64,000 nt of DNA from Balanoglossus misakiensis (taxonomy: Eukaryota; Animalia; Hemichordata), in contig CM082576.2 of assembly GCA_040954595.2 (NCBI GenBank), forward strand, positions 18,647,028 to 18,711,027, given 5' to 3'. The stretch's first letter is position 1. The number at the start of each line of letters is the position of its first letter. This document shows, in pieces, positions 1 through 64,000 of this stretch. Under the pieces are notes generated by a model, which worked only from the letters and a program-made list of their open reading frames with translations, had not been told where the DNA came from and did not search any database. The position numbers were made by a program, and so were the translations under genes.

Positions 1-3000
1 ATTGAATCCGATTCTTTGCATCAGGGTAAATGGCGATGCAAGCTTGATGATGCATCACGGTAGATAGTGATGCAAACACTTTACTTTGACATGGGTATTA
101 AATGCATATGGGGATTTCAAGTTGATTACAAATCCCTGGGTTAATACGCGTCCAAAAGCACTGTAATTTGACATTGCTAATGCGATGTTGACATTGAATG
201 TAATTCTCCGCATTAGGGCAAATGGCAAAGCAAGCTTAATGATGCAATGGAGTAGACCGTGATGCAAGCTATGCATTTTGACATAGGTATTTAATGCATG
301 TGCATGGGTATTAAATGTTGAATGTAAATTCTCAGGTTAATACATCTCCAAAAGCACTGTAATTTAAAATTGCTAATGTAAGGGTGACATTGAATCTGAT
401 TCTTTGCATTAGGGGAAATGGCGTAGCAAGCCTAATGATCCATCTGAGTAGATGGTGATGCAAGCTAAGCATTTTGACATAGGTACTAAATGTATATACA
501 TGGGTATTTAAAGTTGTCTGTAAATCCCCAGGTTAATACATGGCCATAAGCATTATAATTTGACATTGCTAATGAAATGGTGACACTGAATCTGATTCTT
601 TGCATCAGGGCATATTGTGAAGCATGCTTGATGATGTATTAGGGTCAATAGTGATGGAAACACTGCACTATGACATGGGTATTTAATGCATACGCATTGA
701 TATTTACAGTTGACTCTAAATCCCGAGGTTAATACATGGCTAAAAGCGCTGTAATTTAAAATTACTAATGCAAAGGTTACATTGAATATGGGTAAATGGT
801 GAAGCAAGCTTGAAGATGCATCAGGGTAGCTGGTGTTTCAAGCCCTTCACATTGACATTGGAATATAATGCATATGGGGATTTAAAATTGATTGTAAATC
901 CCTAGGTTAATACATGGCCAAAAGCACTGTAATTTAAAATTGCTAGTGCAATGGTGACATTGAATTTGATTCTTTGCATCAGGGCATATTGTGAAGCATG
1001 CTTGATGATGCATTAGGGTCAATAGTGATGGAAACACTGCACTATGACATGGGTATTTAATGCATACGCATTGATATTTACAGTTGACTCTTAATCCCGA
1101 GGTTAATACATGGCTAAAAGCACTGTAATTTAAAATTACTAATGCAAAGGTTACATTGAATATGGGTAAATGGTGAAGCAAGCTTGAAGATGCATCAGGG
1201 TAGATGGTGTTTCAAGCCCTTCACATTGACATTGGAATATAATGCATATGGGGATTTAAAATTGATTGTAAATCCCTAGGTTAATACGTGGCCAAAAGCA
1301 ATTTTATTTGACATTGCTAATGCAACGATGACATTGAATCCGATTCTTTGTATCAGGGTAAATGGCGATGCAAGCTTGATGATGCATCACGGTAGATAGT
1401 GATGCAAACACTTCACTTTGACATGGGCATTAAATGCATATGGGGATTTCAAGTTGATTACAAATCCCTGGGTTAATACGCGTCCAAAAGCACTGTAATT
1501 TGACATTGCTAATGCGATGTTGACATTGAATGTAATTCTCCGCATTAGGGCAAATGGCAAAGCAAGCTTAATGATGCAATGGAGTAGACGGTGATGCAAG
1601 CTATGCATTTTGACATAGGTATTTAATGCATGTGCATGGGTATTTAATGTTGAATGTAAATTCCCAGGTTAATACATCTCCAAAAGCACTGTAATTTAAA
1701 ATTGCTAATGTAAGGGTGACATTGAATCTGATTCTTTGCATTATGGGAAATGGCGTAGCAAGCCTAATGATGCATCTGAGTAGATGGTGATGCAAGCTAA
1801 GCATTTTGATATAGGTACTAAATGTATATACATGGGTATTTAAAGTTGTCTGTAAATCCCCAGGTTAATACTTGGCAAAAAGCAATTTTATTTGACATTG
1901 CTAATGAAATGGTGACACTGAATCTGATTCTTTGCATCAGGGTAAATGGCGATGCAAGCTTGATGATGCATCCCGGTAGATAGTGATGCAACCACTTCAC
2001 TGTGACATGGGTATTAAATGCATATGGGGATTAAAAGTTGACTGAAAATCCCTGGGTTAATACAAGTCCAAAAGCACTGTAATTTGACATTGCTAATGCG
2101 ATGTTGACATTGAATGTAATTCTCCGCATTAGGGCAAATGGCAAAGCAAGCTTAATGATGCAATGGAGTAGACGGTGATCCAAGCTATGCTTTTTGACAT
2201 AGGTATTTAATGCATGTGCATGGGTATTTAATGTTGACTGTAAATCCCTGGGTTAATACAAATCCAAAAGCACTGTAATTTGACATTGCTAATACAACGG
2301 TGTCATTTAATCTGATTCTTTGCATCAGGGCAAATTGCGAAGCAAGCTTGATGATGCATCGGAGTATATGGTGATGCAAGCTATGCACTTTGACATACGT
2401 ATTTAATGCATATGCATTGGTATTTAATGTTGACTGTAAATCCCCAGGTTAATACGTGGCCAAAAGCACTGTAATTTGACATTGCTAATGCTACCGTGAC
2501 ACTAAATCTGATTCTTTGCATTAGGGTAAATTGTGAAGCAAGCTTGATGATGCATCAGGATAGATGGTGTTTTAAGCCCCTCACATTGACATTGGAATAT
2601 AACGCATATGGGGATTTAAAGTTAATTGTAAATACCCAGGTTAATACATGGCCAAAAGCACTGTAATTTAAAATTGCTAATGCAATGGTGACATTGAATG
2701 TGATTCTTTGCATTAGGGGAACTGGCGTAGCAATCCTAATAGTGCATCAGAGTAGATGGTGATGCAAGCTCTGCACTTTGACATAGGTATTTAATGCATA
2801 TGCATGTGTATTTAATGTTGACTATAAATCCTCAGGTGAATACATGGCCATAAACACTATAATTTGACATTGCTAATGAAATGGTGACACTGAATCTGAT
2901 TCTTTGCATCAGGGCATATTGTGAAGCATGCTTGATGATGCATTAGGGTCAATAGTGATGGAAACACTGCACTATGACATGGGTATTTAATGCATACGCA

Positions 3001-3501
3001 TTGATATTTACAGTTGACTCTAAATCCCGAGGTTTATACATGGCTAAAAGCGCTGTAATTTAAAATTACTAATGCAAAGGTTACATTGAATATGGGTAAA
3101 TGGTGAAGCAAGCTTGAAGATGCATCAGGGTAGCTGGTGTTTCAAGCCCTTCACATTGACATTGGAATATAATGCATATGGGGATTTAAAGTTGATTGTA
3201 AATCCCTAGGTTAATACATGGCCAAAAGCAATTTTATTTGACATTGCTAATTGAACGATGACATTGAATCCGATTCTTTGCATCAGGGTAAATGGCGATG
3301 CAAGCTTGATGATGCATCACGGTAGATAGTGATGCAAACACTTTACTTTGACATGGGTATTAAATGCATATGGGGATTTCAAGTTGATTACAAATCCCTG
3401 GGTTAATACGCGTCCAAAAGCACTGTAATTTGACATTGCTAATGCGATGTTGACATTGAATGTAATTCTCCGCATTAGGGCAAATGGCAAAGCAAGCTTA
3501 A
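1..3501. repeat. Satellite A, ~196-bp monomer, left block
   Basis: The TTAATAC anchor recurs at 141, 337, 533, 729, 907, 1103, 1281 and 1473 (spacings 196, 196, 196, 178, 196, 178, 192). Recurrent spurious ORFs mirror the periodicity. Confidence 0.97.
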
Positions 3502-3639
3502 ATATAGCTGTGAACAGCAATAAGCGGGTTTCGAGACACTACTAGCCCTATTGGTTCGCCTGGAGATAGATTTGTGCATATTTAATTACTGCATTAGTTG
3601 TTCTATCACTCCAAATGCCAAGGGTGTATGTGCTGTGGA

Positions 3640-4555
3640 TGCTGAGATGTGGAAAAGTAGGTCAAAGGTCACGTGAGGTCACGCTTAATATGAGCAGAAA
3701 ATGTTTACGCTATACTGGTCCATGTCAAACAAAAACCAGACCTGTAGCCCTACTGGTTTGCCTGGAATTAGGTATGCACATAATTAATGAGTTAGGCAGG
3801 TGTCACAGGTGACTCTAAAATTTGGCTTCTTATTTTGGTCCCGTCCACCCAAACACCTAAGCTGTACCTGCTCTGGATGCCGAGATATGTGAAAGTAGGT
3901 CAAAGGTCACCCAAGGACATCCAAAGTTTGGGGAAAAAAATTGTCCCCATACTGGTCCATGTCCGACAAAAACCAGACCTGTAGCCCTATTGGTTTGCCT
4001 GGAATTAGGTATGCACATAGTTAATGAGTTAAGCAGGTGTCACAGGTGAGCCTTAAATTTGGCTTCTTATTTTGGTCCCATCCACCCAAACACCTAAGCT
4101 GTACCTGCTCTGGATGCTGAGGTATGCGAAAGTAGGTCAAAGGTCACCCAAGGTCACCCAAAATTTGGGGGGAAAATTTGACCCCATACTGGTCCATGTC
4201 CGACAAAAACCAGACCTGTAGCCCTATTGGTTTGCCTGGAATTAGGTATGCACATAGTTAATGAGTTAAGCAGGTGTCACAGGTGAGCCTTAAATTTGGC
4301 TTCTTATTTTGGTCCCATCCACCCAAACACCTAAGCTGTATCTGCTCTGGATGCTGAGATATGCGAAAGTAGGTCAAAGGTCACCCAAGGTCACCCAAAA
4401 TTTGGGGAAAAAATTTGACCCCATACTGGTCCATGTCCGACAAAAACCAGACCTGTAGCCCTATTGGTTTGCCTGGAATTAGGTATGCACATAATTAATG
4501 AGTTGAGCAGGTGTCACAGGTGAGCCTTAAATTTGGCTTCTTATTTTGGTCCTAT
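3640..4555. repeat. Internal ~240-bp tandem repeat of HINE copy 1 (~4 units)
   Basis: GTAGGTCAAAGGTCAC and CCTGGAATTAGGTATGCACA recur every ~239-240 bp. Confidence 0.9.
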
Positions 4556-5334
4556 GCTGCAGACTATTGCACCGACCAGAATTCTACAAAACTATGTGGC
4601 CATAGCTTAAGTATAGTGGAATAAGTATAGGTATAGATTTCATAAAAAAATTAATATAAAAAAATCGATCGATTTTCCATATTATTTTTTCCAGTTGGAA
4701 CTGATTGTCGGAAGGTAGGCTAGCTGCACACAAAATTTGAAGCTGATCAGCCCAGCGGATGTTGAGATATTGGGCATAAATCTAAAATCCTAGGGGGCCA
4801 TTGCTTAACCATGGAAAGTATAGGCCAATGGCTGGGTCCAATGGTCATGGAAAATATGTAAAATAATGCTTTAAAAATCATCTCCTGAAAATCGGCAAGG
4901 ACTTAGACATTGAAATTTGGCATATAGGACCCTGGCCATATGGTCCACAAAGTTTCTGAACAGAATTTGGATTCTTCATTTTTTATGCAAATTAGACCAA
5001 TTTAAAAGTTTAAATCCAAGATGGCTGCCAGGTCATGTGACCTGTTGCCATAGTGACATGATCAAAAAATTACTTGCTTTGAGTTTTACCTATGAGCCAA
5101 ATTTCAAATCATTGGGTGCAACGGTCTTCGAATAGCGGCTGTTTTTAAAAGTGGGAAGAAGAATAATTAAATAAAGAATTATAATAATAATAATAAATAT
5201 AGCTGTGAACAGCAATAAGCGGGTTTCGAGACACTACTAGCCCTATTGGTTCGCCTGGAGATAGATTTGTGCATATTTAATTACTGCATTAGTTGTTCTA
5301 TCACTCCAAATGCCAAGGGTGTATGTGCTGTGGA

Positions 5335-6485
5335 TGCTGAGATGTGAAAAAGTAGGTCAAAGGTCACGTGAGGTCACGCTTAATATGAGCAGAAAATGTT
5401 TACGCTATACTGGTCCATGTCAAACAAAAACCAGATCTGTAGCCCTACTGGTTTGCCTGGAATTAGGTATGCACATAATTAATGAGTTAGGCAGGTGTCA
5501 CAGGTGACTCTAAAATTTGGCTTCTTATTTTGGTCCCGTCCACCCAAACACCTAAGCTGTACCTGCTCTGGATGCCGAGATATGTGAAAGTAGGTCAAAG
5601 GTCACCCAAGGACATCCAAAGTTTGGGAAAAAAAATTGTCCCCATACTGGTCCATGTCTGACAAAAACCAGACCTGTAGCCTATTGGTTTGCCTGGAATT
5701 AGGTATGCACATAATTAATGAGTTGAGCAGGTGTCACAGATGAGCCTTAAATTTGGCTTCTTATTTTGGTCCCATCCACCCAAACACCTGAGCTGTACCT
5801 GCTCTGGATGCTGAGATATGCGAAAGTAGGTCAAAGGTCACCCAAGGTCACCCAAAATTAGGGGAAAAAATTTGACCCCATACTGGTCCATGTCCGACAA
5901 AAACCAGACCTGTAGCCCTATTGGTTTGCCTGGAATTAGGTATGCACATAATTAATGAGTTGAGCAGGTGTCACAGGTGAGCCTTAAATTTGGCTTCTTA
6001 TTTTGGTCCCATCCACCCAAACACCTGAGCTGTACCTGCTCTGGATGCTGAGATATGCGAAAGTAGGTCAAAGGTCACCCAAGGTCACCCAAAATTTGGG
6101 GAAAAAATTTGACCCCATACTGGTCCATGTCCGACAAAAACCAGACCTGTAGCCCTATTGGTTTGCCTGGAATTAGGTATGCACATAATTAATGAGTTGA
6201 GCAGGTGTCACAGGTGAGCCTTAAATTTGGCTTCTTATTTTGGTCCCATCCACCCAAACACCTGAGCTGTACCTGCTCTGGATGCTGAGATATGCGAAAG
6301 TAGGTCAAAGGTCACCCAAGGTCACCCAAAATTTGGGAAAAAAATTTGACCCCATACTGGTCCATGTCCGACAAAAATCAGACCTGTAGCCCTGTTGGTT
6401 TGCCTGGAATTAGGTATGCACATAATTAATGAGTTGAGCAGGTGTCACAGGTGAGCCTTAAATGTGGCTTCTTATTTTGGTCCTA
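5335..6485. repeat. Internal ~240-bp tandem repeat of HINE copy 2 (~5 units)
   Basis: Same unit as in copy 1, with one extra repeat. Confidence 0.9.
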
Positions 6486-7091
6486 TGCTGCAGACTATTG
6501 CACCGACCAGAATTCTACAAAACTATGTGGCCATAGCTTAAGTATAGTGGAATAAGTATAGGTATAGATTTCATAAAAAAATTAATATAAAAAAATCGGT
6601 CGATTTTCCATATTATTTTTTCCAGTTGGAACTGATTGTCGGAAGGTAGGCTAGCTGCACACAAAATTTGAAGCTGATCAGCCCAGCGGATGTTGAGATA
6701 TTGGGCATAAATCTAAAATCCTATGGGGCCATTGCTTAACCATGGAAAGTATAGGCCAATGGCTGGGTCCAATGGTCATGGAAAATATGAAAAATAATGC
6801 TTTAAAAATCATCTCCTCAAAATCGGCAAGGACTTAGACATTGAAATTTGGCATATAGGACCCTGGCCATATGGTCCACAAAGTTTCTGAACAGAATTTG
6901 GATTCTTCATTTTTTATGCAAATTAGACCAATTTAAAAGTTTAAATCCAAGATGGCTGCCAGGTCATGTGACCTGTTGCCATAGTGACATGATCAAAAAA
7001 TTACTTGCTTTGAGTTTTACCTATGAGCCAAATTTCAAGTCATTGGGTGCAACGGTCTTCGAATAGCGGCTGTTTTTAAAAGTGGGAAGAA

Positions 7092-7128
<37 letters not shown>

Positions 7129-7175
7129 CAACACGATTTCAAGAGGGTTTCGAGACCCCTCTGGTCTCGAAACCC

Positions 7176-10100
7176 TAATGATGCAATGGAGTAGACCGTG
7201 ATGCAAGCTATGCATTTTGACATAGGTATTTAATGCATGTGCATGGTATTAAATGTTGAATGTAAATTCTCAGGTTAATACATCTCCAAAAGCACTGTAA
7301 TTTAAAATTGCTAATGTAAGGGTGACATTGAATCTGATTCTTTGCATTAGGGGAAATGGCGTAGCAAGCCTAATGATCCATCTGAGTAGATGGTGATGCA
7401 AGCTAAGCATTTTGACATAGGTACTAAATGTATATACATGGGTATTTAAAGTTGTCTGTAAATCCCCAGGTTAATACATGGCCATAAGCATTATAATTTG
7501 ACATTGCTAATGAAATGGTGACACTGAATCTGATTCTTTGCATCAGGGCATATTGTGAAGCATGCTTGATGATGTATTAGGGTCAATAGTGATGGAAACA
7601 CTGCACTATGACATGGGTATTTAATGCATACGCATTGATATTTACAGTTGACTCTAAATCCCGAGGTTAATACATGGCTAAAAGCGCTGTAATTTAAAAT
7701 TACTAATGCAAAGGTTACATTGAATATGGGTAAATGGTGAAGCAAGCTTGAAGATGCATCAGGGTAGCTGGTGTTTCAAGCCCTTCACATTGACATTGGA
7801 ATATAATGCATATGGGGATTTAAAATTGATTGTAAATCCCTAGGTTAATACATGGCCAAAAGCACTGTAATTTAAAATTGCTAGTGCAATGGTGACATTG
7901 AATGTGATTCTTTGCATCAGGGCATATTGTGAAGCATGCTTGATGATGCATTAGGGTCAATAGTGATGGAAACACTGCACTATGACATGGGTATTTAATG
8001 CATACGCATTGATATTTACAGTTGACTCTTAATCCCGAGGTTAATACATGGCTAAAAGCACTGTAATTTAAAATTACTAATGCAAAGGTTACATTGAATA
8101 TGGGTAAATGGTGAAGCAAGCTTGAAGATGCATCAGGGTAGATGGTGTTTCAAGCCCTTCACATTGACATTGGAATATAATGCATATGGGGATTTAAAAT
8201 TGATTGTAAATCCCTAGGTTAATACGTGGCCAAAAGCAATTTTATTTGACATTGCTAATGCAACGATGACATTGAATCCGATTCTTTGTATCAGGGTAAA
8301 TGGCGATGCAAGCTTGATGATGCATCACGGTAGATAGTGATGCAAACACTTCACTTTGACATGGGCATTAAATGCATATGGGGATTTCAAGTTGATTACA
8401 AATCCCTGGGTTAATACGCGTCCAAAAGCACTGTAATTTGACATTGCTAATGCGATGTTGACATTGAATGTAATTCTCCGCATTAGGGCAAATGGCAAAG
8501 CAAGCTTAATGATGCAATGGAGTAGACGGTGATGCAAGCTATGCATTTTGACATAGGTATTTAATGCATGTGCATGGGTATTTAATGTTGAATGTAAATT
8601 CCCAGGTTAATACATCTCCAAAAGCACTGTAATTTAAAATTGCTAATGTAAGGGTGACATTGAATCTGATTCTTTGCATTATGGGAAATGGCGTAGCAAG
8701 CCTAATGATGCATCTGAGTAGATGGTGATGCAAGCTAAGCATTTTGATATAGGTACTAAATGTATATACATGGGTATTTAAAGTTGTCTGTAAATCCCCA
8801 GGTTAATACTTGGCAAAAAGCAATTTTATTTGACATTGCTAATGAAATGGTGACACTGAATCTGATTCTTTGCATCAGGGCATATTGTGAAGCATGCTTG
8901 ATGATGTATTAGTGTCAACAGTGATGGAAACACTGCACTATGACATGGGTATTTAATGCATATGCATTGATATTTACAGTTGACTCTAAATCCCGAGGTT
9001 AATACATGGCTAAAAGCGCTGTAATTTAAAATTACTAATGCAAAGGTTACATTAAATATGGGTAAATGGTGAAGCAAGCTTGAAGATGCATCAGGGTAGA
9101 TGGTGTTTCAAGCCCTTCACATTGACTTGGAATATAATGCATATGGGGATTTAAAATTGATTGTAAATCCCTAGGTTAATACGTGGCCAAAAGCAATTTT
9201 ATTTGACATTGCTAATGCAACGATGACATTGAATCCGATTCTTTGCATCAGGGTAAATGGCGATGCAAGCTTGATGATGCATCATGGTAGATAGTGATGC
9301 AAACACTTCACTTTGACATGGGCATTAAATGCATATGGGGATTTCAAGTTGATTACAAATCCCTGGATTAATACGCGTCCAAAAGCACTGTAATTTGACA
9401 TTGCTAATGCGATGTTGACATTGAATGTAATTCTCCGCATTAGGGCAAATGGCAAAGCAAGCTTAATGATGCAATGGAGTAGACGGTGATGCAAGCTATG
9501 CATTTTGACATAGGTATTTAATGCATGTGCTTGGGTATTTTATGTTGAATGTAAATTCCCAGGTTAATACATCTCCAAAAGCACTGTAATTTAAAATTGC
9601 TAATGTAAGGGTGACATTGAATCTGATTCTTTGCATTATGGGAAATGGCCTAACAAGCCTAATGATCCATCTGAGTAGATGGTGATGCAAGCTAAGCATT
9701 TTGACATAGGTACTAAATGTATATACATGGGTATTTAAAGTTGTCTGTAAATCCCCAGGTTAATACATGGCCATAAGCTCTATAATTTGACATTGCTAAT
9801 GAAATGGTGACACTGAATCTGATTCTTAGCATCAGGGCATATTGTGAAGCATGCTTGATGATGTATTAGTGTCAACAGTGATGGAAACACTGCACTATGA
9901 CATGGGTATTTAATGCATATGCATTGATATTTACAGTTGACACTAAATCCCGAGGTTAATACATGGCTAAAAGCGCTGTAATTTAAAATTACTAATGCAA
10001 AGGTTACATTGAATATGGGTAAATGGTGAAGCAAGCTTGAAGATGCATCAGGGTAGCTGGTGTTTCAAGCCCTTCACATTGACATTGGAATATAATGCAT

Positions 10101-13100
10101 ATGGGGATTTAAAATTGATTGTAAATCCCTAGGTTAATACATGGCCAAAAGCACTGTAATTTAAAATTGCTAGTGCAATGGTGACATTGAATGTGATTCT
10201 TTGCATCAGGGCATATTGTGAAGCATGCTTGATGATGCATTAGGGTCAATAGTGATGGAAACACTGCACTATGACATGGGTATTTAATGCATACGCATTG
10301 ATATTTACAGTTGACTCTTAATCCCGAGGTTAATACATGGCTAAAAGCACTGTAATTTAAAATTACTAATGCAAAGGTTACATTGAATATGGGTAAATGG
10401 TGAAGCAAGCTTGAAGATGCATCAGGGTAGATGGTGTTTCAAGCCCTTCACATTGACATTGGAATATAATGCATATGGGGATTTAAAATTGATTGTAAAT
10501 CCCTAGGTTAATACATGGCCAAAAGCACTGTAATTTAAAATTGCTAGTGCAATGGTGACATTGAATGTGATTCTTTGCATCAGGGCATATTGTGAAGCAT
10601 GCTTGATGATGCATTAGGGTCAATAGTGATGGAAACACTGCACTATGACATGGGTATTTAATGCATACGCATTGATATTTACAGTTGACTCTTAATCCCG
10701 AGGTTAATACATGGCTAAAAGCACTGTAATTTAAAATTACTAATGCAAAGGTTACATTGAATATGGGTAAATGGTGAAGCAAGCTTGAAGATGCATCAGG
10801 GTAGATGGTGTTTCAAGCCCTTCACATTGACATTGGAATATAATGCATATGGGGATTTAAAATTGATTGTAAATCCCTAGGTTAATACGTGGCCAAAAGC
10901 AATTTTATTTGACATTGCTAATGCAACGATGACATTGAATCCGATTCTTTGTATCAGGGTAAATGGCGATGCAAGCTTGATGATGCATCACGGTAGATAG
11001 TGATGCAAACACTTCACTTTGACATGGGCATTAAATGCATATGGGGATTTCAAGTTGATTACAAATCCCTGGGTTAATACGCGTCCAAAAGCACTGTAAT
11101 TTGACATTGCTAATGCGATGTTGACATTGAATGTAATTCTCCGCATTAGGGCAAATGGCAAAGCAAGCTTAATGATGCAATGGAGTAGACGGTGATGCAA
11201 GCTATGCATTTTGACATAGGTATTTAATGCATGTGCATGGGTATTTAATGTTGAATGTAAATTCCCAGGTTAATACATCTCCAAAAGCACTGTAATTTAA
11301 AATTGCTAATGTAAGGGTGACATTGAATCTGATTCTTTGCATTATGGGAAATGGCGTAGCAAGCCTAATGATGCATCTGAGTAGATGGTGATGCAAGCTA
11401 AGCATTTTGATATAGGTACTAAATGTATATACATGGGTATTTAAAGTTGTCTGTAAATCCCCAGGTTAATACTTGGCAAAAAGCAATTTTATTTGACATT
11501 GCTAATGAAATGGTGACACTGAATCTGATTCTTTGCATCAGGGCATATTGTGAAGCATGCTTGATGATGTATTAGTGTCAACAGTGATGGAAACACTGCA
11601 CTATGACATGGGTATTTAATGCATATGCATTGATATTTACAGTTGACTCTAAATCCCGAGGTTAATACATGGCTAAAAGCGCTGTAATTTAAAATTACTA
11701 ATGCAAAGGTTACATTAAATATGGGTAAATGGTGAAGCAAGCTTGAAGATGCATCAGGGTAGATGGTGTTTCAAGCCCTTCACATTGACTTGGAATATAA
11801 TGCATATGGGGATTTAAAATTGATTGTAAATCCCTAGGTTAATACGTGGCCAAAAGCAATTTTATTTGACATTGCTAATGCAACGATGACATTGAATCCG
11901 ATTCTTTGCATCAGGGTAAATGGCGATGCAAGCTTGATGATGCATCATGGTAGATAGTGATGCAAACACTTCACTTTGACATGGGCATTAAATGCATATG
12001 GGGATTTCAAGTTGATTACAAATCCCTGGATTAATACGCGTCCAAAAGCACTGTAATTTGACATTGCTAATGCGATGTTGACATTGAATGTAATTCTCCG
12101 CATTAGGGCAAATGGCAAAGCAAGCTTAATGATGCAATGGAGTAGACGGTGATGCAAGCTATGCATTTTGACATAGGTATTTAATGCATGTGCTTGGGTA
12201 TTTAATGTTGAATGTAAATTCCCAGGTTAATACATCTCCAAAAGCACTGTAATTTAAAATTGCTAATGTAAGGGTGACATTGAATCTGATTCTTTGCATC
12301 AGGGCATATTGTGAAGCATGCTTGATGATGCATTAGGGTCAATAGTGATGGAAACACTGCACTATGACATGGGTATTTAATGCATACGCATTGATATTTA
12401 CAGTTGACTCTTAATCCCGAGGTTAATACATGGCTAAAAGCACTGTAATTTAAAATTACTAATGCAAAGGTTACATTGAATATGGGTAAATGGTGAAGCA
12501 AGCTTGAAGATGCATCAGGGTAGATGGTGTTTCAAGCCCTTCACATTGACATTGGAATATAATGCATATGGGGATTTAAAATTGATTGTAAATCCCTAGG
12601 TTAATACATGGCCAAAAGCACTGTAATTTAAAATTGCTAGTGCAATGGTGACATTGAATGTGATTCTTTGCATCAGGGCATATTGTGAAGCATGCTTGAT
12701 GATGCATTAGGGTCAATAGTGATGGAAACACTGCACTATGACATGGGTATTTAATGCATACGCATTGATATTTACAGTTGACTCTTAATCCCGAGGTTAA
12801 TACATGGCTAAAAGCACTGTAATTTAAAATTACTAATGCAAAGGTTACATTGAATATGGGTAAATGGTGAAGCAAGCTTGAAGATGCATCAGGGTAGATG
12901 GTGTTTCAAGCCCTTCACATTGACATTGGAATATAATGCATATGGGGATTTAAAATTGATTGTAAATCCCTAGGTTAATACATGGCCAAAAGCACTGTAA
13001 TTTAAAATTGCTAGTGCAATGGTGACATTGAATGTGATTCTTTGCATCAGGGCATATTGTGAAGCATGCTTGATGATGCATTAGGGTCAATAGTGATGGA

Positions 13101-16100
13101 AACACTGCACTATGACATGGGTATTTAATGCATACGCATTGATATTTACAGTTGACTCTTAATCCCGAGGTTAATACATGGCTAAAAGCACTGTAATTTA
13201 AAATTACTAATGCAAAGGTTACATTGAATATGGGTAAATGGTGAAGCAAGCTTGAAGATGCATCAGGGTAGATGGTGTTTCAAGCCCTTCACATTGACAT
13301 TGGAATATAATGCATATGGGGATTTAAAATTGATTGTAAATCCCTAGGTTAATACGTGGCCAAAAGCAATTTTATTTGACATTGCTAATGCAACGATGAC
13401 ATTGAATCCGATTCTTTGTATCAGGGTAAATGGCGATGCAAGCTTGATGATGCATCACGGTAGATAGTGATGCAAACACTTCACTTTGACATGGGCATTA
13501 AATGCATATGGGGATTTCAAGTTGATTACAAATCCCTGGGTTAATACGCGTCCAAAAGCACTGTAATTTGACATTGCTAATGCGATGTTGACATTGAATG
13601 TAATTCTCCGCATTAGGGCAAATGGCAAAGCAAGCTTAATGATGCAATGGAGTAGACGGTGATGCAAGCTATGCATTTTGACATAGGTATTTAATGCATG
13701 TGCATGGGTATTTAATGTTGAATGTAAATTCCCAGGTTAATACATCTCCAAAAGCACTGTAATTTAAAATTGCTAATGTAAGGGTGACATTGAATCTGAT
13801 TCTTTGCATTATGGGAAATGGCGTAGCAAGCCTAATGATGCATCTGAGTAGATGGTGATGCAAGCTAAGCATTTTGATATAGGTACTAAATGTATATACA
13901 TGGGTATTTAAAGTTGTCTGTAAATCCCCAGGTTAATACTTGGCAAAAAGCAATTTTATTTGACATTGCTAATGAAATGGTGACACTGAATCTGATTCTT
14001 TGCATCAGGGCATATTGTGAAGCATGCTTGATGATGTATTAGTGTCAACAGTGATGGAAACACTGCACTATGACATGGGTATTTAATGCATATGCATTGA
14101 TATTTACAGTTGACTCTAAATCCCGAGGTTAATACATGGCTAAAAGCGCTGTAATTTAAAATTACTAATGCAAAGGTTACATTAAATATGGGTAAATGGT
14201 GAAGCAAGCTTGAAGATGCATCAGGGTAGATGGTGTTTCAAGCCCTTCACATTGACTTGGAATATAATGCATATGGGGATTTAAAATTGATTGTAAATCC
14301 CTAGGTTAATACGTGGCCAAAAGCAATTTTATTTGACATTGCTAATGCAACGATGACATTGAATCCGATTCTTTGCATCAGGGTAAATGGCGATGCAAGC
14401 TTGATGATGCATCATGGTAGATAGTGATGCAAACACTTCACTTTGACATGGGCATTAAATGCATATGGGGATTTCAAGTTGATTACAAATCCCTGGATTA
14501 ATACGCGTCCAAAAGCACTGTAATTTGACATTGCTAATGCGATGTTGACATTGAATGTAATTCTCCGCATTAGGGCAAATGGCAAAGCAAGCTTAATGAT
14601 GCAATGGAGTAGACGGTGATGCAAGCTATGCATTTTGACATAGGTATTTAATGCATGTGCTTGGGTATTTAATGTTGAATGTAAATTCCCAGGTTAATAC
14701 ATCTCCAAAAGCACTGTAATTTAAAATTGCTAATGTAAGGGTGACATTGAATCTGATTCTTTGCATCAGGGCATATTGTGAAGCATGCTTGATGATGCAT
14801 TAGGGTCAATAGTGATGGAAACACTGCACTATGACATGGGTATTTAATGCATACGCATTGATATTTACAGTTGACTCTTAATCCCGAGGTTAATACATGG
14901 CTAAAAGCACTGTAATTTAAAATTACTAATGCAAAGGTTACATTGAATATGGGTAAATGGTGAAGCAAGCTTGAAGATGCATCAGGGTAGATGGTGTTTC
15001 AAGCCCTTCACATTGACATTGGAATATAATGCATATGGGGATTTAAAATTGATTGTAAATCCCTAGGTTAATACGTGGCCAAAAGCAATTTTATTTGACA
15101 TTGCTAATGCAACGATGACATTGAATCCGATTCTTTGTATCAGGGTAAATGGCGATGCAAGCTTGATGATGCATCACGGTAGATAGTGATGCAAACACTT
15201 CACTTTGACATGGGCATTAAATGCATATGGGGATTTCAAGTTGATTACAAATCCCTGGGTTAATACGCGTCCAAAAGCACTGTAATTTGACATTGCTAAT
15301 GCGATGTTGACATTGAATGTAATTCTCCGCATTAGGGCAAATGGCAAAGCAAGCTTAATGATGCAATGGAGTAGACGGTGATGCAAGCTATGCATTTTGA
15401 CATAGGTATTTAATGCATGTGCATGGGTATTTAATGTTGAATGTAAATTCCCAGGTTAATACATCTCCAAAAGCACTGTAATTTAAAATTGCTAATGTAA
15501 GGGTGACATTGAATCTGATTCTTTGCATTATGGGAAATGGCGTAGCAAGCCTAATGATGCATCTGAGTAGATGGTGATGCAAGCTAAGCATTTTGATATA
15601 GGTACTAAATGTATATACATGGGTATTTAAAGTTGTCTGTAAATCCCCAGGTTAATACTTGGCAAAAAGCAATTTTATTTGACATTGCTAATGAAATGGT
15701 GACACTGAATCTGATTCTTTGCATCAGGGCATATTGTGAAGCATGCTTGATGATGTATTAGTGTCAACAGTGATGGAAACACTGCACTATGACATGGGTA
15801 TTTAATGCATATGCATTGATATTTACAGTTGACTCTAAATCCCGAGGTTAGTACATGGCTAAAAGCGCTGTAATTTAAAATTACTAATGCAAAGGTTACA
15901 TTAAATATGGGTAAATGGTGAAGCAAGCTTGAAGATGCATCAGGGTAGATGGTGTTTCAAGCCCTTCACATTGACTTGGAATATAATGCATATGGGGATT
16001 TAAAATTGATTGTAAATCCCTAGGTTAATACGTGGCCAAAAGCAATTTTATTTGACATTGCTAATGCAACGATGACATTGAATCCGATTCTTTGCATCAG

Positions 16101-17200
16101 GGTAAATGGCGATGCAAGCTTGATGATGCATCATGGTAGATAGTGATGCAAACACTTCACTTTGACATGGGCATTAAATGCATATGGGGATTTCAAGTTG
16201 ATTACAAATCCCTGGATTAATACGCGTCCAAAAGCACTGTAATTTGACATTGCTAATGCGATGTTGACATTGAATGTAATTCTCCGCATTAGGGCAAATG
16301 GCAAAGCAAGCTTAATGATGCAATGGAGTAGACGGTGATGCAAGCTATGCATTTTGACATAGGTATTTAATGCATGTGCTTGGGTATTTAATGTTGAATG
16401 TAAATTCCCAGGTTAATACATCTCCAAAAGCACTGTAATTTAAAATTGCTAATGTAAGGGTGACATTGAATCTGATTCTTTGCATTATGGGAAATGGCAT
16501 AGCAAGCCTAATGATCCATCTGAGTAGATGGTGATGCAAGCTAAGCATTTTGATATAGGTACTAAATGTATATACATGGGTATTTAAAGTTGTCTGTAAA
16601 TCCCCAGGTTAATTCTTGGCAAAAAGCAATTTTATTTTACATTGCTAATGAAATGGTGACACTGAATCTGATTCTTTGCATGAGGGTAAATGGCGATGCA
16701 AGCTTGATGATGCATCCCGGTAGATAGTGATGCAAACACTTCACTTTGACATGGGTATTAACTGCATATGGGGATTAAAAGTTGACTGAAAATCCCTGGG
16801 TTAATACAAGTCCAAAAGCACTGAAATTTGACATAGCTAATACAATGGTGACATTGAATGTGATTCTTTGCATTAGGGGAAATGGCGTAGCAAGCCTAAT
16901 GATGCATCAGTGTAGATGGTGATCCAAGCTCTGCGCTTTGGCATACGTATTTAATGCATGTGCATGGGTATTTAATGTTGAATGTAAATTCCCAGGTTAA
17001 TATATGCATGGGTATTTAATGTTGACTGTAAATCCCTAGGTTAATACATGGCCATAAGTACTGTAAGGGGTAGATGGTGATGCAAGCTCTGCACTTTGAC
17101 ATGGGGATTAAATGCATGCTGAGGGGGATTTTAAGTTGTCTGTAAATCCCCAGGTTGATATGTGGCCAAAAGCACTGTAATTTGACATTGCTAATGATGG
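7176..17200. repeat. Satellite A, main block with higher-order repeats (~958-bp 5-mer, 374-bp dimer expansions)
   Basis: Near-identical shadow ORFs recur at 957-bp (8325 to 9282) and 374-bp (10109 to 10483; 12202 to 12576 to 12950) intervals. The array degenerates after ~16600. Confidence 0.97.
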
Positions 17201-17620
17201 TGAGCTGTACTCCCCAGGGAGTTGAATGGAATGTTTAGGTCCAACGACCTAGGTCAAATGACCATGGGACAACTTTAAAGCATGTTGAGATTTAATGTGC
17301 TACATAAGTTATAAATATTATATTAATATTATTACATAAACAACACTCTTACCTAGCTAAGGAAGTGGTCAGGTGAAAAATATTTGCAGAGCTGACCAAT
17401 TATTTAAGGAATATTAAAGTTGGGTAATTTGGACGTATTCATACGGGTGTTGGTCAATGGAAAGTCCTTTGTTCATTTTCAAAATGGCAACCAAAAATGC
17501 GAACAAAACACACTGAATTATGTACGGGATATTGGTGTTGCCTAATTTGCGTGTTTCCACATTTACTTAAACTCTCACAGGGAGACAAATGTCACAGCAA
17601 ACGGAAAAATGACTATGCTA
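17090..17620 (+). repeat. Satellite-end / SINE-tail / unique composite, duplicated at 21194-21725 and partly at 20630-20850
   Basis: Shared strings such as GGTCCAAC(G/A)..CTAGGTCAAAT and GGAAGTGGTCAGGTGAA (all three loci) and CTCTCACAGGGAGACAAATGTCACAGCAAACGG (17.6 and 21.7 kb). Confidence 0.85.
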
Positions 17621-18949
17621 CACACAACACTTTTATTGATCATGGAAAATGTTCATGAGAATTGTGTTATGGTACTTTTCGGGGCTCACGACCTGTGTTA
17701 TAGGAAATCTGACAAGGAATCCAAACTGTACCACATACACAACACTTTAATTAAGCATGGGAAATGGTCCTGAGAACAATATTCTCAGAGTTGACAAACT
17801 GTGTTATCTGCGTTATATTGATGTTGTCTAATTTACACGCCTGTACATTTATTTATTCTCTGACTTTGAGCTTAATAAGGCAGCGCCTGCTAAGGTCAAT
17901 TTGCCACGTACACTTTTAATTAGCATAGATAATGATCATGATAACTTCATTTTCAGAGCTGACAAACTGTGTTATGTGAAATTCATGTTGCCTATTTCAT
18001 GATAATGGCTTGTGGTACACAATGGTTAACAGCAATCAGCAATTGCTTGTATGATAGGTATAATGATCGATTTACAAATTTCAATGGTATAATAATGGGC
18101 AACACATGTGGAAGTGTTTAATAAACAGTTAACTGATGTGGTGATGGTTTGTGGTAAAATTGAGGGTACACAGATTATAATGGGCAAAACAATGAATATA
18201 ATAGAGGTTGATGATGGTGAATGGTTTCATATGAATGGTGTAATAAAGGTTAACAAATGTGGTGATAGCTTTGGTGTACAGGGCTGTTCATATCTTTAGT
18301 AATGACAAAGGTATAATAGTGATAAAAGCTTAAATAAGTGTTAGGGCACAATCTTCATGATGGTTCATTCATTGGTTAATGTGTATATTTTATTAATATC
18401 ATGCTATTGTTTATCAGTTAGATCATAATCAGGGTTTTTCCATGCACATAGTCATCATGAATCAGCGGAATTCTTCTGAATAGTACCTGTGATCATTTTT
18501 GCGCACCGACGCATTGTACGCGACAGACATGCAGAAAATATTAACATGTAACTCACAGGCATAGTGTTAAATCTAAACGACTATATGTTAGATAAGCTTT
18601 ACCTCCCCACCCCATCAAAATTCCAAATTTAGCTTGATGTGACGTTTTCGGGTAGTACCAATTCGGAAACTTTCATGGTTCATTCATTGAACCAAATATT
18701 GGATTTGACACACTGTGTCTTGGGTGGGTAAAGCATGGTGAAATGTTGGCAGTAAACTTTAACCAGACAGGTCACATGAAAGGAAGATTTTATCATTTGA
18801 GTTCGATGGCATACATGATAAGATATGTCAGTTCTGACACCTTTTTTGCAGACGTAGATGCTGATGTATTTTTTCCATTGGACACAATACTCAAAGTCCA
18901 GTCTGTGTTTAAAATGATACCCTGGTCACACACAGTGAGAAATGTCAGC

Positions 18950-19650
18950 CTTTGACTTAATTATCTAATTTATGCATTGTTAACAATGCACTGTGACATT
19001 TACTGCATGTATTTTTCCCCCTGTGGAAACTTACTATGCTTTGAATACATGTTCCCTAATGGGGTGTTAAAGGATACAGTAGGATCTGTTTCGGTAGCAA
19101 ATATGACACTGTTTTCAACATATTTGACTGGTGGCAATATGTGGTTTTACGTTGGTATCCATCATGTAACTCAGATCACCTATATGAAGCTCCATAGTAA
19201 ATTTCACAGAAGTCGGCTGATCAATTCCAGAAAAGTAGATTTTTTACCAAAAATGTGGAAAAAGACAAAAAAATGCATAACAAGTAGAAAATTCACACTA
19301 TTAGCTTAAAACATACAGAAATGTGTGAGGCTAATATAAGGTACTATCATACCATTTTTTCAAATCAATATGACCAGGACTTGTCGAGTTTCTGAGTTTT
19401 GACCAAATTAAGGTTTTCCCAGCTAATTTGTATATATTTTTGGCAATGACAACTTCGTTTGAACAAACTCCCATCTACAGCCTAGCATGCATCTACACAC
19501 CAAATATTGAGGTTATTGGCGCAACGGTTTTCAAGTTTTTGATGTGTACGGACATACATCCATCTATCCGTCCATATGTCCATACATACATACAGACGCA
19601 ACCAAATCCATAAGGTCCCACTGTATATACCTATACAAATGGGACCAAAT
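18950..19650 (+). mobile_element. Second, distinct HINE/DINE-1-like non-autonomous element (left boundary uncertain)
   Basis: A (CATA/CATC/CGTC)n microsatellite at ~19550-19597 is followed by the terminal hairpin GGTCCCA-CTGTATA..TATACA-AA-TGGGACC at ~19613-19646. The GCGCAACGGT motif resembles GTGCAACGGT in the first HINE. Confidence 0.6.
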
Positions 19651-20419
19651 AAAACACACAAAAAATAACACTTAACATCTTACAGTGCAGGGCCTTGCTA
19701 GTTGATGTGGTACAATTCTATCATATCACTTCACAGCTGGTAGCCAAGGGCAGTGTTTGCACAGAGGAGCCTCCTGAATGTCTTCGCTCGTTCACACCTC
19801 TTCAGTGATAATGTCTGGATTACATTGACATGAAACTGTTTGTTCAGTAGTGTTTCAACTGCCAGCTACCTGGGTTCATTTTACACCCAAACACTGAAAA
19901 TATTGCAGCAGTCAATAATATAACCTACACACTGTGTGAAATTCACCATGTTCTAAAGTAATGTTGATGTCTAATGTGCATTGTGACTTACAGGGCATGC
20001 ACGGCTAAAGCTTGTCGAAAGTTGACAAAGCAAAAGACCAGACCAGTTGCCTGTTTTAAAATGTGCTTCATTCCAAGGACCTTGGCGATGAGTCATGAAT
20101 TGGGAAACGTTCATGAGACCCATTTTTTTTCACTGGACCAGCACATTTAATGATATGACCATGAAATTGAACTGTTCCCAGGAGCTACTGAGAGTTGCCT
20201 TGTTTCACCCCCAAGTTACTACCTGGGGTTTTTACAATGACGACAGTAGTTCCAAAAAAAACGTTGTACTTTTATGAATAATCGATTAGGGTAGATTTAT
20301 TCATGGTAGTAAAACTTTTTGGCCTGCAGTTGCCAAACAAAGACAATTACAAGTAAGGGACTGGACGTAAACTACCAGGGGGAGCGCAGGGGAATTGACG
20401 AAAGCGATGGCCTCAAATT

Positions 20420-20775
20420 AATGTCATAGTCCAGTGGTTAGAGCATCAGACCCATAATCAAAGAATCAAGAGTTTGATCCCTGGCATGGTTGTGGTGTTG
20501 TGTCCTCTGGCAAGGCAATTTACATCTCCTTGCCTCTCCCTGCCTATAAGAAAAGGGTAATTTGGTGGATCGGATATTGTAATGTGTATGTATAGGTCTG
20601 CTTTGCTGATATAAAAGCTGCACATGTGAGCTGTTGTTTGCTCCCCATGGAGTGGAATGGAATATTTTAGGTCCAACGACCTAGGTCAAATTACCATGGG
20701 AAACACTTCAAAGCAGCACATTGAGATTTATTGCATAATGTGCTATATAAGTAATAAATATTATATTGATATTAT
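20420..20775 (+). mobile_element. tRNA-derived SINE (CORE/Meta-like), degenerate
   Basis: A-box-like TAGTCCAGTGG, B-box-like AGTTTGATCCC, core-like GTGTCCTCTGGCAAGGCAATT, and an L2-type tail GTGCTATATAA followed by an AT-rich end. Confidence 0.65.
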
Positions 20776-20850
20776 TACATAAACAACACTCTTACTTAGC
20801 AAAGGAAGTGGTCAGGTGAACTATATTCGCAGAGCTGACCAATTGTTTAA

Positions 20851-21193
20851 AGGGGCAAAGTCTCTCATCGCTGCCTTTTTTCAATTAATTATGTATGATA
20901 CAAGACGCCATTGATGTTATTCTACATGTGGATATATGGTGAATCAACATTCGACCACACACAACTTCCGTCTCGTTTGTACGATATGAGAGTAAAAACT
21001 CGCCCAAAATGAATAAATGGTAAAGAACGATTATTCATTTTGGCGAGTTTTTCACTCTCCTGTCTATAAGAGGGATGGAAGTTGTGTGTGGTTGAACGTT
21101 CATTCGCTATATATCCACATGTAGAATAACAAACGGTGTCTCTTATCAAATATAATATGGGAAAAAGGGCAGCGAGAGAGAGACTTTGTCCCT
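20851..21193. mobile_element. Fold-back MITE, Kolobok-type (TTAA target), copy 1
   Basis: TTAA|AGGGGCAAAGTCTCTC...GAGAGACTTTGTCCCT with ~140-bp inverted arms. The right TTAA is missing. Paralogous empty sites (TTTAAGGAA) occur at ~17403 and ~21503. Confidence 0.85.
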
Positions 21194-21727
21194 CACATGG
21201 GGATTAAATGCACATGCGTGTGTATTTAAAGTTAACTGTAAATCCCCAGGTTAATACGTGGCCAAAAGCACTGTAATTTGGCATTTCTAATGATGGTGAG
21301 ATGTTGTTTGCTCCCCAGGGAGTTGAATGGAATATTTAGGTCCAACATCCTAGGTCAAATGACCATGGGACAACTTAAAGCACGTTGAGATTTAATGTGC
21401 TACATAAGTTATAAATATTATAAAAATATTATTACATAAACAACACTCTTCCTTAGCAAAGGAAGTGGTCAGGTGAAATATATTCGCAGAGCTGACCAAT
21501 TCTTTAAGGAAAATTAAAGTTGGGTAATTTGGATGTATTCATACGAGTGTTGGTCAATGATAGGAAAGTCCTTTGTTCATTTTCAAAATGAAAACCAAAA
21601 ATGCGAACAAAACACACTGAATTACGTATGGGATATTGATGTTGCCTAATTTGCGTGACTCTACATTTACTTAAACTCTCACAGGGAGACAAATGTCACA
21701 GCAAACGGAAAAATGATTATGCTAAGC

Positions 21728-23695
21728 AATACGCCAACCTTTAAAATATTACTTTAGAAAGTTTGTATTCATACTTTCTTCAAGTTGTCATAACGCTACC
21801 CCGAAATGTGTTTAAGTATTGCCTTTGTATTAATGGGCTAGATTCATGGCGTTATATGTCATAAATTAAAAAGCCAACCCTTATTGATTTTGATAATATT
21901 TATGTCGGAGAATCCACAATGAAAAATATGTATTTCAATTTCATAACTCAAAATGATTTTCAAATCCATGACCTTATTTTCAACTCCAGTGATCGTACAT
22001 CCTGAACCTTGTGCCAGTAAATGATTGGCCATTACAGGGTTAATGGGCACTCTCCCGTTCTCTTCCTCCGCAGTTTCATTCATGTTCTTGTTTGACGGAA
22101 ATGGGTGTGACCAGACGCTTGAATGTTTTCATGTGGGTGTCGTTGTTCATCGGGATCGGTCTCCTGGTGTGTCTGTACAGGTACGCAAGGAGAAACTGCC
22201 CACAAGAAGCTGCGAGTGAAACTATTTAAGGTAGTATGTGCCTCGCGGTCCGAGATTCAGACAAATGATAGTCCTCAAAACTTTTTCAAGTCTTTGATTT
22301 ACTAAAGTGTATGGTGAGTCTCTTTGAAAACAACAAAAACATTACTCACCATATTGTTATTTTTTTGAAAGTTTAAAATGAAGTTGACAATGTACCAAAC
22401 AGATTCTATTTATTTCTTCATGACCATGTTCACCCCAAGGTCATATGGACCTGCAAGTATATGCCAGAGCCAGAGTCGACATTACCGAAGCCAGAGTTCA
22501 AAGCTTGCAGGTCACCCCTTGCCAGCTCATGACTAGCTAAACTGCCATGGATGCCAAGAGATATAGGACTACAGTAACCTGTAGATGGTTTCAGTATGTT
22601 TGAAGAAAGTGGTGGCGCACTTTTGGCTACATTTGAAATGGCTATGGTACCAGTGGTTGAATTTGCAAAGGTGACCTTTGACCTGGTATCATTAAAGATA
22701 TTAAAGAACGATTGAACATTCCTTGTTGTCGTAAAATGACATCTGTAATAACTTATATTTTATCTGTTCATCTTGAAGTACTATATATTTAAACGCCAAT
22801 TTTCCATTGCCAATCAATTTTTACAAATAAATTGTAATATGCATGTTGATTTTACAAAAACTCCTTACTTCAAAGTGAATTCTGTTACACATCACGTAAA
22901 TATTTTCCCCACGAATTCTTCAGTTGCTGACTCGGAAATTTCATATATTGGGCAGAAATTGGATACATTACCGAGCCATTAAAATTACAGTTTTCTATTT
23001 TAATTGATCTTCCATAACTTCAAGTACTTTGATTTGACATAAATTAAAAACATCATGGTGAATAAATAAAAAAATCTTTGATTATCTAATTGTGCATGTT
23101 TACATGGTTTTATTTTAGTATGCTGGGTACTTAATGTCTAATTGCTCTCTGATTTTATACTGTTCAAGATGACAATCTAATTTTAGTTTTCAGCTGATAA
23201 TGGAAATTACTGATTAAAAAAATTGAATGTTGTCATGAATAAACTTGTTGTTCATGGCAGTTGCTGTACTTTGTTTCATGTGTATTCAATTTTTGCAAGA
23301 ATACCATTGAGCACAGTTTGATTTGATTAAACACGTTTATCGGAAAATTTTGTCATTTGAAATATCTGTTTTTGCGCCCTCTACCATTTGACCAAATGAT
23401 TCTCTTATTTTGGTGGCCTTTGTCTGTGTATATGAGAATACTATAGTACTCTCGCATCGATGATAGTAGAAGTTGAAAACGTCTCTTGCCACGTGGCCTA
23501 GAAGAAAGGTGATCTTTAGAGTAAAATAAAACAAACTATCCAGATAGGAAGCTAGAAAAGAAGTTGAATCGTTGAAATTTTATTTATTTTTATATTGTTA
23601 ATATCGTTGGTGATGTTGACTGGCCGACAATCTTTGTCACACCAGTATTTGCAGGTAGATTAAAACATTGCCTATTCCAGCAATAATCACAACAG
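21728..23695. repeat. ~2-kb dispersed duplicate, copy 1 (paralogue at 38516-40482)
   Basis: Colinear high identity from CAATACGCCAACC to CAATAATCACAACAG. The ORFs at 21859-22083 and 38669-38872 are near-identical. Confidence 0.92.
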
Positions 23696-23909
23696 TCTTA
23701 CTTTTTCTATCTTTGTAAGCGTTAATCTTTATTGACCTCGCTTGTTGTTTTGTGTTTTTGTGTTGGTTTTGTTTTTGTTTTGTTTTTTTAGTAGTTTCAT
23801 AATTTTATTTGTATTTTTAAAATGTTTTCCTGTTTTTTGTTTACTTTTTTATTTTTTTTACTATTTGTTGATTGTAATGCTGTATGGGTCTCGACTGTCG
23901 GTCCCAACT

Positions 23910-25206
23910 TGTCATATAATTAGGTACTACTGGAGTCAGTGGAAACCCAGGTGCCCGCATAATTTCAGGTGTAGTGACACCGTGTATTGTCATGTTAATG
24001 AATAGGGCTTCGTTAGCTAAGTTTCGTGTAGTAAGAGAGCACACTTCAATTTAGGTCTTGAAGGGAGCAACAAGTCGGGTCTCCCTGCTCAGTGAGTAGA
24101 AATACTAGGGGAAATATTGCACCATACCTTGCTGTGTCCATGTAATGCTGTAGCGCGCATTAGTGCTCTCAGGACCACTGTTTCTGCAATTCGAGTGGAA
24201 GTAAATTCAGTACTTCTAGAAAGCAGAATTATGCTTATTCAGTGCAAACCGGTGTGGTCGGGCGATTGGCGTGGCTGGCATGGTCGTATGTGGTGTGGCT
24301 GGAAATTGCTCCAAGCAGAGTTCTGTGGAACCATCCTATAGACCCGGTATTGCTGAGCATGAAGTGTGGTGAAGAATTCTCGTGTAAGTAATGTATTTGT
24401 TTATTTATTTACTATAACTTAAATTTATATTTTATGGATATTTATGTCAAATTCGACAATTTGTAAGTAATAGGACGGTCATAGTTAAAGCATAATTTTC
24501 CATGATATCACATGTAATCATGACGCTTTAACTAGTCCAAATTTCTGATAATTATTATTGAGAAACGTCAGTATTCATTTGTGAACAGTTGCTAAGGTGG
24601 ACATTTCAGTCAATGTTTGTTGATTTTTCATTCAGCCATTTAACCCAAGACTTGCATCTAACAAGTCAGTCTTCAGTGTGTTTACTTGACTACTGGAGGA
24701 CTACAAGTGGTAGAAAACATGGTGTATCACAGATTGTATGTGTAATGTGGATCGTCGCTACATCGTTCATCTATACAGGACTCCATCCCATATTGTGGTT
24801 GAATCATGATTGTTTACTATGAATGTTATGTACAGCTAAGTGACACTTACCATTGTTTAGACAATATGCAATAGACAATAAACTATAGTGATATTGTGAA
24901 TATATTCATTTATGTAATATATTAAGTAACCCATTGTATTGTATGACCAATTGTATCAGCATACCTGTACCTGCTAAATTGGTTAGGACAGAGACATTTG
25001 ATATTGTGCATATTGTGCACAAAAATTATATTCCTAGTATTATCTTTATATTATTTAATTGATTTAAATTAAATCAACTGTATTATTGTATCCGCACTGG
25101 TTTGTGTAGTTTCTCCCCATACCTTATCCACGGATGTTTACTCCTTGGCACTGAGAGCTGCTCAATATTTATCCTGGAATCAGAGGGGTGCCCTCCACCT
25201 CTGACA
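23910..25206 (+). mobile_element. 5' LTR (~1.3 kb) of a Gypsy/Gmr1-type retrotransposon
   Basis: Begins TGTCA exactly where similarity to the empty paralogue (40792-40816) stops, and ends TGACA two bases before the PBS, giving 5-bp inverted termini. Confidence 0.75.
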
Positions 25207-25208
25207 TT

Positions 25209-25225
25209 TGGGGGCTCGTCCGGGA
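25209..25225 (+). promoter_or_regulatory. Primer-binding site complementary to tRNA-Pro 3' end
   Basis: TGGGGGCTCGTCCGGGA matches 17 of 18 nt of the canonical Pro PBS TGGGGGCTCGTCCGGGAT. Confidence 0.9.
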
Positions 25226-25507
25226 GTTTTATCGTTTTGTTGTGCATTTGTTTGTATACTATCATAAATTGTTGCCATATAGTGGAGACCATGGTTTTGA
25301 TAGGTAGAGATTCTGCAAATTGTGAAGACGGTGCTGGGTCTGTAGGCTGGTACTGTTACTGTATGTGCGCTTGTGGTTTCCTGCTATATAATATGGGCCG
25401 TGTTGGTTTGCGTCGTGCGTTTGGCTGTGTTGACTTGTGCTGAATGCCCTGTACTGCTAGGGGTTGTCAAACTGGGGGTTGTAAATCGCGATACAGCAAA
25501 GCATATA

Positions 25508-27317
25508 TGCAGAAAGAATATCTAAGATAGGGAGAAAATTTGGGTTGGAAGGGACTGCTTTAAAAGATTATGTTAGAGAGGAACAAATTAGACAGAGGGA
25601 TCTTAGGGCTACTGAGAGAGAGGAGCAGAGAGAAGATAATAGGCGGCGCGAGGAACATGAGAGAGAGATACTGAAAATGCAAATTCACTTACAAGAATTA
25701 AAATTGAAAGGGGAAAATACAGAACAGCAGGTTACTGAAAATAATTTGGCCAAAGCGCGTGCTCCGAGACTACAGGGTTTACGTGAGGATGTTGATGATA
25801 TGGATGCGTACCTTCAACGTTTTCAGCGCTACGCCACTGCTCAGAAGTGGGAAAAAGATGACTGGGGGTGAATCTCAGTGCATATTGTTACAAGGTAAGG
25901 ATGTATCCACATACAACCAAATGCCTGCAGCGTCTGCAAATAATTATGATGAATTGAAACCAGAGTTATTGAGGGCTTACCAGTTAAGTGAGGAGAGTTT
26001 TCATGACAAGTTCCGTTCGTGTATGCCACATTATGATGAAAGTGCTCAAAAGTTTATGGACCGTATTGGTGACTATTTGGGCAGATGGGTAGAACTGGCT
26101 GGTACTCCAAAGACGTACAATGGGCTTACAGATCTGTTACTTCGAGAGCAGTTTATTGGAGTATGTTCCAGAGACATGGCAATGTTCATTAGAGAGCGAC
26201 GGCCAGAGAATGTCCAAGAGATGGTATCTACTGCCTCAAAATACTTAGATGCCCGAGGGTGGTGGAAACTGCCAAGTAATGCCAAGAATAATCCAAGGAG
26301 CCAGCCGACAGCAAATACCAAGCCTGCTGAATATCCAAATCAAGTAAATAAGTTTAATAACAAAACCAATGGTTCCCATGTTTTTAAAGGTACGTGCTTC
26401 GTATGTGGTAAAGGTGGTCATATGGCCAAAGATTGTAGAAGTAAGCCAAAGATGCATAAGACGGCGGTATTGTTAACTGAAGAAGATAGAAACTATCCAC
26501 CTAAACAAGAATGTACACATTGGGGCAACCGTCAACAGCCCAGGGGACTAGACACTGGTTATGCATGTATGGTGGTAGCAATGGAAATAGATAAAACAGA
26601 TGCAACACTGAATAAGGAGTTCGTGTTACCATGTGGTCATAAGCTCCCAGTGATGAGTGCTGCTTGTAGTGCCCATGGAGTGAAGAAGATGCCAGTAATG
26701 AAGGGATTGGTCGATGGTAAGCTGGTTAGCGTTTTGCGTGATAGTGGGTGTAGTAGCGTGGTAGTTCGAAGAAGTCTGGTGTCAAGTAATCAGCTGACTG
26801 GTGAGTACAGGACGTGTGTTCTGATAGATGGGACTATTAGAAGAGTACCTGTAGCCTCTATAAAAGTTGATACCCCTTACTTTGTTGGTGATGTTACTGC
26901 ACTGTGCATGATGAACCCTGTGTATGATTTAATACTGGGCAACATTGATGGTGTATCTGACCCTTCGAATCCTGATACTACATGGCAGGAACCATTGCCG
27001 ACATGTAGACTGTGTACAACTGTTGGACAGGTACCAGGTTTAGCAAATGCTGTGGAGACCAGAGCCCAGAAGATAGCCAACCAAAAACCAATCAGAGAGC
27101 TTAAAGTACCTAAAGCTGTTGGTGAAGTGGTGATGCCAGGGAAGCTTCAACAAGCTCAAGAAGAAGACTCCACTCTTGACAAACTACGTGAGAAGGCAAT
27201 TTTGGGTGACGAGAAAGTGACTAGGAATGGAGGTAGGTTGAAGTTCATCATGAAAGATGGGATCCTGTACAGAGAGTTCAATTCGCCAATGGTCCAATTT
27301 GGTGAAAAGCTGTTACA
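25508..27317 (+). pseudogene. gag-pol: Gypsy (Gmr1 clade) gag-protease region, frameshifted and interrupted
   Basis: Coiled-coil N-terminus, DDMDAYLQRFQRYA, SCAN-like capsid segment LLLREQF...RRPENVQEM, zinc knuckle CFVCGKGGHMAKDC and protease LRDSGCS. Frameshift near 25870. Confidence 0.92.
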
Positions 27318-27363
27318 CACTGCGGGAAATACTAGAGCTATGTTGGGCAGTATTCCGCGAAGC
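27318..27363 (+). repeat. Left bipartite terminal inverted repeat
   Basis: CACTGCG, a 19-bp spacer, then TGGGCAGTATTCCGCG. Confidence 0.85.
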
Positions 27364-27401
27364 GCGAGCTCCCATGTTCACCATAGCAACGCATTGCCAA
27401 G

Positions 27402-28052
27402 ATGGCGGCGCCCGTGTTGATCGATGCCGAGAAAGTTATAAAACGCAAATTGCGAGAGGCAAAATCTGTGCTTAAACGTAAAAAATGCGTGTCGGACAAT
27501 CTGTATATACACCCACTCTTTGATGAACTTGAGGATGTGACAACAAGGGCCATATTTCGAAACGACAAGCTGTCAAAGGACAAGATTCGTTGGCGTGACG
27601 TCGCCGTATTTCCCATGTTTCAGCGTGATATGACCTACTGGCAGAAGACCTTCTACGCTCGGCTGTCAACATCCCCGTCGTTAAGGTCACCATGGCAAAG
27701 CAGCTTTACACAACAAATGCCGAGGGAAGTATTTGATGTTTTTCCTCAGTTTGCTACTCGGACCGGTTTTGGTATCGACGAGAAGACCTCCAGGGCTATC
27801 ATAACCTTGACCTTCACAAGTTCCTCGAAGCTATTGTATGTGATACGGAAAGGTTATTGCTACGAGGGCGCTATCGGTCAGCATACAGAGAATATCCTAG
27901 AGAAGAAAGTCCGTGGAAAGAGGGTAGCTGTTATATGCACACCTGAGAAGCCCTGTGTTGTGAAATATTTTATCAACAGGGAGACTGTTGCTGTTAGATT
28001 CAGCTTTGGTGCCTGGAACAAACATGGAATTCCATTACATCCAGAGAACTGA
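27402..28052 (+). CDS. Intact 216-aa basic protein of unknown function carried by the transposon
   Basis: ATG in strong context (CAAGATGGCGGCG) 84 bp inside the left end. Single uninterrupted ORF, higher GC than the flanks, AATAAA at ~28181. Confidence 0.75.
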   Translation: MAAPVLIDAEKVIKRKLREAKSVLKRKKCVSDNLYIHPLFDELEDVTTRAIFRNDKLSKDKIRWRDVAVFPMFQRDMTYWQKTFYARLSTSPSLRSPWQSSFTQQMPREVFDVFPQFATRTGFGIDEKTSRAIITLTFTSSSKLLYVIRKGYCYEGAIGQHTENILEKKVRGKRVAVICTPEKPCVVKYFINRETVAVRFSFGAWNKHGIPLHPEN

Positions 28053-28904
28053 ACCCTATTGATTTTTCACACTGATTCAACCCATCTGACGAACATTTTT
28101 TTCCTGATCTGTGGCACATGTTGTTCAGTGTAGATGTATCAGTCTGTCAAGACAGTCCTCTCACAATTGACATATATTCAAATAAAAAAAGGAAAATTAG
28201 AAGACTCAAAAATTCATCACTTGTCTTTATTTATCTACATTCAATACAAATGAACAGATAACGTTTACAAAATTTCCTAAACTGTAAAATTCTTTTTTTC
28301 CATCATTATTGTAACATAGATTTTTCATTAGTTTCAGAAAAAAATGTATGTTACCTACAATCAACATTGATAAGTCAATCAAAACTGCTCATCTAACAGT
28401 TAACCAGGATTTCTGGTCTAAATTTAATTAATATTTACAATTAATTCCATGACAAAATTTATAAATATCAAGAATTTGATGAGACTTAATTCTTTATTTT
28501 TTCACAAATTCATTAAAATTTCGTGCAGGTGCAGAATAAACAACTCCTCAAGAAAAATGTAAAACTTTTCTATCAAGCTTATGTATGTCATACATTTTAA
28601 TTTTGCAAAGCACTGCAATCACTATACGATTAAGGGTTTATTCACAATACTTAATAGTGGTAAGATAAGTTTCAATTTCCCTGTCCCCATACATGCACAC
28701 ATATACAAAATCCCATAAGAAACATATCATCTCCAGTTCAAAAAGTGTGAATTCATGTGATTTGTGATCTCCATTTTTATTAAATGCAGCTCTCAACTAC
28801 AGATGAGTCTTTATAATTCTGTAATGTAATTAATACCATAGTTATCCTTTAATTCTAAAGTAGCACACAGTGACACAATCCACTGTTTCAAATTCAATCA
28901 TTGT

Positions 28905-31137
28905 TCACAGCATAAGTTTCTTGAGTTTATTTGATATTTTACCAGTGACAGCTGCTTTTTTTATGTCATCCATAATTGGGTCAACACATATTTCACAGGC
29001 AGTCATTGTTTCATTTTTCAAATTGCCACACATACAGTAGCCTGCATTCTCATAATATCGACTGGGAATGTATTTTTCTTTTTCTTTAAGCTCAAATTGA
29101 CCTACATTTGCCCTTCTATAGTTGTCAGCTTTTGGACTTTTGTTCCTCAGCCAAAAAAGCATCACATATTCGTGTCGAAATATGAGGGCCCACCTATTTT
29201 GAGGTGTAGAATTTTCACTGAATTCTAGCAGGCGTAGATGCTTTGCCTCTCTGCCTTCCATTGTGTTTAGGCCTAATCCCAGACTGAATTGCTTATAGAT
29301 ACTAGTGGTGTGTTTTGGGACTACATAACCAATGTGCCACACAGTATTATTGACATTCAGAAACAGGGAATGTAGATTAAAGTACCACCGACACTTATGC
29401 CTAAGTACAAGCAAATCTCCCTCATTTATGTTGAATCGTGAGAATAACAAAGTGATATCTCTAAGCAAGATACCAGTATATGTGTAGAGAGCTAATTGAG
29501 CCCGACGCTTTGGACTGTCTGTATCGCTTCTCAATGCTAATACCAATCCCATGAAATGCCAAGCAAGTTTGCGAGACTCCTCACCAGTGAAGCGATAAAC
29601 CACATTAATGTTGGCATTTGACTTGACACTATTTTCATTGAAGTATTTTACAATCTTATTATACAACTTTCCAGCTTTTACTTGATATTTTAGGGCAGAC
29701 AGGAATTTGTACAGATATGACTCGTTAGGTAGATTCTCAATTTTAACTCCATTTTCACGACCCTTTTCCGAAGTGTGGGCAACTGCGTCAATCAGTAATC
29801 GTTGGAAGTAGTATTGCCATGCATTGTTCTTTAAATGCAATGGCTCAGCCTTGGCACAATCAATAAATCTACCCAACGGTGGTACAAATTCCTGTCTTGA
29901 CCTCAGACTGGCTATAAATTGTGTGATTTTGGGTCGCACTGTTTTGGGCTTTCCAGTTTTAATTTTCTTAGTTGACTTCAACTTTTCAACAGCTTCTGCA
30001 TCTTTTCTGATATTTCCATTCATCCCACTTCTGACCTGGGCCAATTTCTGCTCCAATACAATCAATATCATTTTTGGAAACGTTAGCAAATGAGCTGAAA
30101 TACTTTGCTGCATTGCTTAGTTCTCCAGACACACTGGCCAATCCCTTCTGATCAAAGGGTAAAAGTGACACCTGAAAAGTTACATCAAGACTGCCAACTT
30201 TATATTTACGTTTCTCAATACACTCAAGGTCTTTTGACAATGCAATTGCAAATTCAATCATTATGGGGTCATCCTCTTTTATGTTTGCCCCTAATAGGAG
30301 AAAATTGTGGTCTGGGCTAGCAACACGGTGGGTCACATTCAAGAAACTAACTAGCCATGCAGTGGCCTGTCCATGTTTGCCAAACGGAGCCCCGTCAGCA
30401 CCTATACTGATTTGAAATGAGCCCTCCTGTTTACCGAACCAGTTAAGAATATCAGGCTGTGTTTCCCCCATATTTAAATATAAACTGGCAATCTTAATAA
30501 GCAACTCCTCAGGGTTTCTTTTTAAGCCGACTTGTTTGCCTTCAGATGATATAATTGGCTCAAGATTTCCAATGTCAAGGTTACTTACATACTGTACAAC
30601 TTTTGTGTATGGGAGCAGTCTTGGTATTCTACAGCCAGAATGAATTTCTAATGCTTTCCTAGGATGTTTCAAGTTGGAGAACATCTGAAGTTCACTCTGC
30701 CTCAGACAGTTATATTTTCGTTTGGATAGTACTCCGCCCTCATACATAGTTCTGACACTCCTCACCAAATTGTTCTCACTTTTCTCAAATTTACTGATGT
30801 ATTTATCAAATACTGATGGCATTACTTTTTTACTGATTTGGGGAGAGGTTCTGAAGTATGTTTTCATTTGGTCAGGAGTGGCAGAATTAACAAGAGTATA
30901 CCACAAACCATCAAGTGCTGCTTTTGGTGGATGTAGTACATTCGGTTTATTTATACCTTTGGCTGGGCTTACATCTGTAGTTGCTACATGAATATTTATG
31001 GCTGCTGATAAGGTTTCACACCTACGTTCATACTGTTGACGTCGCGACAGCTTCAAAGATTCACTATTATCTGCACATACTTCAGTGTTCTTGTGGACCC
31101 ATTTAGAGCGTTTCACATTAACATCATCAACAGGAAT
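28905..31137 (-). pseudogene. RAG1/Transib-like DDE transposase, main exon (one frameshift near 30005)
   Basis: Motifs are colinear with the RAG1 core: IGADGAPFGK (first D, ~30395), PFDQKGL (second D, ~30152; cf. YDEKL), EPLHLKNN (cf. DALHCDIGN), FTGEESRKL (cf. MNGNFARKL), LGLNTMEGREAKH (E, ~29248; cf. IGAWASEGNESGN). C-terminal CxC...CxxC. Confidence 0.85.
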
Positions 31138-31490
31138 CTGAAAGATTAAGTGTGTGATAAATATATACTAATTAGAATATAATCATTATATATAAAATAA
31201 AATCTTCTTACAAGTTAATCATTAATTTAAATGTCCTTGATAAGAAATACACACGTGTAGCCTGTATTTTTCTGACAACTTCTGCAATAAAAATCCTAAA
31301 AAATATATATAGTTTGTTGGAAAACCTAGATGTTTTGCATCAAAGCTGAACCCATTTTGTTATCATTGTTTACACAGGATCATGTGACATGAAGTTCAAA
31401 AAGCGAATTTGGGCTAAAATTTGAAGAGGATTTATACAAATCTGAGATTTTTAAAATTATGACTAAGTCTATTTATCTGATCTAGCTTAC
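31138..31490 (-). other. Phase-0 GT-AG intron in the transposase gene (353 bp)
   Basis: On the minus strand, donor AAG|GTAAGC and acceptor TCTTTCAG|ATT. Splicing joins ...NNKRK to IPVDDVNVKRSKW in frame. Confidence 0.8.
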
Positions 31491-31934
31491 CTTTCTCTTA
31501 TTATTCTTTGTAGCTAAGATCTCACAAATCTTACTGTTCTTCTTCTCTAGTCTAGCTAGCTGGGTTGAGGATCTTTTTACTAGTCTCCTAGCTGCACTCA
31601 ACTTATTCAACTTATCCTGAATTATGCTTTCTTCCTCATCTATCTTTCTCTTTCTCTGTCTACACCACTCTCCTAAGTTAAACCTGTGTTTAGTCTGTCC
31701 TCTCTTTGTTCTAACTACCAATAGGTTGTTGGCCACGCTCCCAGACAAAGATCTAGTCTTCAATTTCTCCTGATATAGTTGTTGCAAACACTTCTCTTCA
31801 GCTACCTGTCCCGCTATCTTTTGGTCATTTGCCCACTGGCCTATGTTGAAGTAACTTTTCCCTTTTCTATTCGGCATAACAATAGACAAACTTTTAAGAA
31901 GTGCGCTACTCCTGTTGAATAGTTTGCCCCACAT
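31491..31934 (-). CDS. N-terminal coding exon of the transposase (start at 31934 or 31877)
   Basis: Basic, coiled-coil-like ORF ending at the splice donor. An upstream acceptor (TTTTCAG, ~31951) and donors (~32086, ~32654) suggest 5'-UTR exons. Confidence 0.7.
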
Positions 31935-32737
31935 GGCTCTAAATCTATACCTGAAAAGGGTGAACAAGAGAAATATCTTTACAATAATTATCTATCCGAG
32001 GGAAGCAAAAACAAAACACCTGCTCATTATACTTCCTCCAGAAATTGAGGTCAAAGGTGACATAGAAAGAATGTGGGTAACCTTACCATAACAATCTCGC
32101 CCGTTCATTTTTTTCTTATTTCGTTTTCACCCTCGAATTTCCAGCGAATTATATCAAGAATATATTTTAGCACAAACTATTGGTTTCTGATTTTTCAGTT
32201 ACGGTCTTATTTTCTGTCAATTCTATGAACAATATCACCATGTCGCTGAAAATTCGAAGCGCCGCCATTACAATCAATGTAACCCGTGCTGCTGCCAAGG
32301 AACAGACAGGGTCGTATATTTTCGCTTGGTATGATTTCGTCATATTGCTTGTAGCAGCATTTTAAACATGGAATCCTATGTTTACGTATAAAAGACTAAA
32401 TTCGTATGGTTTTCAAATTGAAAAAAACAATTCTGTGAAGCTGAATCGTTGTAATTTTTAGTGTTTGTTTATGGTTGCTTAGGACGGCTTCTGCTATAGC
32501 AACGGCCAGGGACTGTCAGCGGGTGATCAAAATGTTCAAGTTATTTGGCTGATACACATAAATAACACAGCAGAATCGCAACTTTATTTCATATTGTCTC
32601 TGACATCTTGCTAATTTTACTAAACAAAACTTGGAATAAAGCAATATTACTCACCGAATTATGCTGTGCATCGACAGCTGTGTTCGATCGCGAACGCCAT
32701 TACTGTGTCTAATTAAATATTCATGAGCTTCATAGGC

Positions 32738-32783
32738 TGCCACGGAAATACTGCCCATAGGTGGCGTCGTTCAAGCTGTAGTG
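32738..32783 (-). repeat. Right bipartite terminal inverted repeat
   Basis: The reverse complement reads CACTACA, a 19-bp spacer, then TGGGCAGTATTTCCGTG. Confidence 0.85.
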
Positions 32784-32784
32784 A

Positions 32785-34796
32785 CAGGTGGTGGTTCCCA
32801 GAGTGTATCGTAACCAGGTGATGAGACTAGCCCATGAATCAGTGCTGGGTGGTCACCACGGAACTCACAAGACCACAGACAAGATCCTCAGCAACTTCGT
32901 TTGGCCTGGGCTAACATCAGATGTTTCCCGTTACTGTCAGTCCTGTGATTCATGTCAACGGACACAACCAAAGGGACGGGTGACCAAGGTACCACTTGGA
33001 AGTATGCCACTAATAGATATCCCTTTCCTACGTATTGCAGTAGACCTGGTTGGCCCTATTCATCCATGCACTGAACGCAAGAATAGGTACATACTTACTG
33101 TTGTTGATTATGCAACACGCTATCCGGAGGCTGTTGCATTGACTAACATTGATACCAAGACTGTTGCAGAGGCGCTCCTGGACATCTACTCAAGAGTGGG
33201 GTGTCCACGTGAAATTCTGACAGATCAAGGAACTCAATTTACATCAGATGTGATGCGTGAGGTCAGCCGGCTTTTGTCTATAAAGCAGAAGACTACCACC
33301 CCATACCACCCAGCATTCAATGGTCTAGTGGAACGGTTCAATGGTACATTGAAACTCATGCTCAGGAAGATGTGTGAGGAACGTCCAACATATTGGGATC
33401 GTTATCTGAATGCTTTACTATTTGCCTACAGAGAAACGCCTCAATCGAGCACAGGATTCTCTCCGTTTGAGTTACTTTATGGGAGGAGTGTGCGTGGTCC
33501 AATGGCTATCTTGAAAGAACTATGGACTGGAGAGATCAGTGAACCAGAAACCAAAACGACTTATCAATACATCCTTGATCTTCAAAAGAAATTAAAGAAG
33601 GCATGCGATTTAGCAAGACAAGAACTGAAGATATCACAAGGCAAATACAAGTCCTACTACAATAGAAAGGCCAAATGGAGGAAGTTCAACAAAGGTGACG
33701 AGGTGTTATTGCTACTACCTACTGACCATAATAAACTACTTATGCACTGGAAGGGTCCTTTTCCAGTGGTGGAGAAAGCGAGCAATATGGATTACAAGAT
33801 TGACTTTGGTCATAGGGTGAAAACATTCCATGCCAACCTGTTGAAGAGGTACTATCGAAGAACTGATCAGCTAGATGAAGTATCAGCTGGACTTCTTGAG
33901 ATTGTGTGTGTATCTGTGATAGATGAGCAGAGTTATGAATCTTCAGAAGTACAAGAGAACACAGGGGTTAAAGTAAACGATGACTTACTGCGGGTTCCTG
34001 CATTCAAGCAGAAAGAATTTGCTGCAGATGTGAATGTATGTGACAACTTGTCAGACATACAGGAGCAAGTGGTGAGGAGGTTGCTGATCAATTACAAAGA
34101 TATGTTAACTGATATTCGTGGTAACACCAACCTGGGTTTCCATGACATCAAGTTGATGGATCCAACACCAGTATGCAGTAGGCCATACCCCATCCCTCAT
34201 GCACTCCGTGAAGCAGTGAAAGATGAAGTCAAAACGATGATTAAGATGGGAGTAGCTGAACCTTCAGAGAGTCCATATGCTGTTCCACTGGTAATGGTGA
34301 AGAAATCTGATGGGTCCAATCGTTGTTGTGTTGACATGAGAAAGCTCAATCGCATAACAGTGTTTGATGCAGAGCCTACACCAGACCTGAGTGAGCTTTT
34401 TGCTTTTTGCTAAGTTATCCAAGGATCACTATTTCACTAAAGTAGATCTCAGCAAAGAATATTGGCAAGTCCCGTTGACTGATAATTCTAAACAATTGAC
34501 GGCATTTATCACGCATGATGGGCTATACCAATTTATCAAAATGCCTTTCGGACTTGTAAATAGTGCTGCGACTTTTAGCAGAATTATGAGAAGATTGTTA
34601 AGAGATATGAAGAACGTAGACAACTATATCGATCACATACTGATCCACACTGCATCATGGGAAGAACATATCAAGACAATTACAGATTTGATGAGCAGAC
34701 TACGAAAGGCAAAGTTAACAGCGAGACCAACTAAGTGTTATGTGGGTTATGAGCAGATCGATTTCCTGGGTCATGTGGTTGGTCATGGTGAACTAG
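32785..34796 (+). pseudogene. pol: Gypsy (Gmr1 clade) integrase followed by reverse transcriptase, 3'-truncated
   Basis: HHCC (HESVLGGHHG...CQSCDSC), DDE (VDLVGP, LTDQGTQF, NGLVERFN) and WKGPF. RT motifs follow (SPYAVP, VDMRKLN, MPFGLVNS, YIDHIL with D>H). Frameshift at ~34400; homology ends after FLGHVVGHG; no RNase H or 3' LTR is seen. Confidence 0.95.
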
Positions 34797-34849
34797 TCCT
34801 GTTTCAAAATGACCTACATTACAGGTCGTATGCACACGTATTACATGTT

Positions 34850-35160
34850 CTGATTGGTTTATCCACTTCTCTAAGGTCCACTTGCGGCTCGCTGATTGGA
34901 GGGACCTTATGTGTTAGGTCTTATTACTATGTATTATTCACCAGACCTTGTAGGTTAGGTCTTATTACAATGCATTATTCACTTTACAGCTCCCTGATTG
35001 GTTAATGTGTAGGTCTGGTCCTCCAGTGTTCACTGCCTCATTATGCAGGACCTTGTAGGTTAGGTCTTATTAATATGTATTTATTCACCATACAGCTCCC
35101 TGATTGGTTAACGTGTCAGTCTGGTCCCCCCCAGTGTTCACTGCCTCATTGTGAAATGTC
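34850..35160. repeat. Short degenerate ~105-bp tandem repeat
   Basis: GACCTTGTAGGTTAGGTCTTATTA and CAGCTCCCTGATTGGTTAA recur at ~105-bp spacing. Confidence 0.7.
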
Positions 35161-36688
35161 CCATGTGCTTCCTGGCTAGCATTGTGGTAACATATTATTC
35201 GGGGTGTCCGCAGATCGTTCATTGATTTTCTGAGAAATAGCCTAACTGATACTATCTCCAACATAAACCGCACCCTGGAAAGATTAAATGATCTTTTAGG
35301 TGGACTTTGAAAATCTGATTAACTCATCTAAGCATTTTAGCTAAGTTGTATATTTTTTAATTATAATCATACAAAATACTTAAAAAATAAAAACAATGTT
35401 CAGTTTTAATACCCACTGATGAGGGGAAACATCAGTTTCAAATTCTTTTCATGGGAGCGCTTGAGCAGAGTTATGAGTTTTGCTCTGTGAAAGAAAATGG
35501 GGGGATTTCAAAATTTTGGCAGTTCGGAAGGGGGATTTCAAAATATTTCGGGTTGTGAAAGGGGGGGGGGCATGTGAAAATTAGCGGTAAAAGATGAATC
35601 CCCCCCCCCCTCCAGAGGTGTTTGTGAATGCAGCCTAAGAAAGAAAAAATGTGAAATGGGTCAAATATGGGCCGGACGTGCCCATTCAACTCAATTTACT
35701 TTTGTTTGCTTTAAGTAGGAATTGATCACAGCTATATTTATTTTGGACACCTGAGCGACAAGAAAACAATCTGATTCTACATTTTAAAAAGCGTCATTGG
35801 AAAAGCACTGCAATTTTGTTTCTTGCTTTAAAAAAGTTTGGGGTGGCATGTAATAATTAAGGTGTGTCTAAATTACTAATTTGGTGCACCTCAAAGCCCT
35901 TAGCCAATGTAAATTATATCCTGCATTGTATTCATGAAGGATATCCTCCCGCGAGGTCAATGCCATTCAATGTCAAACAGTCTCAACAAAGACCATTGGA
36001 CACTCATAGCCGTTTTGTATGAAAGTGACTGGAGTACGAGATGAGTTTCATGACAACAACAAATCATGCTCAGTCTCGCTGCAGGGTCTATAATTTCAAT
36101 AACGGCTAGACGCTGGACACTATCTTAGGTAACACTTTAGGGTCATAGTGCTGGAACGACATGTTTAAACAGGTCGTTCCGGCACTCTGACCCTTTCGGC
36201 CCCAGTCGTTTCAGCCCCCATTTTCCACGACCCAAGTCGTTACAGCCCGGACAGTAACACCCCAAACATTTCAACACTTATCAGGGAAGACCTTAGCCCA
36301 ACTATTAAAACTTGGCTTGAACCTACTTAAGTTCTCCGCATGAAATATGAGCGAGCGTTGTCAGAGGACGACAGCTACGCACACTTTGGGCGTGACCGAA
36401 TCAAACAGAATTGAATATTCTATATTCGGAAAAAACACCTTATCTCCGTTTTGCCGTTGACAAACCGATTTCTGTCATGACAGTTACTCCCGGGGACTGT
36501 GACAGACCATATACAGACAGTAGAGGCCGCGCGCTGGGGGTCTACACAAGTCACTACAGCTGATGTAAGCAAGTACAACATGCTTTGCTTGCAGGAATGT
36601 TCCATTTTCAATAGAGGGGTGTGTATATTCAGAGGGAATGTCAGTCAGGGCCCTGGCTGGCAACATGCGGCGTATATATTGACAATCT

Positions 36689-37615
36689 TAGCCGGGAGAC
36701 CAGGGCGTCGATCTAAAATACAACGCTCGGGGACAGTCGAGCAAGTACTGCTGAGCTGAAAGATAGTAGTCTTGGCAACGATCGAGGTCGCTTAGTAACA
36801 AATGGATAACGAGTGATCTATCAAATGTTGACGGGCGCCAGTGGTTGGATGATATAATTAAAGGCACGTAAGCTGTAACTGGATAAAAAATTAAAGTTTT
36901 AAATAATCTCATATATGCTTTTAATTATGTCTATTAAATGCTATTTCATGATAATATATCAAGCTCAACACTTATTTATGACAAAATGGCCAAAAATTAA
37001 AGAAAAACGAAAATTCCTGCAATTTTAAAAAAGCGCAATATTGCAATGAAAAATGAAAATCTGATGTCTCAGTGGTGTACATTTACTTCCATGAGCTCAA
37101 GTGGATGAGATCATGTTTTGTTTATGAAGTTTCACAACCGGAAATGCAACATTTTCATTGTTTCTTGCATTTTCCCACGGTGGCGGCCATAATCGCTTGC
37201 GGCAAAGCTTTATTATTTATCTGGTTAAAACTTGCATATGCACTCATACTTAGGGTTTATAATGCTTGTGTATTGTTCACTACCTTCATCTGTATGGGCT
37301 AATGGTAGTGCAGTTTGAAACAAAAATTATGAAAATTATCCCAAAAGTTACACCTTACGTGCCTTTAACAAAGCTTGGTTATGAATATTCATACGCCTTC
37401 AAAACCACTCCCACATCCCATCGCGGGAATTTCACACATGACTCCACCTCTATTTCCTTATTTAGAAGGCGACGATGTCATGTGGTTAACATTGAGTGAC
37501 CAATTAGCTTACACGCAAGATTTACCACACGTGTCGTTCTACGAACAGAATTCTGTTCGTAAATAGAGACTGTCCCCGGGCGTTTCTTTTCCCCGACGCC
37601 CTGGTCTCCAGGCTA
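36689..37615. mobile_element. Non-autonomous DNA transposon with TAG...CTA termini and 9-bp TSD (AcademH- or hATm-like)
   Basis: TIRs TAGCCGGGAGACCAGGGCGTCG / CGACGCCCTGGTCTCCAGGCTA. TGACAATCT is duplicated at 36680-36688 and 37616-37624. Confidence 0.85.
36862..37364. mobile_element. Kolobok-type MITE nested in the 9-bp-TSD element
   Basis: TTAA|AGGCACGTAAGCTGTAACT...AGTTACACCTTACGTGCCT|TTAA. Confidence 0.85.
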
Positions 37616-37926
37616 TGACAATCTCGCTGATAGGCGCAGCTGGAATTTATGTTTCTGTGGTATGATTATTGTATTTTATCAATGCACAATCACGATGGGC
37701 GAGTTTCAAGCAAGCAATTGGATTCGCTTCAATCCCTCACTAAAATCTAGACTGCACCACTGTATAATAACACAATACAGTCTTCTAGCCTCATGGTATA
37801 AACAGGAACTCTTGTCTGCTGGACATCCGGGTACTTTGGTCTACTGAGTGAACGCGTTACGTATAGAGGTAGCGCAAAGTGAAAACCTATTTAAGGCAGC
37901 CACAACAATCAGTGTTGACGTACATA

Positions 37927-38030
37927 CAATCTGACTAAAATCGCAGTTGGTATGACGACAGCATACTAATAATACTGTACCACATAAGTAAAAGACGTCG
38001 TCGTACCATACATCTGATTTTATTCAGATT
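37927..38030. mobile_element. ~105-bp hairpin mini-element, diverged copy
   Basis: AATCTGACTAAAATC...GATTTTATTCAGATT arms, with inner GGTATGACGAC / GTCGTCGTACC. Confidence 0.65.
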
Positions 38031-38046
38031 ACTGCATATTTGCATA

Positions 38047-38257
38047 TACTGTGAAACAAGTTATTTTCGCGAGCAATACATTTTCGCGAGATACGTGAGA
38101 GCCAAAATGGTATGAAAATAAGAGGTCGCATAATTATTTTTGAAGATAACGATGCAGTGAATGAAATAAGAGAACGCGAAAATTAATACTCGCGAAACAG
38201 TAGCCTCTCTCGATATCGTGAAAATTTCAACTCGCTAAAATAAAGTGTTTTACAGTA
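38047..38257. mobile_element. TA-flanked ~210-bp MITE
   Basis: TACTGTGAAAC...GTTTTACAGTA termini with repeated internal TTTTCGCGAG / CTCGCGAAA motifs. Confidence 0.75.
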
Positions 38258-38290
38258 GTTTATGTATGTAAAGTGTTCCTGATGTTAACA

Positions 38291-38401
38291 CAATCTGATT
38301 AAAATCAGATGTAGGCCTAGGGAATGGCGACGTAGTTTTTTGATGCTGCGACAGCATAAAAAACACGTCGCCGTTCCCTACATCTGATTTTAATCAGATT
38401 A
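38291..38401. mobile_element. ~110-bp hairpin mini-element
   Basis: Near-perfect palindrome AATCTGATTAAAATCAGATGTAGG...CCTACATCTGATTTTAATCAGATT, flanked by GTTAACA on both sides. Confidence 0.75.
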
Positions 38402-38515
38402 GCGTTAACATAACTTTATCAGAATAAGTTAACGCCATAACTTTGACAGAATAAGAGTTGCCTCAAACGGCTCTAACCGAATTTCCATTAATAGCAGAAC
38501 AAACAAGCTGTAATC

Positions 38516-40482
38516 AATACGCCAACCTTTAAAATATTACTTTAGAAAGTTTGTATTCATACTTTCTTCAAGTTGTCATAACGCTAACCCGAAATGTGTT
38601 TTAGTATTGCCTTTGTATTAATGGGCTAGATTCATGGCGTTATATGTCATAAATTAAAAAGACAACCCTTATTGTTTTTGATAATATTTATGTCGGAGAA
38701 TCCACAATGAAAAATATGTATTTTCAATTTCATAACTCAAAATAATTTCCAAATCCATGACCTTATTTTCAACTCCAATGATCGTACATCCTGAACCTTG
38801 TTCCAGTAAATGATTGGTCATTACAGGGTTAATGGGCACTCTCCCGTTCTCTTCCTCCGCAGTTTCATTCATGTTCTTGTTTGACGGAAATGGGTGTGAC
38901 CAGACGCTTGAATGTTTTCATGTGGGTTGAGTTGTTCATCGGGAACGGCCTCCTGGTGTGTCTGTACAGGTACGCAAGGAGAAACTGCCCACAAGAAGCT
39001 GCGAGTGAAACTATTTAAGGTAGTATGTGCCTCGCGGTCCGAGATTCAGACAAATGATAGTCCTCAAAACTTTTTCAAGTAATTGATTTACTAAAGTGTG
39101 TGGTGAGTCTCTTTGAAAACAACAACAATATTACTCATCATATTGTAATTTTTTGAAACTATAAAATGAAGTTGACAATGCACCAAACAGATTCTATTTA
39201 TTTCTTCATGACCATGTTCACCCCAAGGTCATATGGACCTGCAAGTATATGCCAGAGCCAGAGACGACATTACCGAAGCCAGAGTTTAAAGCTTACAGGT
39301 CACCCCTTGCCAGCTCATGACTAGCTAAACTGCCATGGATGCCAAGAGATATATGACTACGGTAACCTGTAGATGGTTTCAGTATGTTTGAAGAAAGTGG
39401 TGGCGCACTTTTGGCTACATTTGAAATGGCTATGGTACCAGTGGTTGAATTTGCAAAGGTGACCTTTGACCTGGCATCTTTAAAGATATTAAAGAACGAT
39501 TTACCATTCCTTGTTGTCGTAAAATGACATCTGTAATAACTTATATTTTATCTGTTCATCTTGAAGTACTATATATTTAAACGCCAATTTTCCATTGCCA
39601 ATCAAGTTTTTACAAATAAATTGTAATATGCATGTTGATTTTACAAAAACTCCTTACTTCCAAGTGAATTCTGTTACACATCACGTAACTATTTTCCCCA
39701 CGAATTCTTCAGTTGCTAACTCGGAAATTTCATATATTGGGCAGAAATTGGATACATTACCCAGCCATTAAAATTACAGTTTTCTATTTTAATTGATCGT
39801 CCATAACTTCAAGTACTTTGACTTGACATACATTAAAAACATCATGGTGAATAAATAAAAATTATTTGATTATCTAATTGTGCATGTTTACATGGTTTTA
39901 TTTTAGTATGCTGGGTACTTAATGTCTAATGGCTCGCTGATTTTATACTGTTCAAGATGACAATCTAATTTTAGTTTTCAGCTGATAATTGAAATCAATG
40001 ATTCAAAAAAATTGAATTTTGACATGAATAAACTTCTTGTTCATGGCAGTTGCTGTGTTTTGTTTCATTTGTATTCAATTTTTGCAAGCATACCATTGAG
40101 CACAGTTTGATTTGATTAAACACGTTTATCGGAAAATTTTGTCATTTGAAATATCTGTTTTTGCGCCCTCTACCATTTGACCAAATGATTCTCTTATTTT
40201 GGTGGCCTTTGTCTGTGTATATGAGAATACTATAGTACTCTCGCATCGATCATAGTAGAAGTTGAAAACGTCTCTTGCCACGTGGCCTGGAAGAAAGGCG
40301 ATCTTTAGAGTAAAAAAAACAAACTTTCCAGATAGGAAGCTAGAAAAGAAGTTGAATCGTTGAAATTTTATTTATTTTATATTGTTAATATCGTTGGTGA
40401 TGTTGACTGGCCGACAATCTTTGTCACACGAGTCTTTTCAGGCAGATTAAAACATTGCCTATTCCAGCAATAATCACAACAG
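38516..40482. repeat. ~2-kb dispersed duplicate, copy 2
   Basis: Direct-orientation paralogue of 21728-23695. Confidence 0.92.
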
Positions 40483-41461
40483 GAGTGTGTCACACAGGAG
40501 ACAGTTGGGATTATAGTCATAATCTACCTTAGTTTGTTGTCAACAACCAGATGTGGTCGCATTCCGTGCATCCGTGCATATTTTGGAACAACGACTCTAT
40601 CGAACAGACGTATTTCAAACACCTTGGAGAAAAACATCGATGACCAGTGGAATTGACTGTCGCTTGAAATCCGATAGGAATACACCTGTTTACGGTGGAC
40701 GATACCGACACTCCTCTGCTAACTTCATCTGCTCTGCTAACTATACCTGCTTTGATTAAGTTGCGGCTAAAACTTTCCTTACAATACAATGTGGGTCTCG
40801 ACTGTCGGTCCCAACTATAGCGACGACAGCCTCGGTATGTTTCGCCGATAGCAATCCGGAGATGAAATTTGCATACAGCAATATCTTTCAAGATAAATAA
40901 TTTATGTCCTAAAGGTATTACTTTTAGTGGTCTGACGGAGACGTTTTCTGCTGTAACATGCAAAACCTGCGGCGGACCTGAGGTCATGTTGCGAACACTG
41001 TAGTTTTGTTACGCCCGCCATCCTTCGGACGTTTACCTCATCGGGGCTTCTTTGGGGAATCAGCCACGTCCGAAGGGTGAGAGTGTAAATTCTCTCCCTC
41101 TCCTTCTCCACCCAACATATTCATAGAGTCAGAGAGAGGTACCCGGCATATCGTAAACTTAACGAGAGGCATAACGAGACTTTCAACAAGTTTTCCGAGT
41201 AACACAAATAGTTCTGGTTTATTACTGGTCACACGTAAGAATTACACGACTCTATCCATGCTCGTTGACTCCCGTCACGGATCTCCGGTGATAATAATGT
41301 GATATCAAATTTCATCACCTCTTATTAATACGTTAGTCAAGTATTATGTCATAAAAGGAACACGTCATCTTAATATTTCTTAAACATGAACTTAGCTCGT
41401 GATATCTCTATCTCGTTCTGACATGTATCAATTACACAATCTTGTTTACTCTGAGTGAAGT

Positions 41462-44400
41462 ACCTATTTTTTTGATGATTTTCACCGGTTTTTTTTTTCA
41501 AAAATCGACGAACCCATGATTTTTTTCAAAATCGACGAAATTTTGAGATTTTGCAGTCGAAAATTTGTCATTTTGTTGATTTTCACCCATGTTTTTTTTA
41601 AACAATCGACGAACCCATGATTTTTTTTCAAAATCGACGAACTTTTGAGATTTGGAAAATCGAAAATTTGTCATTTTTTGATGATTTTCACCCATGATTT
41701 TTTTACAAAAATCGACGAACCCATGATTTTTTTCAAAATCGACGAAATTTTGAGGTTTGGCAAAGTCGAAAATGTTTCATTTTTTGATGATTTTCACCAT
41801 GTTTTTTTTTAAAAATCAACGAACCCATGATTTTTTTTCAAAATCGACGAAATTTTGAAATTTTGCAGTCGAAAATTTGTAAATTTTTGATGATTTTCAC
41901 TCATGTTTTTTTAAAAAATCAACGAACCCATGATTTTTTTCAAAATCGACGAAATTTTGAGATTTTGCAAAGTCGAAAATTCACCCATGTTTTTTTTCAA
42001 AAATCGACGAACCCATAATTTTTTTCAAAATCGACGAAATTTTGAGATTTTGCAAAATCAAAAATTTGTCATTTTTTGATGATTTTCACCATGATTTTTT
42101 TCAAAAATCGACCAAATTTTGAGTTTTTGCAGTCGAAAATTTGTAATTTTTTGATGATTTTCACCCATGTTTTTTTTTCAAAAATCGACGAACCCATGAT
42201 TTTTTTCGAAATCGACGAAATTTTGAGATTTTGCATTCGAAAATTTGTCATTTTTTGATGATTTTCACCCATGATTCTTTTCAAAAATCGACGAACCCAT
42301 AATTTTTTTCAAAATCGACGAAATTTTGAGATTTCGCAAAGTTGAAAATTTGACATTTGTTGATGATTTTCATGAGCTATAGCCCATGATTTTTTTTTTC
42401 AAAAATCGACGAAATTTTGAGATTTGCAAAGTCGAACATTGGTCATTTTGATGATTTTCACCCATTTTTTTTTTCAAAAATCGACGAACCCATGATTTTT
42501 TTTCAAAATCGACGAAATTTTGAGATTTTGCAAAGTCGAAAATTTGTCATTTTTTGATGATTTTCATCCATGTTTTTTTTCACAATTCAACGAACCCATG
42601 ATTGTTTTCAAAATCGACGAAATTTTGAGATTTTGCAAGAACCCATGATTTTTTTCAAATTCGACGAAATTTTGAGATTTTGCAAAGTCGAAAATTTGTC
42701 ATTTTTTGATGATTTTCACCCATGATTTTTTGCAAAAATCGACGAACCCATGATTTTTTTCCAAAATCGACGAAATTTTGAGATTTTGCAAAGTCGAAAA
42801 TTTGTCATTTTTTGATGATTTTCATCCATGTTTTTTTTTCAAAATTCAACGAACCCATGATTTTTTTCAAAATCGACGAAATTTTGAGATTTTGCAAGAA
42901 CCCATGATTTTTTTCAAAATCTCAAAATTTCGTCGATTTTGAAAAAAATCATGGGTTCGTCGATTTTTGAAAAAAAACATGGGAGAAAATCTTCAAAAAA
43001 TGGGAATTTTGTCGATTTTTGAAAAAAAAAATCATGGGTGAAAATCATCAAAAAATGACAAATTTTCGACTTTGCAAAATCTCAAAATTTCGTCGATTTT
43101 TGAGAAAAATCATGGGTGAAAATCATCAAAAAATGACAAATTTTCGACTTTGCAAAATCTCAAAATTTCGTCGATTTTTGAAAAAAAACATGGATGAAAA
43201 TCATCGAAAAATGACAAATTTTCGAGTGCAAAATCTCAAAATTTCGTCGATTTTTGAGAAAAATCATGGGTGAAAATCATCAAAAAATGACAAATTTTCG
43301 ACTTTGCAAAATCTCAAAATTTCGTCGATTTTTGAAAAAAAACATGGATGAAAATCATCGAAAAATGACAAATTTTCGACTGCAAAATCTCAAAATTTTG
43401 TCGATTTTGAAAAAAGTATGGGTTCGTCGATTTTTAAAAAAAATCATGGGTGAAAATCATCAAAAAATGACAAATTTTCGACTTTGCAAGAACTTCGAAA
43501 TTTTCGTCGTTTTTTGAAAAAAAAAATCGTGGGGGGGGGGGAAATCATAAAAAAATGACAAATTTTCGACTTTGCAAAATCTCAATATATCGTCGATTTT
43601 GGAAAAAAAAAACATGGGTTCGTCGAAAAAAAAACATGGGTGAAAATCATCAAAAAATGACAAATTTTCGACTTTGCAAAATCTCAAAAGTCCGTCGAGT
43701 TGAAAAAAAACATGGGTGAAAATCTTCAAAAAATGACAAATTTTCGACTTTGCAAAAACTCAAAATTTCGTCGATTTTTGAAAAAAAATGGGTGAAAATC
43801 ATCAAAAATGACAAAGTTTCGACTTTGCAAAATCTCAAAATTTCATCGATTTCTGAATAAAATCATAGGGGAAAATCATCAAAAAATGACAAATTTTCGA
43901 CTGCAAAATCTTAAAATTTCGTCAATTTTTGAAAAAAATCATGGGTGAAAATCATCAAAAAATGACAAATTTTCGACTGCAAAATCTCAAAATTTTGTCG
44001 ATTTTGAAAAAAGTATGGGTTCGTCGATTTTTAAAAAAAATCATGGGTGAAAATCATCAAAAAATGACAAATTTTCGACTTTGCAAGAACTTCGAGATTT
44101 TCGTCGATTTTTGAAAAAAAAAAATCGTGGGGGGGGGGGGGAAGTCATAAAAAAAATGACAAATTTTCGACTTTGCAAAATCTCAAAATATCGTCGATTT
44201 TGGAGAAAAAAAAAAAGGGTTCGTCGAAAAAAAAACATGGGTGAAAATCATCAAAAAATGACAAATTTTCGACTTTGCAAAATCTCAAAAGTCCGTCGAT
44301 TTTGAAAAAAAACATGGGTGAAAATCTTCAAAAAATGACAAATTTTCGACTTTGCAAAAACTCAAAATTTCGTCGATTTTTGAAAAAAAATGGGTGAAAA

Positions 44401-47400
44401 TCATCAAAAATGACAAAGTTTCGACTTTGCAAAATCTCAAAATTTCGAAAATTTGTCATTTTTTGATGATTTTCACCCATGATTTTTTTCAAAAATCGAC
44501 GAACCCATAATTTTTTTCAAAATCGACAAAATTTTGAGATTTCGCAAAGTTGAAAATTTGACATTTGTTGATGATTTTCATGAGCTATAGCCCATGATTT
44601 TTTTTTCAAAAATCGACGAACCCATGTTTTTTTTTCAAAAATCGACGATTTTTTGAGATTTCGCAAAGTTGAAAATTTGACATTTGTTGATGATTTTCAT
44701 GAGGTATAGCCCATGATTTTTTTTTTCAAAAATCGACGAAATTTTGAGATTTGCAAAGTCGAACATTGGTCATTTTGATGATTTTCACCCATTTTTTTTT
44801 TCAAAAATCGACGAACCCATGATTTTTTTTCAAAATCGACGAAATTTTGAGATTTTGCAAAGTCGAAAATTTGTCATTTTTTGATGATTTTCATCCATGT
44901 TTTTTTCACAATTCAACGAACCCATGATTGTTTTCAAAATCGACGAAATTTTGAGATTTTGCAAGAACCCATGATTTTTTTCAAATTCGACGAAATTTTG
45001 AGATTTTGCAAAGTCGAAAATTTGTCATTTTTTGATGATTTTCACCCATGATTTTTTGCAAAAATCGACGAACCCATGATTTTTTTCCAAAATCGACGAA
45101 ATTTTGAGATTTTGCAAAGTCGAAAATTTGTCATTTTTTGATGATTTTAATCCATGTTTTTTTTTCAAAATTCAACGAACCCATGATTTTTTTCAAAATC
45201 GACGAAATTTTGAGATTTTGCAAGAACCCATGATTTTTTTCAAAATCTCAAAATTTCGTCGATTTTGAAAAAAATCATGGGTTCGTCGATTTTTGAAAAA
45301 AAACATGGGAGAAAATCTTCAAAAAATGGGAATTTTGTCGATTTTTGAAAAAAAAAATCATGGGTGAAAATCATCAAAAAATGACAAATTTTCGACTTTG
45401 CAAAATCTCAAAATTTCGTCGATTTTTGAGAAAAATCATGGGTGAAAATCATCAAAAAATGACAAATTTTCGACTTTGCAAAATCTCAAAATTTCGTCGA
45501 TTTTTGAAAAAAAACATGGATGAAAATCATCGAAAAATGACAAATTTTCGACTGCAAAATCTCAAAATTTCGTCGATTTTTGAGAAAAATCATGGGTGAA
45601 AATCATCAAAAAATGACAAATTTTCGACTTTGCAAAATCTCAAAATTTCGTCGATTTTTGAAAAAAAACATGGATGAAAATCATCGAAAAATGACAAATT
45701 TTCGACTGCAAAATCTCAAAATTTTGTCGATTTTGAAAAAAGTATGGGTTCGTCGATTTTTAAAAAAAATCATGGGTGAAAATCATCAAAAAATGACAAA
45801 TTTTCGACTTTGCAAGAACTTCGAGATTTTCGTCGATTTTTGAAAAAAAAAATCGTGGGGGGGGGGGAAATCATAAAAAAATGACAAATTTTCGACTTTG
45901 CAAAATCTCAATATATCGTCGATTTTGGAAAAAAAAACATGGGTTCGTCGAAAAAAAACATGGGTGAAAATCATCAAAAAATGACATATTTTCGACTTTG
46001 CAAAATCTCAAAAGTCCGTCGATTTTGAAAAAAAACATGGGTGAAAATCTTCAAAAAATGACAAATTTTCGACTTTGCAAAAACTCAAAATTTCGTCGAT
46101 TTTTGAAAAAAAATGGGTGAAAATCATCAAAAATGACAAAGTTTCGACTTTGCAAAATCTCAAAATTTCATCGATTTCTGAAAAAAATCATAGGGGAAAA
46201 TCATCAAAAAATGACAAATTTTCGACTGCAAAATCTTAAAATTTCGTCAATTTTTGAAAAAAATCATGGGTAAAAATCATCAATAAATGAAAAATTTTCG
46301 ACTTTGCAAAATCTCAAAATTTCGTCGATTTTTGAAAAAAATCATGGGTGAAAATCATCAAAAAATGACAAATTTTCGACTTTGCAAAATTTTCAAAAAT
46401 TCGTCGATTTTTGAAAAAAAAAATGGGTTATAGCTTATGAAAGTCATCAACAAATGACATTTTCGACTGCAAAATCTTAAAATTTCGTCGATTTTTGAAA
46501 AAAAAACATGGATGAAAATCATCAAAAAATGACAAATTTTCGACTGCAAAATCTCAAAATTTTGTCGATTTTGAAAAAAGTATGGGTTCGTCGATTTTTA
46601 AAAAAAATCATGGGTGAAAATCATCAAAAAATGACAAATTTTCGACTTTGCAAGAACTTCGAGATTTTCGTCGATTTTTGAAAAAAAAAATCGTGGGGGG
46701 GGAAATCATAAAAAAATGACAAATTTTCGTCTTTGCAAAATCTCAAAATATCGTCGATTTTGGAAAAAAAAAACATGGGTTCGTCGAAAAAAAAACATGG
46801 GTGAAAATCATCAAAAAATGACAAATTTTCGACTTTGCAAAATCTCAAAAGTCCGTCGATTTTGAAAAAAAACATGGGTGAAAATCTTCAAAAAATGACA
46901 AATTTTCGACTTTGCAAAAACTCAAAATTTCGTCGATTTTTGAAAAAAAATGGGTGAAAATCATCAAAAATGACAAAGTTTCGACTTTGCAAAATCTCAA
47001 AATTTCGAAAATTTGTCATTTTTTGATGATTTTCACCCATGATTTTTTTCAAAAATCGACGAACCCATAATTTTTTTCAAAATCGACAAAATTTTGAGAT
47101 TTCGCAAAGTTGAAAATTTGACATTTGTTGATGATTTTCATGAGCTATAGCCCATGATTTTTTTTTCAAAAATCGACGAACCCATGTTTTTTTTTCAAAA
47201 ATCGACGATTTTTTGAGATTTCGCAAAGTTGAAAATTTGACATTTGTTGATGATTTTCATGAGGTATAGCCCATGATTTTTTTTTTCAAAAATCGACGAA
47301 ATTTTGAGATTTGCAAAGTCGAACATTGGTCATTTTGATGATTTTCACCCATTTTTTTTTTCAAAAATCGACGAACCCATGATTTTTTTTCAAAATCGAC

Positions 47401-50400
47401 GAAATTTTGAGATTTTGCAAAGTCGAAAATTTGTCATTTTTTGATGATTTTCATCCATGTTTTTTTCACAATTCAACGAACCCATGATTGTTTTCAAAAT
47501 CGACGAAATTTTGAGATTTTGCAAGAACCCATGATTTTTTTCAAATTCGACGAAATTTTGAGATTTTGCAAAGTCGAAAATTTGTCATTTTTTGATGATT
47601 TTCACCCATGATTTTTTGCAAAAATCGACGAACCCATGATTTTTTTCCAAAATCGACGAAATTTTGAGATTTTGCAAAGTCGAAAATTTGTCATTTTTTG
47701 ATGATTTTAATCCATGTTTTTTTTTCAAAATTCAACGAACCCATGATTTTTTTCAAAATCGACGAAATTTTGAGATTTTGCAAGAACCCATGATTTTTTT
47801 CAAAATCTCAAAATTTCGTCGATTTTGAAAAAAATCATGGGTTCGTCGATTTTTGAAAAAAAACATGGGAGAAAATCTTCAAAAAATGGGAATTTTGTCG
47901 ATTTTTGAAAAAAAAAATCATGGGTGAAAATCATCAAAAAATGACAAATTTTCGACTTTGCAAAATCTCAAAATTTCGTCGATTTTTGAGAAAAATCATG
48001 GGTGAAAATCATCAAAAAATGACAAATTTTCGACTTTGCAAAATCTCAAAATTTCGTCGATTTTTGAAAAAAAACATGGATGAAAATCATCGAAAAATGA
48101 CAAATTTTCGACTGCAAAATCTCAAAATTTCGTCGATTTTTGAGAAAAATCATGGGTGAAAATCATCAAAAAATGACAAATTTTCGACTTTGCAAAATCT
48201 CAAAATTTCGTCGATTTTTGAAAAAAAACATGGATGAAAATCATCGAAAAATGACAAATTTTCGACTGCAAAATCTCAAAATTTTGTCGATTTTGAAAAA
48301 AGTATGGGTTCGTCGATTTTTAAAAAAAATCATGGGTGAAAATCATCAAAAAATGACAAATTTTCGACTTTGCAAGAACTTCGAGATTTTCGTCGATTTT
48401 TGAAAAAAAAAATCGTGGGGGGGGGAAATCATAAAAAAATGACAAATTTTCGACTTTGCAAAATCTCAATATATCGTCGATTTTGGAAAAAAAAACATGG
48501 GTTCGTCGAAAAAAAACATGGGTGAAAATCATCAAAAAATGACATATTTTCGACTTTGCAAAATCTCAAAAGTCCGTCGATTTTGAAAAAAAACATGGGT
48601 GAAAATCTTCAAAAAATGACAAATTTTCGACTTTGCAAAAACTCAAAATTTCGTCGATTTTTGAAAAAAAATGGGTGAAAATCATCAAAAATGACAAAGT
48701 TTCGACTTTGCAAAATCTCAAAATTTCATCGATTTCTGAAAAAAATCATAGGGGAAAATCATCAAAAAATGACAAATTTTCGACTGCAAAATCTTAAAAT
48801 TTCGTCAATTTTTGAAAAAAATCATGGGTAAAAATCATCAATAAATGAAAAATTTTCGACTTTGCAAAATCTCAAAATTTCGTCGATTTTTGAAAAAAAT
48901 CATGGGTGAAAATCATCAAAAAATGACAAATTTTCGACTTTGCAAAATTTTCAAAAATTCGTCGATTTTTGAAAAAAAAAATGGGTTATAGCTTATGAAA
49001 GTCATCAACAAATGACATTTTCGACTGCAAAATCTTAAAATTTCGTCGATTTTTGAAAAAAAAACATGGATGAAAATCATCAAAAAATGACAAATTTTCG
49101 ACTGCAAAATCTCAAAATTTTGTCGATTTTGAAAAAAGTATGGGTTCGTCGATTTTTAAAAAAAATCATGGGTGAAAATCATCAAAAAATGACAAATTTT
49201 CGACTTTGCAAGAACTTCGAGATTTTCGTCGATTTTTGAAAAAAAAAATCGTGGGGGGGGAAATCATAAAAAAATGACAAATTTTCGTCTTTGCAAAATC
49301 TCAAAATATCGTCGATTTTGGAAAAAAAAAACATGGGTTCGTCGAAAAAAAAACATGGGTGAAAATCATCAAAAAATGACAAATTTTCGACTTTGCAAAA
49401 TCTCAAAAGTCCGTCGATTTTGAAAAAAAACATGGGTGAAAATCTTCAAAAAATGACAAATTTTCGACTTTGCAAAAACTCAAAATTTCGTCGATTTTTG
49501 AAAAAAAATGGGTGAAAATCATCAAAAATGACAAAGTTTCGACTTTGCAAAATCTCAAAAATTTCATCGATTTCTGAAAAAAATCATAGGGGAAAATCAT
49601 CAAAAAATGACAAATTTTCGACTGCACAACCTTAAAATTTCGTCAATTTTTGAAAAAAAATCATGGGTAAAAATCATCAATAAATGAAAAATTTTCGACT
49701 TTGCAAAATCTCAAAATTTCGTCGATTTTTGAAAAAAATCATGGGTGAAAATCATCAAAAAATGACAAATTTTCGACTTTGCAAAATTTTCAAAAATTCG
49801 TTGATTTTTGAAAAAAAAATGGGTTATAGCTTATGAAAATCATCAACAAATGACAAATTTTCGACTTTGCAAAATCTCAAAATTTCGTCGATTTTGAAAA
49901 AAATCATGGTTTCGTCGATTTTTGAAAAAAAACATGGGTGAAAATCTTCAAAAAATGACAAATTTTCGACTTTGCAAAAACTGAAAATTTCGTCGATTTT
50001 TGAAAAAAATAATGGGTTAAAATCATCAAAAAAGACAAAGTCTCGACTTTGCAAAATATCAAAATTTCGTCGATTTCTGAAAAAAATCATGGGTAAAATC
50101 GTCAAAAAAATGACAGATTTTCGACAGCAAAATCTTAAAATTTCGTCAATTTTTGAAAAAAAAAATCGTGGGGGGAGGGAAATCATCAAAAAAATGACAA
50201 ATTTTCGACTTTGCAAAATTTTCAAAAATTCGTCGATTTTTGAAAAAAAAAACATGGGTTCGTCCATTTTTGAAAAAAAAACATGGGTGAAAATCATCAA
50301 CAAATGACAAATGTTCAACTTTGCAAAATCTCAAAATATTGTCGATTTTTGAAAAAAAACATGGGTTCGTCGATTTTTGAAAAAAAAAAAACATGGGTGA

Positions 50401-50420
50401 AAATCGTCAAAAAATGACAC
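41462..50420. repeat. Satellite B (~78-bp A/T-tract monomer) with alternating orientation blocks
   Basis: Unit GATTTTCACCCATGATTTTTTTCAAAAATCGACGAAATTTTGAGATTTTGCAAAGTCGAAAATTTGTCATTTTTTGAT, seen as a 26-codon period in shadow ORFs. Strand flips at ~42915, ~44445, ~45243, ~47005 and ~47803. Confidence 0.97.
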
Positions 50421-51122
50421 ATTTTTATCGTGGCCCCTACACGTCAATTTTAATTTATTATTTTGAAAGTTAAACTTTAATTTTAGATAGACAATATCTT
50501 TTCCCAAGAAGTAAACTTTAATTTTGGTGGCGGCAACTAATTTTGATGGACAAAACTTTTTGATTTTGACAATAAAACTTTAATTTTAATTATCACAAAT
50601 TTTATTTTAGAGAACCAAATTTTATTTTTCGAAAGCAAATTTTATTTTTTCCAAGAATAATATTTTAATAAGGATTTATTTTGTCCAAAATAAACAGTAA
50701 CAACTTGAGATAAACTTATTCATACTACGTGGATTTTTTTTTCAAAAAGGTATGTTTTAATTTTTAAAGAAAAAGTTCATTTTGTAAAATAACAAATTAT
50801 TTTTCCCAGGTGAAAATATTTTACGGAGTTAAATTTTAATTTACATTTAAATAACCTTTAAACACTCGAGATAAAATTATATGTACTCGATGGAATTATT
50901 TAACTTTTTAAAACAAAATGTTTTTATTGCTTAAGAAAAAACAAATATTTACTAATGTTACAAATTATTTTTCCCGGGTGAAAAGTTTATTTTACAGGGA
51001 TCAATTTAATTTATAACACACCATGCAGCGAACCCTCGATCGTGATTCGTCAATACGACGTCACGTGACCTTAGTCATTTCGAACTGTTGCCTTGGGCAT
51101 CAGTTCGATAGGTTTGGTGTGT

Positions 51123-51317
51123 TATAAAACACATGATGGCTGACATATTCGGGCAACAGTGTATTTTTAATGACCTCGGGACTGCCAGTCACACCAAAAC
51201 AGTCTGTTTTCCCTCGGGCTATGCCCTCGGGAAAACAAGACTGTTTTAGTTGTGACTAGCAGCACCCTCGGTCATCAAAATACACTGTTGCCCTCATTGT
51301 CAGTCATCATGTGTATA
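51123..51317. mobile_element. ~195-bp palindromic MITE in the left arm of the fold-back (also 56261-56455)
   Basis: ACACATGATGGCTGACA...TGTCAGTCATCATGTGT with pairing continuing to the centre. TATA at both ends; absent from the right arm. Confidence 0.8.
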
Positions 51318-52076
51318 CTGATTTCTAGTAACACAACTTATGGGGGCGCTCTTTCTAATGCTACTGACAAACTTTTGTTATGAGGGCGCAATTCAGGTTT
51401 CGGCGTGCGAATTTCTTTTACATGCATGACAAAATATATTTTCAGAAAGCGAAATATTTTTTTCTTCGCGGCGGAAATGAAGCTATCCCACAATTCCCGT
51501 AAATGAGGACGTTACAGGAGTGCATAAATCCAACAAACACATGAGATGGCTATCTATCCACAGTGCAATGTTTACAGATTGTATCTACTATACTACGACC
51601 CGGGCAGACAAATCCGGACAATCTCGCCGACGTATCGTAGACCTTTGAATGACGCTGTCGATCAAATTGAATACAAGATCTAGGGGAGTCGGTCCGTGGG
51701 AGAAATCGGCCAGGTGCGAACTTGGCTCGTAGGATCGTTTAAATTAAAGTCCTTTAAATTATGTTTCGTGTATGCTTCACATTTTACGTGTACAGTAAAC
51801 CACAGTGCTGCTCTGTCCCTGTCCCTAGGCAGTTTGTGGAGTGACCGTGGTACAGTCGCCGCCGTTTAATCAGGACACCATGAGTTATATATAGCCGCTC
51901 TAGAAAACATGACCTCAGACAGGTCCCTCAGGACCGTGCCTCCAATTCAACGATCACGTAGATGGACGCGCTGCCGCTTATGAGGTCACCGGGGAGCTTT
52001 CCAAAGTGGTCGCGTGGAGCTGCTTCAGTCCGTCCTCGACGTGAAACACCCGAAATTGGAAGGGATAGCCGGTTAA

Positions 52077-52424
52077 AGGGACAAAGTCTCTCTCTCGCTG
52101 GCCTTTTTCCATTAATTATGTTTGATACAAGACGCCGTTTATGTTATTCTACATGTGGATATATGGTGAATCAACATTCGACCACACACAACTTCCATCT
52201 CGTTTGTAGGATATAAGAGTAAAACCTCGCCCAAAATGAATAAATTGTAAAAAACAAATATTCATTATGGCGAGTTTTTTTCACTCTCCTGTCTATAAGA
52301 GGTATGGAAGTTGTGTGTGGTTGAATGTTCATTCACTATGTATCCACATGTAGAATAACAAACGTTGTCTTTTATCAAATATAATTAATGGCAAAAAGGG
52401 CAGCGAGAGAGAGACTTTGTCCCT
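52077..52424. mobile_element. Kolobok-type fold-back MITE, copy 2
   Basis: TTAA|AGGGACAAAGTCTCTCTCTCGCTG...CAGCGAGAGAGAGACTTTGTCCCT|TTAA. Confidence 0.9.
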
Positions 52425-53278
52425 TTAATCGAATTTAAAGGACTTTAATTTAAACGATCCTACGAGCCAAGTTCGCACCTGGCCGATTTCTCCCACGGAC
52501 CGACTCCCCTGGATCTTGTATTCGATTCGATCGACAGCGTCATTTAAAGGTCTACGATGGCGGCGAGATTGTCCGGATTTGTCTGCCCGGGTCGTAGTAG
52601 ATACAATCTGTAAACATTGCACTGTGGATAGATAGCCATCTCATCTGTTTGTTGGATTTATGTACTCCTGTAACGTCCTCATGTACGGGAATTGTGGGAT
52701 AGCTTCATTTCCGCCGCGAAGAATAAAATATTTTGCTTTCTGAAAATATATTTTGTCATGCATGTAAAAGAAATTCGCCCGCCGAAACCTGAATTGCGCC
52801 CTCATGAAAAAGTTTATTAGTAGCAATAGAAAGAGCGCCCCCATAAGTTGTGTAACTAGAAATTAGATAAAAATATATTTACATCTGTAAAATAAAATTT
52901 TCACCCGCGAAAAGTAATGTTACTGAAAAAAAGTTTTACAAAATTAAATATTTCTTTCCGGAAATAAAATAATTCTATGTAGTATAGATAATTTTATCTC
53001 AAGTCTTAGAAGTTTATTTTGGAAAAAAGTCTTAAAATTTTAGTCTCGGGAAAAAATAAAATTGGCTTTCGGAAATTAAACTTTTGTTCTCTAAATAGGA
53101 GTTGTGTAAAGTAAAATTATAGTTTTACTGTCAAAATTAAAAAGTTTACTCCACTGAAATTGAAATTGTGTGCGTCAAAATTATAGTTGCCTTCACGAAA
53201 ACTTTATTTTACTTTTGGGAGGAGATATTGTCTATAATTTTGAAAGTTTAACTTTCAAAATAATATTTTAGGCCTGAC

Positions 53279-55558
53279 ATGATTTTCACCCATGATTGTT
53301 TTCAAAAATCGACGAAATTTTGAGATTTTGCAAAGTCGAAAATTTGTCATTTTTTGATGATTTTCACCCATGATTTTTTTCTTTTCAAAAATCGACAAAT
53401 TTTGAGATTTTGCAAAGTCGAAAATTTGTAATTTTTTGATGTTTTTCATCCATGTTTTTTTTCACAATTCAACGAACCCATGATTGTTTTCAAAATCGAC
53501 GAAATTTTGAGATTTTGCAAGAACCCATGATTTTTTTCAAATTCGACGAAATTTTGAGATTTTGCAAAGTCGAAAATTTGTCATTTTTTGATGATTTTCA
53601 CCCATGATTTTTTGCAAAAATCGACGAACCCATGATTTTTTTCCAAAATCGACGAAATTTTGAGATTTTGCAAAGTCGAAAATTTGTCATTTTTTGATGA
53701 TTTTCATCCATGTTTTTTTTTCAAAATTCAACGAACCCATGATTTTTTTCAAAATCGACGAAATTTTGAGATTTTGCAAGAACCCATGATTTTTTTCAAA
53801 ATCTCAAAATTTCGTCGATTTTGAAAAAAATCATGGGTTCGTCGATTTTTGAAAAAAAACATGGGAGAAAATCTTCAAAAAATGGAAATTTTGTCGATTT
53901 TTGAAAAAAAAAATCATGGGTGAAAATCATCAAAAAATGACAAATTTTCGACTTTGCAAAATCTCAAAATTTCGTCGATTTTTGAGAAAAATCATGGGTG
54001 AAAATCATCAAAAAATGACAAATTTTCGACTTTGCAAAATCTCAAAATTTCATCGATTTCTGAAAAAAATCATAGGGGAAAATCATCAAAAAATGACAAA
54101 TTTTCGACTGCAAAATCTTAAAATTTCGTCAATTTTTGAAAAAAATCATGGGTAAAAATCATCAATAAATGAAAAATTTTCGACTTTGCAAAATCTCAAA
54201 ATTTCGTCGATTTTTGAAAAAAATCATGGGTGAAAATCATCAAAAAATGACAAATTTTCGACTTTGCAAAATTTTCAAAAATTCGTCGATTTTTGAAAAA
54301 AAAATGGGTTTTAGCTTATGAAAGTCATCAACAAATGACAAATTTTCGACTGCAAAATCTTAAAATTTCGTCGATTTTTGAAAAAAAATCATGTGTGAAA
54401 ATCATCAAAAAATGACAAATTTTCGACTTTGCAAGAACTTCGAGATTTTCGTCGATTTTTGAAAAAAAAAATCGTGGGGGGGGGGAAATCATAAAAAAAT
54501 GACAAATTTTCGACTTTGCAAAATCTCAAAATATCGTCGATTTTGGAAAAAAAAACATGGGTTCGTCGAAAAAAAAACATGGGTGAAAATCATCAAAAAA
54601 TGACAAATTTTCGACTTTGCAAAATCTCAAAAGTCCGTCGATTTTGAAAAAAAACATGGGTGAAAATCTTCAAAAAATGACAAATTTTCGACTTTGCAAA
54701 AACTCAAAATTTCGTCGATTTTTGGAAAAAAATGGGTGAAAATCATCAAAAATGACAAAGTTTCGACTTTGCAAAATCTCAAAATTTCATCGATTTCTGA
54801 AAAAAATCATAGGGGAAAATCATCAAAAAATGACAAATTTTCGACTGCACAATCTTAAAATTTCGTCAATTTTTGAAAAAAAATCATGGGTAAAAATCAT
54901 CAATAAATGAAAAATTTTCGACTTTGCAAAATCTCAAAATTTCGTCGATTTTTGAAAAAAATCATGGGTGAAAATCATCAAAAAATGACAAATTTTCGAC
55001 TTTGCAAAATTTTCAAAAATTCGTTGATTTTTGAAAAAAATGGGTTATAGCTTATGAAAATCATCAACAAATGACAAATTTTCGACTTTGCAAAATCTCA
55101 AAATTTCGTCGATTTTGAAAAAAATCATGGTTTCGTCGATTTTTGAAAAAAATAATGGGTGAAAATCATCAAAAAAGACAAAGTTTCGACTTTGCAAAAT
55201 CTCAAAATTTCGTCGATTTCTGAAAAAAATCATGGGTAAAATCGTCAAAAAAATGACAGATTTTCGACAGCAAAATCTTAAAATTTCGTCAATTTTTGAA
55301 AAAAAATCATGGGTAAAAATCATCAAAAAAATGACAAATTTTCGACTTTGCAAAATTTTCAAAAATTCGTCGATTTTTGAAAAAAAAAACATGGGTTCGT
55401 CCATTTTTGAAAAAAAAAACATGGGTGAAAATCATCAACAAATGACAAATGTTCAACTTTGCAAAATCTCAAAATATTGTCGATTTTTGAAAAAAAACAT
55501 GGGTTCGTCGATTTTTGAAAAAAAAAAAACATGGGTGAAAATCGTCAAAAAATGACAC
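53279..55558. repeat. Satellite B block between the two fold-back spacers, inversion at ~53797
   Basis: T-rich strand to ~53797 then A-rich strand. The junction sequence is the same as at ~42915, ~45243 and ~47803. Confidence 0.95.
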
Positions 55559-58418
55559 ATTTTTATCGTGGCCCCTACACGTCAATTTTAATTTATTATT
55601 TTGAAAGTTAAACTTTAATTTTAGATAGACAATATCTTTTCCCAAGAAGTAAACTTTAATTTTGGTGGCGGCAACTAATTTTGATGGACAAAACTTTTTG
55701 ATTTTGACAATAAAACTTTAATTTTAATTATCACAAATTTTATTTTAGAGAACCAAATTTTATTTTTCGAAAGCAAATTTTATATTTTCCAAGAATAATA
55801 TTTTAATAAGGATTTATTTTGTCCAAAATAAACAGTAACAACTTGAGATAAACTTATTCATACTACGTGGATTTTTTTTTCAAAAAGGTATGTTTTAATT
55901 TTTAAAGAAAAAGTTCATTTTGTAAAATAACAAATTATTTTTCCCAGGTGAAAATATTTTACGGAGTTAAATTTTAATTTACATTTAAATAACCTTTAAA
56001 CACTCGAGATAAAATTATATGTACTCGATGGAATTATTTAACTTTTTAAAACAAAATGTTTTTATTGCTTAAGAAAAAACAAATATTTACTAATGTTACA
56101 AATTATTTTTCCCGGGTGAAAAGTTTATTTTACAGGGATCAATTTAATTTATAACACACCATGCAGCGAACCCTCGATCGTGATTCGTCAATACGACGTC
56201 ACGTGACCTTAGTCATTTCGAACTGTTGCCTTGGGCATCAGTTCGATAGGTTTGGTGTGTTATAAAACACATGATGGCTGACATATTCGGGCAACAGTGT
56301 ATTTTTAATGACCTCGGGACTGCCAGTCACACCAAAACAGTCTGTTTTCCCTCGGGCTATGCCCTCGGGAAAACAAGACTGTTTTAGTTGTGACTAGCAG
56401 CACCCTCGGTCATCAAAATACACTGTTGCCCTCATTGTCAGTCATCATGTGTATACTGATTTCTAGTAACACAACTTATGGGGGCGCTCTTTCTAATGCT
56501 ACTGACAAACTTTTGTTATGAGGGCGCAATTCAGGTTTCGGCGTGCGAATTTCTTTTACATGCATGACAAAATATATTTTCAGAAAGCGAAATATTTTTT
56601 TCTTCGCGGCGGAAATGAAGCTATCCCACAATTCCCGTAAATGAGGACGTTACAGGAGTGCATAAATCCAACAAACACATGAGATGGCTATCTATCCACA
56701 GTGCAATGTTTACAGATTGTATCTACTATACTACGACCCGGGCAGACAAATCCGGACAATCTCGCCGACGTATCGTAGACCTTTGAATGACGCTGTCGAT
56801 CAAATTGAATACAAGATCTAGGGGAGTCGGTCCGTGGGAGAAATCGGCCAGGTGCGAACTTGGCTCGTAGGATCGTTTAAATTAAAGTCCTTTAAATTAT
56901 GTTTCGTGTATGCTTCACATTTTACGTGTACAGTAAACCACAGTGCTGCTCTGTCCCTGTCCCTAGGCAGTTTGTGGAGTGACCGTGGTACAGTCGCCGC
57001 CGTTTAATCAGGACACCATGAGTTATATATAGCCGCTCTAGAAAACATGACCTCAGACAGGTCCCTCAGGACCGTGCCTCCAATTCAACGATCACGTAGA
57101 TGGACGCGCTGCCGCTTATGAGGTCACCGGGGAGCTTTCCAAAGTGGTCGCGTGGAGCTGCTTCAGTCCGTCCTCGACGTGAAACACCCGAAATTGGAAG
57201 GGATAGCCGGTTAAAGGGACAAAGTCTCTCTCTCGCTGGCCTTTTTCCATTAATTATGTTTGATACAAGACGCCGTTTATGTTATTCTACATGTGGATAT
57301 ATGGTGAATCAACATTCGACCACACACAACTTCCATCTCGTTTGTAGGACATAAGAGTAAAACCTCGCCCAAAATGAATAAATTGTAAAAAACAAATATT
57401 CATTATGGCGAGTTTTTTTTCACTCTCCTGTCTATAAGAGGTATGGAAGTTGTGTGTGGTTGAATGTTCATTCACTATGTATCCACATGTAGAATAACAA
57501 ACGTTGTCTTTTATCAAATATAATTAATGGCAAAAAGGGCAGCGAGAGAGAGACTTTGTCCCTTTAATCGAATTTAAAGGACTTTAATTTAAACGATCCT
57601 ACGAGCCAAGTTCGCACCTGGCCGATTTCTCCCACGGACCGACTCCCCTGGATCTTGTATTCGATTCGATCGACAGCGTCATTTAAAGGTCTACGATGGC
57701 GGCGAGATTGTCCGGATTTGTCTGCCCGGGTCGTAGTAGATACAATCTGTAAACATTGCACTGTGGATAGATAGCCATCTCATCTGTTTGTTGGATTTAT
57801 GTACTCCTGTAACGTCCTCATGTACGGGAATTGTGGGATAGCTTCATTTCCGCCGCGAAGAATAAAATATTTTGCTTTCTGAAAATATATTTTGTCATGC
57901 ATGTAAAAGAAATTCGCCCGCCGAAACCTGAATTGCGCCCTCATGAAAAAGTTTATTAGTAGCAATAGAAAGAGCGCCCCAATAAGTTATGTAACTAGAA
58001 ATTAGATAAAAATATATTTACATCTGTAAAATAAAATTTTCACCCGCGAAAAGTAATGTTACTTAAAAAAAGTTTTACAAAATTAAATATTTCTTTCCGG
58101 AAATAAAATAATTCTATGTAGTATAGATAATTTTATCTCAAGTCTTAGAAGTTTATTTTGGAAAAAAGTCTTAAAATTTTAGTCTCGGGAAAAAATAAAA
58201 TTGGCTTTCGGAAATTAAACGTTTGTTCTCTAAAATAGGAGTTGTGTAAAGTAAAATTATAGTTTTACTGTCAAAATTAAAAAGTTTACTCCACTGAAAT
58301 TGAAATTGTGTGCGTCAAAATTATAGTTGCCTTCACGAAAACTTTATTTTACTTTTGGGAGGAGATATTGTCTATAATTTTGAAAGTTTAACTTTCAAAA
58401 TAATATTTTAGGCCTGAC
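55559..58418. mobile_element. Fold-back spacer, copy 2 (5,138-bp offset)
   Basis: Near-identical to 50421-53278 (ORF at 51962 recurs at 57100). Confidence 0.8.
57215..57563. mobile_element. Kolobok-type fold-back MITE, copy 3
   Basis: Same termini and TTAA duplication as copy 2. Confidence 0.9.
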
Positions 58419-61400
58419 ATGATTTTCACCCATGATTGTTTTCAAAAATCGACGAAATTTTGAGATTTTGCGAAGTCGAAAATTTGTCATTTTTTGATGA
58501 TTTTCACCCATGATTTTTTTCTTTTCAAAAATCGACAAATTTTGAGATTTTGCAAAGTCGAAAATTTGTAATTTTTTGATGATATTCACCCATGTTTTTT
58601 TCAAAAATCGACGAAATTTTGAGATTTTGCAAAGTCGAAAATTTGTCATTTTTTGATGATTTTTACCCATGGTTTTTTTTTCAAAAATCGACCAAATTTT
58701 GGGATTTTGCAAAGACGAAAATTTGTCATTTTTTGATGATTTTCACCCATGATTTTTCTCAAAAATCGACGAAATTTAGAGATTTTGCAAGGTCGAAAAT
58801 TTGTCATTTTTTGATGATTTTCACCCATGATTTTTTTCAAAAATCGACGAAATTTTGAGATTTTGTAAAGTCGAAAATTTGTCATTTTTTGATGATTTTT
58901 ACCCATGATTTTTTTTTTCAAAAATCGACTAAATTTTGGGATTTTGCAAATTCGAAAATTTGTAATTTTTTGATGATTTTCACCCATGATTTTTCTCAAA
59001 AATCGACGAAATTTTGAGATTTTGCAAAGTCGAAAATTTGTCATTTTTTGAAGATTTTCACCCATGATTTTTTTCAAAAATCGACGAAATTTGAGATTTT
59101 GCAAATTCGAAAATTTGTAATTTTTTGTTGATTTTCACCCTTTTTTTTCAAAAATCAACGAACCCATGATTTTTTTTTCAAAAATCGACAAAATTTTGAG
59201 ATTTTTCAAAGCCGAAAATTTGTCATTTTTTGATGATTTTCACCCATGATTTTTCTCAAAAATCGACGAAATTTTGAGATTTTGCAAAGTCGAAAATTTT
59301 TCATTTTTTGATAATTTTCACTCATGATTTTTTTCAAAAATCTACGAAATTTTGAGATTTTGCAAAGTCGAAAATTTGTCATTTTTTGATGATTTTCACC
59401 CATGATTTTTTTGAAAAAATCTGCGAAATTTTGAGATTTTGCAAAGTCGAACATTTCTAATTTTTTGATGATTTTCACCCATGATTTTTTTTTTCAAAAA
59501 TCGACAAAATTTTGAGATTTTGCAAAGTCGAAAATGTGTCATTTTTTGATGATTTTCACCCAAGATTTTTTTCAAAAATCGACGAAATTTGAGATTTTGC
59601 AAAGTCGAAAATTTGTCATTTTTTGATGATTTTTACCTATGATTTTTTTTTTCAAAAATCGACCAAATTTTGTGATTTTGCAAAGCCGAAAATTTGTCAT
59701 TTTTTGATGATTTTCACCCATGATTTTTCTCAAAAATCGACGAAATTTTGAGATTTTGCAAAGTCGAAAATTTTTCATTTTTTGATTATTTTCACCCATG
59801 ATTTTTTTCAAAAATCGACGAAATTTTGAGATTTTGCAAAGTCGAAAATTTTTCATTTTTTGATAATTTTCACTCACGATTTTTTTCAAAAATCTACGAA
59901 ATTTTGAGATTTTGCAAAGTCGAAAATTTGTCATTTTTTGATGATTTTCACCCATGATTTTTTTGAAAAAATCTGCGAAATTTTGAGATTTTGCAAAGTC
60001 GAAAATTTCTAATTTTTTGATGATTTTCACCCATGATTTTTTTTTTCAAAAATCGACAAAATTTTGAGATTTTGCAAAGTCGAAAATGTGTCATTTTTTG
60101 ATGATTTTCACCCAAGATTTTTTTCAAAAATCGACGAAATTTGAGATTTTGCAAAGTCGAAAATTTGTCATTTTTTGATGATTTTTACCTATGATTTTTT
60201 TTTTCAAAAATCGACCAAATTTTGAGATTTTGCAAAGCCGAAAATTTGTCATTTTTTGATGATTTTCACCCATGATTTTTCTCAAAAATCGACGAAATTT
60301 TGAGATTTTGCAAAGTCGAAAATTTTTCATTTTTTGATGATTTTCACCCATGATTTTTCTCAAAAATCGACGAAATTTTGAGATTTTGCAAAGTCGAAAA
60401 TTTGTCATTTTTTGATGATTTTCACCCATGTTTTTTTTCAAAATTGAACGAACCCATGATTTTTTTCAAAAATCGACGAAATTTTGAGATTTTGCAAAGT
60501 AGAAAATTTGTCATTTTTTGATGATTTTCACCCATGATTTTTTTCAAAAATCGACGAAATTTTGAGATTTTGCAAAGTCGAAAATTTGTCATTTTTTGAT
60601 GATTTTCACCCATGATTTTTTTTTCAAAAACCGACAAAATTTTGAGATTTTGCAAAGTCGAAAATTTGTCATTTTTTGATTATTTTCACCCATGATTTTT
60701 TTCAAAAATCGACAAAATTTTTAGATTTTGCAAAGTCGAAAATGTGTCATTTTTTGATGATTTTCACCCATGATTTTTTTGAAAAAATCTGCGAAATTTT
60801 GAGATTTTGCAAAGTCGAACATTTCTAATTTTTTGATAATTTTCACCCATGATTTTTTTTTTCAAAAATCGACAAAATTTTGAGATTTTGCAAAGTCGAA
60901 AATGTGTCATTTTTTGATGATTTTCACCCAAGATTTTTTTCAAAAATCGACGAAATTTGAGATTTTGCAAAGTCGAAAATTTGTCATTTTTTGATGATTT
61001 TTACCTATGATTTTTTTTTTCAAAAATCGACCAAATTTTGAGATTTTGCAAAGCCGAAAATTTGTCATTTTTTGATGATTTTCACCCATGATTTTTCTCA
61101 AAAATCGACGAAATTTTGAGATTTTGCAAAGTCGAAAATTTGTCATTTTTTGATGATTTTCACCCATGATTTTTTTTTCAAAAACCGACAAAATTTTGAG
61201 ATTTTGCAAAGTCGAAAATTTGTCATTTTTTGATTATTTTCACCCATGATTTTTTTCAAAAATCGACAAAATTTTTAGATTTTGCAAAGTCGAAAATGTG
61301 TCATTTTTTGATGATTTTCACCCATGATTTTTTTGAAAAAATCTGCGAAATTTTGAGATTTTGCAAAGTCGAACATTTCTAATTTTTTGATAATTTTCAC

Positions 61401-64000
61401 CCATGATTTTTTTTTTCAAAAATCGACAAAATTTTGAGATTTTGCAAAGTCGAAAATGTGTCATTTTTTGATGATTTTCACCCAAGATTTTTTTCAAAAA
61501 TCGACGAAATTTGAGATTTTGCAAAGTCGAAAATTTGTCATTTTTTGATGATTTTTACCTATGATTTTTTTTTTCAAAAATCGACCAAATTTTGAGATTT
61601 TGCAAAGCCGAAAATTTGTCATTTTTTGATGATTTTCACCCATGATTTTTCTCAAAAATCGACGAAATTTTGAGATTTTGCAAAGTCGAAAATTTGTCAT
61701 TTTTTGATGATTTTCACCCATGATTTTTTTGAAAAAATCTGCGAAATTTTGAGATTTTGCAAAGTCGAAAATTTCTAATTTTTTGATGATTTTCACCCAT
61801 GATTTTTTTTTTCAAAAATCGACAAAATTTTGAGATTTTGCAAAGTCGAAAATGTGTCATTTTTTGATGATTTTCACCCAAGATTTTTTTCAAAAATCGA
61901 CGAAATTTGAGATTTTGCAAAGTCGAAAATTTGTCATTTTTTGATGATTTTTACCTATGATTTTTTTTTTCAAAAATCGACCAAATTTTGAGATTTTGCA
62001 AAGCCGAAAATTTGTCATTTTTTGATGATTTTCACCATGATTTTTCTCAAAAATCGACGAAATTTTGAGATTTTGCAAAGTCGAAAATTTTTCATTTTTT
62101 GATGATTTTCACCCATGATTTTTCTCAAAAATCGACGAAATTTTGAGATTTTGCAAAGTCGAAAATTTGTCATTTTTTGATGATTTTCACCCATGTTTTT
62201 TTTCAAAATTGAACGAACCCATGATTTTTTTCAAAAATCGACGAAATTTTGAGATTTTGCAAAGTAGAAAATTTGTCATTTTTTGATGATTTTCACCCAT
62301 GATTTTTTTCAAAAATCGACGAAATTTTGAGATTTTGCAAAGTCGAAAATTTGTCATTTTTTGATGATTTTCACCCATGATTTTTTTTTCAAAAACCGAC
62401 AAAATTTTGAGATTTTGCAAAGTCGAAAATTTGTCATTTTTTGATTATTTTCACCCATGATTTTTTTCAAAAATCGACAAAATTTTTAGATTTTGCAAAG
62501 TCGAAAATTTGTCATTTTTTGATGATTTTCACCATGATTTTTTTTTAAAAAATCGACGAAATTTTGAGATTTTGCAAAGTCGAAAATTTGTCATTTTTTG
62601 ATGATTTTCACCCATGATTTTTTTTCAAAAATCGACGAAATTTGAGATTTTGCAAAGTCGAAAATTTGTCATTTTTTGATGATTTTCACCCATGATTTTT
62701 TTCAAAAATCGACGAAATTTTGAGATTTTGCAAATTCGAAAATTTGTAATTTTTTGATGATTTTCACCCATGTTTTTTTTCAAAAATCAACGAACCCATG
62801 ATTTTTTTTCAAAAATCGACCAAATTTTGGGATTTTGCAAAGACGAAAATTTGTCATTTTTTGATGATTTTCACCCATGATTTTTCTCAAAAATCGACGA
62901 AATGTTGAGATTTTGCAAAGTCGAAAATTTGTCATTTTTTGATGATTTTCACCCATGATTTTTTTCAAAAATCGACGAAATTTGAGATTTTGCAAATTCG
63001 AAAATTTGTAATTTTTTGTTGATTTTCACCCTTTTTTTTCAAAAATCAACGAACCCATGATTTTTTTTCAAAAATCGACAAAATTTTGAGATTTTGCATA
63101 GCCGAAAATTTGTCATTTTTTGATGATTTTCACCCATGATTTTTCTCAAAAATCGACGAAATTTTGAGATTTTGCAAAGTCGAAAATTTGTCATTTTTTG
63201 ATGATTTTCACCCATGTTTTTTTTCAAAATTGAACGAACCCATGATTTTTTTCAAAAATCGACGAAATTTTGAGATTTTGCAAAGTAGAAAATTTGTCAT
63301 TTTTTGATGATTTTCACCCATGATTTTTTTCAAAAATCGACGAAATTTGGAGATTTTGCAAAGTCGAAAATTTGTCATTTTTTGATGATTTTCACCCATG
63401 ATTTTTTTTTCAAAAACCGACAAAATTTTGAGATTTTGCAAAGTCGAAAATTTGTCATTTTTTGATTATTTTCACCCATGATTTTTTTCAAAAATCGACA
63501 AAATTTTTAGATTTTGCAAAGTCGAAAATTTGTCATTTTTTGATGATTTTCACCATGATTTTTTTTTTAAAAATCGACGAAATTTTGAGATTTTGCAAAG
63601 TCGAAAATTTGTCATTTTTTGATGATTTTCACCCATGATTTTTTTCAAAAATCGACGAAATTTGAGATTTTGCAAAGTCGAAAATTTGTCATTTTTTGAT
63701 GATTTTCACCCATGATTTTTTTCAAAAATCGACGAAATTTGAGATTTTGCAAAGTCGAAAATTTGTCATTTTTTGATGATTTTCACCCATGATTTTTTTC
63801 AAAAATCGACGAAATTTTGAGATTTTGCAAATTCGAAAATTTGTAATTTTTTGATGATTTTCACCCATGTTTTTTTTCAAAAATCAACGAACACACATGA
63901 TTTTTTTTCAAAAATCGACCAAATTTTGGGATTTTGCAAAGACGAAAATTTGTCATTTTTTGATGATTTTCACCCATGATTTTTCTCAAAAATCGACGAA
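58419..64000. repeat. Satellite B, uniform-orientation block running off the window, with local ~552-bp (7-mer) higher-order repeats
   Basis: Near-identical shadow ORFs at 59396/59948 and 60764/61318; larger repeat 60422 to 62187. Confidence 0.97.

What the first reader, a model, noticed from the sequence alone, without database searches (positions are those of the whole stretch)
27402..28052. Orphan 216-aa cargo ORF is the only unbroken gene in the window
Seen: intact, intronless, K/R-rich N-terminus (KRKLREAKSVLKRKK, NLS-like), predicted alternating beta-strand C-terminal half, strong start context and downstream AATAAA. It shows no kelch repeats or PHD Cys/His pattern, so it is not RAG2. 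Inference: candidate transposase cofactor, targeting factor or anti-silencing protein.
Basis: partly seen in the sequence, partly recalled or inferred. Interest (0 to 1): 0.75.

Follow-up and report, generated by a model that had tools for sequence, protein, structure and literature searches.

The report
Transposon partner gene unrelated to RAG2
This small gene is the conserved second gene of an animal cut-and-paste transposon family whose transposase has RAG1/CMC-type motifs and faces it tail to tail, as RAG2 faces RAG1, but it folds nothing like RAG2 and likely serves as a DNA-binding helper of transposition.

Summary
The ORF is real (27402-28052, 216 aa) but not an orphan. It lies in a 5,466-bp DNA transposon (27318-32783; CACT..AGTG ends, 3-bp target duplication ACA) inserted into a Gmr1-like LTR element, tail to tail with a frameshifted DDE transposase. 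It has 74 distant homologs. In 80 metagenome loci found by the transposase alone, a homolog sits tail to tail in 25 of 29 loci with enough downstream DNA (14 of 17 lineages), its ATG 69-131 nt inside a CAC end. The two genes' trees largely agree, and the gene is under purifying selection between families (dN/dS 0.28-0.54). A confident model (pLDDT 91) shows a helical N-terminus and a basic alpha/beta domain, no beta-propeller, with no significant structural match. The transposase has DDE, LH and CAC ends but lacks the CMC C(2)C motif (0 of 51). The 'NLS' is not conserved (3 of 68). Being unbroken says little: this copy looks like a neutrally decaying single fossil. Verdict: accessory gene of an apparently undescribed two-gene CMCT-like lineage, most likely a DNA-binding transposition cofactor (inferred). 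Repbase could not be checked, and distant relatives carry Pfam PF26709.

The parts
27315..27317 (+). Left target-site duplication ACA
   Evidence: Same 3 bases follow the right end (32784-32786)
27318..27357 (+). Left end of the DNA transposon: CACTGCGGG, then after 26 nt the block TGGGCAGTATT (27344-27354)
   Evidence: Block found once per end at the same distance; fits the CACNNNGGG start of related elements; a sister element in SRA contigs has CACTACGGG with the same spacing (table 7)
27402..28052 (+). Accessory gene P0001, 216 aa; helical N-terminus (3-87) plus basic alpha/beta domain (99-205), C-terminal motif (F/Y)GxWNxxGxP(Q/L)H
28181..28186 (+). AATAAA, candidate poly(A) signal of P0001
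   Evidence: function not tested
28226..28231 (-). AATAAA on the minus strand, one of several candidate poly(A) signals of the transposase gene
   Evidence: function not tested
28905..30000 (-). Transposase, C-terminal piece (EPLHLKNN, RFTG, W..GxVVPxH, MEGREAKH with the catalytic-type E, C-terminal CxC..CxxC)
   Evidence: 39 homologs at E<=6e-34 incl. Nematostella vectensis and Acropora cervicornis proteins; motifs
29986..31137 (-). Transposase, N-terminal core piece (GADGAP and PFDQK with the two catalytic-type D); frameshift near 30000
   Evidence: splice acceptor at 31138 predicted from sequence
31491..31950 (-). Predicted upstream exon of the transposase gene (basic, coiled-coil-like)
   Evidence: AG and GT boundaries in frame with the next piece; no profile match to the transposase alignment, so inferred only
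32743..32783 (-). Right end of the transposon: CACTACAGC and the block TGGGCAGTATT (32747-32757)
32784..32786 (+). Right target-site duplication ACA
21723..40482 (+). Host of the insertion: broken Gmr1-like LTR retroelement (LTRs 21723-23695 and 38511-40482, 96.5% identical; SCAN, zinc knuckle, protease, then integrase, then RT)
   Evidence: domain order as given for Gmr1-like in 10.1101/2025.03.03.638093 (passages)

Best explanation
The ORF is the conserved second gene of a two-gene animal DNA transposon family with CMC/Transib-type transposase motifs, and its product likely works as a DNA-binding helper of the transposase. Shown: fixed tail-to-tail layout, start just inside one CAC end, co-divergence with the transposase, purifying selection between families, a folded helical plus alpha/beta protein whose C-terminal 150 residues are net positive in 67 of 68 members. 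Inferred: both genes are transcribed inward from the ends; the basic alpha/beta domain binds element ends or target DNA and the helical N-terminus contacts the transposase or dimerises, so the pair cuts and pastes with a 3-bp stagger, in the manner of RAG2, Harbinger's Myb protein or CACTA TnpA. The copy in this window is a dead fossil that drifts neutrally. I put about 0.93 on 'functional second gene of the element' and about 0.55 on the cofactor role.
For: Linkage: 25 of 29 transposase loci with >=1.5 kb downstream, 31 of 40 with >=1 kb, 0 of 18 upstream; 14 of 17 lineages at 85% transposase identity, 36 of 37 profile hits on the strand opposite the transposase. A further complete element L081 has both genes, TIRs and a 3-bp TSD. 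3-bp TSDs in 5 of 8 elements with both ends readable (window ACA, L011 AGC, L021 ATT, L042 AAT, L081 ATA). ATG 69-131 nt from the CAC end. Trees of 15 pairs: all 6 starred splits of the accessory-gene tree occur in the transposase tree; Mantel r 0.93, rho 0.62, 0 of 10000 permutations. dN/dS 0.28, 0.35, 0.46, 0.54 in unsaturated pairs; pS 0.81-0.93 against pN 0.23-0.33 in deeper pairs. AF2 pLDDT 91, pTM 0.81. Median net charge +10 in the last 150 aa. Precedent for an interacting second protein: Harbinger (PMC5339849, passages), RAG2 (PMC8355894, PMC10629977, passages).
Against: No test here shows DNA binding or a role in transposition. 3 of 17 lineages (L017, L020, L067) show no detectable accessory gene despite 1.6-6 kb of downstream DNA, so it may be dispensable or too divergent to see. 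It evolves faster than the transposase (mean identity 26% against 43%), which also fits a host-conflict role. Co-divergence is expected of any cargo that stays on the element. L009, L045 and L047 have both ends but unmatched flanks. No structural homolog with a known function.
Confidence: 0.55

Rival explanations
1. The gene is a counter-defence (anti-silencing) or self-regulation factor: it binds the element's DNA, its RNA or a host silencing protein and keeps the element expressed, without taking part in the transposition chemistry.
For: Faster evolution than the transposase (26% against 43% identity); absent or undetected in 3 of 17 lineages; basic surface fits any nucleic acid; a weak language-model likeness of P0001 to Argonaute N/L1/PAZ clusters (score 0.94, 151 of 256 features, recognition 1546).
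Against: The Argonaute lead is below the tool's own marks, did not repeat with homolog P0181 (best 0.83, other families) and no Argonaute chain ranked among the listed rows of the fold searches except one SPARTA chain at E 0.098. dN/dS is below 1 in all informative pairs, with no sign of positive selection at gene level.
Confidence: 0.25
2. The gene is a target-selection factor that reads chromatin or a host protein and steers insertion, while the transposase alone can cut and join.
For: Precedent of RAG2's PHD reading H3K4me3 (PMC8355894, passage); conserved aromatic residues (W80, W98, F111, Y189, W205) could form a pocket.
Against: The five TSDs differ and show no target consensus; no reader domain found by Pfam or fold search.
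Confidence: 0.12
3. The ORF is a captured host-gene fragment or passive cargo with no function for the element.
For: This copy's four allelic differences are all non-synonymous; one homologous domain ends a Tau/MAP-repeat gene model in Tubulanus polymorphus (P0102).
Against: Same place, strand and length across elements whose transposases are only about 43% identical; dN/dS 0.28-0.54; 73 of 74 homologs are stand-alone proteins or fragments under 290 aa; many clusters have members on many contigs (47, 112, 216), as for a mobile gene.
Confidence: 0.04

Closest known systems
RAGL transposons (ProtoRAG, TransibSU; RAG1L-RAG2L)
   Same: Two genes in convergent (tail-to-tail) orientation between CAC-starting ends; DDE transposase with LH and a His motif before the last E; found in cnidarians and a nemertean (PMC7204232, passages).
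   Different: 3-bp TSD instead of the invariable 5 bp; ends CACNNNGGG, not CACTWMCAAA; partner is 200-260 aa alpha/beta, not kelch plus PHD; transposase lacks C(2)C and gave no hit to any PDB sequence (which I recall includes RAG1, BbeRAG1L and Transib) at E<=10.
Chapaev / Chapaev3 (CMC group)
   Same: 5'-CAC..GTG-3' termini, 3-bp TSD, DDE with LH motif (PMC4079192, passages); animal hosts.
   Different: TSDs are not TWA; no C(2)C; no Cys-rich Chapa or RING region in the conserved columns of the 39 homologs; the Chapaev passages read (PMC4079192, PMC4411706) name no second gene.
EnSpm/CACTA
   Same: CAC ends and 3-bp TSD are called consistent with EnSpm (PMC12730594, passage); CACTA elements have a second protein, TnpA (recalled).
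   Different: No Pfam CACTA transposase family matched any of 40 transposase sequences at E<=0.05; genes are convergent and separate; the partner matches no Pfam family in the local copy.
Harbinger/PIF and Kolobok accessory-gene systems
   Same: A DDE transposase travelling with a faster-evolving second protein (Myb-like in Harbinger, PMC5339849; KolX and others in Kolobok, PMC9587614; passages).
   Different: Other termini and transposase signatures; the partner is neither Myb/SANT nor Cys-rich KolX.
Pfam PF26709
   Same: Precomputed on 20 of 20 proteins returned by the P0001-family profile, two of them already P0001 hits.
   Different: Name and annotation could not be seen (not in the local library; 0 papers); P0001 itself could not be tested against it.

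Membership tests
RAG2/RAG2L | Six-bladed kelch beta-propeller | tested here: not met
   AF2 model, pLDDT 91: four N-terminal helices and a mixed alpha/beta domain with 7 strands; no kelch Pfam in 74 members
RAG2/RAG2L | C-terminal PHD finger | tested here: not met
   No conserved Cys in the family; protein ends at the GxP(Q)H motif
RAGL transposon | Convergent transposase and partner genes | tested here: met
RAGL transposon / Transib | 5-bp target-site duplication | tested here: not met
   3 bp in 5 of 8 elements, none with 5 bp
RAGL transposon / Transib | Transposase homologous to the RAG1 core | tested here: inconclusive
[quoted passage not shown] | 5'-CA..TG-3' termini and 2-5 bp TSD | tested here: met
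   CAC..GTG, 3 bp; definition from PMC12730594
CMCT clade | DDE triad | tested here: met
   D257, D342, E642 (L005 numbering) invariant in 51 of 51; their catalytic role is inferred from context
CMCT clade | LH motif and H(3-4)H motif between second D and E | tested here: inconclusive
   LH in 51 of 51; second His in 49 of 51; first His in only 23 of 51
CMCT clade | C(2)C motif after the second D | tested here: not met
   The matching stretch reads Y-F-S-x-F; no CxxC in 51 sequences, a single Cys in 4
Chapaev3 | TWA target between A and T | tested here: not met
   TSDs ACA, AGC, ATT, AAT, ATA; definition from PMC4079192
Chapaev / Chapaev3 | N-terminal Chapa zinc finger (and RING in some) | tested here: inconclusive
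   No conserved Cys/His cluster in the aligned N-termini, but many gene models lack their upstream exons
EnSpm/CACTA | Transposase similar to EnSpm families in Repbase | not testable with these tools
   No Repbase or Dfam access; Pfam scan of 40 sequences negative
Argonaute N/L1/PAZ domain | Fold match to Argonaute N or PAZ | tested here: inconclusive
   Weak Atlas lead, not repeated; no significant match
Pfam PF26709 | Score above the family cut-off | not testable with these tools
   Family absent from the local library; seen only as a precomputed label on relatives

The most novel reading that the evidence does not exclude
A RAG1-fold transposon lineage of cnidarians and other invertebrates lost the transposase's zinc site (C(2)C absent in 51 of 51) and gained an obligate partner of a new fold, placed tail to tail exactly as RAG2 is: a second, independent invention of the two-subunit RAG-style transposase, deserving rank as a new CMCT lineage.
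Probability: 0.3. Interest if true: 0.82.

Novelty: new variant of a known kind. Interest (0 to 1): 0.6.

Why it matters
The origin and original job of RAG2 is a long-standing question: RAG2L is the only partner described for Transib/RAG1-type transposases in the papers read. A widespread family with related transposase motifs and a different, compact partner in the same layout gives a natural comparison: it tests whether such enzymes repeatedly recruit a second subunit and what that subunit does. Several intact pairs with defined ends (L005, L047, L071, L081) make the test a simple two-plasmid transposition assay. It also annotates a large set of 'hypothetical' coral and invertebrate proteins as transposon products.

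Full report
Observation. The ORF reads 216 codons from ATG 27402 to TGA 28052 under the standard code, with context GCCAAGATGG and AATAAA at 28181. One of 300 shuffles of the 24.4-kb non-satellite region gave an ATG ORF this long. The window is repeat-rich animal-type DNA; no whole genome is held.

Surroundings. Two 1.97-kb direct repeats (21723-23695, 38511-40482; 96.5% identical) bound an LTR element with SCAN, zinc knuckle, protease, integrase and RT matches in that order, the order given for Gmr1-like elements (10.1101/2025.03.03.638093, passages). Between protease and integrase lies a 5,466-bp insert, 27318-32783, starting CACT, ending AGTG, flanked by ACA on both sides, with the block TGGGCAGTATT 26 nt inside each end. 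It holds P0001 on the plus strand and, facing it, a transposase gene on the minus strand in pieces (28905-30116, 29986-31167, and a predicted upstream exon) with one frameshift near 30000.

The transposase. The C-terminal piece found 39 proteins of 707-812 aa at E<=6e-34 among 4111 candidates, two named from Nematostella vectensis and Acropora cervicornis as uncharacterized. In 51 aligned sequences D257, D342, E642, the PLH..NN block and RFxG are invariant; the His before the last E is kept in 49, the first His of H(4)H in 23, and no C(2)C is present. Kojima defines the CMCT clade by CA..TG ends, 2-5 bp TSDs and C(2)C plus H(3-4)H (PMC12730594, passages); Chapaev has CAC..GTG, 3-4 bp TSD and C(2)C, LH, H(4)H, Chapaev3 a TWA target (PMC4079192, passages). 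So the element works like a CMCT transposon but fails one defining motif. No Pfam family (0 of 40 sequences meaningfully) and no PDB sequence matched; kinship to RAG1/Transib rests on motif order and termini and is inferred.

Not an orphan. The word-index search found nothing but phmmer over 1.84 billion representatives gave 74 hits at E<=0.001, 21-39% identical, nearly all 90-290 aa. Named cluster members come from Paramuricea clavata, Pocillopora damicornis and Tubulanus polymorphus (20 of the proteins were looked up). The family profile returned 20 proteins, all labelled PF26709, a Pfam entry I could not read. Conserved residues: W80, R87, P97, W98, P107, F111, Y189 and the terminal YGxWNxxGxPQH.

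Linkage. A scan of metagenome contigs with the transposase alignment confirmed 116 of 361 candidates and kept the best 80. Searching these with the P0001-family profile: tail-to-tail homolog in 25 of the 29 loci that reach the transposase C-terminus and have >=1.5 kb beyond it, 31 of 40 at >=1 kb, and 0 of 18 upstream at E<=0.001 (two upstream fragments at E 0.0017 were seen). Collapsing at 85% identity gives 14 of 17 lineages; L014 holds decayed remnants; L017, L020, L067 show none; 36 of 37 hits are on the opposite strand. The profile may contain proteins from the same samples, which inflates E-values but not the linkage. The ATG lies 69-131 nt inside an end of type CACNNNGGG (84 nt in the window), so the promoter must sit in the terminal stretch or outside the element (inference). 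Both ends were readable in 8 elements: 5 have a 3-bp TSD (window, L011, L021, L042, L081), 3 have unmatched flanks (L009, L045, L047), L071 lies at a contig edge. SRA contigs of one coded sample hold the same insertion and a sister element with the same end spacing and a diverged ORF in the same place.

Selection and co-divergence. From 23 intact coding sequences, 24 pairs had pN<0.35: informative ones give dN/dS 0.28 (L077/L080), 0.35 and 0.34 (L001 or L010/L007), 0.46 (L001/L002), 0.54 (L002/L007); five deeper pairs have pS 0.81-0.93 against pN 0.23-0.33 (Nei-Gojobori). For 15 pairs chosen as non-redundant, the two trees share all six starred accessory-gene splits, Mantel r 0.93, rho 0.62, 0 of 10000 (rows are kin, so this shows co-inheritance, not interaction). 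Against function in this copy: its 4 differences from the SRA allele are all non-synonymous, as are 9 of 11 in the transposase pieces, the SRA allele carries other indels, and about 3 breaks in about 6.7 kb of neighbouring coding DNA leave about a 75% chance of 651 bp staying open (hand estimate). The copy behaves as a young neutral fossil; selection acts on the family while it transposes.

Structure. With 74 sequences the model reaches pLDDT 91, pTM 0.81: helices 3-27, 30-53, 61-64, 69-87, then beta-alpha-beta-beta-alpha-beta-beta-beta-beta over 99-205. That excludes a kelch propeller and a PHD. No significant match in PDB or viral libraries; the C-terminal domain was not searched alone, so a new fold is not shown. 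The last 150 residues are net positive in 67 of 68 members (median +10), whereas the N-terminus is mostly acidic and an NLS-like motif occurs in 3 of 68. No invariant acidic residue suggests a nuclease site (inference).

Mechanism. Most likely a DNA-binding transposition cofactor (0.55), by analogy with RAG2, which contacts RAG1 and DNA (PMC8355894, PMC10629977, passages), and Harbinger's second protein (PMC5339849, passages). Four zinc ligands organise the ZnB domain of RAG1 (PMC10629977, passage); their partial loss here suggests, untested, that the partner braces or replaces that function. Rivals: anti-silencing or self-regulation (0.25), targeting (0.12), passive cargo (0.04).

Novelty. 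RAGL elements are convergent but have 5-bp TSDs and kelch-PHD partners (PMC7204232, passages; PMC9435367, first of two parts of the text; PMC4411706, passages). Kolobok lineages show that accessory genes are often gained (PMC9587614, passages). Searches (listings and abstract starts) showed no description of this family, and 10.1101/2021.09.26.461848 (passages) added none. Repbase, Dfam and subscription journals were not searchable and a Pfam entry exists, so it may already be catalogued without a function. An earlier scan note on a protist-like genome (e1-7450191) describes a similar layout with another orphan; I did not test it. Verdict: new variant of a known kind, interest 0.6.

Noticed in passing
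window 21723-40482: Gmr1-like LTR element (SCAN-bearing gag, integrase before RT) in an invertebrate-type genome; LTRs 96.5% identical; broken by frameshifts near 25800 and 34400 and by the transposon.
   Followed up: partly
window 27318-27357: The left end is itself an imperfect palindrome (GCGGGAAATACT ... AGTATTCCGC), and the two ends share only CACT and an inner 11-nt block at equal distance: a bipartite, symmetric end, unlike the more contiguous TIRs of the coral relatives.
   Followed up: partly
P0102 (Tubulanus polymorphus LOC141906646, three isoforms): The accessory domain forms the C-terminus (459-609) of a Tau/MAP-repeat gene model: either a gene-prediction join to a transposon copy or an exaptation.
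   Followed up: partly
L081:4415-12956: Complete element with both genes, TIRs and TSD ATA on an 86-kb contig of an Anaerolineae MAG; the 4.4-kb left flank has no ORF of 120 aa and repeats, so it is probably misbinned animal DNA. A second partial accessory-like stretch lies at L081:5000-5341 (+).
   Followed up: partly
window 51374-52811 and 56512-57950: Two copies of a 1.44-kb element with 217-nt inverted arms (96%) inside the AT-rich satellite; MITE-like.
   Followed up: no
window 1-17050: Satellite of about 196/192/182-bp units in higher-order blocks, interrupted by a 237-bp-unit array at 3631-6483.
   Followed up: no
window 41468-64000: AT-rich 77-78-bp satellite built of 27-29-bp subunits, with blocks in both orientations and duplicated 2.3-2.6-kb units; its long ORFs are repeat artefacts.
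   Followed up: no
window 29630-29715: SRA contig of 5,099 nt matches only here at about 84%: another transposase family member in the same sample.
   Followed up: no
L034:1162-1275: The only accessory-gene fragment on the same strand as the transposase, 38 nt after it; probably a rearranged copy.
   Followed up: no
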